This document shows, piece after piece, positions 1 through 64,000 of a stretch of 64,000 nucleotides of DNA. The DNA lies in the NCBI GenBank assembly GCA_934446675.1, contig CAKSEL010000004.1, positions 72,878 through 136,877 of the forward strand, given 5' to 3'. Positions within the stretch are counted from its first letter, which is position 1. Each line of letters starts with the position of its first letter. Below the pieces are notes generated by a model. The model ran no database searches, was not told the DNA's origin, and saw only the letters and a list, made by a program, of their open reading frames with translations. Source of the DNA: an uncultured Eubacteriales bacterium. Lineage in GTDB: Bacteria > Bacillota > Clostridia > Oscillospirales > CAG-382. Made by a program: the position numbers and the translations under genes.

Positions 1-32
1 TGAAATTTTATGTATTAAGTTTCTCTATCTAC

Positions 33-61
33 TTGAAAAATGTTTTGCGATATGATAAAAT
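33..61 (+). promoter_or_regulatory. sigma-A-type promoter candidate
   Basis: TTGAAA (33-38), 17-nt spacer, TAAAAT (56-61), about 30 nt upstream of the first gene. Confidence 0.4.
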
Positions 62-94
62 TAATCATAGCATATTTACAAAGGTGTGATTATT

Positions 95-613
95 TTGAAA
101 AACAAGAAAATACTGACCATAATTCTCAGCCTTATGATATCTGCTCTTGTGCTTGTGTTTTCGGTTATTACGGTCGTCGCATATTCGTCCGACGAAGATC
201 CGCTTGTAACGCTCAGCTACTTAAACGAGGTTGTTATACCAAAGCTTAAAGCAGAGCTCGGCACATCATCACAGAACGGAAATAACGGCTCGGACAGCGT
301 TCAGACAGGCAATTTTTCAAACACGGGCGACGCGTCCGGTACATACGAAACGCTTGAGCTTGACATAGGCGATACACTGCTTGCAAAAAGCGCGCTTGAA
401 ATAATTGTCCGTCCCGGAAGCATCGTAACTGCGGTAAGCCCCTTCAAACAGCAGGGCATTGCCGACATCACCAACGGCAACGAGCTTTACGACGGCGACG
501 AATTCGCAATCAACGCCTACTGCATCATTCCGCGCGGAAACGACGGCAGAGGCATAAGAGTTTTCAGTGAAAAAGCATATGTTCTGATAAGAGGTGAATA
601 CGAAATTGGCTAA
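95..613 (+). CDS. membrane-anchored hypothetical protein
   Basis: Track ORF is 86..613. The GTG at 86 lies inside the SD AAGGTG (81-86), so TTG 95 with an 8-nt spacer is preferred. N-terminal TM helix ILTIILSLMISALVLVFSVITVV. No family recognised. Confidence 0.6.
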   Translation: MKNKKILTIILSLMISALVLVFSVITVVAYSSDEDPLVTLSYLNEVVIPKLKAELGTSSQNGNNGSDSVQTGNFSNTGDASGTYETLELDIGDTLLAKSALEIIVRPGSIVTAVSPFKQQGIADITNGNELYDGDEFAINAYCIIPRGNDGRGIRVFSEKAYVLIRGEYEIG

Positions 614-725
614 CAAAACTCCTAAATTTTCAAAAAAAGAAATAGCTGTGAGAGCAATGGCAATAGTTCTCGCCGTTCTCTTTGTTGTAACGGGTCTTAT
701 TGCCGTTCTTCCGACATTCTTTTAA
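606..725 (+). CDS. small single-TM protein (39 aa), translationally coupled
   Basis: Below the ORF-track cutoff. GAGGTG 591-596, 9-nt spacer, TTG 606. It overlaps the stop of the upstream gene. Product: MANKTPKFSKKEIAVRAMAIVLAVLFVVTGLIAVLPTFF. Confidence 0.4.
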   Translation: MANKTPKFSKKEIAVRAMAIVLAVLFVVTGLIAVLPTFF

Positions 726-800
726 TTGATAAAAGACCTGTCACAGCCTCATATGACGCCGGTATATCGCTATCCGGCGCCGCGCAATTAAACCGCATAC

Positions 801-840
801 GACGCATACTTGTTTTATTTTACCGGTATGCGTCTTGTCT
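801..840 (+). terminator. hairpin, possible terminator of the upstream two-gene unit
   Basis: GACGCATAC (801-809) pairs with GTATGCGTC (826-834). The tail TTGTCTTTC is only moderately T-rich. Confidence 0.35.
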
Positions 841-861
841 TTCACGGAAAGGGTGAAATAT

Positions 862-2310
862 ATGTCCCGCAAAACAAGATTTACGCTTATTTTCGCGCTG
901 CTCTGCGCTTTATTCATGTTTAACGCCTTTGCGGACGGTGTGAGTGCCGAAACAAAGGTAAGAGTCGGAATTTTCTACTCCTCGACGGCTTTCAAAGGTC
1001 AGGCTGCCGTAAGCTCCGAAACAGGCTTTTCGATAGGCATCTATGACGAAAACGGAGATTTTTCAGAAACCGCGCTTGAGAACACAGTCAAAAACGCATA
1101 CGTATACATAAACGACGGCGCTCTTGTTTTTGCGTCGGAGGACATGAAAGACGAAGAAAGCAATCCCGACGGCGCAATTTTCCGTGCAGAAGAAGGACAA
1201 AAGCTTATTCTCCGTCCGGCTGCGCTTTCCGATGGTGACGAAAACGGCGAGAATGATGAAGATAACGGAAACGTCGCGGCAGACACCGAAAATTACAGCG
1301 CAGATCTGTCGTATATAGGAATTTCCGGCAAAAAATATCCCGAACTTCTCGAATTTGTAATTGATCCCAACGGCAACATAAAAGTTATAAACGTCGTCGG
1401 GCTTGAACAGTACATAAAAGGCGTTCTGCCGAACGAAGTCTACACGTCATGGGAGCCGGAAGCGCTCAAAGCCGCAGCCGTCGCCACAAGAACATACACA
1501 TTAAAGAGTATGCGCGGCAAACATTCCTCCCTCGGCTTTGACCTATGCCCCACCACCGACTGCCAGGTATATGCCGGCGTTACCAAAACCGCAAAAAGCA
1601 CCGACACAGCCGTTGACGAAACCTACGGACAGGTCTTAACATACAACGGTTCTCTTATAGATGCGGTATATCATGCAATAAGCGGAGGCATAACCGAGAG
1701 CGCATGGGGCGCATGGGGCGGCGACAAAAACGCTCACCCTTATCTTACCGTCGTATCCACTCCGTTTGAAAAATACGGCGAATTAAAGCAGGGACACTGG
1801 TCCTATGTCATTCCGGCAAACACCTTAAAGAGCATTATCGACGCAAAATATCCGGACAAGCTTACCGGCGACATAAAAAGCATAGATTACAGCACCGACG
1901 GCGGCGAGTACATTCACACAATGGTAATTACCGACACCGACGGCAGGCAGATAAAGCTTACAACCTCAAGTGCCGTGCGTTCGCTGTTCAACAAATACGC
2001 GCTCAGCGCAAACTTCACTCTCGGTCGCACCTTTGCTCCGTCCGACGAAAAGACTGACGACACTGTAACCGTTGTAACCACAAAAGGCAGAGAAACTGCC
2101 GACACCGCAGACGGTCTTACTCTTATCACGGCGGACTCGACGGAAAGCTTTTCCGGACTTTCGGACGTATATTTCCTTAACGGCAAAGGCTACGGTCACG
2201 GCGTGGGAATGAGCCAGTTCGGCGCACAGTATGCGGCGCTTGAAGGCTATACCTACAAGCAGATACTTGAAACCTATTATCCCGGAACGCTCATTGTAAG
2301 CAGATATTAA
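862..2310 (+). CDS. spoIID: SpoIID/LytB-domain protein (stage II sporulation protein D-like)
   Basis: Motifs ATRTYTLKSMRGKH, CPTTDCQVY, AVYHAISGGITESA and GYGHGVGMSQFGA. Signal/TM N-terminus. GAAAGGGTG lies 6 nt before ATG 862, so the track TTG 835 is unlikely. Contains an acidic D/E/N-rich insert. Confidence 0.8.
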   Translation: MSRKTRFTLIFALLCALFMFNAFADGVSAETKVRVGIFYSSTAFKGQAAVSSETGFSIGIYDENGDFSETALENTVKNAYVYINDGALVFASEDMKDEESNPDGAIFRAEEGQKLILRPAALSDGDENGENDEDNGNVAADTENYSADLSYIGISGKKYPELLEFVIDPNGNIKVINVVGLEQYIKGVLPNEVYTSWEPEALKAAAVATRTYTLKSMRGKHSSLGFDLCPTTDCQVYAGVTKTAKSTDTAVDETYGQVLTYNGSLIDAVYHAISGGITESAWGAWGGDKNAHPYLTVVSTPFEKYGELKQGHWSYVIPANTLKSIIDAKYPDKLTGDIKSIDYSTDGGEYIHTMVITDTDGRQIKLTTSSAVRSLFNKYALSANFTLGRTFAPSDEKTDDTVTVVTTKGRETADTADGLTLITADSTESFSGLSDVYFLNGKGYGHGVGMSQFGAQYAALEGYTYKQILETYYPGTLIVSRY

Positions 2311-2340
2311 ACTCAAAATCAACCGAAAGGACTGTTATAT

Positions 2341-3012
2341 TTGATAATAAACATACTCTCCGGCGACGTCATGGGACAATATGCCGACAAGCTCGGCTTT
2401 TCCGACAAAGTTATTCCGTTCGGAGAATCAATGATCAGCGGACACCCGACAAGCGACATTTTCAGCAAGGAGTTTATTGCGGAACGCGTCGCAAGTCTGA
2501 AAACAACACCAGAAAAATACAGGAAAAAGATTGTATTTCCGCTTTCAAAGCTGCGTTCGACGGACGAGGTTCACGTCTGGTTCGGCAGAGATATGTACTG
2601 CCAGATAAATCTTGTAACGGTTCTCGCACTGCTTGAAAAAAGCGGCATAAAGTCCGCAGTATTCCACGAGGTTTTCGAGGACGACATGGTTGAAAAGTCA
2701 AAGACCAAAATATCAACCGACGGTTTTACCGACGCATATAACAGTATTCTCGTAAACAGAGAGCCGACCGTGACGGGACTTGACACAGTAAACTCGGCGC
2801 TTGAAATGTATTTTGAGTTTATAAACGCCGAACAAGGTCCGCTCTGCGACTTTATCAGAGAAAACAAAGACGATTCGGTGCTTACGCTGACGCTTAAGAT
2901 CATACGCTCCTATGCCGAATACGGGCTTGGCGACGTCGCCTGCAAAGATCTGATACTGCATGTACGCGAAAAGCAGGGCGATAATCAAAATGCCGAAGCA
3001 GAGGAAAACTGA
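2341..3012 (+). CDS. DUF1835-like hypothetical protein
   Basis: N-terminal MIINILSGDV and EVHVWFGRDMYCQINLVTVLALLEKSG resemble the DUF1835 pattern as I remember it. TTG start with GAAAGGA 9 nt upstream. Confidence 0.5.
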   Translation: MIINILSGDVMGQYADKLGFSDKVIPFGESMISGHPTSDIFSKEFIAERVASLKTTPEKYRKKIVFPLSKLRSTDEVHVWFGRDMYCQINLVTVLALLEKSGIKSAVFHEVFEDDMVEKSKTKISTDGFTDAYNSILVNREPTVTGLDTVNSALEMYFEFINAEQGPLCDFIRENKDDSVLTLTLKIIRSYAEYGLGDVACKDLILHVREKQGDNQNAEAEEN

Positions 3013-3040
3013 GTTTCAGCAAAACAACAACACAAAAACA

Positions 3041-3093
3041 AAGCCGAGTGCAGGGAGAAACAAATCTCCGTTTTACGCACCCGGCTTATTTTT
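3041..3093. terminator. long hairpin between convergent genes (bidirectional terminator)
   Basis: AAGCCGAGTGC...GCACCCGGCTT outer stem with one mismatch, inner GGAGA/TCTCC, then TATTTTT. Confidence 0.6.
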
Positions 3094-3108
3094 CGGTTTT
3101 ATTCAGTT

Positions 3109-3873
3109 TCAGCCGTTAAGCTGCTTTGCCATACCTAAGAGATCTTCGTGCGACAGTTTTCCGTCACTCTGGAAAAGCTCAAAGCTTATTCCTCCGAGTT
3201 CCCACTGAAGATGCTGCATTCTGCTTATCTTTACTTTGTCGGAACCTACGCCGAACACAAGCTCTCCGCGCTGTGCCGCAGCCTTATCCTCATCGGTATA
3301 CTCATAGTTTACCGGAACGAATTTCTGTGTATACGAACAGTATCTGTACTCAACGCCGTCCTCGGAAAATACCGTGCAGCCGGCAGCAGAGCCGTCGCCG
3401 TCCTGTTGCAGCGGAGTTTTATGGTTATCCTGTGAGAGCACGACCACATCTCCGTCTTTTTCGTAATAGAACAGCAGCGACTTATAGTTTTCAGCCGTAT
3501 TTCCGTCCCCGTCCTCAATGGTATTTGTGGCTGTTCTGCCTTCCTTAAAGGTATATACGTTATCAAAGCTTTCGACAAGCTTTGCTTCAAATCCGGCGTC
3601 GCTGACACACTGCTCCCTTGTCGGCAGCGAAGTATAATCGGGGTTTGAGCTTGAGTGTACGCCGATAGACACGGCATTCTTAACTGCGGCAAATACGCCG
3701 ACTCCGAGAACCGCAACTATTGCCGCGGCTGCGAGAATTGTTCTTTTTGACATAAAAATCTTCTCCTTTTTTGTACTTGCGGCGCTTTTTGCCGCTGAGA
3801 TGAGTATTTCTTCCGGAAGATTTTCCGGAACATTGATTTTAAGAAATGCTTTTTTCAGTTCTTCACCTTTCAT
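3109..3873 (-). CDS. membrane anti-sigma-like protein with DUF4367-like C-terminus
   Basis: Single TM ILAAAAIVAVLGVGVFAAV. C-terminal LQWELGGISFELF...SHEDLLGMAKQL resembles DUF4367. It follows the ECF sigma gene with a 1-nt gap. GGAGGG lies 7 nt before ATG 3873; the track TTG 3894 is unlikely. Confidence 0.7.
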   Translation of the reverse strand: MKGEELKKAFLKINVPENLPEEILISAAKSAASTKKEKIFMSKRTILAAAAIVAVLGVGVFAAVKNAVSIGVHSSSNPDYTSLPTREQCVSDAGFEAKLVESFDNVYTFKEGRTATNTIEDGDGNTAENYKSLLFYYEKDGDVVVLSQDNHKTPLQQDGDGSAAGCTVFSEDGVEYRYCSYTQKFVPVNYEYTDEDKAAAQRGELVFGVGSDKVKISRMQHLQWELGGISFELFQSDGKLSHEDLLGMAKQLNG

Positions 3874-3874
3874 T

Positions 3875-4363
3875 TTATTGCCCTCCGTATTCAATTTTCA
3901 GCTTTTGCCGTCCGTACTGAAGTCTTTTTCTGACTGCCGTTTCGGAACACGAAAGAATATCTGCTATCTCGGCGGTTTTATATCCCTCGGCATAAAACAG
4001 ATACAGCACCTTGCGGTATTTTTCGTCAAGCGACATAACGCTCTCCATTATTCCGTATTCCGGCGTATCATTACCGCAGTATTCACGCAGTTCATCAATA
4101 TCGGCACAGCGGTTTCTTATGCGGAATCTGCATATATCCTTTGACTTATTCGCAGCAACCTTCAAAAGCCATGCCTTTTTATGCTCCTCGCCGTTAAAAG
4201 AGGGAGAGCAGGTCATATAGCTCATAAATGTTTCCGAAAGCGCGTCCTGTGCGTCGGCATTATTGCCGAGTATTGAATAGCACAGTCTGAAAAGTGTATT
4301 TGAATACTTATGTACGGTCTGTTCTATTTCTTCATCAGCCGGCCGGACTGAATTTTTTCTCAT
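3875..4363 (-). CDS. ECF-type RNA polymerase sigma-70 family factor
   Basis: Region 2 (LFRLCYSILGNNADAQDALSETF) and region 4 HTH (YKTAEIADILSCSETAVRKRLQYGRQKL). AAAGGAG upstream of ATG 4363. Confidence 0.85.
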   Translation of the reverse strand: MRKNSVRPADEEIEQTVHKYSNTLFRLCYSILGNNADAQDALSETFMSYMTCSPSFNGEEHKKAWLLKVAANKSKDICRFRIRNRCADIDELREYCGNDTPEYGIMESVMSLDEKYRKVLYLFYAEGYKTAEIADILSCSETAVRKRLQYGRQKLKIEYGGQ

Positions 4364-4471
4364 TGCATCAGCTCCTTTCACTATATACACGTTCCGCAGC
4401 TCTGTTTTGTGACACAAAAACAAAAAAATCCGCAGCATATTTCAGCCGCGGATAAAATACCTGTCTTTTAT

Positions 4472-6025
4472 TTACTTTGCGTAGTCAACCTTACGGTTTT
4501 CTCTGATGATCATAACCTTGATCTGTCCGGGATATTCAAGCTCGTTTTCTATCTTCTTTGCAATATCGCGCGCAAGGAATACCATTTCGTCGTCCTTTAC
4601 CTCGTCGGGCTTGACCATGACTCTTATCTCACGGCCCGCCTGTATTGCAAAGCACTTTTCAACTCCGTTGAATTCGGTTGCTATCTCCTCAAGTCTCTGA
4701 AGTCTCTTGATATACGACTCGAGGTTTTCGCGTCTTGCGCCGGGACGCGCTGCGCTTATCGCGTCGGCTGCCTGTACAAGCATTGCAACGACGGTCTGAG
4801 CCTCAACGTCTCCGTGATGCGCCTCGATAGCATGTATAACGTCCTTATTCTCATGATACTTCTTTGCAAGCTCAACGCCTATCTGAACGTGCGAACCGTC
4901 AACGTCATGATCGACAGCCTTGCCTATATCATGCAGCAGACCTGCGCGCTTTGCAAGCATTGCATCTACTCCGAGTTCGCTTGCAAGCATACCTGCGATA
5001 TGTGAAACCTCGATAGAATGTATAAGCACGTTCTGACCGTAGCTTGTACGGTAACGCAGTCTGCCGAGTATCTTTATAAGTTCGGGATTTATGCCGTGAA
5101 CGCCTGTTTCAAACGTAGCCTGTTCACCGCACTGCTTGATATTCTGCTCGACTTCCTTACGGCTCTTTTCAACCATTTCCTCGATACGTGCAGGGTGTAT
5201 TCTGCCGTCGGAAATGAGCTTTTCAAGCGAAAGTCTTGCCACTTCGCGCCTTACCGGATCAAAGCTCGAAACGGTTATCGCCTCGGGCGTATCGTCGATT
5301 ATAAGGTCAACGCCGGTGAGCGTTTCAATGGTTCTGATATTACGTCCCTCGCGTCCTATAATTCTTCCCTTCATCTCGTCGTTGGGAAGCGCAACCGCGG
5401 AAACCGTAGCCTCGCTCACATAGTCGGACGCACATCTCTGAATGGCAAGAGAAATAAGGTTTCTCGCCTTATTATCCGCCTCTTCCTTGTACTCCTGCTC
5501 AATTTCGGCAATCTTCATGGACGCCTCGTGGCGAACCTCGGATTCGACCTTGTTAAGCAGGTATTCCTTTGCCTGTTCGGACGTAAATCCGGAGATCTGT
5601 TCGAGTTTCTTTACCTCGTCGGCAATTATTCCGTCGAGTTCCTCTTTCTTTGCGTCAAGTTCTTTTTCTTTCTTTGCCAGAGCCTCTTCCTTGCGCTCGC
5701 AAGCCTCTGTCTTCTTATCGAGAGACTCTTCCTTCTGCTGGGCGTGTTTCTCAAGACGCGCTACCTCGTTTCTGCGCTCCTTGATCTCACTTTCCATTTC
5801 GTTTTTGTTTTTGAGTATTTCTTCCTTGGCTTCGATCAAAGCCTCTTTTTTCTTGGTCTCGGCGTCCTTCTCGGCTTCTTCGCGGATCTTCTTTGCCTCG
5901 CCGTTTGCATTTTCGATTATGCTCTGTGCGTCCTTGCCCTTTGACTTATCGCTTACGCCTTTTATGACAAAGCCTATTGCAAAACCGATAACAACGCCTA
6001 TGACCGCTGCTATTGCAAGATTCAA
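4472..6025 (-). CDS. rny: ribonuclease Y
   Basis: N-terminal TM, long E/K-rich coiled coil, KH domain ([12 protein letters not shown]) and HD domain (LLHDIGKA). GGAGGTG lies 7 nt before TTG 6025, giving [10 protein letters not shown]...; the track start 6061 is upstream of the SD. Confidence 0.95.
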
Positions 6026-6323
6026 AATAAAAGCACCTCCTTCGTCGTACATAAATAACAAAACAGGTGCGATACAATATAAAACGGATTATTCCCGGCA
6101 TTATGAACAAAGCCGAAAACCGCGAAATTACTGCCCGAAACGCAGAATCTCCGGTAAAAAATGCGCCTTTATCTGGAGCAGAGCGCATAAAAATACGGCG
6201 TAAAAATCCGGGGAACGTGACATTTGCTTATTTTGACGATTTATATAAAAACCTTTATTGTTTCATACTGTAAAGCACTGAAAAATTTATAATTATGTTA
6301 TTTTGTAACCCTACAATAGCACT

Positions 6324-6352
6324 ATTATACAACAAAAGTGACAAATTGTCAA
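6324..6352 (-). promoter_or_regulatory. consensus sigma-A promoter upstream of rny
   Basis: Minus strand TTGACA (6352-6347), 17-nt spacer, TATAAT (6329-6324). Implies a ~290-nt leader before rny. Confidence 0.6.
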
Positions 6353-6409
6353 TAGCATATGCACATCATGCGAAAATTTACGCCGAAAATCTTAAATTTT
6401 CTTAAAAAG

Positions 6410-7375
6410 TCACTCCAGGATATAGACCACAACGTTTCGTCTGCCGAACTGTATGCACTCGTCATAAGTCGGGTACGCAAGGTCTATCTTATTGCCGATT
6501 ATCGCGCCGCCGGTATCCTCAGCCTCGCAGTATCCGTACTCGACGGAGCCTGTCACAAACATTTTTGTATGCAGCGGAACGGTATCGGGATCCACTGCGG
6601 CTATTCCCTTCTGCAGCGAACGTCCGGTCGCGGTGGTTGTGGTGGTAATTCCCGGAATATAGGTGTAGGCGGTAGCCTCCATGGGAATGTAATACGAGTA
6701 ATTATAAACGGTTCCGTCCTCTGCGGTAACGGTTCCGCCGACGCCGCGGCTTACAGTCTGTTCCGTCGGAAGCGAAAGCACGGTTTCGGAGTACATTGCC
6801 TCCTCGACGGGAGCGCCGTTTACGTATTTTACGATGTAGCTCCTCCTTGCCTCGCCTTCAACGCCGGGCGTTATTACCTCGGTCGTGCCTTTGGGTATTG
6901 TCTTTGACTCAAATTCAATGGTCTCAAACGGGATTTTCTCCACGCGCGTTTCGGTGACGTATTCAACCGAACCTATATCGACGATTATGTTATCATAGAG
7001 CACCGTATCGGGCGATATATTGATTATATCGTTTTCGCCAAGCTCTATTCCCTCATACTGCAGAAACGCAGCACAGTCAACGGGGAAAAATTCATATTTG
7101 CTGATAACTCCGTGATCCACAAGCGTCACGTTAACCGGACCTGCCATATACATAAGGCTTTCCGCGGTGTTATCCTCTGCCGATATAGAGTTTTCGGTCT
7201 GATGATCGTTATTCTCGGAGCTTTCGTTGAATACGCGTCCGGAAAATGCGCTTGTCTTTACCGTAAGCACGAACAAAACCATTATCGCCGTGCATATAAA
7301 TCCGACGGTAAATCGCGCCGCTGTTCTCAATTTGTTAACAATCACAGCCGTTCTCCTTTCAAAAAATTCCGGCAA
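6410..7375 (-). CDS. DUF348/G5/3D-domain cell-wall protein (YabE-like)
   Basis: N-terminal TM. G5-like IPFETIEFESKTIPKGTTEVITPGVEGEARRSYIVKYVNG. C-terminal 3D-domain-like AVDPDTVPLHTKMFV...AEDTGGAIIGNKIDL. Confidence 0.8.
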   Translation of the reverse strand: MPEFFERRTAVIVNKLRTAARFTVGFICTAIMVLFVLTVKTSAFSGRVFNESSENNDHQTENSISAEDNTAESLMYMAGPVNVTLVDHGVISKYEFFPVDCAAFLQYEGIELGENDIINISPDTVLYDNIIVDIGSVEYVTETRVEKIPFETIEFESKTIPKGTTEVITPGVEGEARRSYIVKYVNGAPVEEAMYSETVLSLPTEQTVSRGVGGTVTAEDGTVYNYSYYIPMEATAYTYIPGITTTTTATGRSLQKGIAAVDPDTVPLHTKMFVTGSVEYGYCEAEDTGGAIIGNKIDLAYPTYDECIQFGRRNVVVYILE

Positions 7376-7580
7376 ACAAGTTGCCTTTCTCGGTCATGGT
7401 TTCGTATCATAGCACAAAGATTTCAGTTTGTCAACCCTTTTCACAAAATTTTCACCCGACTTTGTTATTATATTCCACTGTTTCCGAAATTATGCGCGTT
7501 TTATCATAAATTTCGCAAAAAAATAACGTCCCGCGTTTTTCACGGGACGAAGTGCAAAGGTCAGCCGACCTTGTTAATAT

Positions 7581-8750
7581 TTACTTAATAATTCCGCTGT
7601 CTTTTATAACCTCAACAATGCGGTTTATTTCATCAACGCTTTTTGTTAGAGCAAAGCGGACATATTTTTTGCCGTTTTTGCCGAAAGCCTCTCCGGGAGT
7701 GCAGATAATTCCGGCTTTTTCCATGAGCAGAGTGCAGAACTCAAAGCTGTCGTCATATCCGTCGGGGAGCTTTGCCCAGACGAACATTGTCCCGTGGGAA
7801 TCCGGGACGTTCCAGCCTATTCTGCGAAGTCCTCCGCAGAGTGCGTCGCGGCGTTTCTGGTATTCTGCTTTCTGATTTTCGACAAAATCGCGCGGACATT
7901 TGAGTGCCGCAAGCGCGCCGTACTGAACCGGTCTGAATACACCGAAATCGTACTGCGAACGCAGCAGTTTCATTGCGTTTACCACGCTCTTATTGCCTAT
8001 CATAAAGGAAATACGCGCGCCGGTTACGTCAAAGGACTTTGAAAGCGAGAAAAACTCGACTCCGACTTCCCTTGCTCCGGGCAGCGACAGGAACGAAAAG
8101 CTCTCTCTGCCGTCAAAGATTATATCCGAATACGCATTATCGTTGACTATTATAAAGCCGTACTTTTTCGCGTACTCTATTGCAGTAAGGTACATCTCTT
8201 TTGTTGCGACGGCTCCGGACGGATTTGACGGATAGGAGAGAATTATGTATTTTGCGCGTTTCAGAACGTCCTCCGGTATCTTGTCAAACTCAGGCATAAA
8301 GTGACTTTCCTCGGTAAGGCTGTAAAAATACTCCTCTGCATCTCCCAGAAACGCACCTGCCTCAAACACCGGATATCCCGGATCGGGAAGCATTACAATA
8401 TCGCCCTTTGAGCAAAGCGCAAGTCCAAGATGTCCGATTCCCTCCTGAGAGCCGTGAACGCTCACTATTTCGTCGGAGAAAATTTCCGTATCAAAACGGT
8501 TTTTATAATATTCGCACAGAGCCTCCGTCAGTTCCGGAATATCCGTCATTGCATATTTATAGTTTTCGGGATTTTTTGCAGCCTCGCTTACCGCGTCCAT
8601 AACGCTCTGCGGAGGTTTGAAATCGGGAGTGCCTATCGAGAGATTATAGATCTGCCTTCCCTGCTTTAAAAGCTCCTCTTTTCTCTCGTCAAGAGCCGCA
8701 AAAATTCCTGTTTTGAAGTGTTCGAGTCTCTTTGCTTTCTGAAATTCCAT
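7581..8750 (-). CDS. class I/II PLP-dependent aminotransferase
   Basis: NLSIGTPDFKPP, SYPSNPSG, FSLSKSFDVTGARISF (PLP lysine) and RFAL near the C-terminus. AGAGGT upstream of ATG 8750; the track start 8771 is 7 codons further up. Confidence 0.85.
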   Translation of the reverse strand: MEFQKAKRLEHFKTGIFAALDERKEELLKQGRQIYNLSIGTPDFKPPQSVMDAVSEAAKNPENYKYAMTDIPELTEALCEYYKNRFDTEIFSDEIVSVHGSQEGIGHLGLALCSKGDIVMLPDPGYPVFEAGAFLGDAEEYFYSLTEESHFMPEFDKIPEDVLKRAKYIILSYPSNPSGAVATKEMYLTAIEYAKKYGFIIVNDNAYSDIIFDGRESFSFLSLPGAREVGVEFFSLSKSFDVTGARISFMIGNKSVVNAMKLLRSQYDFGVFRPVQYGALAALKCPRDFVENQKAEYQKRRDALCGGLRRIGWNVPDSHGTMFVWAKLPDGYDDSFEFCTLLMEKAGIICTPGEAFGKNGKKYVRFALTKSVDEINRIVEVIKDSGIIK

Positions 8751-9219
8751 TTTACATGACCTCTGTATCAATTATTTTTGCTTTCCTCATAAATCGGTTT
8801 ACATAATCCGCCAAAACCTTGCAATTGCGATTTCCGCACATTATGTAAACTGTTTTGGATTTTTATACAACAATTCGCGATTATACATCTGTAATTTTGG
8901 CAATATGCACAATTTGATTTTGTAACCAATTTGTAAAAACAAATCTTATCTGTACAACGTTTGTGTTTTGCGGCACGAGATATGGACAAATTATGCGCAA
9001 TGTCCGCCGTTGCGGCACAAGAGAGTTTACTTTTACCGCGAAATATGTTACAAAACTTTAAACATTGCAAAATCTCGGATTATCTGCGTCATGACGCAGG
9101 TCGTTTTTTGTACATTGTATTAAGAAAATGTAATAACGTAAACCGATTTTGTGCGGCGCACATCGGCAAAAAAACTCTGCCGGAAACCGTTTTTCTTCCT
9201 ATATATTATATATGTTTTT

Positions 9220-9879
9220 TCAGAGTCTGAGTTCAAATTTACTTCCGGTAAAATCAACCAGTCCGTCGCGTTTCATACGGTGAAGTTCCTTTGACATTGC
9301 GCACCGTTCGACGCAGAGATAATCGGCAAGCTCATGACGGTTAAAGGGTATGCTGAACGTAAGAGAACCGTGCTTTTTTGCCTGTCCCGAAAGATACGAC
9401 AGAAGTTTGTCGCGCGTGGTGCGTTTACAGATATGATTGATCTTAAATTCAAGCTCTCTGGATTTTGACGCTACCGACGAAAGCAGATTCTGTATGAGCA
9501 GAGTATGCTCCGCGCAGCCCTTTGAACAAGGTGTGCTCATTCTTTTTATGTCGAGAAACACGACGTCCGTATCCTCTTTTGCCACAACGTCGAAAACCGG
9601 CGCGTCGTTCTTTGCAAGCGCATATGCCTCGCCGAAACTGCTGCCGGCTACATATTCCGTTATTATGGATTTATTTCCCCAGACATCGCAGCTTTCGGTA
9701 TACAGCTTTCCCGAAAGTATTATTCCGACCTGCGTTACCTTTTTGCCTGCCTCCCACACGGTCTGCCCCGCGGAAAAGCTTTTCTGAGAGCTGTCAAGGC
9801 ACACAAGCATTGACTTTACTTTCTCACGCGGTATCTCCGAGAACAGCTCGGTATTCATTATTATATCGCATCTGTCCAT
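9220..9879 (-). CDS. Crp/Fnr family transcriptional regulator
   Basis: N-terminal cNMP-binding-like beta-roll (GIILSGKLY...SFGEAY) and C-terminal HTH (TRDKLLSYLSGQAKKHGS...LADYLCVERCAMSKELHRMKRDGLV). Divergent from the flavodiiron gene. Confidence 0.85.
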   Translation of the reverse strand: MDRCDIIMNTELFSEIPREKVKSMLVCLDSSQKSFSAGQTVWEAGKKVTQVGIILSGKLYTESCDVWGNKSIITEYVAGSSFGEAYALAKNDAPVFDVVAKEDTDVVFLDIKRMSTPCSKGCAEHTLLIQNLLSSVASKSRELEFKINHICKRTTRDKLLSYLSGQAKKHGSLTFSIPFNRHELADYLCVERCAMSKELHRMKRDGLVDFTGSKFELRL

Positions 9880-10048
9880 ACTGATTTCCCCGTTTTCCTA
9901 CATATATATTATATATTGTGTTTTTCATTTCAAAACCGCAAATACATATAGTGGCATTTGACACATACATTATAAGACAAATATTGTATAATGTCATTAA
10001 TAAAGATACAACAAATAATAAATTCAATGCAAATTCGGGAGGTTAATT

Positions 10049-11248
10049 ATGCACTGCGAAATTAAAATAGATGAAAATATATACTGGATTGGCGCAAACG
10101 ACAGGAGAATTGCTCTTTTTGAAAACGTTTATCCGGTTCCGAACGGCGTTTCCTACAACTCATATTTTATTGATGATGAAAAAACGGCGATTCTCGACAC
10201 GGTTGACGCGTCGGGCAGCAAAGTTTTCTTTGAAAATCTCGGCTATATCCTTGACGGCAGAAAACCCGACTATCTCATTATCAACCACACGGAACCCGAC
10301 CATGCCGCAACCGTTGCGCTCACCGCCGAAAAGTACCCCGAACTTAAACTTGTATGCAATGCAAAGACTGCGGGTATGTTAGGTCAGTTCTTTGAAAATG
10401 ATTTTTCGGACAGGGTGATTACCGTAAAAGAAGGCGACACGCTGTCCCTTGGCAAGCACACTTTGACTTTTGTAATGGCTCCTATGGTTCACTGGCCTGA
10501 GGTCATGGTTACATATGAAACCGAAACAAAGACGCTTTTCTCTGCGGACGCATTCGGAGTTTTCGGTGCGCTTTCGGGAAACATCTTTGCGGACGAAACG
10601 GATTTTGACATTTCCGAAGCACGCCGTTACTACACAAACATTGTCGGAAAGTACGGCGCTCAGGTTCAGAGCCTTTTGAAAAAGGCGTCGGCGCTTGAAA
10701 TTAACCGCATTTGTCCGCTGCACGGTCCCGTACACAGAAAAGACATCAGGGTATTGATCGAAAAGTATGACAAGTGGAGTTCCTACACGCCCGAAGACAC
10801 GTCGGTTGCGGTATTCTATGCGTCGGTATACGGCAACACCGAAAACGCCGCCGAGATTTTAACGTCAAAGCTTGCCGCAAAAGGAATTAAAAACATAAAG
10901 CTTTATGACGTTTCGGCGACTCACCCGTCATATCTTGTCGCGGAGGCTTTCAGATGTTCTCATCTTGTGTTTGCCTCGATATCGTACAATGCAGGAATTT
11001 TTGTAAACATGGAAAATTTACTTCACGACCTTGTTTCGCACAACATACAGAACCGCACAGTTTCATTTATCGAAAACGGTTCATGGGCTCCGACAAGCGC
11101 GTCTATGATGAGAAAATTTCTTGAGCCTTGCAAGAACATGACGTTTATCGAGGACAAGGTTACGGTAAAATCATCTCTCAAGCAAGAGCAGTATGAGCAG
11201 ATCGAAAAACTTGCCGACGCGGTTTACAATTCAATGAGCAAGGCTTAA
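10049..11248 (+). CDS. flavodiiron protein (FprA family: metallo-beta-lactamase-like plus flavodoxin domains)
   Basis: INHTEPDHA diiron motif, then a flavodoxin-like VAVFYASVYGNTENAA. SD GGGAGG 6 nt upstream. Confidence 0.9.
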   Translation: MHCEIKIDENIYWIGANDRRIALFENVYPVPNGVSYNSYFIDDEKTAILDTVDASGSKVFFENLGYILDGRKPDYLIINHTEPDHAATVALTAEKYPELKLVCNAKTAGMLGQFFENDFSDRVITVKEGDTLSLGKHTLTFVMAPMVHWPEVMVTYETETKTLFSADAFGVFGALSGNIFADETDFDISEARRYYTNIVGKYGAQVQSLLKKASALEINRICPLHGPVHRKDIRVLIEKYDKWSSYTPEDTSVAVFYASVYGNTENAAEILTSKLAAKGIKNIKLYDVSATHPSYLVAEAFRCSHLVFASISYNAGIFVNMENLLHDLVSHNIQNRTVSFIENGSWAPTSASMMRKFLEPCKNMTFIEDKVTVKSSLKQEQYEQIEKLADAVYNSMSKA

Positions 11249-11300
11249 AAGCATTATTATATAATATATAGGAAGAAAACCGAAAAATCAAACAGATTTA

Positions 11301-11334
11301 CCGGGCGCAGAATATAACGCGTCCGGCTTTTTTT
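11301..11334 (+). terminator. rho-independent terminator
   Basis: CCGGGCGC...GCGTCCGG stem (one G-U pair) followed by CTTTTTTT. Confidence 0.65.
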
Positions 11335-11410
11335 ATGCTTAAAATTACATTTATATATCAGTATCGGGCATAATAATATCAAAAAATGTGTTCGGGAGAA
11401 ACTGAAAAAA

Positions 11411-12352
11411 ATGAAACAGGCGGTTATAGATATAGGTTCAAACTCGGTAAGGCTTACACTTTACGAAGTGAACGGAACGGAATTCAAAATACTTTTCAGA
11501 GAAAAAATAATGGCGGGACTTGCGGGATATGTTGACGAAAACGGCAATTTAAGCCCTGCCGGAATAGAATGTGCGTGTTCGGGACTTAAAATCTTTTCCG
11601 ATATTTTAAAGTCGCTGCATATTGACAACACCGCAGTCTTTGCAACGGCGTCACTGCGCAACATAAACAACACCGGCGAGGCTGTGTCGCAGATAAAAGC
11701 CGCGTGCGGATACGATATTGAAATTCTGAGCGAAAAGGACGAGGCTTTATGCGGCTACTACGGCGCAATGCGCGAATTTGAGCTGCCTGACGGCGCGTTT
11801 ATCGACGTCGGCGGAGGAAGCACGGAGGTCGTCACGTTTGAAAATGCAAAAGTCATAGACTGTATAAGCTTTCCGATAGGCTCGCTCGGTCTGTATTCGT
11901 CATGCGTAAAGAAAATTCTTCCCGGAAAAGGCTCGAGAGAGCGAATACTCGGCGAAATCAAAAAGCAAACCGAAGGGTGCGAAATCTTTTCGTCATGTGC
12001 AAAGCACAAAGTGCTGACAGGCGTCGGAGGCACGGCAAGAGCAGTGCTCAAAATTGCAAAAAGCTGTTTTGAACTTCCCGAAAGCTGCCGCTGCATATCG
12101 GCGTATCAGCTCGGAAAACTTGCCGATTTTTTATGTTCGGGCTCAAAAAAGGCGTCTGATCTCATACTGAAGCTTGAACCGGACAGAATTCACACTATTG
12201 TTCCAGGAGTTATGATTCTGCATCACATATTCCGCCTATTGGGTGCGGACGAGCTTATTGTCAGCAAATACGGCGTCAGAGAAGGTTATTTATGCACAAA
12301 ACTTTACCCGTCGGCAAAAGAAAATACGACTGCACTCAAAACCGTGAATTAA
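11411..12352 (+). CDS. ppx: Ppx/GppA-family phosphatase (exopolyphosphatase)
   Basis: IDIGSNSVRL N-terminus, IDVGGGSTE, TGVGGTARA (ASKHA fold phosphate loops). Adjacent to ppk1. Confidence 0.85.
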   Translation: MKQAVIDIGSNSVRLTLYEVNGTEFKILFREKIMAGLAGYVDENGNLSPAGIECACSGLKIFSDILKSLHIDNTAVFATASLRNINNTGEAVSQIKAACGYDIEILSEKDEALCGYYGAMREFELPDGAFIDVGGGSTEVVTFENAKVIDCISFPIGSLGLYSSCVKKILPGKGSRERILGEIKKQTEGCEIFSSCAKHKVLTGVGGTARAVLKIAKSCFELPESCRCISAYQLGKLADFLCSGSKKASDLILKLEPDRIHTIVPGVMILHHIFRLLGADELIVSKYGVREGYLCTKLYPSAKENTTALKTVN

Positions 12353-14268
12353 GCTTGCTTGACTTTCACGGACGTGTGCTTTCGCTTGCGGAAAACAGCG
12401 ACATTCCGCCTTTGGAAAGGCTTAAATTTATAAGAATATTCTGCTCAAACGCCGACGAATTTTACAAAGTCCGCATAAACAGGCTTATCAAAGCCGCGAA
12501 AAGCAAAAATATGTGCCCGGACAGAAAATCAGGGCTTTATCCCCAAGAGCTGCTCAAATGTATTCGGCAGAAAACAAGAGAGCTGATAGCAAGGAAAAAA
12601 CTTTTGCTGTGCGGCGTTTCGGAGGAGCTTAAAAGACACGGAATAACGGAAACCGGCGTTTCGGCTCTTTCGGAAAAAGATTACGGGATTTGCGGAAAGT
12701 TTATGGAAAAAAACTTTTGCGGAGCAAAAATTCATTGCATAAAACAAGGAGAAAAAGTATCGCTGAACGGCGGCAGGCTCTACGCAGTATGCTTGACCAA
12801 AAGCAAAAAGCACCCGGCATGCATAGTTGAAATTCCGCCGCAAACCGCGCCTTTTATAAGGCTTTCGGGAGAAGAATTCAGATATACAGCAACCGAAATT
12901 CTGATACTTCATTTTTTGCCGCGCATTTTTAAAGACCTCGGAATAACGGAAATCTGCGTTGCAAAACCCATGCAGAACGGCGACATAACAATACCTGAAC
13001 GCACTTTTCGCGAGCACGGCGGCGATGTATGCAAAGCCGTATTGAAACTTGCAAAAAAGCGTGAGGGTCAGCGTGTTGTCAAACTTGAAGTCTGCAGCAA
13101 AATCTCGCCGATGCTAAAAAAAACACTGTCGGACTTTTCGGGAGTACCTCGGAAATTTATATTTGACGATTCGTATATATCGGATACAAGTTTTTTTGAC
13201 GCGTTTTACCGTGCTGCAAAGAAGAAAAATCCCAGCCTTGCATATTCCCGCCATGTGCCGGTTATTTCCGGCGAATTTCCAGTTACGCAAAGCGTTTCGG
13301 ACATTATAAAACGCCGCGACAGGCTTCTGTTTTATCCGTATGACAGCAACGACACGTTTTTAAGGCTGTTAAAAGAATCGGCATACGATAAAAAGGTCTG
13401 TTCGGTAAAAATGACAGTTTACAGGCTTGCCGAAAATTCCGTTGCCGCAAAGCTTTTATGTCTTGCCGCAGGAAACGGCAAGTCCGTCACGGTTATAATA
13501 GAGCTGCGCGCACGGTTTGACGAACAAAACAATCTCAAATGGGGGCGTATTCTCGAAAAAGCCGGCTGCCGCGTTATTTACAGAACAAGCGGTCACAAAT
13601 GCCATGCAAAAGTGTGCCTTATAACGCAAAAATCAAAAAAAGGCTGTTCGTATATTACTCAGATAAGCACCGGCAACTACAACGAGGTCACAAACACGCT
13701 GTACACCGATCTTTGCTTTTTTACGGCAGACAAAGATATCGGAAAAGACGCGTCGCGCTTTTTTAAAAGCCTTGAAAACGGCGAAGAGCCGTGCGGTTTA
13801 AAACATTTAAACGCCGCTCCTTCCGACATACGAAATGAGTTATTAAAAAGAATAGACGAGCAGGCGAACTGCGGCAAAAACGGATATATCTGCATAAAGG
13901 CAAACTCGCTTTCTGACGGAGAAGTTATAAAAAAATTAATAAATGCCTCAAAAAAAGGCGCCGAAATCCATCTTTATATACGCGGAATATGCTGTATCAA
14001 GCCGAATGTTCCGTTTTCCACCGAAAACATTGAGGTAAAAAGCATTGTCGGCAGATTTTTGGAACACGCGAGAATTTATATGTTCGGAAAAGCGCCCGAC
14101 GCGCACCTCTACATCTCATCGGCAGATCTTATGCCGAGAAATCTGCGCCGCAGAATCGAAATGCTCTGCCCCGTTCACGACAAGGCTGTACGTGAAAAGC
14201 TGTTTTCAATACTATGTGGTCAGAGCGCACAAAACCGCAATTACGCCGCAGATTACAGCGGTGCGTAA
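12292..14268 (+). CDS. ppk: polyphosphate kinase 1
   Basis: NRELSLLDFHGRVLSLAE...PPLERLKFIRIFCSNADEFYKVRI. Two PLD-like HKD motifs (CHAKVCLI; GRFLEHARIYMF). The start overlaps the ppx end by 61 nt. Confidence 0.9.
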   Translation: MHKTLPVGKRKYDCTQNRELSLLDFHGRVLSLAENSDIPPLERLKFIRIFCSNADEFYKVRINRLIKAAKSKNMCPDRKSGLYPQELLKCIRQKTRELIARKKLLLCGVSEELKRHGITETGVSALSEKDYGICGKFMEKNFCGAKIHCIKQGEKVSLNGGRLYAVCLTKSKKHPACIVEIPPQTAPFIRLSGEEFRYTATEILILHFLPRIFKDLGITEICVAKPMQNGDITIPERTFREHGGDVCKAVLKLAKKREGQRVVKLEVCSKISPMLKKTLSDFSGVPRKFIFDDSYISDTSFFDAFYRAAKKKNPSLAYSRHVPVISGEFPVTQSVSDIIKRRDRLLFYPYDSNDTFLRLLKESAYDKKVCSVKMTVYRLAENSVAAKLLCLAAGNGKSVTVIIELRARFDEQNNLKWGRILEKAGCRVIYRTSGHKCHAKVCLITQKSKKGCSYITQISTGNYNEVTNTLYTDLCFFTADKDIGKDASRFFKSLENGEEPCGLKHLNAAPSDIRNELLKRIDEQANCGKNGYICIKANSLSDGEVIKKLINASKKGAEIHLYIRGICCIKPNVPFSTENIEVKSIVGRFLEHARIYMFGKAPDAHLYISSADLMPRNLRRRIEMLCPVHDKAVREKLFSILCGQSAQNRNYAADYSGA

Positions 14269-14292
14269 CACAAAAAAATCAAACAAAAAAAT

Positions 14293-14311
14293 GACGGGAA
14301 AAAAACCCGTC
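14293..14311. terminator. bidirectional terminator between ppk and agrB
   Basis: GACGGG-A7-CCCGTC, with T-rich sequence on both strands after the stem. Confidence 0.7.
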
Positions 14312-14404
14312 TTATATTTTATATTCAAAGCGTTCATATGCGCAATTATATGGATAGGTGATTGTTTTGAGGAAAACGCACAGAACGCCGTGAAAACAAA
14401 ATAA

Positions 14405-14992
14405 CTAATTATTTTCGGCGCATTTTCCGTTATAGGCAATTCCCGCGTACATGAGTATTCCGTCGACAAACAGCGTAACGCACGCCGTTACGGCAAGTTC
14501 ATAATCAAAATACACGCCTGTAAGCGCCGCAGCCGAAAGTATGCTGCTCCAGATAACAGCCCTTATGCGGTTGCTTTTCTTTTGCTTTTCGGTAAGCTTT
14601 TTATTGGGGTGCGCCACGGGTGCGAAAATTATCACCGTCACAATGCAGAAAATGCACATAAGCGCACACATCGGAAACACAAAAGCGCTTTTTGCGGCAA
14701 AGTACGAAACCGCAAGCACCGTACCGAAAGTTACAAGCATTGAGGTTCTGCACAGCGCAAAAGTTTTTGCGTGAAATCCGCCCGAATAGCGTCTTACCGT
14801 CCAGAGAAATGCAAGAAATACGACGGAATCAAAGAATCTTCCGAAAAGCGCGCCTATTATCCCTACCATTGCAAAATTTATAATGTCGGCAAAAATAAGC
14901 TTAAATCCGTAGCTGTATATCTCGCGTTTTTCGTCAGGTATGCATTTTTTCTTTACGTAATAATCCGTTATTCCGTCTGCCAGTCTGTCCAT
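14405..14992 (-). CDS. agrB: AgrB-family accessory gene regulator protein B (autoinducer-peptide processing membrane peptidase)
   Basis: Polytopic membrane protein with VRRYSGGFHAKTFALCRTS, an AgrB-type His...Cys pair with 7-residue spacing. The N-terminus MDRLADGITDYYVKK..EKREIYSYGFKLIF is typical. ATG 14992 is preferred (GGTGG SD). An alternative ATG 15040 has a GGAGG SD buried in a hairpin. Confidence 0.8.
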   Translation of the reverse strand: MDRLADGITDYYVKKKCIPDEKREIYSYGFKLIFADIINFAMVGIIGALFGRFFDSVVFLAFLWTVRRYSGGFHAKTFALCRTSMLVTFGTVLAVSYFAAKSAFVFPMCALMCIFCIVTVIIFAPVAHPNKKLTEKQKKSNRIRAVIWSSILSAAALTGVYFDYELAVTACVTLFVDGILMYAGIAYNGKCAENN

Positions 14993-15113
14993 GTTTCCAC
15001 CGCCGTGTGTAATAGTTATTATGCGCGAAGCGCATTTCATGTGCCCCTCCGGGCACTTTTCATGAAACTTTAGTTTCAATTCATGCCGGAACGGCAATTC
15101 ATTCTTATAGAGT

Positions 15114-15122
15114 ATTATATCA
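15114..15122 (-). promoter_or_regulatory. extended -10 element (TGATATAAT) upstream of agrB
   Basis: Read directly on the minus strand. No good -35, which fits an activator-dependent promoter. Confidence 0.4.
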
Positions 15123-15147
15123 CAGACAGCCGAAAAATGTCGCTTTT

Positions 15148-15189
15148 GGCACAACTAACACAAATAGCGGCACAACTAACACAAAGTGC
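15148..15189. promoter_or_regulatory. perfect tandem direct repeat, 21-bp period (candidate LytTR/AgrA-type activator site)
   Basis: GGCACAACTAACACAAA at 15148-15164 and again at 15169-15185 with a 4-nt spacer. It lies about 25 nt upstream of the agrB -10. The minus strand reads TGTGTTAGT, close to the LytTR 9-mer consensus. Confidence 0.5.
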
Positions 15190-15349
15190 TTGGTTTTTCG
15201 TTCCGTATTCTCACAAAAAGTCACAAATCGTTATATAAATTTTCCTCGGAATTTGACGTTATCCATTATTTCCGGGAGATCTTCACGTTTCCTTTTGCCG
15301 TCAGCCGACGGAAAAAATCTGAGCGGCAAAAAAAGACAGTTTATCTGTG

Positions 15350-15384
15350 AACCAAAACAAAAAAGCCGGATTTCAAGTCCGGCT
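15350..15384 (-). terminator. rho-independent terminator of the P-type ATPase gene
   Basis: Minus strand AGCCGGA-cttgaaa-TCCGGCT followed by TTTTTTGTTTTGG. Confidence 0.7.
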
Positions 15385-15404
15385 CATTATATTAATTTTA
15401 TATG

Positions 15405-17837
15405 TTATTTTTGTAACAATTTTGTTTTAAGCTTCAGATATTTCAGCCGTACAAATTCAAATGCGGCGGAAATATAATTCTGCACCGTCATCATAGGAAG
15501 AATAAGCAGCACCGTAAGAAGAACGCAGCCTATGTCAAGCCTTGATATATTGAAAAACTCAGGCAGCAACGCGATACACAGTATATACAGTATTCCCATT
15601 GCCGAAAACAGAGTTATATGCCACGTGTTGAACGGCTTGCAGACCTTATAGAGCATCATATATCCGGCAGCGGAATAGACTATGCAGGCGACGGTCGACA
15701 TCATCGCGTATTCTATGCCGAAAGACTGTGCGAACACAATAAGACATTCTACGAGGAACACCGCTGTAAGCGCAGTCGGAAACGCACGGTAAAGCACATT
15801 TCGCAGAAACTTTCCCTTTACAAGCTCCTTATTCGGTTCAAGCGCTAAGAAAAACGACGGTATTCCTATCATCATGCACGAGGCGAGCGAGATCTGAACG
15901 GGCTTTAACGGATAGTACGACACGGTTATTATTGAAAGCAGCGTCATAAAGAAAGAAAAAATATTCTTGACCAAGAACATTGACGCCGTTCTTTCTATAT
16001 TATTTATAACGCGTCTGCCCTCATCTACAACGTGCGGCATACTCGAAAAATCGGAATTTACAAGCACCATATCCGAAACATTTGCCGCGGCTTTGCTGCC
16101 CGACGCCATAGCCACGCTGCAATCTGCGTCCTTTAATGCAAGCACGTCGTTTACTCCGTCGCCTGTCATTGCAACGGTATGCTTATTCTTTTTGAGTGCG
16201 CGTATTATCAGCCTTTTCTGTTCGGGGCTTACCCTGCCGAACACGGTACATTCAAGAGTTTTTGCAAAAGTCAGTTCTTCGTCCGAAAGCTTTGACGCGT
16301 CAACGTACTTATCGGCATTCGGTATACCTGCCTTTGCCGCAACAGCCGCGACAGCCGCCGGATTATCACCCGAAATCACCTTTACGTTTACGCCCTGCGA
16401 AGCAAAATACGAAAAAGTCTGCGCCGCGCTCTGTCTTATCGGGTTTGACAGCACCGCAAACAACAGCGGTTCTATTTTAACATTGCAGCCGTTTTCCGAA
16501 AGAACGCTGTCCGAATCTTCGCCGTCAGACACCTTGCCGAAAGCAAGCACGCGTTTACCGCCCGAAATATATTCCGGAATTCTCCCGTCATACTGTGCAA
16601 AGTCACTGCCGAGCAGCATTTCGGGCGCGCCGAAAACATAGGTATTTCCGTCGTCAAGGCTGCACGCGCTGTATTTTGTAAGAGATGAAAACTCTTTCTT
16701 TCGCACTGCTTTGCCAAACGGCTTTATATCATTTTGTACAAAATAATTCGTAACGGCGTCGGAGGTCACGTTCTGCGTTTCCATTGCCGAAACAAGGCTG
16801 CAAAGCTTTTGCAGTGCGCCGCTCTGATCTTGACACACCGGTACTATCTCATCAAGCGCCATTTCAGGCTCGGTTATGGTTCCGGTCTTATCTACGCATA
16901 TGACGTCTACTCTTGCAAGGCTCTCTATGCACTTCATATCGTGAACCAGCGTTCCGCCCTTTGCAAGTCTTATTGTGCTTGCGGCAAGCGCTACGCTTGT
17001 AAGCAGATACAGTCCTTCGGGTATCATGCCTATCGACGAGGCAACGGCGTTCTCCACGCTTTCCTTTACCGAAAGTCCGAGCGTTGCGTGCTGATTGAAG
17101 TACATTATCAGCGCAAACGGGATTATGATTATGCCTATTGCCATTATGAGTATATTAAGCGAACGCATCATTCCGGGACGGGTGCGTTTTTTGGTCTTTT
17201 TCGCGTCGGACATCAGCCTTGAGGCAAAGGATTCATCTCCCACGGCGTCAAGTCTTGCGCGGCACTTTCCCGACACCGCAAAGCTTCCCGAAAGCAGTCT
17301 GTCGCCGGTTACTTTTTTTATCTCGTCCGCCTCTCCCGTGACAAGCGACTCGTTTACGAAAATCTCTCCGCTTACAACTACCGCGTCGGCAGGTATCTGA
17401 TCGCCGCTTTCAAGCTCTGTTATATCGTCGAGTACAAGATCTTCGCTGTTTACCGTCATCTTTATGCCGCCGCGTATAACATTGCTTGTCGGGCACGCCA
17501 TGAGGTTAAGCTTATCGAGCATTTTCCGCGAACGCAGTTCCTGCACTATGCCTATTACGGTATTTGAAACCACAACGCCCAAAAAAGCCATATGATTATA
17601 CGACCTCTGCCACAGAAGCACTGCGGCAAACACAAAGAAAATTATATTGAAATAAGTAAATACATTCTTTGTTATTATCTTTGCCGTGCCGTAACGGTCG
17701 TCGCCTGCGGTTTTATTGGTAAGGTTCTGCGCCTGTCTTTCGCTCACCTTTTGTGCGTCAAGTCCGTATTCCGGATCGGGCGTATAACGGTACACCGTAT
17801 ATTCGGCTTTTGAATTTTCCTGCTTTTTATTCAACAC
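15405..17837 (-). CDS. cation-translocating P-type ATPase (HAD-IC family)
   Basis: DKTGTIT phosphorylation motif, TGEA actuator motif, MTGDGVNDVLALKDAD hinge, about 10 TM helices. GTG start. Confidence 0.9.
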   Translation of the reverse strand: MLNKKQENSKAEYTVYRYTPDPEYGLDAQKVSERQAQNLTNKTAGDDRYGTAKIITKNVFTYFNIIFFVFAAVLLWQRSYNHMAFLGVVVSNTVIGIVQELRSRKMLDKLNLMACPTSNVIRGGIKMTVNSEDLVLDDITELESGDQIPADAVVVSGEIFVNESLVTGEADEIKKVTGDRLLSGSFAVSGKCRARLDAVGDESFASRLMSDAKKTKKRTRPGMMRSLNILIMAIGIIIIPFALIMYFNQHATLGLSVKESVENAVASSIGMIPEGLYLLTSVALAASTIRLAKGGTLVHDMKCIESLARVDVICVDKTGTITEPEMALDEIVPVCQDQSGALQKLCSLVSAMETQNVTSDAVTNYFVQNDIKPFGKAVRKKEFSSLTKYSACSLDDGNTYVFGAPEMLLGSDFAQYDGRIPEYISGGKRVLAFGKVSDGEDSDSVLSENGCNVKIEPLLFAVLSNPIRQSAAQTFSYFASQGVNVKVISGDNPAAVAAVAAKAGIPNADKYVDASKLSDEELTFAKTLECTVFGRVSPEQKRLIIRALKKNKHTVAMTGDGVNDVLALKDADCSVAMASGSKAAANVSDMVLVNSDFSSMPHVVDEGRRVINNIERTASMFLVKNIFSFFMTLLSIITVSYYPLKPVQISLASCMMIGIPSFFLALEPNKELVKGKFLRNVLYRAFPTALTAVFLVECLIVFAQSFGIEYAMMSTVACIVYSAAGYMMLYKVCKPFNTWHITLFSAMGILYILCIALLPEFFNISRLDIGCVLLTVLLILPMMTVQNYISAAFEFVRLKYLKLKTKLLQK

Positions 17838-17959
17838 TTTTTCATTATCCTTTTTGTTTACAATAATATACTCAGTATTTTATCACCGTTTTTGCATTTG
17901 GGATATGAAAATGTGTAAAATTTACAAATTATTACAAATTGGCGCCCTGTTCTTTTTCG

Positions 17960-17994
17960 CAAAGGAAAACCCTGTCCGCTTTTGGCAGACAGGG
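17960..17994 (-). terminator. rho-independent terminator
   Basis: CCCTGTC (17970-76) pairs with GACAGGG (17988-94). The minus strand is followed by TTTTCCTTTG. Confidence 0.55.
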
Positions 17995-18085
17995 AAGGAG
18001 AGAGTAGAGCGATTTACTTATTAAAGCAAATCTGTAATCACACATTTATATAATGCGTGGTTAGTCTGATTGAATTTTTCCGGGA

Positions 18086-21000
18086 TCACATCTCAGATGT
18101 TTCCGATATTTTCCCGAACGCATATACCGCGAAGTTATCCGCGTCAAGCTCTGCGGCTTTTCTTATGCAGAGGTCAGCCTCGCCGTATTTTTCCATACCG
18201 TACAGGGCATATGCTTTAAGAATATTGCCGGCAACAAGGTTATTCTTTACAATATCAAGCTCGAACGGCATGGGGCTTGGCGAACCTACGCCGTAATATG
18301 TGCGCATATCGCAGTTATTTATGAGGTTATCCGCGCTTTCTTCCATTTCGTCAAGAACTGCGTTTGCCTCGTCGTTCTTTCCGAGTTCTTTAAGCGCAAG
18401 CGCCCTGAACAGCGATATTTCCGACACTGCGGCTTTATATTCGGCTGCCTTTTCGAGATCTGCCGTATATTTTTCCGTATTATTCTCACGCTGTTCAAGC
18501 TTTGCAAGATAATAGTATATATGAGCCTCCTGATTGAAGAAGGTCTTAGCCTCGCCGTAGGATTTCGGCATATTTATGCCGTCGTTATAAATTTTCCTTG
18601 CTTTGTCAAGCTTTCCGTCCTTTACAAGCTCGTTTGCATAGAGCACATGCATCCATGCGTGCTGTTTGGTAAGCTTTCCTTCTCCGCCTTCATAGATGTG
18701 GAAGTGCTTTGATCTTGCCATATCTATTGCCTCTTTATACATTCCCTTCTGAGAAAGCAGAGTAAGCTTATCGAGATAGCAGTCGTCGCGTTTGGAGAGA
18801 AGTTCGGGGTACTTGTCGTACACTTCAAGTCTTTCATCGATAGAATGACCGCTGTTTTTAAGCAGCTGTTCGTATTCGAGCAGCAGTCTCGGATCTTCGG
18901 GACGGTATTTCAGCGCATTCTGCATACATTCGAGCGCCTTATCCGGCATATTTGCTTTATCAAAGTAATAAAGCGAGAGATTTCTCCATGCCTTGCCGTG
19001 TTTTTCATCTGTTCTTACGCACTCATTCCAGAGTTGTGCAGCCTCGTCATATCTGAACTTATCGTAAAACAGATTTCCGAGATAATAGCGCGCGTTTGCG
19101 GCATTTTTATCTTTATTCACAGCGTATTCAAGCACGGCAATATCCGAAAGCTCCGACGGGAAACAATATCCCGTATCAAGCTTTTCGGCAGACTTTATAT
19201 ACTCGCCTTTTCCCGTAAGATATGCAAGATAGTAGTTTACGAGAGGACTTGCCTTATCGGCAAATCCGAGAGCATAGACCGCGTCCTCATTAAATCCGGC
19301 TTTCATATAATCTCTTGCGGTATCGAGCATATTTTCTGCCTTTTTTGCAAACTGCGCAATCTTATCCGTTACGTTTTCATAGTGCGAATACTCGACAAGC
19401 GCAAGCACGTCAAGCTTATCGTCGTTGACGCCTTCAAGTGCGCTGCTCTGTGCAAGAGGACTTCCGAGCTTTCTCAGAACCGCGCTCTTTAAATTCTTAG
19501 CCTTTGTATGCCCCTTATTGAGTCCAAGGGATTCGTCAAGCTTTTGCAGTGCCGAATCATAATCTCCGTTACGGCAGTCTATGCACGCAAGCTCATACAT
19601 TGCGGCGCTTCTGTGAGCATAGTTCCATGCCGCCATATACAAAACGTCATAAGCTTTGTCATATTCTCCGAGATATTCCAGTGCCACGCCTTTAAGATAG
19701 AGTGCCTCGGTATCCGTCGGGTGCATATTTCTGCTTGTAAGGCGCTCTATTGCCTTATCGCAGTATTTTACGCAGTCATTAAACTTTCCGTTTTTGAGCG
19801 ACAGACGCGCCATAGACGTGTTGCATCGTATATCGCCGCCGTCTCTCTTTAAGCCTTCAAGGTAGTAATCTTCGGGCTTATAGTTATGCTGCTTATACTG
19901 TTCGAGATGATAGCCGTTGATATAAAGCTCCTCTACGGTCTTATACTCGCAGGGGCGTTTTACCGGCTTTCTTACCTCTATGGGCTGCTTTTTGCCGCGC
20001 TTATAAGGCTTATATTCCACAAGCACTTTGCCGTCGGCAGAAGAGAGAGTTACGGTTATATTATGAATATCGGAAATCTCTGTGTCTATGTACTTATGGT
20101 ACGCTTTATCGGGCGACATATCGGTATTTTCCGAATAAACCGTCTTTTGTCCGTCGCGCACCTCAATTTTGCAATTTTCAAATACGCCCGTTACGTTAAA
20201 TCCGACATACAGCTTATTATCGCGCTTTTCAACATTTACGCAGGCGTCAATAGTCGCGTTCTTTATCTCGCCTATCTCGCGAACGGGATACCAATACTGT
20301 TCAAATTCGCGCGTTTCATACGGTGCAATCCAGGTAAAGTCAGGCTGATTGTCGGTATACACGCCTGTCATAAGCTCAATATAAGGTCCGTTCTTATCAG
20401 TAAGGTTCGAGCACCACATATCTCCGAAATCGCCTGTTCCCCAATGCCACATTTTCTTGCCGGGCGAGATGTGGTGGTTTGCTACGGTCGCAATACCCTT
20501 GCCGAGTCCCGTATCATATCCGCTTATAAAGTCCATATCCGACTGTCCCTGAGATATAAGATAGGACGAGGGTACTTTTACGGCGTCGTAGTGCGAAAGG
20601 TCGGTTCCCTTGCCGAAATTATACGGGCGCGCGGTCTTATATATACCCTTTGCTATGGGCCATTCGAGTACGGCGCGTCTGTCATGGTCGTTTACCCATT
20701 CGCAGTCCGGCGGAAACACGGTGCGGTAATTGTTGTTTACGGGAACTGCGAGGTTTGCCCACCACATAAAAAGCTGCGGAAGGCTTGTTCTGTTATAAAC
20801 GCGTACTTTTGCCTTTATGTAGCTTCTGCCTTTATCGAGCGTGATACCTGCCATACCCTTCATTCTTCCGAAAGGCTCGACTTCACCGGTCCAGACGGTC
20901 TTTCCGCCGTCGGGATTTTCTTCGCAAACCGCTTCAAGCGGCATAAACGTCGTAGGTCTGTGGTGCTGCGGCCAGTTGAACTCTATTCCGCCGGAGATCC

Positions 21001-21328
21001 AGGGCCCTGCAAGTCCGACAAGCGCAGGCTTTACCACTTCGTTATAATAGATAAAATCATAATCTGACGTCTTATCGTATCCGCGGAGAATTTTTCCTCC
21101 GAGCTCGGGCGCCACAACGGTTTTTATGTACTCGTTTTCCAGTGTGAACACATTATATTCCACATCTGTTTTATTATCGGAAATTCCGTCGCAGTAAGGT
21201 ATCGGGTACACGCGTCCCGACGCTCCCTGATAGGGTTTGTTTTCAAAAAACATGGGCAGCTCGTGCGCCTTCTGCGGTATGTACGTCGGTATTGTCATGC
21301 CGTGGTTTTTACAGGTTACTTCTGACAT
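18086..21328 (-). CDS. DUF5107-like N-terminal domain plus multi-TPR protein (about 1080 aa)
   Basis: N-terminus PMFFENKPYQGASGRVYPIPY...LGGKILRGYDK...GGIEFNWPQHHRPTTF matches my memory of DUF5107 (E. coli YphG-like). The C-terminal two thirds are TPR-like repeats. GGAGG upstream of ATG 21328; the track start 21547 would run into the divergent gene. Confidence 0.7.
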   Translation of the reverse strand: MSEVTCKNHGMTIPTYIPQKAHELPMFFENKPYQGASGRVYPIPYCDGISDNKTDVEYNVFTLENEYIKTVVAPELGGKILRGYDKTSDYDFIYYNEVVKPALVGLAGPWISGGIEFNWPQHHRPTTFMPLEAVCEENPDGGKTVWTGEVEPFGRMKGMAGITLDKGRSYIKAKVRVYNRTSLPQLFMWWANLAVPVNNNYRTVFPPDCEWVNDHDRRAVLEWPIAKGIYKTARPYNFGKGTDLSHYDAVKVPSSYLISQGQSDMDFISGYDTGLGKGIATVANHHISPGKKMWHWGTGDFGDMWCSNLTDKNGPYIELMTGVYTDNQPDFTWIAPYETREFEQYWYPVREIGEIKNATIDACVNVEKRDNKLYVGFNVTGVFENCKIEVRDGQKTVYSENTDMSPDKAYHKYIDTEISDIHNITVTLSSADGKVLVEYKPYKRGKKQPIEVRKPVKRPCEYKTVEELYINGYHLEQYKQHNYKPEDYYLEGLKRDGGDIRCNTSMARLSLKNGKFNDCVKYCDKAIERLTSRNMHPTDTEALYLKGVALEYLGEYDKAYDVLYMAAWNYAHRSAAMYELACIDCRNGDYDSALQKLDESLGLNKGHTKAKNLKSAVLRKLGSPLAQSSALEGVNDDKLDVLALVEYSHYENVTDKIAQFAKKAENMLDTARDYMKAGFNEDAVYALGFADKASPLVNYYLAYLTGKGEYIKSAEKLDTGYCFPSELSDIAVLEYAVNKDKNAANARYYLGNLFYDKFRYDEAAQLWNECVRTDEKHGKAWRNLSLYYFDKANMPDKALECMQNALKYRPEDPRLLLEYEQLLKNSGHSIDERLEVYDKYPELLSKRDDCYLDKLTLLSQKGMYKEAIDMARSKHFHIYEGGEGKLTKQHAWMHVLYANELVKDGKLDKARKIYNDGINMPKSYGEAKTFFNQEAHIYYYLAKLEQRENNTEKYTADLEKAAEYKAAVSEISLFRALALKELGKNDEANAVLDEMEESADNLINNCDMRTYYGVGSPSPMPFELDIVKNNLVAGNILKAYALYGMEKYGEADLCIRKAAELDADNFAVYAFGKISETSEM

Positions 21329-21431
21329 TTTCTTTCTGACCTCCGTGAAACTTTTTATATACAACATTTTAGCAGAACTGCCGCAAATGCAACAGACTGA
21401 ATATCGTGTAAAAAAAGACGAAAATTTCTCA

Positions 21432-21460
21432 TTGTCAAAACGCTTTTTGCATGTTACAAT
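21432..21460 (+). promoter_or_regulatory. promoter candidate for the LuxR-type regulator gene
   Basis: TTGTCA, 17-nt spacer, TACAAT. Confidence 0.45.
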
Positions 21461-21482
21461 ATAAATATACTCCTGAAAGCAG

Positions 21483-22550
21483 GTGATTAAAACGGTATGC
21501 ATTATAACAGAGCCGTCATACGGCAGCAGCATGTGGGGTAAAGTCATGGCGGAATCGTTAAAGGCTCAGCTTAAACAAAAACGTATTCCCTTTGAAGAAA
21601 ATCCGGGTGAGATAAGCACGGACACCGAATGTGTATTTCTTATCGCATCGGACGAAGTATGGATAAAAAACAACATACGGCTCACGGCAGGCGCAGGATT
21701 CAAGACCGTTTTATTATGCAGCCGCCGCACCGAAATTCAGGGATATGTTTACGGCAGCGTCTATTCGGATATTTCGGGCTCGTTAAAGCACATGATTTCA
21801 AAATATTTCATTCCCGGCAAAACAAGGGCGGTACTTTATGCCGTAAACCAAAGTTCGGCGTCGGACACGGGAAAGTTAAACGCTCTGCGCTGCTGCACGG
21901 GAGAATTTTTCGATTCGTTCACGGCTATTCTAAACACAGGATCTCTTAAAAAATGCTTTGAAGAATTTGAGCCTGCGGCGCATAACACCGACCTATGCAT
22001 TGCCTTTAACGATTTTGCGGCAATTTCGCTTGTGCAGAATATAAAGAGAAACTGTCCCGAAGTTTTGGAAAAACTCAAAATTATAAGCTTTGCACAAACG
22101 GAGCTTTCGTCATTTTACAGAAAATATTTTGAAAGCATAGACACAAACTACGAAAGTTTCGGAAAAGCTGCGGTTTTCATATACGAAAAGCTGGGAAAAC
22201 ACCCGTACATGACGGGGATTTCGATAGGCGTCGGCACATATCCCGAAAGTGACGAAAAAAGCGCCGTCAAGGCTGTATGTCCCGACGGCACGACAGGTTC
22301 GGCATCATTCTATTCCGACAGCGAGCTGCACTCTCTTTTGGCAGCCGAATGTTTCCTTAACACAAGCAACGAAACCGACAGGGAGATATTCCGTATGCTG
22401 TGTCACGGCTTTACGCTTGAGCAGACGGCGGAAAAGTGCTTTCTTACGGAAAGCGGCGTAAAATACCGCATAAAAAGGCTGGTTTCGCTGTGCAAAGTCA
22501 AAGGGCGCGACGAGCTTTGCGGGATACTTACACGTTACAATATCTTCTGA
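21483..22550 (+). CDS. transcriptional regulator: periplasmic-binding-protein-like sensor domain plus C-terminal LuxR-type HTH
   Basis: C-terminus REIFRMLCHGFTLEQTAEKCFLTESGVKYRIKRLVSLCKV (LuxR/GerE HTH). The N-terminal beta-alpha pattern resembles a LacI/PBP-type sugar-binding fold. Divergent from the DUF5107/TPR gene. Confidence 0.7.
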   Translation: MIKTVCIITEPSYGSSMWGKVMAESLKAQLKQKRIPFEENPGEISTDTECVFLIASDEVWIKNNIRLTAGAGFKTVLLCSRRTEIQGYVYGSVYSDISGSLKHMISKYFIPGKTRAVLYAVNQSSASDTGKLNALRCCTGEFFDSFTAILNTGSLKKCFEEFEPAAHNTDLCIAFNDFAAISLVQNIKRNCPEVLEKLKIISFAQTELSSFYRKYFESIDTNYESFGKAAVFIYEKLGKHPYMTGISIGVGTYPESDEKSAVKAVCPDGTTGSASFYSDSELHSLLAAECFLNTSNETDREIFRMLCHGFTLEQTAEKCFLTESGVKYRIKRLVSLCKVKGRDELCGILTRYNIF

Positions 22551-23536
22551 CTTACAACATCGACAGACGATATTTTCCCTGCCCTGTCAAGTGCATTTTT
22601 TCTGCTCTCTATATACTCATACGCCTGTATTGCGGCAACCGCACCGTCAGAAGCTGCGGTTATAAGCTGATGCAGCGGCTTTTTTCTTACGTCTCCGGCA
22701 GCAAAAACGCCGGGGACATTTGTTTGCATATTTTCGTCCGTAACAATATAACCGCGAGCGTCAAGCGTCAGTTCATTTCTGAAAATATCGGAGTTCGGCT
22801 CAAATCCTACGAACACAAACACGCCGAACGCGTCCTCTGTACTGTTTACGGTATATTCCGTAAACTTATTGTCCTTTGTATTTTCGCAAAGCACTGTTTT
22901 TATGCTGTCATATCCCGAAACCTTACGCATTTCGGTATTATACAGCACCTCTATATTATCTCTTTCTTCAAGTTTCTTTTTCAGATCCTCAGCGCACTTA
23001 AAACTGTCCGCGCGAACAAGGCATTTTACACTCCGGCAGATACGCGAAAGATATATCGACTCCTTTGCTGCGCTCTCACCGCCGCCGATTACGAAAACGT
23101 CCTTTCCGCGCCAGAAAAAACCGTCGCACACGGCGCATCTGCTCACTCCGCGTCCCGCATATTCGTTCTCACCTTCAAAACCGGCTTTTCTCGGTCTTGC
23201 ACCCGACGCGCATATAACGGTTTTTGCGCCGAACACGCCTTTATCTGTAATACAGGTCTTTATAAGTTCGGAAAGCTTTGTTTCGAGCAGTTTACAGTTT
23301 ACAAGCTCCGCGCCGAAGGACTCTGCCTGTTTGAGCAGATTTTCCGCAAGCTTTGTACCGGAAATTTCCGAAAATCCGGGGTAATTTCTTATATCGTCGG
23401 TTATGGTCGCCTGTCCGCCGATTATGCCCTGTTCAAAGATCACGGTATGAAGTCCGGCGCGTGCCGAATAAAGTCCTGCGCAGAGTCCCGCAACTCCTCC
23501 GCCGGCAATTACAACATCATAAAGCTTTTCAGACAC
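22535..23536 (-). CDS. trxB: thioredoxin-reductase-family flavoprotein (TrxB-like)
   Basis: YDVVIAGGGVAGL FAD motif, redox CAVCDG, second dinucleotide motif VIGGGESA, GVFAAGDV. AAAGGAAG lies 8 nt before GTG 23536. The canonical HRRxxxR NADPH motif is replaced by VRADSFK. Confidence 0.8.
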   Translation of the reverse strand: MSEKLYDVVIAGGGVAGLCAGLYSARAGLHTVIFEQGIIGGQATITDDIRNYPGFSEISGTKLAENLLKQAESFGAELVNCKLLETKLSELIKTCITDKGVFGAKTVICASGARPRKAGFEGENEYAGRGVSRCAVCDGFFWRGKDVFVIGGGESAAKESIYLSRICRSVKCLVRADSFKCAEDLKKKLEERDNIEVLYNTEMRKVSGYDSIKTVLCENTKDNKFTEYTVNSTEDAFGVFVFVGFEPNSDIFRNELTLDARGYIVTDENMQTNVPGVFAAGDVRKKPLHQLITAASDGAVAAIQAYEYIESRKNALDRAGKISSVDVVSQKIL

Positions 23537-23679
23537 AAAAAGCACTTCCTTTATATTTTTTCTTAGTATCTGCAAAAGCTTTCAAAAGCATACGCAAAAA
23601 TTTCCGTTCGGGAAACGCAAAAAAACAGCCCGACAGAACTTTTTTGTCCTGCCGAGCCGTATATATTCAATTTATTTGT

Positions 23680-26625
23680 TTATTTTTTAAGGTATATCTT
23701 ATTGCCCTTTATCTCATACGTATATCCGAAGAGATCTGCATATTCGTCGAGAGATACCGACGGAATTCCGTCCTTGAGATATACGGGACGCGCGAGAGTA
23801 AAGCTTTCTCCGTTCTTTTCGGCGTATGCCTTGCCGACGGTGAATGTCAGCTTATCCTCACCGTGAGTTACTTCAAGTATACCCTCGTCCTTGTGCCATT
23901 CGTAACGGCAGTCTTTAAGAATACCGCTTGACGGATCGAGAGGAACATATATTTTTCCGTTCTTTGTTTCGGGATAATCGCCGAAGAACATCTGCTTTCC
24001 GTCATAATCATATACGGTGGTATGCTCAACGCCTGCAAAGAACGATATGCTCTCTATCTCAAACTCGCCGGGATTTATTGTCGGGTAGAACTTGATGCCG
24101 TTTATTATTCCCGTCCAGCAGGGCTTGGTATCGAGCTGAATTATATGCTGTTCTCTTTCGGTTGACGCTGCCCAATGGTCAAAGCGTGCGTTTATGTCGA
24201 AGTTTTCGCCGTCGTTTGAAGGTATGAATCTCGACAGAGCCGTTCCGCCGCCGGCAGGTTTTCCGGAAATGATTATCTTTGCATAAGCGATATCCGCGCA
24301 GTCAAGTCCGCAGCCGCGAAGCGTCATTGAAGCTTCTCTTTCGGTTGCCTTGCCGACAAGCTTTCCGTCCTTTATCTCGGCTTTATCCATGTTCTCGAAC
24401 GTCCATGCGTCAAGGTCTGCCTTTGTCTTGAACTCAAACTTCTTTACAAGAGTATCGGCCGCAGGGAATGGTCTTGAATCATACTTTGTTCTTGCGAGCT
24501 TTCTTCTCGACTGAACGTGCAGATAGCAGATACGCGAAAGCTGTTCTTCATTCGGAGCTACATTTTCATGCGGAGTATCTGCGCATACCGCTTTTCTTAC
24601 GGCGTCGAGATACCCGAATCCGTTAAGTCCCGACGGCATCATATACGTACCCTCTCCGTACTCGTTCCATGTGGAAAGGTGCAGCATTTTCGACTTCCAA
24701 GAGTTTTTCTCGTATTTCGGAAGTATCTCGTCCATGCAGTACACAAGTCCGTTATACATATCCTGGCACAAAAGGTTGGGACGTCTGTCTCCTCCCCAGC
24801 CTACATTCTTAAATCCTACGCTTACGGTCGGAACTATATGAACCTGATTCATATTTATATTATTGAGATTGCACTCAATGTTCTTTTCGAGCTTATACCC
24901 TTCTCCGCCCCAGTGATATGCGTGGAACGCGTCAAATCCGAGTCTCTTCAGGTCATGCGGATTTGCATGGCAGCCCATTATGATAAGGTCGTCGTAACCG
25001 AGTTTTTTGACCTCATCTCTGAGATACTGAAGTCCCTCTCTTGTATTTGCCTCGCCGCCGAGATCTCTCTCAACGCAGTTTACGCCGAAGCATGACATTA
25101 TTGCCTTATTATCTATGCTTGCATATCTCGGATCGGAGAAGAAGTAGTCTATCCAGTACGGTACAAGATACTTCTTGAATGCCTCAAGTCCGTTCGGGTG
25201 CGCGCAGTTTGCAGCCTCCCACAAAAGCGCAAGCTTCATATTATCGGCATATTTTGCATGGAAATGTCCCTGATGTATCGCATACGAAAGTCCGGTTGAC
25301 TTAAGAGGCGCGTCGGATTCGGAGGAATACCAGCAATAAAGCTCATAGTCAACACCGTGCTCCGCAAGGAACTTTATTTCCCAGTCCGCAGTCTCCGGAA
25401 GTCCCTCGTCATAATATCCAAGAACCGGCTTTACGTCGTCGAACGGCGTTATTGCGTCCCAGCCGAAGTGCGAGCCTTCATGCCAGAGCGAGCAGATATT
25501 CATACCTACGAAATAGTCGCCCTTCTTTTTGGGTATAACGGGCGCCGGAACATAATCTTCGGGTTCGTCGGGCATATTCCAGACGAGTATATCTGTAAAC
25601 ATTGCGTCGGCTGCCTTTTTGCCCTCAAACGAGAACTCAAACGCGTCGGCAAAAGCTGCGGGTTCGTCAAAATCAAGCACCTTTGTCTTTTTGCCGTTGA
25701 GCCATACGAGAACCTTGCCGGTTCTTGTGTCAGCCTCCATTCTCATGGTCTGCCATACGTTTACGTGATGTGAACGTAACATCGTATCGCCGTGCATAAG
25801 CGCGTCGCCGTCGTCATATACCGAAAGCAGGGTATTGCTGCCGTTTTTAAGTTTCAATGTCACTCTGCCGCACTTTGACGGTGTGTGATACTTTATTTCA
25901 AACGCGGTTCTGCCTTCGGATTTTTCAAATACTCTCGAAACGGCAGCGCCGGTATTCTTTGCAGCCTTTATAAAGTAGCAAAGCGCCGTTTTTCCTTCTA
26001 CTCTGTAATCTTTTTCAACCTTTGCGCCGTTTGATGATACAAGGTATTCTTCGGGAAGAGCGCCGGTTATTCCCTGTCTTACAAAGTCGTTTACAAGATA
26101 GTTTACATACAGCTTTGTGAATGCAACGGCACAAGCGCCCATGTCCTTTTTGCCATATCCTATACGTATGCAGGACATATCGAGTCCGGTTCTCTCAAAG
26201 TCATATTCTCCGCGGAACTTATCGTCCACCATGAGTTTTGCTTTACCGATTCTCATATCCATTACGGCTTTGATATATCTTCTTCCGTAGTCAAATCCGC
26301 ACACACCGGTATTTCCGGCATAAAGCACGTTTCCTACGGTGTGCAGATCCAAAAACGCGTCGTCGCGCGAGCCGAAAATTATATGCAGTCCGTCGCCACT
26401 CTTATTATCTATAACACCCTCATATGTGAGCACTCCGCCGTTAAACGCGCGGACGTCTCTGCGGTACAGAACCTCTCCGTCCTTATCGGAATTGAGGAAA
26501 TTCTTGCCGTGCTCCGGACCTTCTCCGTCGCCGAAGTAATCCCAGCCGGAACGAAGTCCTCCCCAACCGTACATATCATTGTCATCAATAAGATAGACAG
26601 CTTCTTTAATTTCTTTATTCATCAT
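23680..26625 (-). CDS. large multidomain protein with central GH99-like/WbsX-like domain and C-terminal copper-amine-oxidase-N-like domain
   Basis: The central ICSLWHEGSHFGWDAITPF..KPVLGYYDEGLPETADWEIKFLAEHGVDYELYCWY resembles the WbsX/GH99-like family (from memory). The C-terminal ~90 aa look like the Clostridial stalk domain. No signal peptide. ATG 26625 has a better-spaced GGGAGAG SD than GTG 26634. Confidence 0.55.
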   Translation of the reverse strand: MMNKEIKEAVYLIDDNDMYGWGGLRSGWDYFGDGEGPEHGKNFLNSDKDGEVLYRRDVRAFNGGVLTYEGVIDNKSGDGLHIIFGSRDDAFLDLHTVGNVLYAGNTGVCGFDYGRRYIKAVMDMRIGKAKLMVDDKFRGEYDFERTGLDMSCIRIGYGKKDMGACAVAFTKLYVNYLVNDFVRQGITGALPEEYLVSSNGAKVEKDYRVEGKTALCYFIKAAKNTGAAVSRVFEKSEGRTAFEIKYHTPSKCGRVTLKLKNGSNTLLSVYDDGDALMHGDTMLRSHHVNVWQTMRMEADTRTGKVLVWLNGKKTKVLDFDEPAAFADAFEFSFEGKKAADAMFTDILVWNMPDEPEDYVPAPVIPKKKGDYFVGMNICSLWHEGSHFGWDAITPFDDVKPVLGYYDEGLPETADWEIKFLAEHGVDYELYCWYSSESDAPLKSTGLSYAIHQGHFHAKYADNMKLALLWEAANCAHPNGLEAFKKYLVPYWIDYFFSDPRYASIDNKAIMSCFGVNCVERDLGGEANTREGLQYLRDEVKKLGYDDLIIMGCHANPHDLKRLGFDAFHAYHWGGEGYKLEKNIECNLNNINMNQVHIVPTVSVGFKNVGWGGDRRPNLLCQDMYNGLVYCMDEILPKYEKNSWKSKMLHLSTWNEYGEGTYMMPSGLNGFGYLDAVRKAVCADTPHENVAPNEEQLSRICYLHVQSRRKLARTKYDSRPFPAADTLVKKFEFKTKADLDAWTFENMDKAEIKDGKLVGKATEREASMTLRGCGLDCADIAYAKIIISGKPAGGGTALSRFIPSNDGENFDINARFDHWAASTEREQHIIQLDTKPCWTGIINGIKFYPTINPGEFEIESISFFAGVEHTTVYDYDGKQMFFGDYPETKNGKIYVPLDPSSGILKDCRYEWHKDEGILEVTHGEDKLTFTVGKAYAEKNGESFTLARPVYLKDGIPSVSLDEYADLFGYTYEIKGNKIYLKK

Positions 26626-26804
26626 TCTAATCACTCTCCCGTTTGATTTTCAGCCTGAATTCGGCTTGAGTTTAGTTAAGTTTAGCAAAAGAGCAAAGGT
26701 TCGTCAAGCGAAAAAGCAAAAAAAAAACCAATTTAAGCCGTCGGCTTGAAAATACTCTCATTTTCTCATTATTTTTCTTAAAAACTCACAATTTAGTTAA
26801 TAAG

Positions 26805-26850
26805 GCACAAAAAAACGACCGTGTTTCAGTCAAATAAACCAAAACACAGC
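26805..26850 (-). terminator. terminator after the sugar-phosphate isomerase gene
   Basis: Minus strand CTGTGTTT...AAACACGG stem followed by TCGTTTTTTT. Confidence 0.5.
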
Positions 26851-26911
26851 CGTCAAACCAAAAAAGTATTTTAAGAATGTTGAAAAAAACTCTGCAAAAC
26901 GCCGGATATTC

Positions 26912-27754
26912 TCAGATTCTGTCAAGAATATCGCAGAGAGCCTTATATGCGCAGGCATATCTTCTGGAATTTACTTCGGTAAACTCGCTTACGGGTTTTC
27001 CTGCGTCTGCCGGAACTTCATAATTGGACAGGTGCGGCTCAAGGCTTAAAAATCCGTTATAGCCGTTCTTATAGAGGTCTTTGAGAATAGCCTCAACATT
27101 GCCGTCACCGAATCCGACGGGAACAACGTGACCGTTCTTTATGCAGTCCTTGATATGTATATATTCAATATAAGGCTTTAACATATCGTAAGCTTCGAGA
27201 GTATCCTGCGAGCACTCTACAAAGTTTGAGAAGTCAAACACTGCTCTGAAACTGTCGGACTTTATCTGCTCAAACAGCGTCTTGCATCTTACGGCAATAT
27301 TTCCGTATATGCCCTTTTCGTTTTCATGGAGAAGAACGACGCCGTTCTGCGCCGCGTATTCAACCAGCTTTCCGAGCTTTTCAACGACAAATCCGGTATA
27401 ATCCTCCGGCTTTTCGTTTTCGGGCATAAAGAAACTGAACGCTCTTATATACTTTGCTCCGAGAGTGTTTGCAACCTCAACGGTATTCTTGAAAAGATCA
27501 AAATGAGCGTCAAAATCGTCCGTCATCTTGATCTTGCCTATCGGAGAACCTATCGACGACGCCGAAATTCCGTAGCAGCCCATTATTTTTTTAAGAGTTG
27601 CAGTCTCGTATTTATTGAGATTTGAAACATTCTTGCCGTCGATTACACGGGGCTCGAAATATTTGATTCCGAGCTTTGAAATAACGTCGAACTGCTTTAT
27701 TATACCGGCGTCTATTTCGTCAGAAAATCCTGATATGTGATAATTCTTATTCAT
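26912..27754 (-). CDS. sugar phosphate isomerase/epimerase (xylose-isomerase-like TIM barrel)
   Basis: AP_endonuc_2-like pattern: ISGFSDE, YFEPR, YIRAFSF, LLHENE, IHIKD, FLSLEPH. Confidence 0.8.
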   Translation of the reverse strand: MNKNYHISGFSDEIDAGIIKQFDVISKLGIKYFEPRVIDGKNVSNLNKYETATLKKIMGCYGISASSIGSPIGKIKMTDDFDAHFDLFKNTVEVANTLGAKYIRAFSFFMPENEKPEDYTGFVVEKLGKLVEYAAQNGVVLLHENEKGIYGNIAVRCKTLFEQIKSDSFRAVFDFSNFVECSQDTLEAYDMLKPYIEYIHIKDCIKNGHVVPVGFGDGNVEAILKDLYKNGYNGFLSLEPHLSNYEVPADAGKPVSEFTEVNSRRYACAYKALCDILDRI

Positions 27755-27866
27755 TGCTTTTACCCTCCTGCGGTACTCTGAAAATTATACCAAAAGTATC
27801 CGTTTATATCAACATTTTCAGTGCGTTTGACATTCGATATTGATATTTTCTTATACGATTCTGATA

Positions 27867-29180
<1,314 letters not shown>

Positions 29181-29248
29181 TTATTATCAACAAAAGGCCA
29201 CCGGATTATCCGACAGCCTTGTTTTAACCGTATGAATTTTGAGAAAAC

Positions 29249-29527
29249 TTACGCCTCGTAGACGCTTACTTTCTTTCTTCCGCCGGAAATATGCTCAAAC
29301 TTAACCTTGCCTGCGGTAAGAGCGAAAAGTGTATCATCGGTTCCGATACCTACGTTTGTACCGGGATGAATGTGAGTTCCTCTCTGTCTTACAATTATGT
29401 TGCCTGCAACAACAGGCTGACCGTCAGCCTTCTTTACGCCGAGACGCTTGGACTCGGAATCACGGCCGTTCTTTGTAGAACCGACACCTTTTTTATGAGC
29501 AAAAAACTGAATGCCTAATCTTAACAT
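29249..29527 (-). CDS. rpmA: 50S ribosomal protein L27 (with Prp-cleavable N-terminal extension)
   Basis: [39 protein letters not shown] lies 7 nt upstream. Confidence 0.95.
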
Positions 29528-29531
29528 TACC

Positions 29532-29876
29532 TTACACCTCCGTTGTTATTTCTACGAATTCGGGATAGCTCTCGGACAGATCCGAAACAAACTGCGCATA
29601 TCCCTCAATTATACGTCTTGCCATCTCCGACTGCTCTTTTGTGCAGCTCAATGAAAGACGCGCTTTCGGAACATCACCGTCAAAGTCCGTATCAAAATCA
29701 ATATCGGATTTTTCAAGTATGTCCATTACAAGTTCAAGTGCCGATGAAAGCGCCGCGCACACTATATCGCTCCCGTTTTCCGAATACCCCGAATGTCCTT
29801 CGGAAAGCACCGTATACGTAAACTGCTCATGTCCGTTATGCTTTGCTTTTGCGGCTTTAACGAAAACCTGCGTCAT
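29532..29876 (-). CDS. prp: ribosomal-processing cysteine protease Prp
   Basis: GHSGY...[10 protein letters not shown] catalytic His/Cys pattern. Located between rplU and rpmA, as is conserved in Firmicutes. Confidence 0.9.
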
Positions 29877-29890
29877 AACCGATTCTTCAA

Positions 29891-30196
29891 TCAGCCGATC
29901 TTATTGATCTGAACCTTGGAATAGGGCTGTCTGTGTCCCTGCTTCTTCTTTTCGTTCTTCTTGGACTTATACTTAAGAATAACGACTTTCTTTGCCTTGG
30001 CGTTTCTGAGAACAGTACCTTCAGCCTTAACACCGTCTACAAACGGAGTTCCGACCTTGATTCCGTTATCGTCGGAAAGAGCCACTACGTCAAACGATAC
30101 GTTTGCGTTTTCTTCAACGCCGAGCTTCTCAACGAAGATGATGTCGCCCTCTGCTACTTTATACTGCTTTCCGCCGGTCTGAATAACTGCGTACAC
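29891..30196 (-). CDS. rplU: 50S ribosomal protein L21
   Basis: (M)YAVIQTGGKQYKVAEGD. GAGGTG lies 7 nt before GTG 30196; the track GTG 30205 lies inside the SD. Confidence 0.95.
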   Translation of the reverse strand: MYAVIQTGGKQYKVAEGDIIFVEKLGVEENANVSFDVVALSDDNGIKVGTPFVDGVKAEGTVLRNAKAKKVVILKYKSKKNEKKKQGHRQPYSKVQINKIG

Positions 30197-30300
30197 GAAA
30201 AGCACCTCACTTTCTTAATAAGACTCGCTGAACACGGGCTTCCGGTTTCTTCCATATATTATATAAAAGCGCACGGAATTAGCTACCCTTATCATGCGGC
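30197..30300 (-). promoter_or_regulatory. 5' leader of the rplU operon (possible L21-leader-type element)
   Basis: About 100 nt lie between the consensus promoter and rplU. Firmicutes are known to carry an L21 leader motif here. I cannot verify the fold by eye. Confidence 0.3.
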
Positions 30301-30306
30301 TTTACT

Positions 30307-30335
30307 ATTATATCATATGAAAACACCTATGTCAA
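30307..30335 (-). promoter_or_regulatory. consensus sigma-A promoter of the rplU-prp-rpmA-obg operon
   Basis: Minus strand TTGACA (30335-30330), 17-nt spacer, TATAAT (30312-30307). Confidence 0.65.
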
Positions 30336-30376
30336 GGGTTTTGAGAGATTTTTTTGGCATTTATCGGGCAAAAACG

Positions 30377-30405
30377 TTGCATTTTCAGTATTTGCGGTGT
30401 ATAAT
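30377..30405 (+). promoter_or_regulatory. near-consensus promoter of the micropeptide transcript
   Basis: TTGCAT (30377-82), 17-nt spacer, TATAAT (30400-05). The predicted 5' end forms the hairpin TGCCGGT-gtaaaa-ACCGGCA (30412-30431). Confidence 0.55.
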
Positions 30406-30497
30406 AGCTCTTGCCGGTGTAAAAACCGGCAGGGCAGAATCTCTTTGCGGTGGATTTCACCGGCGGTTGCGCCGCCTCTGTAAAGGAGGTGGTGGCT

Positions 30498-30569
30498 ATG
30501 GAAAAGTACATAAGAACCTTTATCTTTGCATTTTTCCTTATATTAGCTTTTACTTTAAAAGCAAAATAA
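30498..30569 (+). CDS. 23-aa hydrophobic micropeptide (candidate type I toxin / small membrane peptide)
   Basis: Not in the ORF track. AAAGGAGGTG SD lies 7 nt before the ATG. Product: MEKYIRTFIFAFFLILAFTLKAK (charged ends, 14-aa hydrophobic core). It has its own promoter, a structured 5' UTR and a convergent antisense promoter. Confidence 0.45.
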   Translation: MEKYIRTFIFAFFLILAFTLKAK

Positions 30570-30645
30570 CCGCCCCTTCGCCAAAAGAGTAGCGGTTATT
30601 AAAACCTAATCATTTCGGCGCAACCGTTTGAGGTCTTGCCTTTGT
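30555..30645 (-). ncRNA. candidate ~90-nt antisense sRNA, convergent with the micropeptide gene
   Basis: Starts downstream of the consensus minus-strand promoter at 30652-30680. Ends at the 9-bp hairpin AATAACCGC/GCGGTTATT (30565-30600), followed on the minus strand by TTGCTTTT. The hairpin covers the peptide stop codon. No meaningful ORF. Confidence 0.4.
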
Positions 30646-30651
30646 ACTTAT

Positions 30652-30680
30652 ATTATATCCGCAAAACCGATATTTGTCAA
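30652..30680 (-). promoter_or_regulatory. consensus sigma-A promoter for the antisense sRNA
   Basis: Minus strand TTGACA (30680-30675), 17-nt spacer, TATAAT (30657-30652). Confidence 0.55.
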
Positions 30681-30730
30681 CATATATGCGAAAAATCTTT
30701 TATATGTTTACATTATTTATATTATATGTC

Positions 30731-30759
30731 TTGACAAAGGTGTGCGCTTGCTATATAAT
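30731..30759 (+). promoter_or_regulatory. consensus sigma-A promoter of the SAM riboswitch-metK transcript
   Basis: TTGACA (30731-36), 17-nt spacer, TATAAT (30754-59). Confidence 0.7.
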
Positions 30760-30782
30760 ATGCTTAAATTTATAAATCTTAA

Positions 30783-30968
30783 TCTTATCAAGAGCGGCTG
30801 AGGGAACAGGACCGAAGATGCCCGGCAACCTGTCCGAACAAAATCCGGACAAGGTGCTACTTCCTGCATGATACCGGCGTTTGCGAAAACGCGCTGCGGT
30901 TATCATGAAAGATGAGAAGTAAACGACTTCTTCCCTGCTCTGATTTTTTCGGTGCAGGGTGTTTTTTT
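30783..30968 (+). promoter_or_regulatory. SAM-I (S-box) riboswitch with terminator expression platform
   Basis: CTTATCAAGAGCGGCTGAGGGA..GGACC..GAAGATGCCCGGCAACC...GGTGCTACTTCCTGCA...GAAAGATGAGAAG matches the S-box core. The terminator is CCCTGCTCTGA/TCGGTGCAGGG (30933-59) plus a T-run. Located upstream of metK. Confidence 0.9.
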
Positions 30969-30995
30969 CGGCACGGCAAAAGAAAGGAATTCAAA

Positions 30996-32180
30996 ATGAA
31001 AAAAGTATTATTCACATCGGAATCGGTAACGGAAGGACACCCCGACAAGATATGCGACGCCATATCCGACGCGGTGCTTGACGCCATAATCGAAAAGGAT
31101 CCGACGGCACGCGTTGCCTGCGAAACGGCTATAACCACGGGACTTGTACTCGTAACCGGAGAAGTTACGGCAAACTGCTATGTTGACATTCAGGGAATCG
31201 TGCGCGACACGATACGCGAAATAGGATACGACAGAGCAAAATACGGCTTTGACAGCGACACCTGCGCGGTTATCAGCTCAATTCACGAACAGTCTCCCGA
31301 CATCGCTCTCGGCGTTGACAAATCGCTTGAAGCAAAAGAGGGCGATACCGACAAGTATGACACCGGCGCCGGCGACCAGGGACTTATCTTCGGATATGCC
31401 TGCAACGAAACCAAGGAGCTTATGCCGCTCCCCATCTCTCTTGCGCACAAGCTCGCAAAACGCCTTACCGAGGTCAGAAAGAACGGCACTCTGCCTTATC
31501 TGCGTCCCGACGGAAAAACTCAGGTTACGGTTGAGTACACAGACGGAAAACCGTCAAGAGTCGACGCGGTTGTCGTTTCCTCTCAGCATGATCCCAAAGC
31601 CGAACTTGCGGCTATCAGACGCGACATCATAAGAGAAGTTATCCGTCCCGTAATTCCCGAAGAACTGCTCGACGAAAACACAAGATTCTTTATCAACCCG
31701 ACGGGACGTTTTGTAATAGGCGGTCCCAACGGCGACACCGGTCTTACCGGAAGAAAGATCATTGTCGATACATACGGCGGATATGCGCGTCACGGCGGCG
31801 GAGCATTCTCCGGAAAAGACCCGACAAAGGTTGACAGAAGTGCTGCATATGCCGCAAGATACGTTGCGAAAAACATTGTTGCGGCAGGTCTTGCGGACAA
31901 GTGCGAGGTTCAGATAGCATACGCGATAGGCGTTGCACACCCGATCTCGGTTCTGGTTGACACCTTCGAAACGGCAAAAGCCGACGAGGAAAAAATTTCA
32001 AAGGCTGTTTACAAGTGCTTCGATCTTCGTCCGGCTGCCATAATCGAAATGCTCGACCTCAGAAAGCCTATCTACAAGCAGCTCTCGGCTTACGGTCATC
32101 TCGGCAGAGAAGAACTCGGTGTTACATGGGAAAAAACCGACCGCGCAGAGGCTCTCAAAAAGGCGGTTGCGGAACTTTAA
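30996..32180 (+). CDS. metK: S-adenosylmethionine synthetase
   Basis: [64 protein letters not shown] 30996 follows AAAGAAAGGAA; the track start 30912 lies inside the riboswitch. Confidence 0.97.
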
Positions 32181-32492
32181 ACTGCAGCGCGTAGTGTTAC
32201 ATCATGTATAACATCGGCAAACAATTAAATATCGTTATTTTGCACATTAAAACGCACCGATTTATATGCCGTGCAGGAAATTTGAAAATATTTTCTCTCG
32301 TTTTCTCAAAAATTCTCGCATATACTCTGTGTTTTGATGTTTTTTGTAAGATGTATACAAATTAGAGAGCGAAAATTTGGGAAGAAATAATCTTTTCTTT
32401 TTCAGAAAAATTTGGTATTATATAGTAGATAATTCAGAAACTCTAAAATTGTTTAAAGTTACAGGTGTCTGATCTTTAGGAGGTTACAACAG

Positions 32493-33608
32493 ATGGCAAG
32501 TGTTTCGTTAAAGCACATTTTCAAAAGATATCCAGGCGGCGTTACAGCCGTAAACGATTTCTGCCTTGAAATCAAGGACAAGGAATTCATTATACTCGTA
32601 GGTCCTTCCGGCTGCGGCAAGTCAACCACTCTGCGTATGATTGCCGGACTTGAAGAAATTACCGAAGGCGAACTTTACATAGGCGACAGAATAGTAAACG
32701 ACGTTGCGCCTAAGGACAGAGACATCGCGATGGTTTTCCAGAACTATGCTCTTTATCCGCATATGACAGTATTTGAAAACATGGCTTTCGGTCTTAAGCT
32801 CAGAAAAACACCGAAGGAAGAAATAAAGAGACGCGTTGAAGAGGCAGGAAGAATCCTCGACATAAGCCACCTTCTCGACAGACGCCCGAAGGCTTTGTCC
32901 GGCGGTCAGAGACAGCGTGTTGCTCTCGGACGTGCCATTGTCCGCGAACCTAAGGTATTCCTTCTCGACGAACCGCTCTCAAACCTCGACGCAAAGCTCC
33001 GTGCTGCGATGAGAACCGAGATCACAAAGCTTCATAAGAAGCTCGGTACAACCTTCATCTACGTTACGCATGACCAGGTAGAGGCTATGACCATGGCTTC
33101 GAGAATCGTCGTTATGAAAGACGGTATTATTCAGCAGGTCGATACTCCTCAGAACCTTTACGATCTGCCCTGCAACCTCTTCGTAGCAGGATTTATCGGA
33201 ACTCCTCAGATGAACTTCATTCATGCAAACCTCACCAAGGAAGGTTCCGACGTATTCGTTGAATTCGACGGCTGCAAGTTCAAGCTTCCGACCGAAAAGG
33301 CTCAGAATCCGGCGCTTGCGGACTACTTCGGAAAAGAAGTTATCCTCGGCGTTCGTCCCGAATGTATCCACGACGAGCCTATGTACCTCTCCTCCCTTGA
33401 GGACTGGACAACAGACGTTCAGATCGACGTTACAGAGCTTATGGGTGCTGAAATTTACCTTTACTTCACTCTCGGCGAGGACAACAACCTCATCGCAAGA
33501 GTATCTTCCAGAAGCAAGGCAAAGAGCGGCGACACCGTTAAGGTTGCGTTCGATATTTCTCACATTCACATTTTCGATAAAGACACCGAAAAGTGCATCG
33601 CACACTGA
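32493..33608 (+). CDS. msmX: multiple-sugar ABC transporter ATP-binding protein (MsmX/MalK type)
   Basis: Walker [10 protein letters not shown], signature LSGGQRQRV, Walker [13 protein letters not shown]-terminal regulatory TOBE-like domain. Very similar to B. subtilis MsmX as I remember it. No cognate permease genes nearby. Confidence 0.88.
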
Positions 33609-33627
33609 TTATATTTGCAATAATTAC

Positions 33628-33663
33628 GGCAGGCTGCTTTTACGGCGGCTTGCCTTTCTTTTT
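33628..33663 (+). terminator. rho-independent terminator
   Basis: GGCAGGC...GCTTGCC stem (one G-U pair), then TTTCTTTTT. Confidence 0.6.
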
Positions 33664-33704
33664 AAATAGCCAAAGATACTGATTTTCGCGAAAGGAAAAC
33701 AAAA

Positions 33705-34934
33705 ATGAAATACGTCATAATAATAGGCGACGGAATGGCGGACTACAAAATCGAATCTATCGGCAACAAAACTCCGCTCATGGTTGCAAAAAAGCCGAGA
33801 ATGGACTACATGGCGTCTCACGGCGTTATCGGATATTCCCACAACGTACCGGAAGGCATGGTCCCCGAAAGCGACACGGCAAACCTTGCGGTTATGGGAT
33901 ATGATCCAAAGATATACTCAAAGGGACGTTCTCCTCTTGAGGCGTTGAGCATGGGCATTGAAATGCAGCCCGACGAAACCGCATTCAGAATCAACACGGT
34001 TGCTCTTACGGAAAACGACTGCGACTACGAACATCAGGTAATAATCGACCACGGTGCCGACGAGATACCGACAGAGGAATCGGCAGAGCTTATAAAAACT
34101 CTTGACAAGGAACTTGGCGACGAAAACCGCAAGTATTATCCCGGCGTAAGCTACCGCCACTGCCTTATATGGAAAAATGCACCCGAAATATTCCCGTTCA
34201 TGCGTCCGCATGACATACTCGGCAAAACGATAGGCGAATATCTGCCGAGCGGCGAAATCGGCGCGCCGTATCTCGAAATAATGAAAAAGAGCTACGAGAT
34301 ATTAAAGAACCACCCCATAAACATTGACAGAAAAAAGCGCGGACTTCTGCCCGCAAACTCGCTTTGGATATGGAGCCCCGGCAAAAAGCCGCAGCTCAAA
34401 TCATTTGAAGAAAAGTACGGCATAAAAGGCACCGTAATCTCGGCGGTTGACCTTATAAAGGGTATCGGAAAATGTGCAAAGATGAACGTCCCCGACATTG
34501 AGGGCGCAACCGGCAACATCAACACAAACTTCCACGGCAAGGCTGTCGCTGCGGTTGAGGCGCTCAGAAACGGCGACGATCTTGTATACGTCCATGTCGA
34601 AGCACCCGACGAATGCGGTCACAGAGCCGAGCTTGAAAACAAGATAAAGTCTATCGAGTACATCGACGAGCAGGTAATCGGATATATTGAGGACGAGCTG
34701 AAAAAGGACGGCGAAGAATACCGTTTTCTCATACTTCCCGACCACCCGACTCCCATTGCTCTCAGAACGCATACCATGGACGCCGTGCCTTACATCATGT
34801 ACACAAGCACAAACGAAGTAAACTCCGGCGCGCCTTGCTACGACGAACAGTTCGGCGTTGAGGATTCTGCGGTTCTCGGACTTAAAAACTACGACAAGGG
34901 CGAAAAAATCATGGACGATTTTCTCGGAAAATAA
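33705..34934 (+). CDS. apgM: cofactor-independent phosphoglycerate mutase, archaeal ApgM type (metalloenzyme superfamily)
   Basis: MKYVIIIGDGMADY, VPESDTANLAVMGYDP, VHVEAPDECGHR, ILPDHPTP. Confidence 0.8.
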   Translation: MKYVIIIGDGMADYKIESIGNKTPLMVAKKPRMDYMASHGVIGYSHNVPEGMVPESDTANLAVMGYDPKIYSKGRSPLEALSMGIEMQPDETAFRINTVALTENDCDYEHQVIIDHGADEIPTEESAELIKTLDKELGDENRKYYPGVSYRHCLIWKNAPEIFPFMRPHDILGKTIGEYLPSGEIGAPYLEIMKKSYEILKNHPINIDRKKRGLLPANSLWIWSPGKKPQLKSFEEKYGIKGTVISAVDLIKGIGKCAKMNVPDIEGATGNINTNFHGKAVAAVEALRNGDDLVYVHVEAPDECGHRAELENKIKSIEYIDEQVIGYIEDELKKDGEEYRFLILPDHPTPIALRTHTMDAVPYIMYTSTNEVNSGAPCYDEQFGVEDSAVLGLKNYDKGEKIMDDFLGK

Positions 34935-34957
34935 AATTTTTAAGGAGGTAAACAAAC

Positions 34958-35122
34958 ATGGAAAACACAGTTTTTTCGGTTATAATTATGCTCATGTTTG
35001 CCGTTGTCGGCTTTTTTGCCGGAGCATTTTTAGACAACAACGCTTTCAGCGGTGCAATTCTGTTTGCGCTTATTTCCGGAATTGCCTGCATTGTTCATGC
35101 GATTGAAAGCAAAAAGCAGTAA
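34958..35122 (+). CDS. small two-TM membrane protein (54 aa)
   Basis: Below the track cutoff. AAGGAGG lies 8 nt before ATG 34958. Product: MENTVFSVIIMLMFAVVGFFAGAFLDNNAFSGAILFALISGIACIVHAIESKKQ. Followed by a strong terminator. Confidence 0.55.
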   Translation: MENTVFSVIIMLMFAVVGFFAGAFLDNNAFSGAILFALISGIACIVHAIESKKQ

Positions 35123-35154
35123 ACCGCATAAATTCAAGTAAAAATAATGCAAAA

Positions 35155-35200
35155 TCTCCCGTGTCCGGTACGCATATGTACTCACGGGAGATAATTTTTT
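35155..35200 (+). terminator. rho-independent terminator
   Basis: TCTCCCGTG (35155-63) pairs with CACGGGAGA (35183-91), then TAATTTTTT. Confidence 0.75.
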
Positions 35201-35245
35201 GCTTACAAAGCAGCACAATCTATAAATTTGGATTGCATAAAGCTC

Positions 35246-35575
35246 TTACTGTTCCACAACAGACTTATAATAGTTTCCGAAATCCGCAAGAGCGTCAATG
35301 ATCGGCAGCATCTGCCGTCCAAGCTCAGTCAGCCCGTACTCAACTCTCGGCGGAAGTTCCATGTAGTCGCGCCTGTACGCAAGCCCGTCGTCTATCATCT
35401 GTCGCAGGCTGTCTGTCAGCACTTTCTGGGATATTCCGTCAAGATCTCTCTGCAGTTCATTAAATCTCCACGGGCGCGCTTTAAGATTACGCAGTATAAG
35501 CAGTTTCCATTTCCCGCCGATAAGAGATACGGCTGTCGCAACCGGACACGCCGGCAATTCCTGTTTTGTTTTCAT
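35246..35575 (-). CDS. HxlR-family (MarR-like) transcriptional regulator
   Basis: CPVATAVSLIGGKWKLLILRNL..RFNELQRDLDGISQKVLTDSLRQMIDDGL...PPRVEYGLTELG. GAGGTG upstream of ATG 35575. Confidence 0.85.
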   Translation of the reverse strand: MKTKQELPACPVATAVSLIGGKWKLLILRNLKARPWRFNELQRDLDGISQKVLTDSLRQMIDDGLAYRRDYMELPPRVEYGLTELGRQMLPIIDALADFGNYYKSVVEQ

Positions 35576-35846
35576 TGCTTCTTCACCTCTCAGATATATT
35601 ACACCATGAAGCAAAATGCTTGCTTGCAATGGCATTTTGCAAAACCGTCAATTTCGCAGCCGCCGAACGGCGGAGGCGGCAACGCCGCCAAAGGCTTGCG
35701 AAGCAAGGCTTTCTGCGTATATTATAACACACATTTGTAAAAAAGTATACAGTAACAAAAAAGTGCGTACTTGTTTTTATATGTACACCGTGATACAATA
35801 CAATCAAGCAAAGGACATTTGCAAAACACACACGGAGGTATTCACC

Positions 35847-36200
35847 ATGAAAAACTACACCAAAACAAACATAGGCAACGAAGGCAGAACTGAGCTTCAC
35901 GAAAAACTCGCGCTTACCGGCGCAGAAATCAGCATAAACAATCTTCCGGCAGGAGCAGGCGTTCCGTTCGTTCACTCACACAAGACCAACGAAGAGATTT
36001 ACGGCGTCATTTCCGGCAAAGGCAAGGTTGTTATTGACGGAGACGAAATTGAGCTTAATGCAGGCGACTGGCTCAAAATTTCACCTGCCGCAAAGCGTCA
36101 GTTCTCGGCAGCGGCTGACAGCGGAATTACTTTTGTCTGTATTCAGGTAAAAGAGAACTCTCTCGGCGGATTTACAGCGGACGACGCTGTTGTATATTAA
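35847..36200 (+). CDS. cupin-domain protein
   Basis: PFVHSHKTNEEIYGVISGKG...GDWLKISP (cupin motifs). ACGGAGG SD before ATG 35847. Divergent from the HxlR regulator. Confidence 0.75.
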   Translation: MKNYTKTNIGNEGRTELHEKLALTGAEISINNLPAGAGVPFVHSHKTNEEIYGVISGKGKVVIDGDEIELNAGDWLKISPAAKRQFSAAADSGITFVCIQVKENSLGGFTADDAVVY

Positions 36201-36218
36201 TCGGACAACAAAAATAAT

Positions 36219-36258
36219 GAGCATGGTTACGGTAAATTCCGCAGCTATGCTCTTTTTT
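36219..36258. terminator. bidirectional terminator between the cupin and LOG genes
   Basis: GAGCATGG...CTATGCTC stem with T-runs on both strands. Confidence 0.6.
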
Positions 36259-36286
36259 ATGCTTATGTAAATTAAAAGGTGCGCAT

Positions 36287-36823
36287 TTATTGCTTTTCAA
36301 GCGCGGAGATCACTTCGTCCAGATCTTCGGCAAAGCATATTCCCTCCTGGCGTTCTTTTGACGACAGACCTTTGTCTATCATCTTGTCAAGCAACGCTTT
36401 AAGGCTGTCGTAATATCCGTTCAGATTATAGAGAATACACGGTGCGTCAAGCTGTTTTAAGGACACCTTTGACATAACCTCGGATATTTCCTCAAGCGTT
36501 CCGGTTCCGCCGGGAAAGGCGATAAAAGCGTCGCCGAGTTCTATCATCTTTGCTTTTCTTTCCGACATACCGCGCGTCACTATAAGCTCTGTCAGGTCGT
36601 CATACAAAAAGCCCATATCCACAAAAAACTGCGGTTCGACGCCCGTCACTTTTCCGCCCGAATTCAAAACGCTTTCGGCAATCTCGCCCATAAGTCCGTT
36701 TTTCGAGCCGCCGTAAACAAGTGAATGTCCGTTTGTTCCTATCCAGTGTCCAAGCTCTCTTGCCGCTTTTAGCAAAGCAGGATCATTACCCTCGTTCGCC
36801 CCGAGATAAACCGTAATATTCAT
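36287..36823 (-). CDS. LOG-family protein (TIGR00730, nucleotide 5'-monophosphate nucleosidase-like)
   Basis: VYGGSKNGLMG and AFPGGTGTLEEISE motifs. Confidence 0.85.
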   Translation of the reverse strand: MNITVYLGANEGNDPALLKAARELGHWIGTNGHSLVYGGSKNGLMGEIAESVLNSGGKVTGVEPQFFVDMGFLYDDLTELIVTRGMSERKAKMIELGDAFIAFPGGTGTLEEISEVMSKVSLKQLDAPCILYNLNGYYDSLKALLDKMIDKGLSSKERQEGICFAEDLDEVISALEKQ

Positions 36824-36905
36824 TTAAAATCAACCTTTCCAAACAATACAAAAACATTCAATGCTGCGTCTGCAATCATAACAGTTACATTTGCGGCGCC
36901 GTATC

Positions 36906-37214
36906 TTAACACTCCCAAAGCTGAAGTTTAAGGTCTACATTTCCGTTTGCCTTAAAAGTCACCCCCTCAGCCTCAAGCAGCCCTCTCTGCTCCTGCCAGC
37001 CGGGAACCAATCTTCCGCAGTGATTTACAACCCGATGGCACGGATAATCTCCGTAAAACTCTGCCATGCTTAATACCTTTCCCACAAGCCTGGAATTGTT
37101 ATCTCTGCCGACAAGCTTTGCTATCTGGCCATAGGTTGCCGTTTTTCCGCAGGGTATTTCGCTTACAACGGACAGTATTTCATAAATCAAATTTGTGTCG
37201 GATATTTTACTCAT
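36906..37214 (-). CDS. MGMT-family DNA-binding domain protein (methylated-DNA-protein-cysteine methyltransferase C-terminal domain only)
   Basis: IPCGKTATYGQIAKLVG and YPCHRVV (PCHR active-site motif). 102 aa. Confidence 0.8.
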   Translation of the reverse strand: MSKISDTNLIYEILSVVSEIPCGKTATYGQIAKLVGRDNNSRLVGKVLSMAEFYGDYPCHRVVNHCGRLVPGWQEQRGLLEAEGVTFKANGNVDLKLQLWEC

Positions 37215-37235
37215 TTTGTCATTATCCCCCAGCTT

Positions 37236-37721
37236 TTAAGTATGTTTTTGCAAATCCGGCATATAGAGAAAACTGTCCCTGTCGGGATATGAGTACGGCA
37301 CGGGCAATTCATCTTTGCTTATTCTGCGAAATCCGTTCTTTTCATAAAATTTATGCGATACGCACGCAACCGACGGCGTATCCAGTATGATGTGTCTGAC
37401 GCCGGCGTTCTCTGCAAATTCAAGCAGTTTATTATACAGTGCAAGTCCGACTTTCTGCGAACGGAACTCTTTTTTTACAAAAAACTTTTTCATTACGGCA
37501 CAATTACGCTCTTTCATCATAAGTCCGAGAGTTCCGATAACATTTCCGTCCGACAATGCAAGCCAGAATTCACCGCCGTTCTGACGATAACTTGCTTCTA
37601 TATCGAGCAAATCAGGCTGCTCTATGAGCGTCAGTCCGATTTTTGCTTCGTTATTCTGAATATCAAGAATCAGCGACACAATTTCTTTATCATATTTTCC
37701 GCTGTATGTTTCTATATGCAA
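37236..37721 (-). CDS. GNAT-family N-acetyltransferase
   Basis: KKFFVKKEFRSQKVGLALYNKLLEFAENAG (acetyl-CoA-binding motif A) and FYEKNGF. Confidence 0.8.
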   Translation of the reverse strand: MHIETYSGKYDKEIVSLILDIQNNEAKIGLTLIEQPDLLDIEASYRQNGGEFWLALSDGNVIGTLGLMMKERNCAVMKKFFVKKEFRSQKVGLALYNKLLEFAENAGVRHIILDTPSVACVSHKFYEKNGFRRISKDELPVPYSYPDRDSFLYMPDLQKHT

Positions 37722-37758
37722 TCTTAAAACACCTCAAAATTAATCTTATACAAACATT

Positions 37759-38199
37759 CTACGAAAGTTTCATATACAAAAGCGGATAAGGATTTCCCTG
37801 TTCGTCGGTTTTTGTTCTTTTAAAAGTTTCAAAGCCCATATGCTCATAAAATCCGGCAGCTTGCGGGTTTTGTTCGTTTACAGCAACCTCATTTACCCCG
37901 TAATTTTCAATGCCGTATCTTAAAAGCCGTTTTCCGAGACCCTTGCCGCGCTCATTTGGTGACAAAAACAGCATTTCCAGACGGTTATCCTGCGTTCCCA
38001 TAAATGCTATCGGTTCTCCGGAACGGTTTTCGGCAATTATCAAGTGCTGCACGCCGCAAAGAGCTTTCGGAACATATTTTTTGATACTGCTTATTTCTTC
38101 ATCGGAGAGAAAAAGGTGAGTTTCGCGCACCGAGGCTTCCCAAACGTTCAAAAGCGGCGTCAGCAGAGACGTTCTGTCATGTACTTCGTATATTTTCAT
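37759..38199 (-). CDS. GNAT-family N-acetyltransferase
   Basis: LFLSPNERGKGLGKRLLRYGIE and FYEHMGF. Confidence 0.8.
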   Translation of the reverse strand: MKIYEVHDRTSLLTPLLNVWEASVRETHLFLSDEEISSIKKYVPKALCGVQHLIIAENRSGEPIAFMGTQDNRLEMLFLSPNERGKGLGKRLLRYGIENYGVNEVAVNEQNPQAAGFYEHMGFETFKRTKTDEQGNPYPLLYMKLS

Positions 38200-38272
38200 T
38201 GTTTCACCTTATGTCTGATTATACCTCAGGTAAAAAACTTGTCTGTAACGGTATTTTTACGCGGTTGTAAAT

Positions 38273-38809
38273 TTACGCTTTCTCATTCAGCACGGCATAT
38301 TCAAGCTCGTCTTCCCAGTGTACGCCATCCGACTTCACATATCTGCATTTCTGTATGTAATGCGCCTCTCTGCGCATTGCGCATTTTTCCATTACTTTCC
38401 ATGAGGCGATATTATCAGGGTGGCAAAGCGCATAAACGCGGTGTACTTTTAATTCTTCAAAGCAATATTTAATCAGCGCTTTTGCCGTCTCCGCGGCATA
38501 GCCTTTTCCCCACTCGCCCTTTAAAAGCATCCAGCCTATCATTGCGGATTCCTCGTCATAGTTACGGGTAATCTCGGCTCTGCCTATCTTTTGGTTTGTC
38601 AGTTTATTTATTACTGCCATTTCATAATTTATCTGCGGCACTTTTCTCCACCCTGCCGTGATTTTTGCAAGGTGATCTTTTGCCGCGTCAATATCCATTA
38701 CCGGCAGCGGCATATATTTCATTATTTCTTCGTCAGAGTAAAGCTTAAAAATGATGTCAAGATCATCGTTGTCAAAAGCTCTTAAAATGAGACGTTCTGT
38801 TTCTATCAT
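38273..38809 (-). CDS. GNAT-family N-acetyltransferase (RimJ/RimL-like)
   Basis: MIETERLILRAF N-terminus, WGKGYAAETAKALIKYCFEEL, ALCHPDNIASWKVMEKCAMRRE. AAGGAAG upstream of ATG 38809. Confidence 0.8.
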   Translation of the reverse strand: MIETERLILRAFDNDDLDIIFKLYSDEEIMKYMPLPVMDIDAAKDHLAKITAGWRKVPQINYEMAVINKLTNQKIGRAEITRNYDEESAMIGWMLLKGEWGKGYAAETAKALIKYCFEELKVHRVYALCHPDNIASWKVMEKCAMRREAHYIQKCRYVKSDGVHWEDELEYAVLNEKA

Positions 38810-39067
38810 AAAATTCTTCCTTTTGAACATATACGATTTTATTATACAGATAAAGAGGTACAAACTGAACAACACGCGGTTAAAACTGTGTTGATTTTAA
38901 AGATCTTTTGACAAATTCATCAATTCAAAATTGCACTCCGCAGCAAAATCATAAAAATCCTATTTTGCAAATATGCTTTGTCAAAATAATTGTAACACAT
39001 TTTTCCGGTTTCTTCAATATATAAAATCCCTCTTTTTCTGCACAGAAAATTTGTACGGCTCGTTATG

Positions 39068-39129
39068 ACATATGCAAATTGCATATGTTCTTATTTTTGG
39101 TTTTTTAGTTATTCGTTTGGCATATGCAA
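39068..39129. promoter_or_regulatory. three copies of CATATGCAAWTT: a 21-bp perfect palindrome plus a third half-site next to the promoter (candidate operator set)
   Basis: ACATATGCAA-A-TTGCATATGT at 39068-39088 and CATATGCAA at 39121-39129, just upstream of the -35 of the HTH-protein gene. Confidence 0.4.
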
Positions 39130-39137
39130 TTTAGAGA

Positions 39138-39166
39138 TAGACAGCGCCCGGACATTATAGTATAAT
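39138..39166 (+). promoter_or_regulatory. promoter candidate of the AT-rich three-gene islet
   Basis: TAGACA, 17-nt spacer, TATAAT (39161-66). The SD GAAAGTGAGG follows. Confidence 0.45.
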
Positions 39167-39190
39167 AACCGTGAAAGTGAGGTATACAAT

Positions 39191-40429
39191 ATGTTTAAGA
39201 TCAACAGAGAAGAAATCGGGAATTACATTTCAAAAAGGATTTCCGATAATTCCACCAAATTCAAAAGCGACAGAGATTTTTGCCGTGAGTGGCTGAAACT
39301 AAACAATGAGGAAATAAATCCAGACAACATCCAAAACAAAGCCAACAAATTGTCACAGATAAAAAAGGGTACCAAAGGAATTCAGATTGATGATTTACCG
39401 GCTTTCTCCGAACTGCTCGGAGTATCATTTGAGCAAATTCTCAGCGCCGGAAATTCAGGGAAGGCAAACGAAAAAAGAATGACAAATTATTACATAGCAC
39501 AATCGCACAGTCAACAGGAATGGCAGGAATACATAGACAGAGAAGACAAGCCTATTTTGTGCAAAGACGAATTCGGCATAAACATCATTGAATACGCTAT
39601 ACAATTTCAAAACTATGATTTTCTAAAATTTCTGACAGAAAAAGGCTATATATGGTTTGACAGCCAGAAAGATGAAGACTATGTCACAACTTTCGGTGCA
39701 GGAACAAGCATTCAGAAAATCAACTTTGAAGACCGCGGAAACGGCATATTTGTACGCACCCCCGACATGAATGATATGGAATACAAATTAGCAACCGAGG
39801 ATCAGCTCAGAATGTATATGATAGCACTCGCCTGCGACAACGGGGATACTGATATGCTGGAAAAATTGCGTGCCAGAGAAATTCCCGGGCTATACTACAT
39901 GGCACATTATTTGTCGTGCTCGCATCCCGACATTAATGCAAGTTATAATGAGGCTGCCAAGAGTGCCGTGAAGAGAATCGCAAAATCAAGACACAAAGAA
40001 ATTTTAGAATACTTCACCGACAGTTTTGAAGTACGAGATCATGTCAAGTATAACGACGGCAGCAAGAGAAAACACGTTTTTGTCTACCCGTTTATTTCTC
40101 AATTATTAGATTATTTAATATCATATAACAGTCGTTTTACAGATATGGCGCTGAAAAAAATGATTGAATATAACAATTCCGTTTACGATAAACTGAAAAA
40201 ACTGATCAAAAATTCGACAGAAAACGGATGTTACACCGGCGACAGCTGGAAAAAGGAGCTTGACTTTTATAAAAACGGAAACATCGTAAGTTTCAGAGAT
40301 ACATATGCCGTTACCGGTATCATTACGAATATTGCGAATGCAACAAAGACATCAAAGAATCCCGAAACCAACAAACTGATTGATGAACTGCATAAAACAT
40401 ATGATCAAATCAGGCATTTAGGAAGGTGA
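39191..40429 (+). CDS. hypothetical protein with N-terminal XRE-like HTH and helical (ankyrin-like?) repeats
   Basis: 412-aa ORF with a good SD. The N-terminal ...GIQIDDLPAFSELLGVSFEQILS resembles HTH_3/XRE. INIIEYAIQFQNYDFLKFLTEKG and YMIALACDNGDTDMLEKL look like ankyrin-like repeats. AT-rich relative to its neighbours. Confidence 0.65.
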   Translation: MFKINREEIGNYISKRISDNSTKFKSDRDFCREWLKLNNEEINPDNIQNKANKLSQIKKGTKGIQIDDLPAFSELLGVSFEQILSAGNSGKANEKRMTNYYIAQSHSQQEWQEYIDREDKPILCKDEFGINIIEYAIQFQNYDFLKFLTEKGYIWFDSQKDEDYVTTFGAGTSIQKINFEDRGNGIFVRTPDMNDMEYKLATEDQLRMYMIALACDNGDTDMLEKLRAREIPGLYYMAHYLSCSHPDINASYNEAAKSAVKRIAKSRHKEILEYFTDSFEVRDHVKYNDGSKRKHVFVYPFISQLLDYLISYNSRFTDMALKKMIEYNNSVYDKLKKLIKNSTENGCYTGDSWKKELDFYKNGNIVSFRDTYAVTGIITNIANATKTSKNPETNKLIDELHKTYDQIRHLGR

Positions 40430-40433
40430 TTTC

Positions 40434-40603
40434 ATGACCGGAACATTCTTTGATTTTGACGATGGTGACTTTGCATACTTAATATGGCAATTGATTCTGA
40501 AGGAAATATGCTGCTACGCATAGCCGATAACATGGCCATGGATATAGAAACCGGCGATTTCCATATCGTTTCCGGCTGGAATGACGGCGAAGATGACTGC
40601 TGA
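40434..40603 (+). pseudogene. small acidic repeat-peptide gene split by an apparent 1-nt frameshift (29-aa plus 39-aa ORFs; about 56 aa if fused)
   Basis: Frame A is 40434-40523 (MTGTFFDFDDGDFAYL...). Frame B is 40484-40603 (MAIDSEGNMLLRIADNMAMDIETGDFHIVSGWNDGEDDC). The D-x-[DE]-x-G-[DN]-[FM] motif occurs once in A and twice in B. The frame A SD (GGAAGG) overlaps the upstream stop. The frame B stop overlaps the downstream SD. Confidence 0.35.
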
Positions 40604-40617
40604 AAGGAAAATTACTT

Positions 40618-41226
40618 ATGAATTCCACAAATTATGAATACCGAGATATTCCCGAAACGCAAAAAAAGAGAAGTCATAAAAAAATTATAATCACCGCAAC
40701 AGTCTTATCAATTATTGCAATCTCCGTGATATGCACTGTATTTGTAATCGGCAAGGAAAAAGAGATTATTTACTATGACAATCTGGAAAACGCCGCATAC
40801 AAAATGATTGACGGTGCGGCAAATGCAGAAAGTGCCGGCAATCTGATAACAGACGTCTGGTATAACGCAATTATGAACGAATATGATGATGATACGGACA
40901 AATTCACGCTGAAAGACGGTCAATTCGTTGATGATTTTAACGACGCGTTAGAAAATTTGTTTGCCGACGAGGCGTTTCTTGAGAACATATATGAAATCCG
41001 GGACAATCAGGATGAAGTTCTTTATCTGATGAAACAGCTCAAAAGTCCACCTGCAAAATACAAAGAGGCATATTCTGTTCTGAAAGAATATTACGGCAAT
41101 TATTTGTCAATGACCAACATGGTCATATCCCCATCCGGAAGTTTTCAATCATTTTCGGACGACTTAACCCAAGCGGATAAGGCGACGGCAAGCTCGTTTG
41201 ATAAGATTAAATTATATCTTAACTAA
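40618..41226 (+). CDS. membrane-anchored hypothetical protein (N-in, single TM, acidic helical ectodomain)
   Basis: Basic N-terminus, TM IIITATVLSIIAISVICTVFVIG, then a D/E/N-rich helical region. GAAAGGAAA SD. No family recognised. Confidence 0.65.
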   Translation: MNSTNYEYRDIPETQKKRSHKKIIITATVLSIIAISVICTVFVIGKEKEIIYYDNLENAAYKMIDGAANAESAGNLITDVWYNAIMNEYDDDTDKFTLKDGQFVDDFNDALENLFADEAFLENIYEIRDNQDEVLYLMKQLKSPPAKYKEAYSVLKEYYGNYLSMTNMVISPSGSFQSFSDDLTQADKATASSFDKIKLYLN

Positions 41227-41274
41227 TGAAATATAAAAAGGCAGGCTTAATTTGCACTGTCTTTTTTCTGTCAT

Positions 41275-41309
41275 ACAAAAAATCCCCCTGCCTGTTATTT
41301 GGCAGAGGG
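41275..41309 (-). terminator. rho-independent terminator of ppdK (about 150-nt 3' UTR)
   Basis: Minus strand CCCTCTGCC-aaataaca-GGCAGGGGG followed by ATTTTTTG. Confidence 0.7.
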
Positions 41310-41456
41310 ACTCATTTCGGATATAAATTGTATCACTTTGTCTTGCCCTTATGACGGCGCGAAGAAGGTATATGCCGCGGTCATTTGCCGCAAAACATAT
41401 TACCGTTTCCGTCAGGTCGTCAACCGGCAATTTTCAAGCAGCGGACAAACTTTGTC

Positions 41457-44084
41457 TCAGTGCTCCTTGATTGCAGCCTGTGCAGCAGCAAGTCTTGCTA
41501 TCGGCACACGGAACGGCGAGCAGGATACATAGGAAAGACCGATCTTATGGCAGAATTCAACGGAGGAAGGATCGCCGCCGTGTTCGCCGCAGATACCGAT
41601 ATGCATATCGGGTCTTACGCCTCTGCCAAGCTTAACTGCCATTTCCATGAGCTTACCTACGCCGACCTGGTCGAGCTTTGCGAAAGGATCGTTCTCGAAG
41701 ATCTTTGCGTCATAGTATGCATTGAGGAACTTACCGGCGTCATCTCTGGAGAAGCCGTAGGTCATCTGGGTGAGGTCGTTTGTACCGAAGCAGAAGAACT
41801 CAGCGTCCTTAGCTATATCGTCAGCGGTGAGTGCTGCTCTCGGTATCTCTATCATTGTACCTACTTCATACTTGAGGTCGGAGCCGCTTTCCTTGATGAT
41901 AGCGTCAGCAGTCTCAACAACGAAGTTCTTAACGTACTTGAGTTCCTTTTCATCTCCTACGAGAGGAATCATGATTTCGGGAACGATTGTCCAGTCGGGA
42001 TGAGCCTTCTTTACATTGATGGCAGCCTTGATTACAGCGCTTGTCTGCATCTTTGCGATTTCGGGATAAGTTACGGTAAGACGGCAGCCTCTGTGACCCA
42101 TCATCGGGTTGAACTCATGGAGAGATGCGATGATGTTCTTAATGGTCTCAACGCTCTTGCCCTGTGCCTGTGCGAGTGCAAGAATGTCAGCCTCTTCGGT
42201 GGGTACGAACTCATGAAGCGGAGGATCGAGGAATCTGATGGTTACAGGGTTGCCTTCGAGTGCCTCATAGAGCTTTTCAAAGTCGCTCTGCTGCATAGGT
42301 TCGATCTTTGCAAGAGCCGCTTCTCTTTCCTCAACGGTATCGGAGCAGATCATTTCTCTGAATGCTGCGATCCTGTCGGGATCGAAGAACATATGCTCTG
42401 TACGGCAAAGTCCTATACCTTCCGCACCGAGTTCTCTTGCCTTCTTAGCGTCGGTAGGAGTATCGGCGTTGGTTCTTACCTTAAGTCTTCTGTACTTATC
42501 TGCCCAGCCCATGATTCTGCCGAACTCGCCTGCGATCTTTGCGTCAACAGTCGGGATAATACCGTCGTAGATATTACCGGTAGAACCGTCTATGGAGATG
42601 AAGTCGCCTTCATGGAAGGTCTTGCCTGCAAGGACGAACTTCTTGTTTTCTTCGTCCATCTTTATGTCGCCGCAGCCGGATACGCAGCAGGTTCCCATAC
42701 CTCTTGCAACAACCGCTGCATGAGAAGTCATACCGCCGCGAACGGTGAGTATACCCTGAGATACCTTCATACCGGTGATGTCTTCGGGAGAAGTTTCAAG
42801 TCTTACGAGAACTACCTTTTCGCCCTTAGCAGCCCAGTTTTCAGCGTCTTCAGCGGTGAATACGATCTTACCGCAGGCAGCTCCGGGAGATGCGCCGAGA
42901 CCCTTGCCCATAGGAGTAGCAGCCTTGAGTGCCTTTGCGTCGAACTGCGGGTGGAGAAGTGTATCGAGGTTTCTCGGATCTATCATGAGAACTGCCTCTT
43001 CTTCGGTCTTCATGCCTTCGTCAACGAGGTCGCATGCGATCTTGAGAGCAGCCTGTGCGGTTCTCTTACCGTTTCTGGTCTGGAGCATATAGAGCTTCTT
43101 GTTTTCAACGGTGAACTCCATATCCTGCATATCGTGATAATGGTCTTCGAGAGTCTTGCAGACTTCGGTGAACTGCTTGAAAGCTTCGGGGAACTTGTTT
43201 TCCATTTCCTGAATCTTCATAGGAGTACGAACGCCCGCAACAACGTCTTCGCCCTGTGCGTTTACAAGGAATTCGCCCATGAGCTTCTTTTCGCCGGTAG
43301 CGGGATCACGTGTGAACGCAACGCCTGTGCCGCAATCGTCGCCCATGTTACCGAATGCCATCATCTGTACGTTGACTGCGGTACCCCATGAATAAGGAAT
43401 ATCGTTGTCACGTCTGTAAACGTTTGCTCTGGGGTTATCCCATGAACGGAATACCGCCTTGATTGCGCCCATGAGCTGTTCCTTAGGATCGGACGGGAAG
43501 TCTGTGCCGATCTTGGACTTATATTCAGCCTTGAACTGTTCAGCGAGTTCCTTAAGATCGTCAGCGGTAAGCTCTACATCAAAGGTAACTCCCTTCTTTT
43601 CTTTCATTTCGTCGATGAGCTGCTCAAAATACTTCTTGCCGACTTCCATAACGACGTCGGAGTACATCTGAATAAATCTTCTGTAACAGTCATATGCCCA
43701 TCTGGGGTTGCCCGACTTCTTTGCCATAACCTCTACAACCTCTTCGTTAAGACCGAGGTTAAGAATGGTATCCATCATACCGGGCATGGATGCACGCGCA
43801 CCCGAACGAACCGATACAAGCAGAGGATTCTCATGGTCGCCGAACTTCTTACCGGTGATATGTTCCATCTTGTCGATGTATTCCATGATCTGTGCCTGAA
43901 TCTCGTCGTTGATCTGTCTGCCGTCCTCATAATACTGAGTACAAGCCTCTGTTGAAATGGTGAAGCCCTGAGGAACAGGAAGACCGATCTTGGTCATTTC
44001 CGCAAGGTTCGCGCCTTTACCGCCGAGAAGCTCACGCATGGAAGCGTCGCCTTCGCTGAAAAGGTATACATACTTTTTGCTCAT
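41457..44084 (-). CDS. ppdK: pyruvate, phosphate dikinase
   Basis: MSKKYVYLFSEGDASMRELLGGKGANLAEMTKIGLPVPQGFTI, phosphohistidine loop GGMTSHAAVVARG, C-terminal PEP-utilizer TIM barrel GICGEHGGDP. Confidence 0.97.
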   Translation of the reverse strand: MSKKYVYLFSEGDASMRELLGGKGANLAEMTKIGLPVPQGFTISTEACTQYYEDGRQINDEIQAQIMEYIDKMEHITGKKFGDHENPLLVSVRSGARASMPGMMDTILNLGLNEEVVEVMAKKSGNPRWAYDCYRRFIQMYSDVVMEVGKKYFEQLIDEMKEKKGVTFDVELTADDLKELAEQFKAEYKSKIGTDFPSDPKEQLMGAIKAVFRSWDNPRANVYRRDNDIPYSWGTAVNVQMMAFGNMGDDCGTGVAFTRDPATGEKKLMGEFLVNAQGEDVVAGVRTPMKIQEMENKFPEAFKQFTEVCKTLEDHYHDMQDMEFTVENKKLYMLQTRNGKRTAQAALKIACDLVDEGMKTEEEAVLMIDPRNLDTLLHPQFDAKALKAATPMGKGLGASPGAACGKIVFTAEDAENWAAKGEKVVLVRLETSPEDITGMKVSQGILTVRGGMTSHAAVVARGMGTCCVSGCGDIKMDEENKKFVLAGKTFHEGDFISIDGSTGNIYDGIIPTVDAKIAGEFGRIMGWADKYRRLKVRTNADTPTDAKKARELGAEGIGLCRTEHMFFDPDRIAAFREMICSDTVEEREAALAKIEPMQQSDFEKLYEALEGNPVTIRFLDPPLHEFVPTEEADILALAQAQGKSVETIKNIIASLHEFNPMMGHRGCRLTVTYPEIAKMQTSAVIKAAINVKKAHPDWTIVPEIMIPLVGDEKELKYVKNFVVETADAIIKESGSDLKYEVGTMIEIPRAALTADDIAKDAEFFCFGTNDLTQMTYGFSRDDAGKFLNAYYDAKIFENDPFAKLDQVGVGKLMEMAVKLGRGVRPDMHIGICGEHGGDPSSVEFCHKIGLSYVSCSPFRVPIARLAAAQAAIKEH

Positions 44085-44340
44085 TACTTATGAACCTCCT
44101 GAATTTTAAAATACTTTTTTAGTTTTTTCTATGTCGCACATGGTATTATAGCACCTATTTTCAAATATTTCTACATATTTTCTCAACAAAAAACACTTTT
44201 TACATTATGTTCAAATTTTCACATACATAACGCCGTCAATTTTTTCCAAATGCGGAAAGCCGTGAATTATTTTACTCCGTCCGGCAATACTCATAGAGTA
44301 AGCATCACGAAAAAATGCCTAAAGTAAGGGGACGGAAAAT

Positions 44341-45114
44341 ATGCACGGCGGAAAGGTTGAAATCTGCGGAGTCAACACATCGAGCTTAAAGGTTTTATCG
44401 GCATCGGAAAAGAAGGAGCTGCTTGCCAGAGTCAAAAACGGCGACATGGAAGCGCGCGACGAGCTTATACGCGGAAATTTAAAGCTTGTTCTGAGCGTAG
44501 TCAAACGCTTTTCGGGAAGAGGAGAAAACCCGGATGATTTATTTCAGGTCGGCTGCATAGGGCTTATAAAGGCTATCGACAACTTTGACGATTCACACAA
44601 CGTTCAGTTCAGCACATATGCCGTCCCGATGATCATAGGAGAGCTGCGCAGGTATCTGCGCGACAACAACGCGATAAGGGTCTCGCGCTCCATGAGAGAT
44701 CTTGCATACAAGGCTCTCGGCGTAAGAGAGGAGCTTTCGGCAAAGCTTTCGAGAGAACCGAAGATCGAGGAGATTGCAAAGCAGCTCGGCGCACAGAAAG
44801 CCGACGTTGCGGCGGCGCTTGACGCCATTGTGGATCCAATTTCCCTGTACGAGCCCGTTTTTTCCGAAAGCGGAGATTCGGTATATGTAATGGATCAGGT
44901 AAGCGATGACAAAAACACCGACGAAAGCTGGCTTGAAAGCATTGCTATCTCGCAGGCAATAGACAAGCTCTCTCCGAGAGAACGCAGGATAGTCACCATG
45001 CGCTTTTTCGATGGCAAAACCCAGATGGAGGTCGCAAACGAAATACACATAAGCCAGGCTCAGGTCTCACGCCTTGAAAAAGGCGCTCTTATTAAAATAA
45101 GGAAAGAAATTTAA
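44341..45114 (+). CDS. sigG: sporulation sigma factor SigG
   Basis: Near-colinear with B. subtilis SigG as I remember it: KVEICGVNTSSL, GNLKLVLSVVKRF, DDLFQVGCIGLIKAIDNFD, FSTYAVPMIIGELRRYLRDNN, GKTQMEVANEIHISQAQVSRLEK. Confidence 0.88.
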   Translation: MHGGKVEICGVNTSSLKVLSASEKKELLARVKNGDMEARDELIRGNLKLVLSVVKRFSGRGENPDDLFQVGCIGLIKAIDNFDDSHNVQFSTYAVPMIIGELRRYLRDNNAIRVSRSMRDLAYKALGVREELSAKLSREPKIEEIAKQLGAQKADVAAALDAIVDPISLYEPVFSESGDSVYVMDQVSDDKNTDESWLESIAISQAIDKLSPRERRIVTMRFFDGKTQMEVANEIHISQAQVSRLEKGALIKIRKEI

Positions 45115-45125
45115 ACGGTTTTTAC

Positions 45126-45173
45126 GCGGTGCGCCGGACAAAATTACGGACGCCGCATTTTTTATGTGGATTT
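45126..45173 (+). terminator. terminator after sigG
   Basis: Imperfect GC-rich hairpin GCGGTGCGCCGG...CGGACGCCGC followed by ATTTTTTAT. Confidence 0.5.
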
Positions 45174-45228
45174 TTTCCAAAAACCGTGTCCGAAAAGCCC
45201 AAATGTATAAATATTTTTGCGAAAACTG

Positions 45229-45257
45229 TTGACTTATCGGCGTCAAAAAGGTATAAT
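45229..45257 (+). promoter_or_regulatory. near-consensus promoter of secDF
   Basis: TTGACT (45229-34), 17-nt spacer, TATAAT (45252-57). Confidence 0.55.
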
Positions 45258-45303
45258 ATATGGCATAAGCGACTTTTTCTAACAAGAAAGGAAGAAAACT
45301 TTA

Positions 45304-46590
45304 ATGAAAAACAGCGTATGTTCCTTTGTGCTTATGCTGCTGCTTGTCGTTCTCGTAACGGCTGTGGCTGTTTTCGGCATAGGCGCATTCAATCTTCCCG
45401 GCGCGTTCGACGACGACGCCATAAGCAAAGGACTTGACCTTGTCGGCGGTTCTTCCATAACTTATGTTGCAGAACCCGATGAAAATGCCGAAAACTTCGA
45501 CATGGCAACGGCTCTCGACACGGTTGAATCAATGCTCAGACAGCGTCTTGACACTCTCGGCTACACCGAAGCTACCATCGCAAAGATGGGCACGGACAGA
45601 ATAAGAGTTGAAATTCCGGGTATCGACGATCCCGAAGACGCTCTTAAAAAGCTCGGCTCCACGGCAAAGCTTGAATTCCTCGATTCTTCGGGAAACGTTA
45701 TCCTTGAAGGCAAGGACGTCAAGGAAGCCGTAGCAAACTACGGTCAGACAAGCGAAAGTTCCATGGGTTCGCAGTATTACGTTTCGCTCACCTTCAATGA
45801 CAGCGGCAGACAGAAATTCGCCGACGCCACCGAAGAAATGGCAAAGCTTGCTTCTTCAAGCATGAATTACATTGACATCGAGCTTGACGGCGAGAATATT
45901 TCGAGAGCCTCCGTTTCGTACAGAATAGACAGCGACAGCTGCATGATTTCGGGCAACTTCTCAAAGGACGAGGCAGTTTACCTTGCAGAGCTTATCTCCT
46001 CCGGTCAGCTTCCCGTTGTTCTCCGTGAGATCGAACTGAGATACGTAGGACCTACGCTCGGTTCCGAAGCGCTTGCTTCGAGCATAAGAGCCGGTCTTAT
46101 CGGTACTCTTATCGTAATGCTGTTCATGATCCTTGTTTACAGACTTCCCGGTCTTGTATCGGCGATAGCTCTTGTAAGCTACATTTCGATCTTCGCTGTT
46201 CTTATAATCGTATTCAAGGTCAACCTCTCGCTGCCCGGTATCGCAGGTATCATACTTACTATCGGTATGGCGGTTGACTCAAACGTAGTCATATACGAAA
46301 GAATCAAGGAAGAACTCAACACCGGAAAGAGCACCAGAGCCGCAGTTAAATCCGGTTTCGGCAGAGCTTTCTCGGCAATTCTCGACTCCAACGTAACTAC
46401 GATAATCGCGTCCGTCGTACTTTGGTACTTCGGCACGGGTGCGGTAAGAGGATTTGCAATCACGCTCTTCATAGGCGTTGTGGTTTCTCTCTTCACGGCA
46501 CTTTGCGTAACGCGCGTTCTTCTCAACTCAGTCACCAACATGGGTGCCGGCAGATGGCTGCTCGGCGCCAGAAAATCGCAGCAGGCGTAA
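45304..46590 (+). CDS. secD: protein translocase subunit SecD
   Basis: LDLVGGSSITY, large periplasmic domain, six-TM SecD/F core (GIAGIILTIGMAVDSNVVIYERIKEE). Confidence 0.9.
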   Translation: MKNSVCSFVLMLLLVVLVTAVAVFGIGAFNLPGAFDDDAISKGLDLVGGSSITYVAEPDENAENFDMATALDTVESMLRQRLDTLGYTEATIAKMGTDRIRVEIPGIDDPEDALKKLGSTAKLEFLDSSGNVILEGKDVKEAVANYGQTSESSMGSQYYVSLTFNDSGRQKFADATEEMAKLASSSMNYIDIELDGENISRASVSYRIDSDSCMISGNFSKDEAVYLAELISSGQLPVVLREIELRYVGPTLGSEALASSIRAGLIGTLIVMLFMILVYRLPGLVSAIALVSYISIFAVLIIVFKVNLSLPGIAGIILTIGMAVDSNVVIYERIKEELNTGKSTRAAVKSGFGRAFSAILDSNVTTIIASVVLWYFGTGAVRGFAITLFIGVVVSLFTALCVTRVLLNSVTNMGAGRWLLGARKSQQA

Positions 46591-46605
46591 CGGAGGTGCG
46601 GAAGA

Positions 46606-47748
46606 ATGAAAAATTTCAGCTTTACTAAAAACAAAAATATATTCTTTATACTCACCGCAATAATGATTATCGCGGGAATATGCTCTTTCGTTATCCGCAG
46701 CTTCAATTTCGACATTGAATTCGTAGGCGGTACCGAAATCAGCTACGACCTCAAAAAGGCCGTTGAAAAGTCCGACGAGGAAGCTATCAAGAAAATGGTG
46801 ACCGACATTATCGGTGCGGACAACTTCTCCTCACTTCGTATTGTCGGCGACAACAAGAACACTGTTGTCATCAGAACCAAGCTTGTTTCGGCTGACGACG
46901 AGGGCAAGTGGGACGCTGCTGCTGCCGACGTTGAAGCTGCCGTAAAAGCGCTTTATCCCGATTCGACCACAGTTTCAAGCGCAGAGGGCAACTCGATATT
47001 CAGCCTTTACACCGAGGAAAGCGCAACTGCCGCTACCGAGGACGATACAAACGCTATTAATGAGGCACTTACCGACGTTGTGCCCGACGCTACCGTTACA
47101 ATAAGAGATGACGGCACGGTGAACGTTTCATTCGACGTTGCAGGCCAAATCTCCGAATACAGAGAAGCTATCTCAACTCAGATCAAAGAGCTTTATCCCG
47201 ACGCAGTCTGGGAATCCACCGACACTGTAAGCGCAGAGGTCAGCACAAGCCTCAAGAAGTCGGCTATCGTTTCTGCTGTTGCGGCTATCGCGCTCATGCT
47301 GCTCTACATTGCATTCAGATTTGACTTCGGTTCGGCGTTTGCAGCAGTTCTCTGCCTTGCTCACGACGTATTCGTAATGCTCGTTGCGTACTCCGTTTTC
47401 CAGATACCCGTTGGTTCTACCGTAATCGCAACGGTGCTTACAATTCTCGGTTACTCAATCAACGCAACTATTATTATATTTGACCGTGTGCGCGAGAACG
47501 TAAAGCAGATGCCTGTCGGCATTCCTTTCTCTGAAAAGGTTGACGACGGTATAAGATCCACCCTCATGCGTTCTTTGAACACCACAATTACAACGCTTGT
47601 TACGATAGGTCTTATATACATTCTCGGCGTTACCTCGATAAAGCAGTTTGCACTTCCCCTTATCGTAGGTATCATCGCAGGCGCATATTCTTCTATCTGC
47701 CTTGCAGGTAACTTCTGGACAATATTCAGAAGCAAGAAAAAGAGATAA
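46606..47748 (+). CDS. secF: protein translocase subunit SecF (with enlarged periplasmic domain)
   Basis: FDIEFVGGTEI, C-terminal core LTILGYSINATIIIFDRVREN. ACGGAGGTG SD. About 80 aa longer than the typical SecF I remember. Confidence 0.9.
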   Translation: MKNFSFTKNKNIFFILTAIMIIAGICSFVIRSFNFDIEFVGGTEISYDLKKAVEKSDEEAIKKMVTDIIGADNFSSLRIVGDNKNTVVIRTKLVSADDEGKWDAAAADVEAAVKALYPDSTTVSSAEGNSIFSLYTEESATAATEDDTNAINEALTDVVPDATVTIRDDGTVNVSFDVAGQISEYREAISTQIKELYPDAVWESTDTVSAEVSTSLKKSAIVSAVAAIALMLLYIAFRFDFGSAFAAVLCLAHDVFVMLVAYSVFQIPVGSTVIATVLTILGYSINATIIIFDRVRENVKQMPVGIPFSEKVDDGIRSTLMRSLNTTITTLVTIGLIYILGVTSIKQFALPLIVGIIAGAYSSICLAGNFWTIFRSKKKR

Positions 47749-47899
47749 AAACCGACAATCGGATTTTGCGGGCCGCAGCAATGCGGCTCTTTTTTTGCAC
47801 ATATATGCACCGCACGAAGAAAATTTATCTTTTGTCTCTTTACATAGACTCATTTACAATGTATAATGTATAGTAATCACACAAGAAAGGCGGTGCTTT

Positions 47900-49387
47900 A
47901 TGCAGACGGACACACAGACGCAAAATTCCGAAAATACGGCTTTGCAGCAGCCCAATTCCGGTTCAAAATTCCGTTCGGCAAAGAAAATACCGCCGCCCAA
48001 AGAAAAAAATTCGGGCATTACGCGCGTTTATACCGAAAAAACTCACGGCAGAGTAAATATAATAACAAATTCGCGCTACAACACACAAAGCTCCTCGCGT
48101 CTCATGTCGCCTCTCGACGCCGAGCAGAGAAATGCGGCGCTTTACGGCGCAACCTCCAACAGTGCGCTGCGCAAAAAACGAAAGCCGTCGCGCAGACTTT
48201 CACTCAAAAAAGCGCCTATCGTCCCGACAGCGCCAAAAGATCCGGTTACGATAAAGAAAAACTGGCTAATAAATCAGATAAAGCAGCACGTTGCCTCGCT
48301 TGACATTCCGCTTTTGATTACGGCGCTGTTTATGTGCTTTGCCGGACTCATCTCTGTCAACAGCGCAACGCTTACATACGGCACTCACAGATTTGTTATC
48401 GTACAGTTCTGCGCCTGCATTCTCGGATTTTGCGTAATGACGCTGCTTTCCGTCGCGGATTACAGGCAGCTTATACGGCAGTACAGAACAATAATCGCAC
48501 TAAACGCCCTTATGCTGATAGTGACCTACATTTTCGGCAGCAGCGTTACCGAAAGCTCCAACGCGAACTGGATAGACCTCGGTTTTATCAAAATTCAGCC
48601 GTCAGAGTTTTCAAAGCTTATGTTTATTTACAGCTTTTCGGTACATCTGAGCTTAGTAAAGGACAGGCTGAACAAAATTTCAACATTTATCACGCTGTTT
48701 ATACACGCGTGTCTTATCTTCGGGCTTGTGCTGCTTCAGAGAGACCTCGGATCGCTTACCATCTTCCTTATGATATTTGTGGCAATGTGTTTTGCGGCAG
48801 GGCTGAGCATATGGTACTACATTGCGGGCGCTGCGATTGCCGTAGGATTATCGCCGTTTATATGGCGGCACCTCGGAGTATATCAGCAGAACCGAATACT
48901 GCTCTGCTTTGACAGTTCGATAGATCCCGGCGGCACAGGCATACGCTATCAGCAGCTGCGCAGCCAGACCGCAATCGGAAACGGCGGACTTTTCGGCACG
49001 GGCTATACACACGGCACGGTAACGCAGGGACTTTCGGACGGGCTCCCGGCAAAGCACACCGACATGATCTTCGCAACGGTCTGCGAGGAATGGGGGCTTA
49101 TAGGCGCGCTTGTAATTCTCGGCGCTACCTGCTATCTCATCTACCGCATACTTAAAATAGCGCTTGAATGTGAAAATCCCGTCGGACGGTACATATGCGT
49201 GGGCGTTGCGGCGCTGCTTATAACTCAGGTCGCAGAAAACGTCGGAATGTGCCTTGGCATAATGCCAGTAATCGGCATTACATTCCCGTTTTTAAGCTAC
49301 GGCGGTTCTTCCGCACTCAGCACGTTCCTTGCAATAGGCATGGCGCTGTCGGTGCGCTCGCACAGAGAAAAAACCTTCTTTTCATAA
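47900..49387 (+). CDS. FtsW/RodA/SpoVE (SEDS) family peptidoglycan glycosyltransferase with ~125-aa basic disordered N-terminal extension
   Basis: SEDS core: IKIQPSEFSKL, LLQRDLGS, LPAKHTDMIFATVCEEWGLIG, PVIGITFPFLSYGGSS. The N-terminal 125 aa are Q/S/K/R/P-rich with no TM. Confidence 0.85.
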   Translation: MQTDTQTQNSENTALQQPNSGSKFRSAKKIPPPKEKNSGITRVYTEKTHGRVNIITNSRYNTQSSSRLMSPLDAEQRNAALYGATSNSALRKKRKPSRRLSLKKAPIVPTAPKDPVTIKKNWLINQIKQHVASLDIPLLITALFMCFAGLISVNSATLTYGTHRFVIVQFCACILGFCVMTLLSVADYRQLIRQYRTIIALNALMLIVTYIFGSSVTESSNANWIDLGFIKIQPSEFSKLMFIYSFSVHLSLVKDRLNKISTFITLFIHACLIFGLVLLQRDLGSLTIFLMIFVAMCFAAGLSIWYYIAGAAIAVGLSPFIWRHLGVYQQNRILLCFDSSIDPGGTGIRYQQLRSQTAIGNGGLFGTGYTHGTVTQGLSDGLPAKHTDMIFATVCEEWGLIGALVILGATCYLIYRILKIALECENPVGRYICVGVAALLITQVAENVGMCLGIMPVIGITFPFLSYGGSSALSTFLAIGMALSVRSHREKTFFS

Positions 49388-49407
49388 AATTCACGGAGGA
49401 AACCAAA

Positions 49408-50061
49408 TTGAACGACTACACCAACGAAAATGCTGATATTTTCGACGAACCTCAAAAGAAAAAAGGCTTTACGTTCGGAAAGCTTATTAAATGGATCTGC
49501 CTTGCGTTTATAATAGCGGTATGTGCGATACTTTTTGCACGGTGCTATATGTACAGCGACTCACCCATAGTCAAAAAGGTAATAACCGACAGCAAGTTTA
49601 CCGACGCATACAATGCCGATAAAGAAAATTTTGAAGTTCTGCAATACGGAATTAAGTCCTCGTGGGTTGCGATAAAGGAAAACCGCCTTATCGAGTTCAA
49701 CTATCTGTACTATGTTCCCAAAACCGAACAGCTCCAGTTTTCGGTAAAATACAACCTCGATCTTCCCGGAGAAGATGTCGGGCTTCCATTTAGGTTCAAG
49801 CTTACGGACTCCGACGGAAACGAGTACACATCATACACATACGAATTTGAAAAACGCTACGGCTACGGATATTACCGCCTTTGCTTTGACGGCATTAAGC
49901 TCGAAAAAGACGATACTGCCGAAACCGACAAAAATAAAAGCTACACCGTAGCCATTGACATGAAGGACGCAGACGGCAACTATTCAGAGCTTTGCACAAA
50001 CGAGATCTACAACGGTTCTACGGTATGCCGTCCGGTTGATTTTTCAAAATACTTAAAGTAA
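49408..50061 (+). CDS. membrane-anchored hypothetical protein
   Basis: GGAGGAA lies 7 nt before TTG 49408; the track ORF 49195.. overlaps the SEDS gene. One TM (LIKWICLAFIIAVCAILFA), then a beta-rich domain. No family recognised. Confidence 0.6.
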   Translation: MNDYTNENADIFDEPQKKKGFTFGKLIKWICLAFIIAVCAILFARCYMYSDSPIVKKVITDSKFTDAYNADKENFEVLQYGIKSSWVAIKENRLIEFNYLYYVPKTEQLQFSVKYNLDLPGEDVGLPFRFKLTDSDGNEYTSYTYEFEKRYGYGYYRLCFDGIKLEKDDTAETDKNKSYTVAIDMKDADGNYSELCTNEIYNGSTVCRPVDFSKYLK

Positions 50062-50081
50062 AAGTAAAAAAGGAGCGCATT

Positions 50082-51086
50082 ATGAAACGCATAACTCTTT
50101 CGGACATTGCAAAAATGACCGGATATTCAATAAACACCGTTTCCCATGCTCTCAACGACAAAAACGACATTTCGGAAAAAACCAAAGCCGAAATAAAAAA
50201 AGCCGCGGTAAGTCTCGGATATATAGGCAATTCCTCCGCAAGCTTTTTGAGAAGCGGAAAAAGCCGCGCCGTCGCGGTAATAATTCCCGACATTGCAAAT
50301 CCGCACTTCTCGATAATGATTAAGGAAATGCAGCTTGCTTTGAGAAATGCAGGCTACACAGCCGTTGTTTTCAACACCGACGAGGACGAAAAAAACGAAA
50401 CAGACGCTATTATGACCTCTCTCCGGCAGAACGTTGACGGAATTATAATCTGTCCCGTGCAGAAAACCGTGGATAACATCGAATATCTCGAAAAATGCGG
50501 CGTTCCCTTTGTGCTTATAGGCAGATGTTTTGACAAAAACAAGCACAGCTACGTTGTATGCGACAACAAAAACGGCGGATTTCTGGCAGGCAAAGAGGCT
50601 ATCCGCGTAAGCTGCGGAAAACCCGTGCTGTTTCTCAACGCAAGCTCATTTATTACGACCTCGCGCGAACGTCTTGACGGCATAAAGCAAGCTTTTGAGG
50701 TTTCGGGCATACCTCTTTCAAATCTCAGAGTACACGAGGTTTCCCCAATGCTGTCCGACGGCGGAGATATTGCAAAGATACTTTCGGACGCAAAAAATTA
50801 CGGCGCCGTCATATGCTTTTCGGACCTGCTTGCAATGAAAGTCTGTATGCTGCTGCGCGGTATGTCTCTTGAAATACCCAAAGACATAAGCGTTATAGGC
50901 TTTGACGACATTGTTTCAAAATTCGCGCTGCCCATAATGCTAAGTTCGGTTTCTTCGTCGAAAACTCTTATGTCATCAAAGGCGGTCGAGTTCCTTTTTG
51001 AGCTTATCGGCGGCAAAAAAGCCGAAAATTTGCGTGCAGTTCTCCCGACCGAGCTTGTAAGACGCGAAACCACAAAAAATATCTGA
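50082..51086 (+). CDS. LacI-family transcriptional regulator
   Basis: N-terminal HTH MKRITLSDIAKMTGYSINTVSHALND, followed by a PBP-type sugar-binding domain (AVAVIIPDIANPHFS). Confidence 0.9.
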   Translation: MKRITLSDIAKMTGYSINTVSHALNDKNDISEKTKAEIKKAAVSLGYIGNSSASFLRSGKSRAVAVIIPDIANPHFSIMIKEMQLALRNAGYTAVVFNTDEDEKNETDAIMTSLRQNVDGIIICPVQKTVDNIEYLEKCGVPFVLIGRCFDKNKHSYVVCDNKNGGFLAGKEAIRVSCGKPVLFLNASSFITTSRERLDGIKQAFEVSGIPLSNLRVHEVSPMLSDGGDIAKILSDAKNYGAVICFSDLLAMKVCMLLRGMSLEIPKDISVIGFDDIVSKFALPIMLSSVSSSKTLMSSKAVEFLFELIGGKKAENLRAVLPTELVRRETTKNI

Positions 51087-51097
51087 ACAAATTTCAC

Positions 51098-51124
51098 GGC
51101 GGCTATTGACATTCCGCCTTTTTT
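51098..51124 (+). terminator. terminator after the LacI gene (overlaps the next promoter)
   Basis: GGCGG-ctattgacatt-CCGCC followed by TTTTTT. Confidence 0.5.
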
Positions 51125-51134
51125 GTGGCACAAT
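51106..51134 (+). promoter_or_regulatory. promoter candidate of the GRE operon
   Basis: TTGACA (51106-11), 17-nt spacer, CACAAT (51129-34) preceded by TGG. Confidence 0.5.
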
Positions 51135-51136
51135 AT

Positions 51137-51150
51137 CATTAACGTTAATG
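51137..51150. promoter_or_regulatory. perfect 14-bp palindrome with central CG: LacI/GalR-type operator
   Basis: CATTAACGTTAATG lies immediately downstream of the -10 and 22 nt upstream of the GRE start codon. Confidence 0.6.
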
Positions 51151-51172
51151 TAAATATTTCCGGAGGCAGGTT

Positions 51173-53143
51173 ATGACAGACAGATTATACAACTTCGTAC
51201 TTCACAAAGAGCATCACAAATACAGAACCGACGCCAAAATAAGCATTGATTATTCCGCAAGCCCGATTGAGCGCATGACAAGCAGATTTGAGCAGATGTG
51301 CGCACTCCAGACGCCGGTCATACTTCCCGACGAGCAGATCGTTCTTATAAGAACGACAAAAGATCTTCCGGACATAATGACGGAACAGGAGTGGGTGGAA
51401 ATAGAGAAAACGCATTTCAGGCACGAACTCGGATATATGTCGAACCTTTCGCCCGACTACGGCAGAATTATCTCGACAGGGCTTTCCGAGTGCGCAAAGA
51501 CCGCCGACGAATACGGAAAAAGAGAAATTGCGGCAATTATCTCGCTTTGCAAAAGATACCGTGATTTTGCGCGCAAAAACGGACGGGACGATGTTGCGGA
51601 CATACTCGGAAACGTACCCGAAAAACCGGCAAAAAGCTTTCGCGAGGCGCTTCAGTTTTTCAGAATAATACACTTTGCGCTCTGGCTCGAAGGAAACTAT
51701 CATGTTACCGTCGGACGCTTTGACAAATATATGTACCCCTATTTCAAAGCCGACCTTGACAGCGGCGTTCTCACCAAAACCGAAGCGTTTGAGCTGTTAT
51801 GCGACTTTTTCCTCTCTTTCAACAAGGACAGCGACATGTATCCCGGCGTTCAGCAGGGCGACAACGGTCAGAGCATGGTTCTCGGAGGCACGGACGAAAA
51901 CGGAAACGAGGTTTTCAGCGAGCTCAGCGCCATGTGTCTTGAGGCAAGCGGCAGACTGCTCATGATAGATCCGAAAATAAATCTGAGAGTAAACTCAAAA
52001 ACGCCGGACGAGGTATACATAAGAGCAAGCACGCTTACAAAAGCAGGACTCGGATTTCCGCAGTATTCCAACGACGACGTGGTTATCCCGGCTCTCGAAA
52101 AAATGGGATACGACAAAAAGGACGCGGCAAACTATGTTGTTGCGGCTTGCTGGGAGTTTATAATACCCGGAATCGGCGCGGATATTGCAAACATCGCCGC
52201 CCTCTCTTTCCCGAAAGTAATAGACGTCTGTCTGCACAGGGATCTTGAAAAATGCAAAGACTTTGACGAATTTTTAAGCTGCGTTAAAAAGCAGATACAC
52301 GACGAATGCGAAAATATCTGCGGCAGCATAAAAAAGCCCTGGTTCGTACCCTCTCCGTTTATGAACGTCTGCATGGACGTAAACATATACGAGGGCGGAA
52401 AATACAACAATTACGGTATTCACGGCACCGGCATTTCAACGGCTGCGGACTCGCTGTCGGCAATCAAAAAATATGTCTTTGACGAAAAGAGCATAAGCGC
52501 AAAAGAGCTTATCAGCGCAGTTGACGGCGACTTCAAAAATACGCCCGAACTTCTTGCAAAATTAAGATACGAAACTCCCAAAATGGGCAGCGACGACGAC
52601 ACTGCGGACGGTTTCGGAACAATGCTTCTCGACGAATTTTCGGCAAGTCTTTCCGGAAAGAAAAATTCACGCGGAGGAATATACCGCGCAGGCACCGGAA
52701 GCGCTATGTTCTATCTCTGGCACGCGGACGAAATAGGCGCGTCGCCCGACGGCAGACGCAAAGGCGAACCCTTTGCGGCAAACTTCTCTCCGAGCCTGTT
52801 TGCAAAGACGTCCGGACCTTTCGGAATTATCAAATCCTTTTCAAAGCAGCACTTTATAAACGCCGCAAACGGCGGTCCGCTCACGCTTGAATTTCACAGC
52901 AGTATGTTTGACGGCGACGACGGCATAAAGAAAGTCGCAATGCTGGTAAAGGCTTACATGGCTCTCGGCGGCGAACAGTTACAGCTGAACGCGGTAAATC
53001 TCGAAACGCTCAAAGACGCCAAGATCCACCCCGAAAACCACCGTCAGCTCGTGGTCAGAATATGGGGCTGGAGCGCATATTTCGTCGAGCTTGACGAGAG
53101 ATACCAGAACCACGTTATGAAACGCTGCGAATACAAGCTATGA
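51173..53143 (+). CDS. glycyl radical enzyme, PFL2/dehydratase-like family, unusually compact (656 aa)
   Basis: C-terminal glycyl loop VVRIWGWSAYFVEL (Gly about residue 632), ASPDGRRKGEPFAANFSPS, Cys loop VVAACWEFIIPG (Cys about 326, C-x-E pattern), QQGDNGQSMVLGG. GGAGG SD. Confidence 0.85.
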   Translation: MTDRLYNFVLHKEHHKYRTDAKISIDYSASPIERMTSRFEQMCALQTPVILPDEQIVLIRTTKDLPDIMTEQEWVEIEKTHFRHELGYMSNLSPDYGRIISTGLSECAKTADEYGKREIAAIISLCKRYRDFARKNGRDDVADILGNVPEKPAKSFREALQFFRIIHFALWLEGNYHVTVGRFDKYMYPYFKADLDSGVLTKTEAFELLCDFFLSFNKDSDMYPGVQQGDNGQSMVLGGTDENGNEVFSELSAMCLEASGRLLMIDPKINLRVNSKTPDEVYIRASTLTKAGLGFPQYSNDDVVIPALEKMGYDKKDAANYVVAACWEFIIPGIGADIANIAALSFPKVIDVCLHRDLEKCKDFDEFLSCVKKQIHDECENICGSIKKPWFVPSPFMNVCMDVNIYEGGKYNNYGIHGTGISTAADSLSAIKKYVFDEKSISAKELISAVDGDFKNTPELLAKLRYETPKMGSDDDTADGFGTMLLDEFSASLSGKKNSRGGIYRAGTGSAMFYLWHADEIGASPDGRRKGEPFAANFSPSLFAKTSGPFGIIKSFSKQHFINAANGGPLTLEFHSSMFDGDDGIKKVAMLVKAYMALGGEQLQLNAVNLETLKDAKIHPENHRQLVVRIWGWSAYFVELDERYQNHVMKRCEYKL

Positions 53144-53928
53144 CAGGCACGGTTTTTGACATAAAAGAGGGTGCGGTACACGACGGTCCGGGACTTCGCA
53201 CCACGGTATTCTTAAAAGGGTGTCCTTTAAGGTGCGTCTGGTGCCACAATCCCGAAGGTCTGTCAAAAGAACCGCAGCTTATGGTAAAGCAAAACCTGTG
53301 CGTCGGCTGCGGAACCTGCCGCAAAGGCTGCAGCCACCCGGAATGTGCGCCGTTTTCGCGCTGCGTTCACGCCTGTCCCAACGGCTGTCTTTCGGTAAGC
53401 GGAAAAGAGTACACGTCCGAAGAACTGTGTTCGGAACTTTCAAAAAACCGCCTGTTCTTTCAGATGTCGGACGGCGGAGTAACGTTTTCCGGCGGAGAAC
53501 CGTTATTTCAGGGCGGATTTTTACTCGAATGTCTCGATATTCTGCAAAAGGACGGTATAAACACCGCGATAGAAACAAGCGGTTACTGCGATGCGGACTT
53601 ATTCGGAAAGGTTTGCGACAAATGCGGCTTTATAATTATGGACATAAAGCTTTTTGACAGAGATACGCACAAGAAATACACCGGCGTTTACAACGACGCG
53701 GTTCTCGACAATGCGAAGTTTCTTATGAACTGCGGCAAGCCGTTTCTGTTCCGCACTCCGCTTATTCCGCACATAACCGACACAAAAGAAAATCTCTGCA
53801 AAATACGGGACTTTATAAAAGACTCTCCTTGGGAGAAACTAAAATACAACGACATGGCAGATCTTAAATACAAAATGCTCGGAATGGAATATCCTTACGG
53901 CAGCATGGAGGTAAAAAATGAAAATTAA
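53140..53928 (+). CDS. glycyl-radical enzyme activating protein (radical SAM)
   Basis: CPLRCVWCHNPE radical-SAM cluster motif, extra ferredoxin-like Cys clusters (CVGCGTCRKGC; CVHACPNGC), GGVTFSGGEPL. ATGA overlap with the GRE stop. Confidence 0.9.
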   Translation: MTGTVFDIKEGAVHDGPGLRTTVFLKGCPLRCVWCHNPEGLSKEPQLMVKQNLCVGCGTCRKGCSHPECAPFSRCVHACPNGCLSVSGKEYTSEELCSELSKNRLFFQMSDGGVTFSGGEPLFQGGFLLECLDILQKDGINTAIETSGYCDADLFGKVCDKCGFIIMDIKLFDRDTHKKYTGVYNDAVLDNAKFLMNCGKPFLFRTPLIPHITDTKENLCKIRDFIKDSPWEKLKYNDMADLKYKMLGMEYPYGSMEVKNEN

Positions 53929-55828
53929 CGCGCAAATGTACAATGCAGACGGCGCACTGCCCTGCGCTTTTGAAGAAAAATCAATTTCAAACGGAGTAAC
54001 AGCCGTAACGGTAAGTGCCAAAAGCGCCGCGGCTCTTGACGCTTTATGTGCGGTGAAGCTAAGTCTTATACCCGACAACGCTTTTTCCGAATACACCTCG
54101 GTATACCGCCATTCCGAGTATTGGTGCAGACCGCAGTTCGGAAACGACCTTTCTTCAATTCCCGACGAAACGCAGACGCTTATACTCAAAAACTCCGACG
54201 GCAGCTATACCGTAATTCTACCGGTTGTTTCTGAGCTTTACAGGTGCGTTATAGAGTCCGGAAAGACAAAAAACGAGTTCTGTGCGCGTCTGTTTACATA
54301 TGCCGACGGTTTAACCGAGTGCAATGCCCTTTCTTTGGTATACAAGACGGGAGATAATCCGTTTTCCGTCATGCACGACTGCGTAAACGCCGCGATAAAG
54401 CAGCTCGGAAACAAAATACTTCCGGCAGAACAAAGAAAATATCCCGAAATATTTGAATATCTCGGCTGGTGCAGCTGGGACGCGCTGCACATTGAAGTAA
54501 ACGAAAAAGGCTTACTCGAAAAGTGCAGAGAATTCAAAGAAAAGAACCTTCCCGTCCGCTGGGCGATACTCGACGATATGTGGGCAGACGTTCCGAACTT
54601 CAAAAACCATACATACTCGGATTTCGGCGAGATGATAAAGCTCATGCACTCAAGCTCTCTGCGCTCCATGGAGGCTGATCCCGAAAGATTTCCCGACGGT
54701 CTTAAACATACCGTTACCGAGATGAAAAAATACCTCACGTGGATAGGTATGTGGCACCCGACGACCGGGTACTGGTTCGGAATTGAACCCGGCAGCAAAC
54801 TTTTTGAAAAGTACAAAGAGCATCTTTACAAAACCGCGGACGGCAGATACATATTAAAACCGGATTACGAAAGCTATCACGCGTTTCTCGATGAGTGGCA
54901 CGCTTTCTTCAGGGACTGCGGCGCAGACTTTGTAAAGGTTGACAATCAGAGCATTATAAGGCGGTTTTACAAGCACACGCGCCCGATAGGCGAAATTGCA
55001 CACGATATGCACGCGGCAATAGAACAGTCAACTCAAAAGCATTTTGGCGGTGCGCTCATCAACTGCATGGGCTGTGCAAACGACAACATCTGGAACAGAC
55101 CGTCAAGCGCCGTTTCACGCTGTTCCGACGACTTTCAGCCAAACAACCGCGAATGGTTCACAAAGCACATTCTTCAGTGCTCCTTTGCGTCGTTCATGCA
55201 GAGAGACATTATCACCTGCGACTGGGATATGTGGTGGACAAACGATCCTCAGGGTATCAAAAACAGCGTCATACGTGCGGTTTCGGGCGGTCCGATATAC
55301 ATAAGCGACGAGATAGGAAAGAGCGAGCGAAACGTAATTATGCCGCTCATACTCTCCGACGGAAAAATACTCCGCTGCGACAAACCAGCCGTTCCGACTG
55401 CCGACTGTCTGACAGGCAATCCCGAAACAAACGGCAGAATTTTCAAGCTTCAGAACACGGCAAAAGGCAGCGGTGTGCTTGCGGTATTCAACATTGACGC
55501 ATCAGACTGCGCGGCGCACGGCAGCATAAGCCCAGACGACATTGACGGACTCTGCGGAGAAGAATTTGCGGTATACGAGCACTTCACAAAGCAGGCGTTC
55601 ACCGTGAAAAAAGGTCAGAGAATACCTCTTACTCTCGAAACACGCGACAATTTCAGGCTGTACAACTTTGTACCTATCAAGGACGGCTTTGCCGCACTCG
55701 GAGATGTCAGCAAGTTCATATGTCCTCTCACCGTAAAGAGCGCGGACAAAAATTCCGGTGCCGAAACGCTCGAACACACCGACTGCCTTATCTTTAAGGA
55801 CGGTAAATTCGAGGCGGTAAAGGCATAA
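53918..55828 (+). CDS. GH36-clan raffinose-synthase/Sip1-like glycosidase or transglycosidase
   Basis: YLGWCSWDALHIEV, WAILDDMW, GADFVKVDNQ (nucleophile-Asp motif) and RCSDDFQPN (acid/base motif), as in plant raffinose synthase/Sip1 and GH36. 11-nt overlap with the activase gene. No signal peptide. Confidence 0.75.
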   Translation: MKINAQMYNADGALPCAFEEKSISNGVTAVTVSAKSAAALDALCAVKLSLIPDNAFSEYTSVYRHSEYWCRPQFGNDLSSIPDETQTLILKNSDGSYTVILPVVSELYRCVIESGKTKNEFCARLFTYADGLTECNALSLVYKTGDNPFSVMHDCVNAAIKQLGNKILPAEQRKYPEIFEYLGWCSWDALHIEVNEKGLLEKCREFKEKNLPVRWAILDDMWADVPNFKNHTYSDFGEMIKLMHSSSLRSMEADPERFPDGLKHTVTEMKKYLTWIGMWHPTTGYWFGIEPGSKLFEKYKEHLYKTADGRYILKPDYESYHAFLDEWHAFFRDCGADFVKVDNQSIIRRFYKHTRPIGEIAHDMHAAIEQSTQKHFGGALINCMGCANDNIWNRPSSAVSRCSDDFQPNNREWFTKHILQCSFASFMQRDIITCDWDMWWTNDPQGIKNSVIRAVSGGPIYISDEIGKSERNVIMPLILSDGKILRCDKPAVPTADCLTGNPETNGRIFKLQNTAKGSGVLAVFNIDASDCAAHGSISPDDIDGLCGEEFAVYEHFTKQAFTVKKGQRIPLTLETRDNFRLYNFVPIKDGFAALGDVSKFICPLTVKSADKNSGAETLEHTDCLIFKDGKFEAVKA

Positions 55829-55839
55829 AAGTATATAAT

Positions 55840-55872
55840 GCACGTCTTTTTACATAAAGGACGTGCTTTTTT
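55840..55872. terminator. bidirectional terminator (GRE operon / MATE gene)
   Basis: GCACGTC (55840-46) pairs with GACGTGC (55860-66), then TTTTTTAT. Confidence 0.7.
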
Positions 55873-57289
55873 ATTTTACGGCACTCTCCTTTTCGGCTTT
55901 TGACAGGCTTTTGCACACGCCGAATATCACGGCAGCGGAAATAATAAACGTAAGCGTATCGGCAACAGGCATAAAATAAAGAATTCCGTAAAGTCCGAAA
56001 CAAACCGGCAGCACAAGCACAAGTCCGACGCCGAACACTATTTCACGAAGCAGCGACAGCAGCGCCGATTCCCATGCCTTTCCTATCGACTGCAAAAATA
56101 TAAACGTACCCTTATTCACCATAGCAAACGCCGTCATGCACATAAACAGCCTTATGCATTTCAGCGCAAATTCATTATAGTAAACGCTCTCGTGCGCCGC
56201 ACCGAATATATTGATAAAAAACTGCGGAAAGCACAAAAACACCAACGCGGCAGCAAATCCAACAGCTGCCTGAATCGCGGTAAGATACAAAAGCAGCTTT
56301 TTTACGCGCGAATATCTGCACGCGCCCATATTATACCCTGCAACCGGTATGCAGCCTGCCGAAAGCCCGACGGATACGGATATTACTATCTGAAAGAACT
56401 TCATTACTATGCCTATTACCGCAGTCGGAATATGCGCATACATTTCTTTTCCGAAGATCTCATCTCTTGCTCCGTATTTGCGGCACATATTGAGTACAGC
56501 CGCCATTGTAAACACTATCGACACCTGTGAAAGAAAGCTTGTAAAGCCGAGAGAAAGTATTTTCTTTACGCAGTAAAAATCAGGCTTAAAGCACTCACGG
56601 CTAAGCTTTACCGATTTAAAGAAAAACACGTAATACAGCGAAAATGCCGCCGATATTATCTGTCCGATTACGGTTGCAACCGCGGCTCCCGTCATTCCCA
56701 TATGAAAAGTATAGATAAACAGCGGATCAAGCACACAGTTTGCCGCAGCTCCGCAAAGCAGCGACACCATTGCAAAACGCGGACTTCCGTCGGAACGTAT
56801 TATCGGGTTCAGTGCCTGACCGAACATATAGAACGGTATGCCGAGGCTTATCCAAAAGAAATATTCCTTTGACAAAGCATATGTTTCGGCGTTTACCTGC
56901 GCCCCGAACGCGCAAAGAATTCCGTCTGCGAACACAAGATATACAGCCGTCACTACAATGCCCGAAAGCACCGTCATAACAAGCGCGTTTCCTATACTTT
57001 TGGCAGCACTTTCGTCCTGTCTTGCGCCGAGAGTCATGCTGAAAAATGCACTTGTTCCGTCGCCTGTCATTGTGGCGACAGCCAGGGCTATTACCGTCAT
57101 TGGAAAGACGACCGAATTTGCCGCGTTTCCGTATGATCCGAGATATTCGGCGTTTGCTATATATATCTGATCCACGATATTATACAGCGCGCCCACAAGC
57201 AGCGATATTATACACGGCAGGGAATATTTACATATAAGCTTTCCGAGCTTTTGGGTTTCAAGATACCTGTTTTGTGCGGTATTTGTCAT
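55871..57289 (-). CDS. MATE-family efflux transporter
   Basis: 12-TM protein. N-terminus KLGKLICKYSLPCIISLLVGALYNIVDQIYI is typical of MATE/NorM. AAGGAGG upstream of ATG 57289. Confidence 0.9.
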   Translation of the reverse strand: MTNTAQNRYLETQKLGKLICKYSLPCIISLLVGALYNIVDQIYIANAEYLGSYGNAANSVVFPMTVIALAVATMTGDGTSAFFSMTLGARQDESAAKSIGNALVMTVLSGIVVTAVYLVFADGILCAFGAQVNAETYALSKEYFFWISLGIPFYMFGQALNPIIRSDGSPRFAMVSLLCGAAANCVLDPLFIYTFHMGMTGAAVATVIGQIISAAFSLYYVFFFKSVKLSRECFKPDFYCVKKILSLGFTSFLSQVSIVFTMAAVLNMCRKYGARDEIFGKEMYAHIPTAVIGIVMKFFQIVISVSVGLSAGCIPVAGYNMGACRYSRVKKLLLYLTAIQAAVGFAAALVFLCFPQFFINIFGAAHESVYYNEFALKCIRLFMCMTAFAMVNKGTFIFLQSIGKAWESALLSLLREIVFGVGLVLVLPVCFGLYGILYFMPVADTLTFIISAAVIFGVCKSLSKAEKESAVK

Positions 57290-57412
57290 TTTATTTTTCC
57301 TCCTTACCCGTGCAGACAAAAAAATCCCGGTACAAAACAAAAGCTCTTGTCACTTTGTCTCGTATCGGGAAAAAATCCTTGTATCGTTTCGGGCAAATAT
57401 TTATTTTTATGT

Positions 57413-57441
57413 ATTTTATCAGAGATTTTACGTTTTGTCAA
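57413..57441 (-). promoter_or_regulatory. promoter candidate of the MATE gene
   Basis: Minus strand TTGACA (57441-36), 17-nt spacer, TAAAAT (57418-13). Confidence 0.5.
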
Positions 57442-57460
57442 GGGCAAAAATCACCGAAAA

Positions 57461-58070
57461 TCACCCGTTTCTGAAGTCAAGATATTTCAAAAATTCCTTT
57501 GCTGCGGCGCTCAGAGCTTTTTTGCTTTTAAAAGCAACCCCGATTTTTCTGTATGCCGGAACGCTGAGCGGCTTTACGCATATATCATACGGTATTCTCC
57601 TTAAAATAAGTTCGGGCAGCACGCTTATGCCGAGTCCGCACTCGACCATCGACATTATCGCATAGTCGTCCCATGTGGTAAACTTTATATCGGGTTTCAG
57701 AGAATATTTTTCAAACAGCGCTGAAATATCGGTGTTGTTATCCTTATCGAGCAGCATAAACGGCTCGCTGCACAGTTCTTCTATCGGAAATACCTCGCTT
57801 TTTGCAAGCCTGTGATTTTTGGGTATTACGGCGCAGAGCCTGTCGTCCTCAAGAAATATGCTCTCAAAATCCCCTTCCGACGGCAGCCGCAGAAATCCGA
57901 AGTCTGCCCTGCCCTTCTCTATCCATGTTTCTGTTTCGGAATAGTCGCCCAAAAGCAGTTCGTATTCTATTTCGGGATAATCCTTTCTGAACGCCCGTAT
58001 TATATTCGGCAGCCAGTGCGCCGCAACGCTTGAAAAAGTGCCTATGCGTATAATTCCGCGGTTTATAAGT
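57461..58070 (-). pseudogene. LysR-family regulator remnant: substrate-binding domain only, HTH missing
   Basis: GIIRIGTFSSVAAHWLPNIIRAFRKDYPEIEYELLLGDY... to the C-terminus is a full LysR_substrate domain. The 97 residues upstream in the ORF are not an HTH and are antisense to the EamA fragment. Confidence 0.6.
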
Positions 58071-58074
58071 ATTC

Positions 58075-58319
58075 CGCAAGGCAGCGTTTTTCCTCTCATA
58101 TTTCTCGGATTTATAAATACGGGTCTCGGCTGTTTATTATACTTTTCCTCAATATCCGCGCTGCCCGTAAAGACAGTTGCGGTGTGCGGATACCTCGAAC
58201 CGCTGTCGGCGGTGCTTATGTCATGCATATTCTTGCACGAAACACTGACGCCGTTCCAGACTGTCGGCGCTTTTCTGATAGTCGGCGGCGCGGTATTTGC
58301 GGAGCTGAAAAAGAAATAG
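58075..58319 (+). pseudogene. EamA/DMT transporter remnant: last ~3 TM helices only
   Basis: VFPLIFLGFINTGLGCLLYFSSISALPVKTVAVCGYLEPLSAVLMSCIFLHETLTPFQTVGAFLIVGGAVFAE matches the C-terminal EamA repeat. No N-terminal ~200 aa, promoter or SD. Confidence 0.55.
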
Positions 58320-58415
58320 GGTACATCAATAAAATTACCGTCCGGCAAGTTTTTTCATGCAGGACGGTTTTTGCCGTATTTATATGCGGAATATGTGAAA
58401 CAATAATACAAAGCG

Positions 58416-59165
58416 TCACATAAACCTTACGTTCTCATATTCGTCGTCAAGATAGCTCTTTATATCGACGTCACTTATCACAATGTCAAGCTCCGAAACT
58501 CCGCAGAGCTTATATGCCGAATAGTGGTTGAGCTTGCTGTTATCGCACAGAAACACTTTTTTTTCGGCGTTCTTTATCATAAGCTTTCTCGGCATTATCT
58601 CGCTTGAAAAGCAGTCGTAAAGCGCGCCGTCCTTTGTGAGCGACTGTACCGAGAAAAAGCAGAAATCGGTATGGAACGAATTTATAAATTCCTCGGTCTG
58701 GGAACCGACGCAGCACGAAGGATTTTCGGTGCTCAGCTTTCCTCCTGTAAAATACGCGTTGATGGAATATTCCGAACACGCCGTCATGCTTGCAAGGCTG
58801 TTGGTTATAACGGTTATGTTCTTGATATTTTTTAAGTGCTCAACGCAGAAATACGTACTTGTTGAGCTGTCGAGAAACACAACGTCTCCGGGTCTTACAA
58901 GCGACGCCGCCTTGCTTGCGACAATAGCCTTTTCCTTGGTATTTTTATGGCTTCTGAGAAAGAACGGTATCTGCTTATTTACGGAATTCTTTATCTCGGC
59001 TCCTCCGTAGCTTCTCGACACAAGCCCTTTCATTTCAAGCCGTTTCAGATCCCTGCGTATACTCGACGGGCTTATATGTATCTTTTCCGCAAGATATTCC
59101 ACCGTCGCATACGCATTCTGCGAAAGTATATTCATTATCTCCTTTTCACGCTCGTTGCTGTACAT
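58416..59165 (-). CDS. DeoR/GlpR-family transcriptional regulator
   Basis: N-terminal wHTH EREKEIMNILSQNAYATVEYLAEKIHISPSSIRRDLKRLEMKGLVSRSYGGA and a C-terminal DeoR sugar-phosphate sensor domain. Divergent from the glpA-like operon. Confidence 0.9.
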   Translation of the reverse strand: MYSNEREKEIMNILSQNAYATVEYLAEKIHISPSSIRRDLKRLEMKGLVSRSYGGAEIKNSVNKQIPFFLRSHKNTKEKAIVASKAASLVRPGDVVFLDSSTSTYFCVEHLKNIKNITVITNSLASMTACSEYSINAYFTGGKLSTENPSCCVGSQTEEFINSFHTDFCFFSVQSLTKDGALYDCFSSEIMPRKLMIKNAEKKVFLCDNSKLNHYSAYKLCGVSELDIVISDVDIKSYLDDEYENVRFM

Positions 59166-59180
59166 ATAAAAACCTCCTCT

Positions 59181-59259
59181 TGCTCATTTCTGCTCATTTT
59201 ACATATATAAATATAAAATCTGTCTTATTTTTCGCCGTTGTTGATTTTTGTTGCTCATT
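59181..59259. promoter_or_regulatory. TGCTCATT repeats in the DeoR / glpA-like divergent region (candidate operators)
   Basis: Tandem TGCTCATTTC TGCTCATTTT at 59181-59200. A third TGCTCATT at 59252-59259 lies between a TTGATT (-35) and TATAAT (59265-70). Confidence 0.35.
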
Positions 59260-59325
59260 AATTATATAATAATAACAGAGATTTGTAAATAGCAAATTTG
59301 CATTTTTGTAAAAAAAGAGGAGAGA

Positions 59326-60765
59326 GTGAAATTGTACGATACGGCGATAATCGGTGCCGGGGTAATCGGTTCAATGATTGCAAGAGAGCTTTCGCGCTAC
59401 GATCTTAAAGTATGCGTTCTCGAAAAGCAGAACGACGCCGCGTGCGGAGCCACCAAAGCAAACTCCGCGATAGTCCATGCCGGCTTTGACGCAAAGCCCG
59501 GAACGCTCAAAGCAAAGCTCAATGTTTTGGGTTCCGAACTTATGGAACAGACCGCAAAAGAACTCGGTGTAAAATACAAAAACAACGGCGCGCTTGTTAT
59601 AGGCTTCAACGACAGTGATTACGAAAAGATTTCAAAGCTTTACGAACAGGGCTTAAAAAACGGCGTAAAAAATTTAAGAATTATAAACTCGGACGAGCTT
59701 CACAAGCTTGAGCCAAAGCTTTCCGAAAAGGCAGTCTGCGCTCTTTACGCGCCCACAAGCTCTATCGTATGTCCTTATGAGCTTTGCATTGCGGCTCTCG
59801 GAAACGCCATGGACAACGGCACGGAGTTTATAAGAAACTTCGAGGTTAAGTCAATCGAAAAGAAAAACGGCTGCTACGAAATAAAATCCGAAAATTCGAG
59901 CGTCTGTGCAAAATACGTAGTAAACGCCGCAGGTCTGTATGCCGACAGCATTGCAAACATGGTATCCTCCTGCGGATTTACCATTCACCCGCGCCGCGGA
60001 GAATACATTCTTCTCGACAAGGAATGCGGAGATCTCACCGAGCGCACAATATTCAGAACGCCGACCGACAAGGGCAAAGGAATTCTTCTCTCCCCGACCG
60101 TTGACGGCAACTTCTTAACAGGTCCTACCGCAACAGACTGCGAAGACAAGTCGGACAAGAGCACGACCAATTCGGGGCTTCTTCTTGTCATGTCGCAGGC
60201 ACGCGAAAATCTGCCCGGAATTCCTTTCGGCAAGACTATCACCTCTTTCTGCGGTCTGCGCGCCGTAGGAAGCACCGGAGATTTTATAATAAACGCCGCA
60301 AACGACAACTTTATAAACGTTGCCGGAATAGAATCCCCCGGACTTTCCGCGTCTCCGGCAATAGCAAAATACGTTGCCGATATGCTGGCGCAGCACGGAC
60401 TTGAACTCACGCCGAAAAAAGACTTTAATCCCATAAGAAAGCCGAGCCATTATTTCAGAGAGGCGTCAATAGAAGAAAAAAATGAAGTCATAAAGAAAGA
60501 TCCCTCATACGGCAGAATTATTTGCCGCTGTGAGGGTATCAGTGAAGGCGAGATAAAAGCCGCGATACACGAAAATCCGGGCGCTGTCGATCTTGACGGC
60601 ATTAAGCGCAGAACGCGTGCAGGCATGGGCAGATGTCAGAGCGGTTTCTGTCTGCCGTATACGGCGGAAATTCTTGCGCGCGAGCTTAATATTCCGTTTG
60701 AAAGCGTTACAAAGTCCGGCGGAGATTCAAAAATTGTCCTCGGCAAGACAAAGGAGGATAAGTAA
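59326..60765 (+). CDS. FAD-dependent glycerol-3-phosphate dehydrogenase/oxidase-like protein with BFD-like [2Fe-2S] domain
   Basis: YDTAIIGAGVIGSMIARELS FAD fold and C-terminal CRCEGISEGEIKAAI (BFD-like). The start may be TTG 59332, since its SD spacing is better than for GTG 59326. Confidence 0.85.
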   Translation: MKLYDTAIIGAGVIGSMIARELSRYDLKVCVLEKQNDAACGATKANSAIVHAGFDAKPGTLKAKLNVLGSELMEQTAKELGVKYKNNGALVIGFNDSDYEKISKLYEQGLKNGVKNLRIINSDELHKLEPKLSEKAVCALYAPTSSIVCPYELCIAALGNAMDNGTEFIRNFEVKSIEKKNGCYEIKSENSSVCAKYVVNAAGLYADSIANMVSSCGFTIHPRRGEYILLDKECGDLTERTIFRTPTDKGKGILLSPTVDGNFLTGPTATDCEDKSDKSTTNSGLLLVMSQARENLPGIPFGKTITSFCGLRAVGSTGDFIINAANDNFINVAGIESPGLSASPAIAKYVADMLAQHGLELTPKKDFNPIRKPSHYFREASIEEKNEVIKKDPSYGRIICRCEGISEGEIKAAIHENPGAVDLDGIKRRTRAGMGRCQSGFCLPYTAEILARELNIPFESVTKSGGDSKIVLGKTKEDK

Positions 60766-62004
60766 ATGACTGAGCTTGTTATAATAGGCGGCGGCCCTGC
60801 CGGAATGAGCGCCGCGGCTGCGGCATACGAAAGCGGTATCCGCGACATTCTTATCCTGGAGCGCGACGAACGTCTCGGCGGCATTTTAAGGCAGTGCATA
60901 CACAACGGTTTCGGACTTCACAAGTTCGGACAAGAGCTTACGGGACCTGAATACGCGTACAGGTACGAATGTAAGATGGAAGAATACGGTATTCCCGTAA
61001 AGCTTGACACCATGGTTCTCGACATAACGCACGACAAGGTTATTACCGCCGTAAACAAACACGACGGGGTATTTCAGATACAGGCAAAGGCAATTATACT
61101 CGCAATGGGCTGCCGCGAACGTTCAAAAGGCGCGCTGAATATTGCGGGCAGCCGTCCGGCAGGCATTTACAGTGCCGGAACCGCGCAGAAGCTTGTTAAC
61201 ATGAAAGGTTTTATGCCGGGCAAAGACGTGGTTATCCTGGGTTCGGGCGACATAGGTCTTATAATGGCGCGCAGAATGACGCTTGAGGGCGCAAAGGTTC
61301 ATGCGGTCTGCGAACTTATGCCGTATTCCGGCGGTCTTGCACGCAACATAGAACAGTGTTTACACGACTTTGACATTCCGCTTATGCTCAGCCACACCGT
61401 AACTAAAATTCACGGCAAAGACCGTCTTGAAGGCGTGACCATAAGCAAGGTTGACGAAAACAGGCGTCCCGTTCCGGGCAGCGGAGAGTACATTGCCTGC
61501 GATACGCTTTTGCTTTCCGTCGGTCTTATTCCCGAAAACGAGCTTACAAAAAAAGCCGACATTGATCTCGACAGAATAACCAACGGCGCGGAGGTTGACG
61601 AAAACAGACAGACATCGGCAGAGGGTATTTTTGCGTGCGGCAATGTGCTTCACGTCCACGACCTTGTGGATTTTGTGTCTGACGAGGCTGAAATTGCCGG
61701 AAAAGCCGCTGCGGAATACATCAGAAACGGCGGAACAGCCGCTGAAAACTGCGTTCGCGTCACAACCGACGGCAAGGTGCGCTACACCGTTCCGCAGAAG
61801 ATAACCTGCACAAAGGATACCGACGTTTTCTTCAGGGTAAGCGACGTATTCAAGAACGTAAAAGTCGTTATCAAAAACGGCGGCGAGGTAATTTTCTCAA
61901 AGAAACTGAAAAAGGCAGCGCCCGGTGAAATGAACCGTATTACTCTTAAAAAGGAAATTCTGAGCGGCGTCGGGCAGTTAAGTTTCGGACTGGAGGAAGC
62001 ATGA
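60766..62004 (+). CDS. NAD(P)/FAD-dependent pyridine-nucleotide-disulfide-type oxidoreductase
   Basis: LVIIGGGPAGMSAA, VVILGSGDIGLIMA, GIFACGNV. Abuts the upstream stop codon. Confidence 0.85.
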   Translation: MTELVIIGGGPAGMSAAAAAYESGIRDILILERDERLGGILRQCIHNGFGLHKFGQELTGPEYAYRYECKMEEYGIPVKLDTMVLDITHDKVITAVNKHDGVFQIQAKAIILAMGCRERSKGALNIAGSRPAGIYSAGTAQKLVNMKGFMPGKDVVILGSGDIGLIMARRMTLEGAKVHAVCELMPYSGGLARNIEQCLHDFDIPLMLSHTVTKIHGKDRLEGVTISKVDENRRPVPGSGEYIACDTLLLSVGLIPENELTKKADIDLDRITNGAEVDENRQTSAEGIFACGNVLHVHDLVDFVSDEAEIAGKAAAEYIRNGGTAAENCVRVTTDGKVRYTVPQKITCTKDTDVFFRVSDVFKNVKVVIKNGGEVIFSKKLKKAAPGEMNRITLKKEILSGVGQLSFGLEEA

Positions 62005-62336
62005 TGAAGAGAGAGCTTACGTGCATTGTCTGCCCTATCGGCTGTCAGATAAGCGTTACCGAAAAGGACGGCAAGCTTGAAATAACCGGAAACAGCTGTC
62101 CGAGAGGCGCAGAATATGCCAAAAACGAATGTACAAACCCAACAAGAGTCGTCACTTCGACAATGCTGACAAAAAGCGGACTTCCGAGACCTGTAAAAAC
62201 CGACCGTCCGATTCCGAAATCAAAAATTTTCGAATGCATGAAGATAATCAACTCGTCGGTACTTGACGACGGCGCGAAAATCGGCGACATTGCCGTAAAA
62301 GACGTTTTCGGCAGCAACATAGTCGTATCCGGCTGA
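62001..62336 (+). CDS. DUF1667-domain protein
   Basis: ELTCIVCPIGCQI...GNSCPRGAEYA. ATGA overlap with the upstream gene. This is the usual third gene of this glp-like trio. Confidence 0.85.
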   Translation: MMKRELTCIVCPIGCQISVTEKDGKLEITGNSCPRGAEYAKNECTNPTRVVTSTMLTKSGLPRPVKTDRPIPKSKIFECMKIINSSVLDDGAKIGDIAVKDVFGSNIVVSG

Positions 62337-62375
62337 AAACCTGTTATTAAAATAAAAAAACAACGGAGATATACC

Positions 62376-63164
62376 ATGACTTTAAAGGACAAACGCTTTT
62401 TTCTGCTTGACATGGACGGTACGATATATCTTGACGACGATCTTTTCGACGGAACTCTCGATTTTCTGAAGTACGTAAAGGACATCGGCGGAAAGTACAT
62501 TTTCATGACAAACAACTCTTCAAAAAGCGTTGACAAATACGTACAAAAGCTTGCAAAACTCGGAATATGTGCGGACAAGGACGATTTTCTGACTTCTGCC
62601 GACGCGACGGCGCTTTATCTTCTCGAAAAGAACTACCGCAAAATATATGTTTTGGGTACACGTTCGCTCAAAGATCAGCTGCGTCATTCGGGACTTACCA
62701 TAACCAACCGACTCAGCTCGGACATAGACTGTCTCTGCATGGGTTTTGACACAGAGCTTACCTTCAAAAAGCTTGAGGACGCCTGTATTCTTCTCGGACG
62801 CGGCGTAGACTACATTGCTACAAACCCCGATCTTGTATGTCCGACGAAATACGGCTACGTTCCCGACTGCGGCTCTGTCAGCACAATGCTTTACAATGCC
62901 ACAAAGAGAATGCCGTTATTTATCGGCAAACCGCAGCCCGAAATGCCTTATCTTGCAATGAAAAAATACGGCTTCAAGCCTAGCGAAACGGTAATTATCG
63001 GCGACAGGCTGTACACAGACATTGCCTGCGGAGTAAATGCGGGAATAAGCACGATCTTCGTTCTCAGCGGCGAAGGTACTCTTGAAGACGCCGAGAAAAG
63101 CGACGCAAAACCTGAGTACATCTACCAAAACATACGCGCATTATACAACGATTTAAAACGATAG
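62376..63164 (+). CDS. HAD-IIA family sugar-phosphate phosphatase (NagD-like)
   Basis: FFLLDMDGTIYL (DxD nucleophile motif), FMTNNSS, GKP, IIGDRLYTDI. Confidence 0.85.
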   Translation: MTLKDKRFFLLDMDGTIYLDDDLFDGTLDFLKYVKDIGGKYIFMTNNSSKSVDKYVQKLAKLGICADKDDFLTSADATALYLLEKNYRKIYVLGTRSLKDQLRHSGLTITNRLSSDIDCLCMGFDTELTFKKLEDACILLGRGVDYIATNPDLVCPTKYGYVPDCGSVSTMLYNATKRMPLFIGKPQPEMPYLAMKKYGFKPSETVIIGDRLYTDIACGVNAGISTIFVLSGEGTLEDAEKSDAKPEYIYQNIRALYNDLKR

Positions 63165-63239
63165 GAGAGAGTGAGAAAACTGCAAAAGCGGCATCGGAAA
63201 TCAAAGAAAACCATGCCGCGGCAGTATAATCACATTAAA

Positions 63240-63270
63240 GGGCGGTGCTTTCGCACCGCCCGTATTTTTT
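63240..63270. terminator. terminator between convergent HAD and PEPCK genes
   Basis: GGGCGGTGC-tttc-GCACCGCCC 9-bp stem followed by GTATTTTTT. Confidence 0.75.
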
Positions 63271-63284
63271 ATGCTGAGTTTTAA

Positions 63285-64000
63285 TTACTTTTTGAGGTTT
63301 GCTTCAAGCTTATCAAGCTCGTTCTGCATAGCCTTGGGAAGTCTGTCGCCGAACTGTGCGAAGTACTTTCTGATACCGGTTTCGGGATCTTCGATATCTT
63401 CGATCCAGTGTACCTTATCAACTGCAAGCAGATTCTTAAGTGTTTCCTTGGAAACGTCAAGTCCCTCAACGTCTATATCCTCAACCTTCGGAACATAGCC
63501 TATTGCGGTTTCCTCTGCGTCTACCTTGCCCTCGCATCTGTCAAGAATCCAGAGAAGAACTCTCATGTTATCGCCGAAACCGGGCCACATGAAGTTACCC
63601 TCATCATCTTTTCTGAACCAGTTAACGTGGAAGATCTTAGGAGCTTTATCGCCGAGCTTTTCGCCCATTTCAAGCCAATGACCCCAGTAATCTGCCATGT
63701 TATATCCGACAAACGGCTTCATAGCCATCGGGTCACGTCTTACTACGCCGACTGCACCTGCGGCTGCTGCGGTAGTCTCAGACGCCATTGTTGCGCCGAC
63801 AAACGTACCGTGAGTCCAGTCTCTCGACTGATATACAAGGGGTGCGCACTTTGCACGGCGTCCGCCGAATACGATTGCGGATACCGGCACTCCGAGAGGA
63901 TTCTCGAATTCGGAAGAAATGCACGGGCAGTTGATTGCGGGTGCAGTAAATCTGGAGTTCGGATGAGCAAGCTTGCCGCCGTTTGCGGTAACTTCCTTAC
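63285..64000 (-). CDS. pckG: phosphoenolpyruvate carboxykinase (GTP), C-terminal part; gene runs off the window
   Basis: AHPNSRFTAPAINCP, GVPVSAIVFGGRR, FHVNWFRKDDEGNFMWPGFGDNMRVLLWI. The frame stays open up to 63998, so the track M at 63890 is an internal GTG. Confidence 0.9.
   Translation of the reverse strand, partial: KEVTANGGKLAHPNSRFTAPAINCPCISSEFENPLGVPVSAIVFGGRRAKCAPLVYQSRDWTHGTFVGATMASETTAAAAGAVGVVRRDPMAMKPFVGYNMADYWGHWLEMGEKLGDKAPKIFHVNWFRKDDEGNFMWPGFGDNMRVLLWILDRCEGKVDAEETAIGYVPKVEDIDVEGLDVSKETLKNLLAVDKVHWIEDIEDPETGIRKYFAQFGDRLPKAMQNELDKLEANLKK

Follow-up and report, generated by a model that had tools for sequence, protein, structure and literature searches.

The window, by which the whole 64-kb stretch of DNA analysed is meant, carries an agrB gene on the minus strand, with a P-type ATPase gene upstream on the same strand and the convergent ppx/ppk genes downstream. 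The features of the gene and its surroundings, by position, are the following.

14293-14311, no strand assigned: terminator-like hairpin, bidirectional, common to agrB and the convergent ppk
14312-14404, minus strand: agrB 3′ UTR, in which 14377-14404 and 14315-14342 form the arms of a long AU-rich stem
14405-14992, minus strand: agrB coding sequence, 195 aa, a predicted AgrB-family membrane peptidase with H74/C81 as catalytic residues
14996-15004, minus strand: Shine-Dalgarno region GGCGGTGGA, read from the sequence, 3 nt ahead of the ATG
15021-15035, minus strand: leader hairpin 2, ATGCGC-TTC-GCGCAT, the sole leader hairpin retained in the 86%-identical ortholog
15041-15056, minus strand: leader hairpin 1, GTGCCC-GGAG-GGGCAC, strain-variable and unconserved
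15114-15122, minus strand: extended -10 TGATATAAT, kept at 9/9 positions in the ortholog locus L008
15138-15143, minus strand: weak -35-like GCGACA (4/6, 18-nt spacer), within a 48-nt block that is 47/48 identical in L008
15148-15164, minus strand: promoter-proximal half-site TTTGTGTTAGTTGTGCC, a putative AgrA/LytTR box
15169-15185, minus strand: promoter-distal half-site TTTGTGTTAGTTGTGCC, 21 bp upstream of the proximal copy

AgrB is a membrane cysteine peptidase that cuts and cyclises AgrD, the precursor of the autoinducing peptide. The original prediction of an orphan agrB is borne out, as the 195-aa product matches the Pfam AgrB family (PF04647; cut-off 23 bits) over residues 6-173 with 126.8 bits and E 8.2e-37 and the open reading frame is intact from its ATG at 14992; the span first assigned to the gene, 14405-15189, contains a real agrB, but the coding sequence covers 14405-14992 and the coordinate 15189 takes in the promoter. 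The AgrB-type His...Cys spacing that had been pointed out is equally sound: H74 and C81 (GGFHAKTFALC) are unchanged throughout an alignment of 34 sequences, in which R67, G71, G72, A75, P125 and K131 are further invariant positions. H74 and C81 would be the counterparts of the catalytic His and Cys of S. aureus AgrB, H77 and C84, seven residues apart. A Kyte-Doolittle scan with 19-residue windows, a crude test of a polytopic membrane protein, gives at least four strongly hydrophobic segments, and PDB sequence and profile searches returned no AgrB structure. Longer in-frame starts (a TTG giving 249 aa, and an ATG giving a 211-aa product beginning MKCAS...) were rejected because the Shine-Dalgarno region instead precedes MDRL; the MKCAS ATG, furthermore, reads TTG in L001/L003/L006 and is missing from L007. 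In comparison with a syntenic, 86%-identical ortholog (L007/L008), which is likewise an orphan, dN/dS for agrB is 0.096 (about 0.10) at a dS of 0.82, with values of 0.22 for ppk and 0.11 for ppx; the gene is under purifying selection and is therefore in use.

The neighbourhood is as originally described, with ppk and the P-type ATPase gene as flanks and with terminator-like hairpins on both sides of agrB, the second of them at 15363-15385. Within the leader, the GGCGGTGGA Shine-Dalgarno is kept in L007/L008 and in the strain variants, save for one substitution in L122. Two perfect small hairpins are indeed present there, and hairpin 2 takes the form GCGC-GTT-GCGC in the ortholog. The further idea that hairpin 1 buries an alternative Shine-Dalgarno is unsupported, because this hairpin is lost or damaged in strains with an identical AgrB (L002 and L004 lack it, and that of L024 is damaged) and absent from the ortholog (L007/L008); the same lack of conservation rules it out as a riboregulator. 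The 3′ UTR is about 90% identical in the ortholog and sits where canonical loci have agrD, and an Rfam scan of 14150-15450, which includes it, found nothing near any gathering score.

Upstream of the leader, the 17-mer GGCACAACTAACACAAA occurs twice (15148-15164 and 15169-15185), with both copies perfect and 21 nt apart from start to start, exactly the perfect repeat with a 21-bp period that had been predicted. This pair is the sole perfect close-range direct repeat of at least 13 nt in the 64 kb, and none of 20 shuffled versions of the window contained such a repeat of at least 17 nt. The repeat block lies 28 nt upstream of TGATATAAT. Of the promoter first described as an extended -10 with no -35, the extended -10 stands, but a weak -35-like hexamer (GCGACA, 4/6) is also there; the promoter probably needs an activator. 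If the transcript starts some 7 nt past the -10, the half-sites would cover roughly -41 to -57 and -62 to -78. The proposed closeness to the LytTR consensus holds only loosely: read on the minus strand, the half-site TGTGTTAGT fits, by eye, 6/8 specified positions of the S. aureus consensus [TA][AC][CA]GTTN[AG][TG] and misses 2/8. The positions conserved in the half-sites of this clade are TGTGT...TGCC.

The operator is also conserved in the ortholog. Both half-sites together with AAAAGCGACAT are identical at 47/48 positions in L008, so the repeat is present at the orthologous locus; outside this block identity falls to 64% in the aligned upstream flank and to 35% in the leader, and the stretch from the repeat block to the -10 is identical at 7/14 positions.

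The canonical contiguous agr layout is not found in the window, where agrB has no adjoining agrD, agrC or agrA in 64 kb, as originally noted. Specifically, Pfam detected no LytTR, Response_reg or HATPase_c_5 domain in 35 open reading frames of the window, and HMMs built from canonical relatives gave no AgrA, AgrC or AgrD match in its six-frame translation, the best AgrD-like open reading frame in the window reaching only E 0.76. The claim that no plausible AgrD-like reading frame lies beside agrB likewise stands. A 41-aa open reading frame downstream (MNALNIKYK...) was considered and rejected as agrD: it crosses the terminator into ppk and has no Shine-Dalgarno, and in the 86%-identical ortholog its ATG is lost and indels break the frame.

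Related uncultured Clostridia have the layout that is missing here. In six loci (L010, L016, L019, L021, L032 and L050) a LytTR response regulator is followed by a HATPase_c_5 kinase, agrB and a small agrD-like open reading frame, whereas in L027, where the sequence stops inside agrC and can be read back only to that gene, agrC, agrB and agrD are present. All seven of these distant loci have two direct half-sites ahead of agrB (TTGTGT-N6-TGCC-like, with a period of 20-21), placed 28-30 nt upstream of the -10 hexamer; where the locus is complete, in the six that also encode the LytTR regulator beside the operator, the half-sites lie between the agrC terminator and agrB. Among 14 related sites the period is again 20-21, and an equivalent of the extended -10 (TGnTAnnnT) is found in 11/14 related operator-promoters. 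The half-site of the species represented by the genome UMGS1387, described below, is one base away from that of canonical L032. The arrangement varies within the family, in that agrC and agrB of L027 are separated by an insert of 5 kb, L131 has a truncated agrB remnant behind agrC, the operator of L128/L129 drives an unrelated LRR protein, and L134 carries a related agr cassette on a conjugative element. On this comparison, the reading of the window repeats as LytTR sites, most probably of the AgrA type, is strongly supported.

Further copies of the 17-mer are absent from the window at up to 3 mismatches, but the operator recurs in a genome of about the same species. A scan of 185,579 genomes with the pattern TTGTGT-N6-TGCC-N4-6-TTGTGT-N6-TGCC, for which about 3 chance matches are expected overall, gave three matches in the single genome UMGS1387, whose agrB locus has 94.8% nucleotide identity to the window and whose AgrB is 100% identical. 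The half-site pair in genomes of this type reads TTGTGT(T/A)AGTTGTGCC. The three sites precede (i) the orphan agrB, (ii) a stand-alone 43-aa agrD and (iii) a TPR / CAP-SLH surface-protein operon, and the same three recur on three contigs of the independent metagenome assembly ERZ835980. As a query, a 58-aa fragment from the N terminus of the third target (TPR) found no homologues; the gene itself came to light later, in the metagenome scan. The second target lies as follows.

L042:2051-2182: stand-alone agrD, 43 aa, monocistronic, between ychF and a SASP gene

Its promoter shares 33 consecutive identical nucleotides, spacer included, with that of agrB. An AgrD HMM for the clade, built from four canonical-position peptides (in canonical loci this small frame overlaps the 3′ end of agrB), matches the stand-alone reading frame at E 2.9e-13 (L042) and 3.1e-13 (L081), the motif GLASCNGLYEMKMPEAL aligns with GLASIGGMHQMKEPEAL, and a central Ser/Cys is followed some 10 residues on by a conserved Pro-containing acidic tail. 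Curated AgrD models do not match the 43-aa frame (Pfam at E 0.01, NCBIfam at 0.1); NCBIfam also misses two canonical-position peptides, and the models therefore do not cover this clade, whose peptides are taken as probable AgrDs on position, size and shared motifs. An AgrD-like reading frame elsewhere in the genome, for which the original prediction advised a search, is thus found in both UMGS1387 and ERZ835980 behind the same operator.

The second operator copy also leaves a trace in metagenome contigs. Three k=31 Logan contigs with this agrB begin exactly at the first 31-mer that is unique with respect to the agrD promoter, a signature of the second copy in those samples; copy-number variation or inversion at the repeat was rejected as the cause of these three breaks, which three 31-mers common to the agrD promoter explain. 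Two ENA contigs (L003 and L006) also break within the repeat, the shared 31-mers being given as the cause for the Logan contigs only.

The cognate agrA and agrC were sought as well. Scanned with AgrA and AgrC HMMs, the window, the ERZ835980 loci and the three UMGS1387 chunks that bear an operator contained neither gene. A search for AgrA homologues gave 120 matches, at 41-56% identity except for the query's own cluster, none assignable to the species. Five were examined in their genomic context and rejected as the cognate regulator: P0138 and P0123 belong to agrAC pairs that have a TGTGTAAAGTATGCC operator but no agrBD, P0122 and P0089 come from short contigs of unrelated samples, and P0066 is part of a canonical cassette carried by a conjugative element. 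The traced homologues are those of other organisms with different operators, or of canonical cassettes. Because the genome was read only at the window and the operator-bearing chunks, the family of the regulator is deduced from the relatives; an agrC/agrA pair presumably lies elsewhere in the genome.

The geometry of the window repeats matches that of characterised LytTR sites. In S. aureus, AgrA binds repeats 12-13 bp apart upstream of the -35, and the P2 and P3 promoters have suboptimal spacers of 18 and 20 (PMC5600425, PMC4227749); the sites of ComE are 9-bp repeats joined by a 12-mer linker (PMC4005675); and the repeats of C. difficile RgaR, which activates the distal agrB1D1, have a critical G at -51 and -72, 21 bp apart (PMC10602386). 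Like S. aureus P2/P3, the window promoter has a direct-repeat pair with a period of about 21-22 bp above a poor -35, followed by a suboptimal spacer of 18 nt, and the logic of positive feedback on signal production would be the same; unlike S. aureus, where the operon order is agrBDCA, no RNAIII-type divergent effector is seen here, and the half-site is TTGTGTTAGTTGTGCC rather than ACAGTTAAG-like. The C. difficile Agr1 system (PMC10602386) similarly has signal-production genes without adjacent sensor genes, direct repeats with critical G residues 21 bp apart and a small regulon with a handful of operator copies, but there agrB1 and agrD1 share one operon, whereas here the two are unlinked and the family of the regulator is deduced from relatives. 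In Agr system 2 of C. autoethanogenum (agrD2-agrC2 without agrB; PMC8748961) agrD is likewise unlinked to the single agrB, so that it would have to be processed in trans, and the agr genes form incomplete, dispersed sets; that organism has, however, a second agrD in an operon with agrB1, while the sole agrD detected here is unlinked and monocistronic, and agrB and agrD keep the same operator. The related canonical loci share with the window a homologous AgrB (38-53% identity) and the same promoter module, and with this species the same AgrD peptide family (SxGLASxxGM(H/Y)xMxEPE); they differ in that the window has no upstream agrA/agrC or downstream agrD, with agrD monocistronic elsewhere behind its own operator.

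The three operator sites in one genome, in front of agrB, the stand-alone agrD and the surface operon, mean that the circuit is dispersed. We consider it likely that this is an ordinary agr system in dispersed form, with an AgrA-type operator on agrB, an unlinked agrD and a surface operon, and with AgrD processed in trans; what has been found are scattered genes of an ordinary system, and no new kind of system. The original suggestion that agrB is wired into a circuit whose parts lie elsewhere agrees with this, as the module is shared with LytTR-encoding loci, kept in the ortholog and placed before an unlinked agrD. In related uncultured Clostridia with agrA-agrC / agrB-agrD loci, the counterpart of the window module is the P(agrBD) promoter, and since a LytTR response regulator adjoins the module in those relatives, a phosphorylated AgrA-type dimer on the direct repeats most likely activates agrB. 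In this lineage the locus would have been taken apart, agrB being left between the P-type ATPase gene and ppk and agrD standing as a monocistron between ychF and the SASP gene, with its own copy of the operator; a third copy would drive the TPR / CAP-SLH operon. AgrD would then be processed in trans by this AgrB, and because agrB and agrD answer to the same regulator, the production of signal would stay auto-induced.

That agrB might instead be left over from a disrupted agr locus and in decay, with a repeat that no longer matters as a promoter, is suggested by the break-up seen elsewhere in the family (the truncated agrB of L131, the LRR target of L128/L129, the insert of L027) and by a window without agrA, agrC and agrD. 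This is very improbable in view of an intact reading frame with every invariant residue, of the low dN/dS over a dS of 0.82 between two lineages that are both orphan, of the conserved operator between diverged flanks, and of the retention, in the same species, of an intact agrD behind this operator. Even less credence is due to an AgrB paralogue with a substrate other than AgrD, a non-canonical activity raised in the original prediction: agrD is missing beside agrB and a conserved non-coding 3′ UTR occupies its place, but the notion is unnecessary with a family AgrD behind the same operator and 33 identical promoter nucleotides in the same species, all family-invariant AgrB residues are kept, and for C. 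autoethanogenum it has been proposed that a single AgrB acts in trans on an AgrD encoded elsewhere (PMC8748961).

A further alternative concerns the regulator that binds the operator. It may be something other than an AgrA-type LytTR response regulator (an orphan LytTR protein, a VirR/RgaR-like regulator that answers to another signal, or a different fold), perhaps in a cell without agrC/agrA of its own, in which case agrB and agrD would respond to a non-cognate input and not by auto-induction. We regard this as unlikely, if worth keeping in mind: neither gene was found for the species in the window, the operator loci or the AgrA homologue matches, agrB1D1 of C. difficile 630 is under the unlinked RgaS-RgaR (PMC10602386), and the related cassettes on conjugative elements (L134) indicate that sensors can come and go; yet six loci with this operator type have genes for an AgrC-type kinase and a LytTR regulator directly upstream, the half-site is one base from that of L032, and the search for agrA/agrC covered the loci named and the homologue matches only. 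A more specific version, which we hold to be slightly less probable still, has the lineage losing agrC/agrA altogether, with the three operators obeying an orphan or horizontally supplied LytTR regulator on a foreign or non-cognate input and the structured 3′ UTR possibly a regulatory RNA; if this were true, the cell would be a signal producer without a receptor of its own, or an eavesdropper.

Genome mining for autoinducing peptides usually expects agrD to adjoin agrB. With the two genes unlinked, as in the dispersed ordinary system preferred here, the peptide would be missed and agrB dismissed as an orphan. The operator sequence can be used to search uncultured gut Clostridia for the scattered members of an agr regulon, and in this organism it would define a regulon of three promoters, those of agrB, agrD and the TPR / CAP-SLH surface-protein operon. 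As dispersed and incomplete agr sets are known in C. difficile and in acetogenic clostridia, the case refines the known picture and does not change it.

The original prediction of an orphan agrB is confirmed in all its main points, since the gene, the repeat, the promoter and the absence of partner genes were all found again. The locus is laid out as follows.

15405-17837, same strand as agrB: P-type ATPase gene, upstream of agrB
15363-15385: terminator-like hairpin at the end of the P-type ATPase gene
15148-15164 and 15169-15185: 17-mer GGCACAACTAACACAAA, two exact copies whose starts are 21 bp apart
15114-15122: extended -10 TGATATAAT, 28 nt downstream of the repeat in the agrB sense
15041-15056: hairpin 1, GTGCCC-GGAG-GGGCAC with GGAG in the loop; deleted in two contigs with identical AgrB (L002, L004), damaged in a third (L024), absent from the ortholog of another organism (L007)
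15021-15035: hairpin 2, kept across the compared contigs with the SD GGCGGTGGA
14992 (ATG) to 14405 (stop), minus strand: agrB, 195 aa
14293-14311: bidirectional hairpin common to agrB and the convergent ppx/ppk downstream

The ORF matches Pfam AgrB at 126.8 bits (E 8.2e-37), and in an alignment of 34 homologue sequences R67, G71, G72, H74, A75, C81, P125 and K131 are invariant, among them both members (H74, C81) of the His...Cys pair recognized earlier in GGFHAKTFALC. The surroundings are core chromosome (RNase Y, Obg, SecDF, SpoIID, a sigma factor and MetK, by Pfam on the 35 larger ORFs), and the flanking P-type ATPase and ppk genes and the bracketing hairpins are as had been described. Pfam scans of these 35 ORFs revealed no LytTR, receiver or HATPase_c_5 domain in the window, and HMMs built from related canonical loci (agrA, agrC, agrB and agrD contiguous) did not match AgrA, AgrC or AgrD in its six-frame translation, which bears out the lack of agrD, agrC and agrA in the 64 kb. 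The ppx ORF (11411-12352) and the ppk ORF (12292-14268) have 61 nt in common (12292-12352), and the identical overlap is called in L001, L007 and L009; either it is real or the true ppk start lies further downstream.

A decaying remnant is a very unlikely reading of this gene. An orphan agrB locus from another organism (L007/L008, the 86% ortholog) has the same synteny ATPase-agrB-ppk and an AgrB 86% identical to that of the window; between the two, agrB has a dN/dS of 0.096 at a dS of 0.82, with ppk looser (0.22) and ppx similar (0.11). Because the orphan arrangement is present in both lineages, selection acted on the orphan gene, and it appears to be in use.

The perfect direct repeat with a 21-bp period was recovered as two exact 17-mers, which form the sole perfect close-range direct repeat of at least 13 nt in the window; none of 20 shuffles contained such a repeat of 17 nt, and no further copy occurs elsewhere in the 64 kb at up to three mismatches. 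The extended -10 also stood, and the claimed absence of a -35 was nearly right: there is a weak -35-like sequence, GCGACA, with an 18-nt spacer to the -10 hexamer. In a conservation test aligning the agrB intergenic region with that of L008, a block of 48 nt made up of the two half-sites, their spacer and AAAAGCGACAT was identical at 47/48 positions and the extended -10 at 9/9; outside the block, identity was 64% over 146 aligned upstream nt, 35% in the leader and 7/14 between block and -10. By our own calculation, at least 47/48 matches on a 64% background have a chance of about 1e-8. The repeat, whose absence from orthologous loci had been named as an argument against the idea, is thus kept in L008, and is predicted to be a conserved operator.

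The leader of about 115 nt (taking the start to be about 7 nt after the -10) varies among contigs with identical AgrB protein through gain or loss of small hairpin modules. An alternative SD had been thought to hide in hairpin 1, an idea that the comparison does not support, because hairpin 1 is not conserved while hairpin 2 and the SD are kept. The modules (window 15021-15105; L001-L004, L024, L122) approximate to 'ATGAAWW + a perfect 4-6-bp hairpin' (e.g. GCCG-TTC-CGGC, GAAAC-TAAA-GTTTC, GTGCCC-GGAG-GGGCAC), with length variants of +32 nt in L004, -16 nt in L002 and just one hairpin in the 86% ortholog. At the other end of the gene, the 93 nt from the agrB stop to the terminator (14312-14404, minus strand) show about 90% identity to the 86% ortholog, much more than the upstream flank (64%), and fold into a long AU-rich stem (roughly 25 bp) right before the terminator, where agrD sits in canonical loci. 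This stretch has no conserved ORF and matches no Rfam family; its role may be that of a small RNA or of a 3' structure that adds stability.

AgrB homologues at 38-53% identity were traced to contigs, and seven loci were examined. Six of these (L010, L016, L019, L021, L032, L050) comprise a LytTR response regulator, a HATPase_c_5 kinase, a terminator, agrB and a small ORF of 45-58 aa overlapping or abutting the agrB stop; in the seventh (L027) agrC, agrB and agrD were read, the fetched chunk ending inside agrC, before any agrA. All seven have two direct half-sites of period 20-21 before agrB (and, in the six complete loci, after the agrC terminator), with 28-30 nt from the end of the promoter-proximal half-site to a -10 hexamer usually of TGnTAnnnT type. 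The half-site variants across organisms (TTGTGTAAAGTACGCC, GTGTAAAGTATGCC, TTGCGTTAACCGTCAC, TTGTGTCTATCATGCC, TTGTGTAAGTTGTGCC) have the common core TGTGT...(T/C)GCC, and the window half-site TTGTGTTAGTTGTGCC differs from that of L032 by one base. Because half-site pair, period and -10 distance match the agrB fronts of the relatives, the window promoter can be assigned, from sequence, to the P(agrBD) promoter of related canonical agr loci.

The suggested LytTR reading is likewise supported, both by the LytTR genes in six relatives and by the geometric match to AgrA, ComE and RgaR sites. AgrA binds repeats spaced by 12-13 bp on the upstream side of the -35 (PMC5600425), and the AgrA-dependent P2/P3 have suboptimal spacers of 18 and 20 nt (PMC4227749); ComE has 9-bp repeats with a 12-mer linker (PMC4005675), and the C. 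difficile RgaR repeats have critical G residues at -51 and -72 (PMC10602386). Assuming a start roughly 7 nt beyond the -10, the GTT-core G would be at about -52 in one half-site and about -73 in the other.

The further operator copies and an AgrD-like ORF, both of which the original prediction had proposed to look for, were found in the genome 'uncultured Clostridiales bacterium UMGS1387' (L042, L039), of about the same species as the window, and in metagenome assembly ERZ835980. The pattern TTGTGT-N6-TGCC-N(4-6)-TTGTGT-N6-TGCC (20 specified bases; about three chance matches expected) was scanned through one genome per species (185,579 species, 596 Gb) and returned 33 loci, with many tandem arrays from unrelated phyla among them; three matches are on three contigs of UMGS1387. 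The agrB locus is L024; it and window 11724-19728 are 94.8% identical in sequence, and the two AgrB proteins 100%. In L042, the operator TTGTGTAAGTTGTGCC-GCTAT-TTGTGTTAGTTGTGCC stands 28 nt before TATAAT, followed by a good SD and a 43-aa ORF, MFELIGSLLTGAAYDAAIDSVGLASCNGLYEMKMPEALNEIAK (L042:2051-2182), which sits between ychF and an alpha/beta SASP gene and scores E 2.9e-13 against an HMM built from AgrD peptides in canonical position in this clade. In L039, the operator TTGTGTAAGATGTGCC-ATTAT-TTGTGTCAGTTGTGCC precedes TGCTATACT and a gene truncated where the chunk stops. Scanning metagenome contigs for the same pattern found all three sites again in ERZ835980, on three contigs of similar coverage, where the third target is complete: a 311-aa TPR protein, then one of 605 aa that combines a CAP domain with three SLH repeats. 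An XRE-type HTH gene is oriented divergently to this operon (L078:4942-7964, also L039:7672-8000); in canonical L016, L019 and L021, agrD is likewise directly followed by SLH or Cu_amine_oxidN1 surface proteins.

The agrB and agrD promoters are identical over 33 consecutive nt including the spacer GCTAT, which at agrB in the 86% ortholog is GTTAT; the likely origin is duplication of a single ancestral P(agrBD) or gene conversion. Identical AgrB is also carried by three Logan (k=31) contigs (L001, L002, L004), all of which start at TGTGCCGCTATTTGTGTTAGTTGTGCCAAAA, the first 31-mer past three 31-mers common to the agrD promoter (vs L042:1941-1980); they start there because those three are common, and the starts can be read as an independent echo of the second operator copy, so that assembly break points can reveal such copies. 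Two ENA contigs (L003, L006) break 18 nt further upstream.

AgrD-like peptides of the clade (L042, L010, L016, L019, L021, L027, L032, L050) have (G/D)(L/V)ASxxGM(H/Y)xMxEPE and a conserved Ser, which suggests that they form lactone rings; a Cys is added only in the stand-alone L042 peptide. NCBIfam autoinducer models did not match the three peptides tried (L042, L010, L027), nor did Pfam AgrD match that of L042.

Separation of signal-production genes from sensors, and of agrD from agrB, is already known. The signal-production genes of C. perfringens are also separate from the sensors. In C. difficile, the agrB1D1 signal genes are apart from sensors and the unlinked RgaSR activates via 21-bp-spaced repeats (PMC10602386); in C. 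autoethanogenum an agrD is encoded away from the sole agrB (PMC8748961). In genome mining, agrD is usually sought next to agrB (PMC8251862). The present case is set apart by two monocistronic genes, agrB and agrD, that occupy separate core-chromosome sites and have duplicated operators, whereas the nearest relatives examined have canonical loci.

Relatives show the agr family breaking up in further ways. In L027 (Hadza MAG CAKSCV010000012.1, reverse-complement 734-5790), an insertion of about 5 kb, made up of small ORFs on the opposite strand with no assigned function, separates agrC from an operator-agrB-agrD unit, an intermediate stage of locus break-up; its MAG has a second operator copy (L030), the downstream gene lying beyond the fetched chunk. 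In other organisms, agrA-agrC pairs with a TGTGTAAAGTATGCC-type operator (L131:2468-2810, L128:3470-3640, L129:2632-3799) have no agrBD after it: L131 retains a truncated agrB N-terminus only, then a Cu_amine_oxidN1 protein, and in L128/L129 the operator has been captured by a leucine-rich-repeat (LRR) surface protein gene. A complete agrA-agrC-agrB-agrD cassette (L134:228-10181) lies by reverse-transcriptase, TraG/T4SS coupling protein, RepA_N and resolvase genes, and is apparently carried by a conjugative or mobile element.

The expectation that the circuit's other parts are encoded elsewhere thus holds for the stand-alone agrD (L042); the species' agrA/agrC pair, presumably present, was located neither in the window nor in the operator-bearing loci. 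The operator scan was not expected to find it, because the agrA promoter of L010, the only canonical locus where it was read, looks constitutive (TTGACT...TGGTATAAT). A homologue search with L032 AgrA gave 120 proteins at 41-56% identity (the query's own cluster apart), none tied to this species; the genomic contexts of five were looked up, all from other organisms. From the relatives, we infer the identity of the regulator: an AgrA-type phosphorylated LytTR response regulator, encoded elsewhere, would bind both half-sites as a tandem dimer and recruit or reposition RNA polymerase at the promoter with its poor -35, switching on agrB. Two further targets switched on by this regulator would be agrD, at its unlinked site, and the TPR / CAP-SLH operon. 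AgrB would cut the tail of AgrD and may cyclise a five-residue ring, SCNGL or CNGLY; when AgrD is aligned with other AgrDs and their Pro-containing tails, the probable cleavage point is just before YEMKMPEAL. The outcome would be auto-induction despite the genes being apart.

Follow-up and report, generated by a model that had tools for sequence, protein, structure and literature searches.

What does a 23-codon open reading frame (ORF) do when it is enclosed by two convergent promoters within the 800 bp that separate rplU from the divergently oriented metK and its SAM riboswitch? The stretch of DNA analysed here (64,000 nucleotides; hereafter, the window) had previously been interpreted from its letters alone. 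That sequence-only reading proposed a type I toxin-antitoxin (TA)-like locus with a small hydrophobic peptide, a sequestered Shine-Dalgarno (SD) site, a convergent antisense RNA, and 5'-3' pairing of the mRNA. All seven elements that it listed were recovered from the window by direct extraction, each where it had been placed, and the core of the proposal was supported by comparative data. The locus is probably a chromosomal type I TA-like module belonging to a family that had not been described before, and its ORF is intact in this genome. The term "type I TA-like" is the proper strength for this claim, given that both transcripts and the toxin role are predicted. The neighboring rplU gene starts at the GTG at 30196, the GTG at 30205 giving an over-long L21 protein.

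Convergent promoters, a short hydrophobic ORF and a predicted antisense RNA

We scanned metagenomes with the 3' pairing block of the module (described below) as the search pattern and found, on gut metagenome contigs, about 14 distinct modules whose parts follow one another in the same order. One metagenome contig, ERZ27286966 k141_1501800 (L081), is 100% identical to the window. A sigma-70 promoter, a 5' hairpin, a buried SD, a hydrophobic ORF, a terminator hairpin overlapping the stop codon, and a convergent promoter were common to every intact member. The modules adjoin unrelated genes, including those for an SDR, an ABC ATPase, an AraC regulator, prephenate dehydrogenase, an Fe-hydrogenase, M23 and M14 peptidases, and HicB. 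Conservation of the ORF and both promoters in relatives, on which the sequence-only reading had staked its proposal, was found in gut metagenome contigs, with the antisense promoter and terminator at fixed spacing in unrelated genomic contexts. The cassette was not found in the rplU neighborhoods of GTDB representative genomes by blastn, tblastn, or covariance model (at least 80 neighborhoods at 53–82% L21 identity, among the matches listed); a covariance-model match of 27 bits in one of the other loci (L014) was merely the terminator after rpmA. Searches of phage, plasmid, and viral contigs also did not find the module.

On the plus strand, the predicted TTGCAT-N17-TATAAT promoter was present at 30377–30405, with a predicted transcription start near 30411. 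Its –35 box matches the consensus at three of six bases and for this reason was missing from a promoter scan; most family members have TTGACA-N16/17-TATAAT at the homologous position. The predicted peptide (toxin) mRNA, with an estimated length of about 200–235 nt, would occupy 30411–30645 (+) and reach about 235 nt if transcription passes the stop-codon hairpin and takes in the whole 3' pairing arm, after which this strand has no clear terminator. Folding of the 235-nt RNA, a check suggested at the outset, gave a minimum free energy (MFE) of –90.8 kcal/mol, far below that of shuffled sequences (–61.5 ± 4.5 kcal/mol, z = –6.6). The transcript would begin with the 7-bp hairpin of the original proposal (30412–30431, +; helix 1), which is conserved (96.8% paired in the family) and whose loop-closing pair covaries among AU, UA, CG, GC, and GU in the family alignment. 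A small 5-bp hairpin, CGGTG/CACCG (30448–30462, +; helix 3, 78% paired), lies between the two left arms of the long-range pairing; its site is variable in the family, with a longer inserted hairpin in some members.

Direct extraction confirmed the 23-aa ORF, MEKYIRTFIFAFFLILAFTLKAK, at 30498–30569 (+), and the ORF is conserved in the family. The encoded peptide has a 14-residue uncharged core between basic residues, a net charge of +3, and a GRAVY of 1.03; it is rich in Phe, whereas the peptides of relatives are rich in Ile, Leu, and Val. In subfamily 1 the hydrophobic core has only 14 residues, few for a helix that spans the membrane. Family ORFs comprise 23–28 codons, and all of the peptides have a hydrophobic core and a C-terminus rich in K and R, with the ATG and SD conserved at fixed spacing. 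A predicted mRNA of 200–235 nt encoding 23 aa falls within the T1TAdb definition of a type I toxin mRNA, which is 150–400 nt in length and encodes a small hydrophobic protein of 20–60 aa. At 23 aa, the window peptide is below the sizes quoted for the toxins of B. subtilis (28–60 aa) and C. difficile (34–59 aa).

On the minus strand, the perfect TTGACA-N17-TATAAT promoter reported at 30652–30680 was confirmed, with a match at 12 of 12 consensus positions. The 64-kb window contains four such perfect sites, compared with 0.02 expected from shuffled sequences; of the remaining three, one serves the rplU operon and another the metK SAM riboswitch. The end of the –10 box lies 32–37 nt from the 3' block in every member. 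The predicted product of this promoter is an antisense sRNA of ~90 nt, a candidate antitoxin (30556–30646, –). A covariance model of 14 members matched the window in a single copy, at 30554–30647 (–) with 91 bits, and scored 69–95 bits on 16 of 17 family sRNA copies. The predicted sRNA has full complementarity to the ~90 nt at the 3' end of the mRNA, including the last four ORF codons, and its first ~25 nt repeat the 5' UTR arms in the same sense. The 9-bp G+C-rich hairpin overlapping the stop codon (30565–30600, on both strands; helix 6) was also present as originally described, with a T-run only on the minus strand in the window, and is conserved (96% paired, two covarying pairs). Throughout the family a T-run follows this hairpin always on the minus strand and variably on the plus strand, and the predicted U-tract of the sRNA (30556–30564) is encoded by Lys codons of the ORF. 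The hairpin is the predicted intrinsic terminator of the sRNA; on the plus strand it would be a weak or partial one. In silico, then, promoter, terminator, spacing, and the 91-bit match all point to a separately transcribed antisense RNA with extended complementarity.

Predicted long-range pairing of the mRNA and sequestration of the SD

The exact 11-nt inverted repeat of the sequence-only reading (30464–30474 and 30616–30626) was confirmed and proved to be the core of a longer, bipartite 5'-3' pairing of 22 bp. The left arm of one half, LR1, is GGCAGAATCTC (30433–30443, +), which pairs with 30630–30640; that of the other half, LR2, is CGGTTGCGCCG (30464–30474, +; helix 4, 97% paired), which pairs with 30616–30626. 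The 3' pairing block, GGCGCAACCG-TTT-GAGGTCTTGCC (30616–30640, +), supplies the right arms of LR2 and LR1. The LR2 left arm is identical in sequence to the 5' part of the predicted sRNA, and the minus-strand version of the 3' block constitutes the 5' single-stranded part of that sRNA. The 3' block is identical in the sister lineage, and part of its invariance in the metagenome set is artefactual, the block having served as the search pattern.

In the family alignment, 93% of cells of the 5'-3' pairing were paired, compared with 35–49% in slid controls, and this long-distance pairing, of the type known for hok and aapA mRNAs, appeared in the MFE structure of each of the 17 family sequences that were folded. 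Variation in the LR1 left arm is almost exclusively A>G and C>T, changes that keep G-U pairs on the plus-strand RNA; among left-arm positions, 9 of 11 with A or C showed wobble-compatible variation and 2 of 11 with G or T showed disruptive transitions (Fisher p = 0.009). The end of LR2 shows a compensatory change from G-C to A-U between the window and the sister lineage. A double compensatory change, right arm GGCATAACCG with left arm CGGTTATGTC, was present in the second of two tandem modules at locus L118, a copy that was recovered independently of the search pattern. The wobble-compatible changes and this double change provide in silico support for the earlier suggestion that the 5' UTR pairs with the 3' region of its own mRNA. 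In family member L100, the 5' end of the mRNA repeats the sRNA promoter and sRNA 5' end in inverted orientation, and this repeat is perfect over about 75 nt.

The SD, GGAGGTG (30485–30491), is buried in an anti-SD/SD hairpin, GCCGCCTC/GAGGTGGT (30471–30493, +; helix 5), for which 92% of cells are paired in the family alignment and the base of which (30471–30474) overlaps LR2. The sequence-only reading had set this hairpin against a mutually exclusive one, GGCGG/CCGCC (30462–30476). Both exist in the window, and the anti-SD hairpin is conserved; the competing hairpin is not, its CCGCC being replaced by GCCAT in most relatives, which rules it out as a conserved switch element. The two-hairpin switch is therefore unsupported as written. 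A thermodynamic model gave a probability of 0.11 for the SD being unpaired in the 5'-3'-paired form, compared with 0.01 when the 3' arm was blocked or absent. The modeled switch is modest because SD sequestration is predicted in every state (0.01–0.11 unpaired), a result consistent with intrinsic translational repression by mRNA structure.

On this basis, we propose that the plus-strand promoter would yield a highly structured mRNA, with its SD buried, encoding a 23-aa cationic hydrophobic peptide, and that the convergent consensus promoter would yield an sRNA of ~90 nt ending at the hairpin over the stop codon. Given that the sRNA promoter matches 12 of 12 consensus positions and the mRNA promoter 9 of 12, the sRNA would presumably be made in excess. 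It would pair with the 3' end of the mRNA and displace the 5' UTR arm, and the freed arm may lengthen the anti-SD hairpin from 4 bp to 8–10 bp and so block translation; the sRNA-mRNA duplex would also be a likely substrate for RNase III-type decay. If the sRNA were lost, the mRNA would be translated and the peptide might insert into and damage the membrane. We put forward more tentatively, as an idea that we think may well prove wrong, that the sRNA is a mimic or paralogue of the toxin mRNA 5' UTR, the module being an inverted repeat that runs from promoter to promoter and flanks the mini-ORF. The sRNA would then act by strand displacement for the mRNA 3' arm, flipping the SD hairpin from weak to strong, in addition to duplex-dependent decay, and the 10-nt LR2 core would be a programmable specificity code that makes tandem copies (copies 1 and 2 of L118) orthogonal.

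Selection on the ORF, loss of the module and alternative explanations

The ORFs of L100 and L109 differ by nine synonymous and no non-synonymous changes, those of L107 and L100 by ten synonymous and six non-synonymous changes, and pN/pS was 0.17–0.6 in most pairs, with values of 0.3–0.6 for the majority of pairs within subfamily 1. The class of amino acid is also conserved across about 10 peptide variants. Judged by these substitutions, purifying selection acts on the ORF across the family. The window peptide is the most divergent in subfamily 1, with a pN/pS of 0.5–1.0 relative to its relatives, and comparison of the window ORF with the frameshift-repaired ORF of the sister lineage gave a pN/pS of >1.

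The module is subject to presence/absence polymorphism over 30363–30716 (both strands). Locus L084, with flanks 96–99% identical to those of the window, lacks the cassette cleanly: both promoters, the ORF, and the sRNA are gone, given that 30363–30641 and 30657–30716 are missing and only 30642–30656 remains. Its junction reads GGCATTT + TTGTACTTATATTAT + TTATATTATATGTC. Eight contigs of the sister lineage share a 1-nt deletion in codon 3 of the ORF, with the sRNA and its promoter intact. A 41-aa ORF starting with TTG, with AAGGA 5 nt upstream of the TTG, was considered as a functional replacement in this lineage; given that comparison with L092 and L115 revealed a simple 1-nt deletion in ATG AAC AGA TAC, pseudogenisation is the simpler reading. 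In addition, L110 has a frameshift in the middle of the ORF, L125 carries an orphan sRNA, and, as noted, L118 carries two modules in tandem. Clean absence, toxin frameshifts with the sRNA kept, an orphan sRNA, and tandem copies are the sequence patterns that would be expected of a dispensable toxin/antitoxin cassette, and that interpretation is supported.

Purifying selection on the ORF and a conserved antisense RNA do not require toxicity, however, and the product might instead be a non-toxic small membrane protein, for example a micro-protein with regulatory or accessory tasks, expressed under the control of a cis-antisense RNA and having no addiction or toxin function. The shortness of the 14-residue core and the location of the modules at ordinary chromosomal sites rather than in prophages or plasmids are compatible with such a role, which we nevertheless consider unlikely. 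The module moves among unrelated contexts as a self-contained unit from promoter to promoter, its tandem copies have co-varying specificity arms, and it is cleanly absent from a near-identical relative. Moreover, the ORF has been inactivated repeatedly while the sRNA persists, even as an sRNA-only locus, and this asymmetric decay fits a toxin/antitoxin pair and not a useful membrane protein. Multilayer repression by a buried SD, a 5'-3' lock, and an antisense RNA is also typical of toxic products.

The long inverted repeats that bound the unit (in L100, the perfect repeat of about 75 nt), the presence/absence polymorphism, and the very stable RNA structure could also be features of a structured non-coding or selfish palindromic element, similar to a MITE, in which the short ORF is incidental. 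We regard this explanation as very improbable. All nine differences between the L100 and L109 ORFs are synonymous, amino-acid class is maintained among the variants, and the ATG and SD are held at fixed spacing. Variation restricted to G-U-compatible changes indicates selection on the RNA of one strand rather than on a DNA repeat. Excision of a MITE was ruled out by the absence of a target-site duplication and by the left deletion boundary of L084 (30363), which lies 70 nt outside the repeat.

Least credible of all, to the point that we give it almost no weight, is a cis-regulatory role for flanking genes, either as an attenuator or leader peptide for metK or as an upstream transcript, antisense or sense, controlling the rplU-prp-rpmA-obg operon: the location of the module in the divergent region, the Phe-rich composition that the window peptide shares with some leader peptides, and a plus-strand transcript without a strong terminator before metK are set against homologous modules that adjoin entirely different genes, the perfect promoter and leader or riboswitch that rplU and metK each possess, the retention of rplU with an identical L21 protein in L084 and L082/L085, which lack the module, and the absence of any such element upstream of rplU in related species, among the matches listed. 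On these grounds the module was rejected as an upstream promoter or leader of either metK or rplU. A Phe-type leader-peptide attenuator was rejected too, the peptides of relatives being Ile/Leu/Val-rich and the flanking genes different.

Relation to described type I systems and implications

The sequence-only reading had not recognized the peptide as belonging to a known family, and our searches bore this out. Ten family peptides gave no match at E <= 10 to toxin families among the Pfam and NCBIfam profile HMMs, which cover Fst, Hok/Gef, Ldr, Ibs, TisB, ShoB, TxpA, and others, and the exact family peptides were absent from a collection of 15 billion proteins. An exact look-up of a 39-aa GTG-start ORF and string searches of the literature for the module also gave no match. 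No Rfam family was matched either: the BsrG model (RF01412) scored 24.7 bits in the window, below its gathering score of 55 bits. This model also aligned to L095, L103, and L106 (22.1–24.7 bits), and always over model positions 25–154, in the window as well. With scores of 22–25 bits, the module is therefore not a member of the BsrG family; the alignment over the same positions in four members reflects a shared outer helix and SD hairpin.

The bsrG/SR4, txpA/RatA, bsrE/SR5, and yonT/SR6 systems of B. subtilis resemble the module in having a convergent antisense RNA that overlaps the toxin mRNA at its 3' end and reaches into the last part of the ORF, an arrangement that T1TAdb describes as the Gram-positive organization. 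In bsrG/SR4, the SD also lies in a short hairpin and an outer helix joins the region 5' of that hairpin to the region just past the stop codon. Binding of SR4 extends the SD-sequestering helix of bsrG from 4 bp to 8 bp (PMC3834814), and the thermodynamic prediction made here, an anti-SD helix that grows from 4 bp to 8–10 bp, parallels that published result. The two systems differ in peptide size (38 aa for bsrG, 23–28 aa here), sRNA length (180 nt versus ~90 nt), and location, bsrG being in a prophage and the present module outside one; a bipartite 5'-3' pairing in which the sRNA copies the 5' UTR in the same sense is not known to have been described for bsrG/SR4.

In hok/sok of plasmid R1 and aapA1/IsoA1 of Helicobacter pylori, as in the module, the mRNA is locked by long-distance 5'-3' pairing and the SD is sequestered. 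[quoted passage not shown] In both systems, mRNA folding is the main layer of control (for AapA, PMC6733600). These systems are Gram-negative and their antisense RNA is directed at the 5' part of the mRNA, whereas the antisense gene here lies opposite the mRNA 3' end, at the 3' arm of the long-distance pairing; they also have no peptide or RNA sequence similarity to the module, in which there is no mok-like leader ORF. The fst/RNA II system (par, pAD1, Enterococcus) is similar with regard to convergent transcription over a hairpin terminator used by both genes, a small hydrophobic peptide whose C-terminus is charged, a translation-limiting 5' structure, and end repeats that relate the two RNAs. 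The end repeats of par are direct, however, with RNA II complementary to the 5' end of RNA I, whereas those here are inverted; the predicted sRNA is therefore identical, not complementary, to the mRNA 5' UTR and would pair only with the mRNA 3' region. There was also no Pfam match to any Fst-type family.

Like the present family, Clostridioides difficile modules (CD2517.1/RCd8 and others) occur in Clostridia and pair a cis-antisense RNA with a small hydrophobic toxin whose C-terminus is charged. Their toxins are longer (34–59 aa versus 23–28 aa) and are encoded in prophages or beside CRISPR arrays rather than in housekeeping intergenic regions, and no sequence similarity to C. difficile type I toxins was detected. 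The Ibs peptides of E. coli are 18–19 aa in length. Ibs/Sib is thus similar to the module (23 aa) in the brevity of its hydrophobic peptide and in its tandem or multiple copies, but Sib spans the whole ibs ORF, whereas the predicted sRNA spans only the last four codons, and the system belongs to another phylum, with no similarity to the module.

T1TAdb lists 24 type I families, and nearly all of those described come from cultured Proteobacteria, Bacilli, and C. difficile. The module would add a family in uncultured gut Clostridia, the peptides of which are called by no annotation pipeline. It appears to join two principles of control, a 5'-3' mRNA lock that is otherwise Gram-negative and a 3'-overlapping antisense RNA that is otherwise Gram-positive. 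If the sRNA does act as a mimic of the 5' UTR, that logic would be one described for no type I TA family, and it would be widespread in uncultured gut Clostridia. If confirmed, the module would also offer an RNA switch as small as about 300 bp, with two naturally orthogonal copies in L118, as well as natural knock-outs for the function of a chromosomal type I system, in L084, which has no module, and in the sister lineage, in which the toxin is frameshifted.

A family of related modules in gut metagenomes

A direct check of the DNA located all seven elements that the sequence-only reading had assigned to a toxin-antitoxin-like locus: a gene for a short peptide (ORF at 30498–30569, plus strand) together with a convergent antisense sRNA gene (30556–30646, minus strand). 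The plus-strand promoter was among them, although its –35 box, TTGCAT, is weak and contains only three of the six consensus bases. One scan of metagenomes, for which the 3' block (GGCGCAACCGNNNGAGGTCTTG) served as the pattern, yielded 36 loci. Of these, 17 are genuine homologs, with ~75% identity that spans all or part of the module and nothing beyond it. Two of these 17 (L099 and L120) are syntenic members of a sister lineage. The remaining loci are chance matches in G+C-rich DNA.

The genes flanking the family members are unrelated housekeeping genes, and the order of parts is identical in every complete member: a near-consensus plus-strand promoter, a 5' hairpin, the left arm of long-range helix LR1 (GGGCAAGAYCTC), a variable hairpin, the left arm of long-range helix LR2 (CGGTTGYGCC), an anti-SD/SD hairpin (often CCC-GAAA-GGG), an ATG with an ORF of 23–28 codons, the stop codon within a TAACCGCC...GGCGGTTA hairpin, a spacer, the 3' block, and convergent –10 and –35 boxes, with the –10 box ending 32–37 nt from the start of the 3' block.

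The encoded peptides fall into two subfamilies, one of 23–24 amino acids with the consensus M-x-[KR]-[YF]-I-[RG]-F-...-A-F-[TS]-[LI]-K-V-[KRN] and one of 25–28 amino acids resembling MEIAYIIAMAVVAVTAIVVNRSAKK. Substitutions stay within residue classes (hydrophobic for hydrophobic, K/R, T/S). The ORFs of L100 and L109 differ at nine positions, all nine being synonymous third-position changes; those of L107 and L100 show 10 synonymous and 6 non-synonymous differences (pN/pS of 0.17), and most pairs in the first subfamily have a pN/pS of 0.3–0.6. The window peptide is the most divergent member, yet it is intact, and its SD (GGAGGTG, 6 nt from the ATG) is the strongest in the family. We have little doubt that the ORF is coding.

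Several variants were observed. Contig L118 carries two complete modules in tandem (7100–7870, minus strand), ~380 bp apart and each with a CGCCG...CGGCG hairpin in front of it. The copies have different LR2 cores (GGCGCAACCG versus GGCATAACCG), with the left arm matching the core in each, and the two may possibly constitute a naturally orthogonal pair. Contig L092, which combines a 5' UTR of the copy-2 type with a 3' block of the copy-1 type, looks like a recombinant. In L110 (module at 73–358, minus strand; contig coverage of 5.6x), a single inserted base midway through the ORF destroys the hydrophobic core (MNKYIGFVFFVPYHSDSF...) but leaves the sRNA region intact; either the toxin gene has become a pseudogene here for a second time, independently, or the assembly is wrong at this point. 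The most divergent module, that of L123 (4708–5100, minus strand), encodes a 28-aa peptide (MWVALVCITIVAVVVIVAVLAASKNAKK), contains the LR2 left arm twice, and directly adjoins a HicB-like antitoxin gene, with which it may form a small TA island.

The antisense sRNA and the 5'–3' pairing

A covariance model of the sRNA built from 14 family members detected exactly one copy in the window (30554–30647, minus strand; 91 bits) and none in the 80 rplU neighborhoods of other species listed. The Lys/Arg codons of the ORF, together with its stop codon, supply the U-tract of the sRNA terminator, so that the minus strand never lacks a T-run; the plus-strand T-run is variable in the family and poor in the window. 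An orphan sRNA gene in L125 (2866–2967, plus strand; 83 bits) has its own TTGACA-N17-TATAAT promoter and terminator, with no upstream ORF or 5' UTR, and lies between genes for prephenate dehydrogenase and an M14 carboxypeptidase. A convergent sRNA is very likely. At its 5' end, the L100 mRNA repeats the sRNA promoter and the first ~30 nt of the sRNA perfectly in inverted orientation, which shows the 5' UTR arms to be paralogs of the sRNA.

The exact 11-nt inverted repeat described previously is present, but it is only the core of a larger bipartite pairing. In LR1, GGCAGAATCTC (30433–43) pairs with GAGGTCTTGCC (30630–40), and in LR2, CGGTTGCGCCG (30464–74) pairs with CGGCGCAACCG (30616–26). 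Together they close the minimum-free-energy structure of the 235-nt plus-strand RNA (–90.8 kcal/mol versus –61.5 ± 4.5 in shuffles; z = –6.6), and the long-range pairing was found in such structures for 17 of 17 folded sequences. On the plus strand, several of these pairs are G-U; the minus strand would have A-C mismatches at the same places. In a nine-sequence alignment, the six proposed helices were paired in 93% of cells, compared with 35–49% when partners were slid by 1–3 columns, and compensatory changes were seen in the 5' hairpin and terminator stem.

The right arm of the long-range helices does not vary in the alignment, partly through ascertainment, given that the 3' block was the search pattern, and partly through its second role as sRNA. 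The left arm shows A>G or C>T changes, which keep G-U pairs, at 9 of 11 A/C positions, and disruptive transitions at 2 of 11 G/T positions (Fisher p = 0.009), an asymmetry that strand-symmetric mutation bias cannot produce. The second copy in L118, which the search pattern had not picked up, has the right arm GGCATAACCG and the left arm CGGTTATGTC, a double compensatory change, and the LR2 end pair changes from G-C to A-U between the window and the sister lineage. As the left arm and the sRNA share one sense, the only partner for this arm is plus-strand RNA reading past the hairpin, so that at least part of the mRNA population must reach ~30641. We consider 5'–3' pairing of the mRNA probable.

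Genomic setting and close relatives at the rplU site

The window (G+C content of 45.8%) is matched at 100% identity by a human-gut metagenome contig (L081/L091), and the closest named genomes among the matches listed are uncultured Clostridia/Oscillospiraceae MAGs. The module lies in an 800-bp divergent intergenic region between the rplU operon and metK. The rplU-prp-rpmA-obg operon is situated to the left on the minus strand, with rplU starting at GTG 30196; a start at 30205 was rejected. A promoter scan identified a perfect TTGACA-N17-TATAAT promoter with a TG extension (30335–30307, minus strand), downstream of which the ribosomal protein L21 leader (RF00559) matches 30211–30311 (minus strand) below its threshold (22.3 bits versus 36); this leader region is the sole part of the intergenic region kept in more distant species. 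To the right, a perfect consensus promoter (30731–59), a SAM-I riboswitch (30782–30918; 68.4 bits), and metK (30998), all on the plus strand, represent ordinary S-box control. Directly 5' of the riboswitch (30776–30790), the hexamer AATCTT occurs twice in the window and four times in contig L084; the short tandem repeat that it forms between the metK promoter and the riboswitch is slightly polymorphic in length.

With the minus-strand promoter of the module as the third, this region contains three of the window's four perfect TTGACA-N17-TATAAT sites, the chance expectation being 0.02 per whole 64-kb window. The –35 box of the fourth (6324–6352, minus strand) is inside a palindrome, TGACAATTTGTCA, that looks like a putative operator overlapping that promoter.

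An identical L21 protein was found in three contexts: the sister lineage (L083, L086–L090, and later also L099 and L120), L084, and L082/L085. The sister lineage is ~93% identical to the window over 3.5 kb and contains the module. In six aligned sequences, the 5' UTR (30439–73) and 3' block (30617–30640) are invariant except for one substitution in L088/L089, and the minus-strand promoter of the lineage is unchanged except for one point change each in L086 and L090. The center of the ORF differs at 19 positions over 22 codons, and the loss of one base converts ATG AAC AGA TAC to ATG AAC GAT ACA TAA, leaving the hydrophobic frame without an ATG. Restoration of this base gives MNRYIRFIIFVVLIAIAFSIKVR, which is close to other family members. 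On comparison of these sequences, the sister lineage is a case of a putative toxin gene frameshifted beside an intact sRNA gene. In L086, for example (equivalent to window 30445–30569), the frameshifted hydrophobic frame is open upstream as far as a TTG that follows an AAGGA, which makes a 41-aa ORF possible (MRWISPAVAP.PKGCGCYERYIRFIIF...); a TAA closes the same frame in the window. This TTG frame possibly reflects either chance or an alternative start.

The flanks of L084 are 96–99% identical to the window, and exactly 30363–30641 and 30657–30716 are missing, a gap that takes in the ORF, the sRNA, and the promoters of both. In L082 and L085, a rearrangement upstream of the rplU promoter has its breakpoint at ~30396, inside the plus-strand promoter of the module; beyond it are a tRNA-Ser(GGA) gene (2594–2685, minus strand) with its own TTGACA/TATAAT promoter and then epimerase and cellulase genes in place of metK. 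Given that L082 and L085 keep the left edge of the module (30363–30396), the comparison suggests that L084 lost the module rather than that the window gained it.

Proposed mechanism and relation to known systems

The SD (30485–30491) was predicted to be paired in every modelled state. Its unpaired probability was 0.11 with the 5'–3' pairing formed and fell to 0.01 with the 3' arm blocked, as by sRNA binding, or absent, in which case the freed 30471–74 was predicted to lengthen the anti-SD helix from 4 bp to 8–10 bp. The same kind of change has been shown experimentally for SR4 on bsrG mRNA (PMC3834814). We propose that the sRNA would base-pair with the 3'-terminal ~90 nt of the mRNA, displacing the 5' arm, that this displacement would tighten the SD hairpin, and that the duplex would undergo RNase III-type decay. 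Without the sRNA, the mRNA would be translated into a membrane-active peptide.

Rfam contains no family for the module locus. The only recurring match, BsrG, was obtained for four members at 22–25 bits versus a gathering score of 55, always on model positions 25–154 (SD hairpin, ORF, and outer helix), and the likeness is architectural resemblance, not membership. No Pfam or NCBIfam family matches the module peptides, which were also not found in a 15-billion-protein collection, and neither the peptide strings nor the 3' block occurred in 8 million full texts. The module shares with Gram-positive type I systems a predicted antisense RNA at the 3' side that partly overlaps the ORF, and it adds a probable 5'–3' lock of the hok/aapA type. 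Whereas fst/RNA II has direct repeats, the module has inverted repeats linking the 5' UTR and sRNA, and its 23-aa peptide is smaller than the quoted sizes of B. subtilis and C. difficile toxins.

The earlier toxin-antitoxin-like interpretation is supported: the module of two RNAs and one peptide is real and conserved, and it represents a new type I TA-like family whose architecture sets it apart. That the peptide and the sRNA actually function as toxin and antitoxin appears reasonably likely. The module is a new testable family rather than a new principle, unless the strand-displacement logic of a 5' UTR mimic proves true.

Follow-up and report, generated by a model that had tools for sequence, protein, structure and literature searches.

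A predicted self-regulated three-gene operon carrying a partner-swapping small acidic gene at a long-lived variable site downstream of ppdK

We analysed an islet of three plus-strand open reading frames, named A, B and C, within a window of 64,000 nucleotides (the whole stretch of DNA studied). The genes and features of the locus are as follows.

38273–38875, minus strand: GNAT gene, with a Pfam GNAT match.
38876–41275: islet with the three plus-strand open reading frames, between the GNAT gene and ppdK.
39068–39088, no strand: candidate operator O1, a perfect 10 + 10 palindrome ACATATGCAA-A-TTGCATATGT with the core ATATGC-N5-GCATAT.
39109–39132, no strand: candidate operator O2, a degenerate second site TTATTC-GTTTG-GCATAT overlapping CATATGCAATTT, with a half-site at 39121–39132.
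39138–39166, plus strand: predicted sigma-70-type promoter, TAGACA-17 nt-TATAAT, 11 of 12 matches.
39191–40429, plus strand: gene A, 412 aa, predicted autoregulator.
40434–40603, plus strand: gene B, a pseudogene by alignment with the contigs L001, L002 and L005; its intact form encodes 59 aa, a very acidic repeat protein predicted to be all-beta.
40618–41226, plus strand: gene C, 202 aa, membrane protein with one N-in transmembrane pass and an acidic, conserved ectodomain (~150 aa).
41280–41313, no strand: GC-rich hairpin with a 13-pair stem between the convergent C and ppdK, with the T-tract on the ppdK strand.
41457–44084, minus strand: ppdK, with PPDK domains seen on a 99.8%-identical homologue.

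The islet had been described from its letters as AT-rich relative to its surroundings, and it proved to be the most AT-rich 2.4 kb of the 64 kb, with a GC content of 37.25% against 45.8% for the whole window (2400-nt windows: mean 45.8%, SD 2.3%). GC3 was low in A (0.43) and C (0.42) and was 0.55–0.59 in ppdK, secD, pgm and the ABC gene. Low GC3 extended to three GNAT genes on the left side of the islet (0.43–0.47), so the zone of odd composition runs from ~37236 to 41226 and begins further left than had been assumed. A, B and C lie on the plus strand and both flanking genes on the minus strand, as had been noted; A diverges from the GNAT gene across a shared intergenic region of 315 nt. The earlier statement that integrase, transposase and att repeats are lacking was also correct for the islet. 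An island bounded by tRNA genes or att repeats was rejected, since the window contains no tRNA gene and, operator elements apart, the intergenic region showed no flanking direct repeats.

A, B and C form a single transcription unit under one promoter, an arrangement that is strongly supported. The stop codon of A lies within the following Shine-Dalgarno sequence AGGAAGGTGAtttcATG, and AAAGGAAA is present 3′ of the B stop codon. These overlaps, together with the 11/12 promoter and the perfect palindrome, agree with the sequence-only reading of a compact unit with its own promoter and operator-like repeats. The GC-rich hairpin probably also terminates the A-B-C transcript; a weaker hairpin with a T-run is found on the plus strand at ~41240–41270.

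The product of A consists of an XRE-type helix-turn-helix (HTH) domain (residues ~1–90), predicted ankyrin repeats (~100–160) and an uncharacterised alpha/beta C-terminal half. The HTH had been recognised beforehand, and the helical repeats reported with it are here reassigned as probable ankyrin repeats. In the AF2 model (pLDDT 82.6), the N-terminus adopts the five-helix Cro/CI/XRE-type fold (helices at 6–19, 27–37, 44–59, 66–76 and 80–84), and Foldseek matched it with a probability of 1.0 and a target-normalised TM of 0.55–0.79 to ClgR, a mycobacterial XRE protein, C.AhdI, C.BclI and phage cI-like proteins. By sequence alone the HTH was weak (Pfam HTH_19, E = 0.24). The ankyrin match of the window protein was below the cut-off (Ank_4, 19.5 bits against 22.7); Ank_2 was matched in 67 of 74 close family members (best E 1.2e-7), and several homologues carry a precomputed PF12796 assignment. 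The best full-length structural matches, PrgX, ComR and PlcR, were weak (E 0.01–0.5, TM 0.14–0.21), with E 0.013–0.09 for PrgX and ComR.

A has 451 close homologues, and its family numbers 547 or more clusters at 50% identity. When 130 diverse members (28–49% identity) were compared, the conserved positions fell mainly in the HTH and ankyrin parts. The C-terminal half was rejected as a nuclease or other enzyme, as no nuclease-like or catalytic motif is conserved across these members. A Rep3-type initiator was likewise rejected: the borderline Rep3_N/PF01051 match (E 0.0016) occurred in the window protein only (1 of 74), and there were no iterons or tandem repeats. A CBASS cyclase match (NCBIfam, E 0.02) covered a short stretch with a low score and was taken as noise. 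The window protein keeps all family-invariant positions of the close alignment. A homologues occupy widely varying contexts, and in 31 of 32 loci they are more AT-rich than the flanking DNA. A lipoprotein gene follows in nine loci, A often stands alone, and most A genes lack B. A was not found in IMG/VR viral contigs, GenBank phages or PLSDB plasmids, and Foldseek against viral structures returned matches to the HTH and ankyrin parts only.

The exact O1 core occurs once in 64 kb, where 0.14 occurrences are expected even with one mismatch allowed. It is found upstream of A homologues in 30 related loci, usually ~110–130 nt and up to ~165 nt from the start codon, including homologues merely 34% identical. 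The centre of O2 is 39 nt from that of O1, and O2 abuts the −35 box. Column-by-column alignment of the upstream regions revealed a conserved second element at the offset of O2 in homologous loci; two of the loci (L039 and L042) have two exact operator sites 39 nt apart. The order O1, O2, −35, −10 and RBS is collinear among the homologous loci, and the operator, the promoter layout and the A gene travel together in dozens of genomes of Lachnospiraceae and other Clostridia. For a second, A-like clade, homology to the A412 clade is weakly supported (hhalign probability 50%, E 1.6e-4 over 110 columns; blastp 8e-4). In this second clade the recognition helix has another sequence and the paired palindromes are others too, GTCAAATTTGAC and AGACAAC-N5-TTGTCT, and such joint differences between clades are the pattern expected if the HTH reads the palindromes.

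Because the core is single in the window and recurs upstream of A homologues in 30 loci, it is very probable that A binds the two predicted palindromic operators upstream of its own promoter and controls the operon. We regard this anatomy and autoregulation, taken together, as highly likely. In the HTH fold and in the two operators next to its own promoter, A resembles CI/Cro-type and other XRE repressors, and its HTH also resembles that of restriction-modification (R-M) controller proteins. A differs from the repressors in its length of 412 aa and in the ankyrin repeats and ~220-aa domain that replace the dimerisation or peptidase domain, and from phage CI/Cro in being absent from the phage collections searched. 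From the centre of O1 down to the predicted transcription start is ~95 nt, a long way for a simple repressor, and this distance counts against a repressor reading.

The start of B is at 40434, 4 nt past the end of A, and a 10-nt deletion between 40479 and 40480 puts the gene out of frame in comparison with three same-species contigs (L001, L002 and L005), in which it is intact at 59 aa. The residual open reading frames are 40434–40523 (29 aa) and 40484–40603 (39 aa). The latter had been taken for a gene encoding a small acidic peptide and is instead the 3′ part of the broken gene. As B is frameshifted while A and C are intact, either B is dispensable or the module is decaying. The B family comprises at least 2,641 clusters at 90% identity. 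B has ~16 acidic and 2 basic residues by one count and 14 acidic and 1 basic by another (net charge ~−14). AF2 predicted an all-beta protein of six strands (pLDDT 80), for which a Foldseek search of the PDB gave no useful match (best E 2.7). The N-terminus, MTGTFFDFDDG, has no hydrophobic stretch and no signal sequence.

We compared the genes preceding B in 114 loci. The upstream gene encoded an HNH protein in 59, C in 16, a basic 87-aa protein in 10, an A-type protein in 10 and an NTase in 6, and the gap to B was 12 nt in 57 of the 114. The HNH assignment passed the Pfam cut-off, the HNH protein has only 103 aa, and the HNH-B pair moves between different contexts. B is thus a promiscuous last or next-to-last gene downstream of changing partners, which is strongly supported.

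C has one hydrophobic segment (residues ~20–48), preceded by KKRSHKK, and an ectodomain with 29 acidic and 13 basic residues (pI 4.1), consistent with its earlier description as a 202-aa single-pass membrane protein with an acidic ectodomain. The conserved motifs MLDGAA.AE.AGNLI..VWYNAI, DFNDAL..LF.D and NPP..Y.EAY were present in the ectodomain, and all 34 invariant columns of a 40-sequence alignment are kept in the window protein, which is 50–62% identical to its relatives. Most relatives carry an N-terminal cytoplasmic double zinc ribbon (PF12773/PF13240). The window protein begins 22 residues before the membrane segment and lacks the ribbon and its CxxC pairs, as does a minority of relatives. 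C matched PHROG families 24226 and 4852, both of unknown function. Its relatives occur in prophages, either between the repressor and the integrase or as accessory genes among tail genes; the family includes a member from Bacillus phage phi3T, and ten viral relatives have no B nearby. A CARF_TM match (PADLOC, E 0.0015) over a short stretch with a low score was taken as noise.

All five same-species contigs carry the operon at the present site, so there is no presence/absence polymorphism within the species to show recent mobility, and the variable presence at this exact site, for which a check had been suggested, was not observed. What varies is the 5′ gene. In a distant organism (L145; ppdK 82% identical at the amino acid level), ATPase-HTH-HNH-B-C is convergent with ppdK, and ATPase-HTH-HNH replaces A. 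In three further lineages ppdK is followed by an A-type gene, with B next in the two contigs that reach past it; ppdK thus adjoins an A-type gene in four lineages, the window included. Both orientations show the linkage to ppdK, which is also present where HNH takes the position of A. On the evidence of the five contigs, the B-C pair of the distant organism and the three further lineages, the locus is a long-lived variable site downstream of ppdK with an exchanged 5′ gene, not a recent single insertion. The earlier proposal of an inserted islet is too simple for this history. The genes behave as accessory genes, as the varied contexts of A homologues and their AT-richness show.

B and C are recurrent partners, and A-type genes, C-type genes and B are found together elsewhere in other orders, both of which are strongly supported. 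Three loci (L050–52) have the order A-like, C, B, and three others (L053–55) A-like, NTase, C, B. Among 16 loci in which C precedes B, the gene upstream of C was A-like in seven and an NTase in three. The B-then-C order of the window was also found in L134, L145, L147 and L153. Around the operon, GNAT genes lie near A in L006 too, sister strains have a split version of the adjacent GNAT gene, and L002 carries a serine-recombinase element inserted at ~41364.

The earlier impression that none of the three products belongs to a characterised family held: searches of Pfam, NCBIfam, PADLOC and the PDB with A, B and C returned nothing beyond ankyrin and HTH matches, and PHROGs returned families of unknown function only. 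The defence-system check with PADLOC-DB 2.0 gave best matches of E 0.0015–0.006 over short stretches, none significant, and the corresponding proteins of sister loci (A-like, C and B) gave no significant match either. Sequence searches of solved structures gave nothing useful for A, B or C, and we found no description of the A-B-C architecture in the literature searched.

The earlier guess at immunity, abortive infection or signalling draws such support as it has from gene neighbourhoods, those of B cassettes and the prophage positions of C relatives. B cassettes adjoin AriA/PtuA-like ATPases, SoFic, AbiTii, type I R-M, integrases, HTH_17 and TnpV, in a sample of loci chosen through B or A matches, which has no background control. 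B is also found at the edges of integrative elements beside serine recombinases and in phage genomes, among them a Dorea phage, where it lies among tail genes. In L057, L058, L145 and other B cassettes, an AAA_15 ATPase, which matched AriA at 3e-29 and also AbiLi, Old and PtuA, is followed by a small HNH gene. This arrangement resembles Septu (PtuA ATPase and PtuB HNH) and PARIS/AbiL-type pairs; it differs from them as described in the additional B (and C) genes and in the HNH of only 103 aa, and the window has neither ATPase nor HNH, A occupying their position. Both A and B have a link to HNH contexts, which for A lies in the ankyrin repeats and for B in the neighbouring genes, an association that recalls Imm-Ank, in which ankyrin repeats serve as immunity proteins against HNH-fold toxins in polymorphic toxin systems (PMC3482391). 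A departs from Imm-Ank in its predicted DNA-binding domain and candidate operator, and no secreted toxin is adjacent in the window. It is from these neighbourhoods only that we infer a role in conflict with phages or mobile elements.

Our best overall explanation, put forward tentatively, is that A-B-C is a self-regulated operon acting as a conflict module; the conflict or exclusion function in itself is possible but somewhat doubtful. The module would be aimed at phages or mobile elements. A would keep the operon off, O2 being next to the −35 box, and would release it once the ankyrin/C-terminal half, as the sensor, is engaged. C would act at the surface of the cell, much as prophage exclusion proteins do. 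Sie2009-type and Ltp-type proteins are prophage superinfection-exclusion membrane proteins or lipoproteins, and C resembles them in being small and N-anchored with an extracellular domain and in having relatives in prophages, as does the operon in the lipoprotein gene that follows A in nine loci. The likeness is one of topology and prophage position, and many C relatives differ by the added zinc ribbon. B would be a small acidic binder, antitoxin- or guard-like, that restrains nucleic-acid-binding or basic partners; in the present strain, with B broken, the module would run without it or decay.

A more specific form of the conflict-module reading, which we consider rather unlikely as a whole, combines two proposals. 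B would be a large and hitherto undescribed family of very acidic 59-aa three-hairpin beta proteins in gut Clostridia, serving as a portable guard or antitoxin for unrelated nucleic-acid-binding effectors, namely the minimal HNH nucleases of Septu-like pairs, small NTases and HTH-ankyrin regulators. A-B-C would be a new three-component exclusion system in which an ankyrin-sensor repressor unleashes a surface membrane protein. The three families are sizeable, uncharacterised and common in human and animal gut Clostridia, and they sit among defence, toxin-antitoxin and mobile-element genes. The way B changes partners, above all its tight coupling to a minimal HNH beside Septu- or PARIS-like ATPases, suggests that such systems have a new accessory component, and through the conserved operator A can be put to the test at once. 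Should the conflict role prove wrong, a clearly defined pair of regulator and operator would still stand, as would the recombination hotspot on the downstream side of ppdK.

We weighed other explanations against the conflict module. The locus could be a decaying, functionless remnant of an old element at that hotspot, as the broken B, the missing zinc ribbon of C, the split GNAT gene and the serine-recombinase element in L002 would suggest. This is unlikely, since A and C are full-length and 98–100% conserved in the same-species contigs, A has lost none of its invariant positions, and the promoter and operators are intact.

A tripartite toxin-antitoxin system, with A as regulator, B as acidic antitoxin and C as membrane toxin in the order of paaR-paaA-parE, is quite unlikely. 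In other cassettes the HNH or NTase would be the toxin. The position of B directly after HNH nucleases and small nucleotidyltransferases with a 12-nt gap, the movement of HNH-B as a pair and the predicted autoregulation through palindromes, as in type II systems, are in its favour. Partner-swapping antitoxin domains exist, such as the hyperpromiscuous Panacea (DUF4065) (PMC8832971). B is like Panacea, by analogy only, in being one small-protein family beside many unrelated partners in two-gene cassettes on mobile elements; it has no sequence or fold relation to Panacea, is all-beta at 59 aa, and is dispensable in the present strain. An antitoxin would be needed wherever its toxin is present, whereas B is frameshifted in the window with C intact and is missing near the ten viral C relatives. 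Furthermore, A often stands alone or with a lipoprotein gene, no toxin domain was found in A or C by Pfam, NCBIfam or PADLOC, no catalytic motif is conserved in A, and it would be unusual for one 59-aa protein to neutralise nucleases, NTases and a membrane protein directly.

Similarly improbable is that B is an anti-defence DNA mimic of mobile elements, active against restriction or other nucleases, with A-B-C as cargo left at the hotspot and A as an Aca-like tuner. In the anti-CRISPR/Aca pattern, HTH autoregulators bind inverted repeats beside small acidic proteins, and the A-B arrangement resembles it. The size and net charge of B and its occurrence at the edges of integrative elements (HTH_17, integrase, TnpV, serine recombinases) and in phage genomes also fit. 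However, the fold of B matches no known mimic, B does not stand alone but is closely tied to the HNH or membrane protein encoded upstream, A was not found on the phages or plasmids searched, and the window locus is chromosomal, fixed in the species and outside any element.

A housekeeping role for A, as regulator of the GNAT gene or ppdK next to it, is very improbable. The shared 315-nt intergenic region, the GNAT genes near A in L006 and the four lineages with ppdK beside an A-type gene would speak for it; on the other side, the operator occurs once in the window and in other genomes is tied to A rather than to GNAT or ppdK, the contexts of A vary widely, and the ppdK linkage is found in either orientation and also with HNH replacing A. 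RRNPP-like cell-cell signalling (PrgX, ComR, PlcR, AimR), with A as HTH-repeat receptor and B as the pro-peptide gene, has the least probability of all despite the weak full-length fold matches and the small gene 4 nt downstream of A, because the repeats after the HTH are ankyrin and not a TPR-type peptide-binding domain, B is a predicted folded acidic beta protein with no export signal or hydrophobic N-terminus, most A genes lack B, and B, shared with HNH and other partners, pairs with HNH far more often than with A.

The three genes A, B, and C lie between a GNAT gene and ppdK in an islet at 38876–41275. The GC content of the islet was 37.25%, compared with 45.8% for the window, and sliding 2400-nt windows (mean 45.8%, SD 2.3%) identified it as the GC minimum of the 64 kb. 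The GC3 values of A and C were 0.43 and 0.42, respectively, and those of ppdK, a sigma-factor gene, secD, pgm, and an ABC gene were 0.55–0.59. The AT-richness claimed in the sequence-only reading was thus confirmed by GC count and codon usage. Low GC3 was not confined to the islet; three GNAT genes on its left side also had low values (0.43–0.47), so the compositionally odd zone reaches approximately 37236. The ORFs are opposite in strand to both flanking genes, and a promoter and operator-like repeats, as had been proposed, were located upstream of A.

Features of the A-B-C locus (window positions)
38273–38875, minus strand: GNAT acetyltransferase gene (Acetyltransf_3), left flank of the islet
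39068–39088: perfect palindrome ACATATGCAA-A-TTGCATATGT (O1), upstream of the promoter
39121–39132: additional half-site upstream of A
39138–39166, plus strand: promoter TAGACA-17-TATAAT, by sequence match
39191–40429, plus strand: gene A ORF, 412 aa
40484–40603, plus strand: small residual ORF of gene B, 39 aa
40618–41226, plus strand: gene C ORF, 202 aa
41457–44084, minus strand: ppdK, right flank of the islet

The islet is a genuine feature with clear limits, and the initial observation stands with corrections. The assignment of A, B, and C to one operon is strongly supported. The locus is an accessory operon, very probably autoregulated, made of three uncharacterized families.

The core of O1, a putative operator (ATATGC-N5-GCATAT), has one exact copy in the 64-kb window, where 0.14 matches are expected with one mismatch allowed. 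It was found in 30 fetched loci, in every case upstream of an A homolog, at a distance of mostly 110–130 nt (up to approximately 165 nt in some loci) from the start of A, and was kept even upstream of homologs with only 34% protein identity. The upstream regions were collinear by column across O1, a degenerate second site (O2), the −10 box, and the RBS. O2 is located 39 nt beyond O1 and abuts the −35 box. A second clade, A-like (361–389 aa), is weakly related to A (hhalign E 1.6e-4; blastp 8e-4) and shares its architecture, with another recognition-helix sequence and its own palindrome pair, GTCAAATTTGAC and AGACAAC-N5-TTGTCT. The gene keeps its operator and promoter layout from genome to genome, and a different HTH goes with a different operator; this comparative evidence strongly suggests that A binds the predicted operators and regulates itself. 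The position of O2, directly against the −35 box, favors repression by A of its own promoter.

The AF2 model of A (pLDDT 82.6) has three parts. Structure comparison of this model matched the N-terminal five-helix domain to XRE-family repressors and R-M controller proteins with a probability of 1.0, and found no match for the alpha/beta C-terminal half; the middle part is a helical ankyrin region. The best full-length matches were the RRNPP regulators PrgX and ComR, which were weak (E 0.013–0.09, TM 0.14–0.21). The ankyrin and HTH matches of the window protein to Pfam were all sub-threshold. Ank_2 was matched by 67 of 74 close homologs, and public annotation of close homologs reads "ankyrin repeat domain-containing protein". 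Rep3_N identity was rejected, as its borderline match occurred in the window protein alone. The homology search returned 451 close homologs. The family comprises at least 547 clusters at 50% identity (E up to 1e-3), nearly all with full-length coverage, and 221 of them reach 1e-30. Among 130 aligned members (28–49% identity), conservation was concentrated in the HTH and ankyrin parts, and no conserved catalytic-looking constellation was found. The prediction that A binds DNA, at a conserved operator pair of its own, is strongly supported. Its homolog was the sole constant gene across 38 species-level genome loci; elsewhere A is solitary or has a lipoprotein gene 18 nt downstream (9 loci). In 31 of 32 loci, the A gene had a lower GC content than its flanks (35.6% vs. 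43.5%).

The proposed three-gene content held for A and C, but the small acidic peptide, a 39-aa ORF, is a fragment of a broken 59-aa gene. Intact B is found in three same-species contigs, which have approximately 97% DNA identity to the window over 10–17 kb; it is 180 nt long, starts 4 nt past the A stop codon, and encodes MTGTFFDFDDGNFAYSISDNMAIDSEGNMPLRIADNIAMDIETGDFHIVSGWNDGEDDC. In alignment with these contigs, 10 nt (CAATATCTGA) are absent from the window between 40479 and 40480; they are flanked by two CAATAT repeats, and their loss looks like slippage. The deletion splits B into ORFs of 29 aa and 39 aa, and B appears dispensable in the window strain. A, B, and C occupy the same site in each of the five same-species contigs. 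The GNAT gene at 38273–38875 is intact in the window and is split into two ORFs (89 aa and 62–84 aa) in same-species contigs, with 84% identity by tblastn in a region of otherwise 97% DNA identity; GNAT and B are therefore reciprocal, one being broken where the other is intact.

The partner-swapping acidic protein B stands out as the lead of greatest interest. A profile from six B sequences retrieved at least 2,641 clusters (90% identity), whose members contain, among 59 residues, approximately 16 that are acidic and 2 that are basic. The AF2 model (pLDDT 80) contains six short strands forming three hairpins, which match three DNMAMD..G repeats. No similar fold was found in the PDB (best E 2.7), and Pfam and PHROGs contained no model for B. 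We counted the genes immediately upstream on the same strand in 114 B-carrying loci.

Genes immediately upstream of B (114 loci)
Small HNH protein: 59
C-family membrane protein: 16
Basic 87-aa protein: 10
A or A-like: 10
Nucleotidyltransferase-like protein, 213–229 aa: 6
Another zinc-ribbon membrane protein: 3
RNase III-like protein: 2

The gap 5′ of B was 12 nt in 57 loci. The HNH assignment is based on HNH_4 (25 bits against a Pfam cut-off of 22), and the PHROG HNH families agree. The HNH-B pair occurs in varied surroundings, often downstream of an AAA_15 ATPase that matches AriA (3e-29) and also AbiLi, Old, and PtuA, and it also adjoins HTH_17, integrase, TnpV, and Fic genes. A cassette of the AriA/PtuA-like ATPase, a 103-aa HNH, and B was observed in L057 (1720–4180), L058, L145, L162, and other loci, sometimes with a small HTH gene before HNH; the ATPase cluster was present in 17 loci. 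This cassette resembles the Septu or PARIS pair, with an additional small acidic gene. L110 (2035–3180) carries HNH, B, C, and a second B copy, followed on the other strand by HTH_17 and a tyrosine integrase. The 87-aa protein preceding B in 10 loci (L046–L049, 4716–4979) is very basic and Asn/Lys/His-rich with the C-terminus WPDWAPDYPDYDD, and a family search gave no match. The 213–229-aa proteins contain a GS...DxD nucleotidyltransferase-like motif (L053 4339–4980, L065 3297–3986, L067 3334–4020), and their genes are directly 5′ of B or between A-like and C; their sole match was a weak one to the PADLOC oligonucleotide-cyclase (E 0.002). TnpV genes or fragments (PF14198; L050 5226–5351, L053 5994–6224, L062 2368–2739, L046 583–954) recurrently adjoin B or A modules, with the TnpV cluster in 18 B loci, suggesting that the cassettes occupy the termini of integrative elements, Tn4451-like or otherwise.

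In C, a basic N-terminus is joined by a single membrane segment to an acidic ectodomain of approximately 150 aa. Its relatives share 50–62% identity; the window protein is without the double zinc ribbon that most of them have at the N-terminus. C matched two PHROG families, both of unknown function. Prophage contigs contain more distant relatives, whose genes separate an XRE repressor from an integrase, are placed among tail genes, or adjoin serine recombinases; Bacillus phage phi3T also encodes one (phi3T_133, 26% identity). No B was found near these phage and prophage relatives. Prophage-like contigs likewise contained B, as did Dorea phage NatCom_31361, where it separates the tail genes from the tape-measure gene. 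In siphophage-like genomes, B and C homologs each occur as isolated accessory genes among tail genes, beside the tape-measure gene (L066 4001–4177, L075 3743–4558, L163 4001–4189); this was seen for B in NatCom_31361, for instance, and for C in an IMG/VR contig.

B and C are strongly supported as recurrent partners in the operon. The gene order is A-like, C, B in L050–L052 and A-like, nucleotidyltransferase-like gene, C, B in L053–L055; in the 16 loci with C then B, the gene preceding C was A-like in 7 and the nucleotidyltransferase-like gene in 3. The B-then-C order of the window is shared with L134, L145, L147, and L153. In L145, the most telling of these loci, the order is ATPase-HTH-HNH-B-C, with C convergent with ppdK; its ppdK, C, and B are 82%, 61%, and 62% identical to those of the window, and DNA identity is approximately 73% for C and ppdK alike. 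An A-type gene also comes after ppdK in L038 and L042 (34% identical, with B following) and in L044 (48% identical), where the contig ends at this gene. By these comparisons, the 3′ flank of ppdK is an old variable locus of B-containing modules with a swapped 5′ gene. The idea of an inserted islet therefore survives as an accessory locus, not as a single recent insertion. In the database protein P0223 (289 aa), an A-like C-terminal part is fused to the C membrane segment and ectodomain, probably through deletion between adjacent genes; this confirms A-C adjacency in one more genome. Similarity to all same-species contigs breaks at 41364–41436, a 72-nt segment just beyond the ppdK stop codon. 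L002 has a serine-recombinase element inserted at the equivalent of 41364; this element (5758–12810) encodes a large serine recombinase, ParB, Vsr, two DNA methylases, and an HpaII-type restriction enzyme.

The products were described earlier as uncharacterized, and PADLOC and NCBIfam indeed matched none of the operon proteins to known defense, toxin-antitoxin, or signaling families; PADLOC likewise gave nothing significant for the A-like, C, and B proteins of sister loci. A may keep the operon at a set level and respond via its ankyrin/C-terminal half, C could work at the envelope by likeness to prophage exclusion proteins, and B would bind and restrain basic or nucleic-acid-binding partners. 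A conflict role may be proposed for the operon solely from gene neighborhoods, surveyed without a control set. An anti-defense DNA mimic would suit the charge of B and its place at element edges, but B is tightly coupled to upstream genes and the locus here is chromosomal and fixed. B may be decaying, but A and C are intact, as is the control region. Two observations weaken a tripartite toxin-antitoxin module: C is intact although its neighbor B is broken, and C relatives occur without B. A housekeeping role of A in regulating GNAT or ppdK is not supported by the operator distribution, and an RRNPP signaling cassette fails on the wrong repeat type in A and the absence of an export signal.

A 668-aa ORF antisense within ppdK (41385–43391, plus strand) is Cys-, Leu-, and Ser-rich and unsupported, and most likely arose by chance opposite a GC3-rich gene. 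A SAM riboswitch (RF00162, 68 bits) was detected at 30782–30918 (plus strand), directly 5′ of the S-adenosylmethionine synthetase gene (30912–32180).
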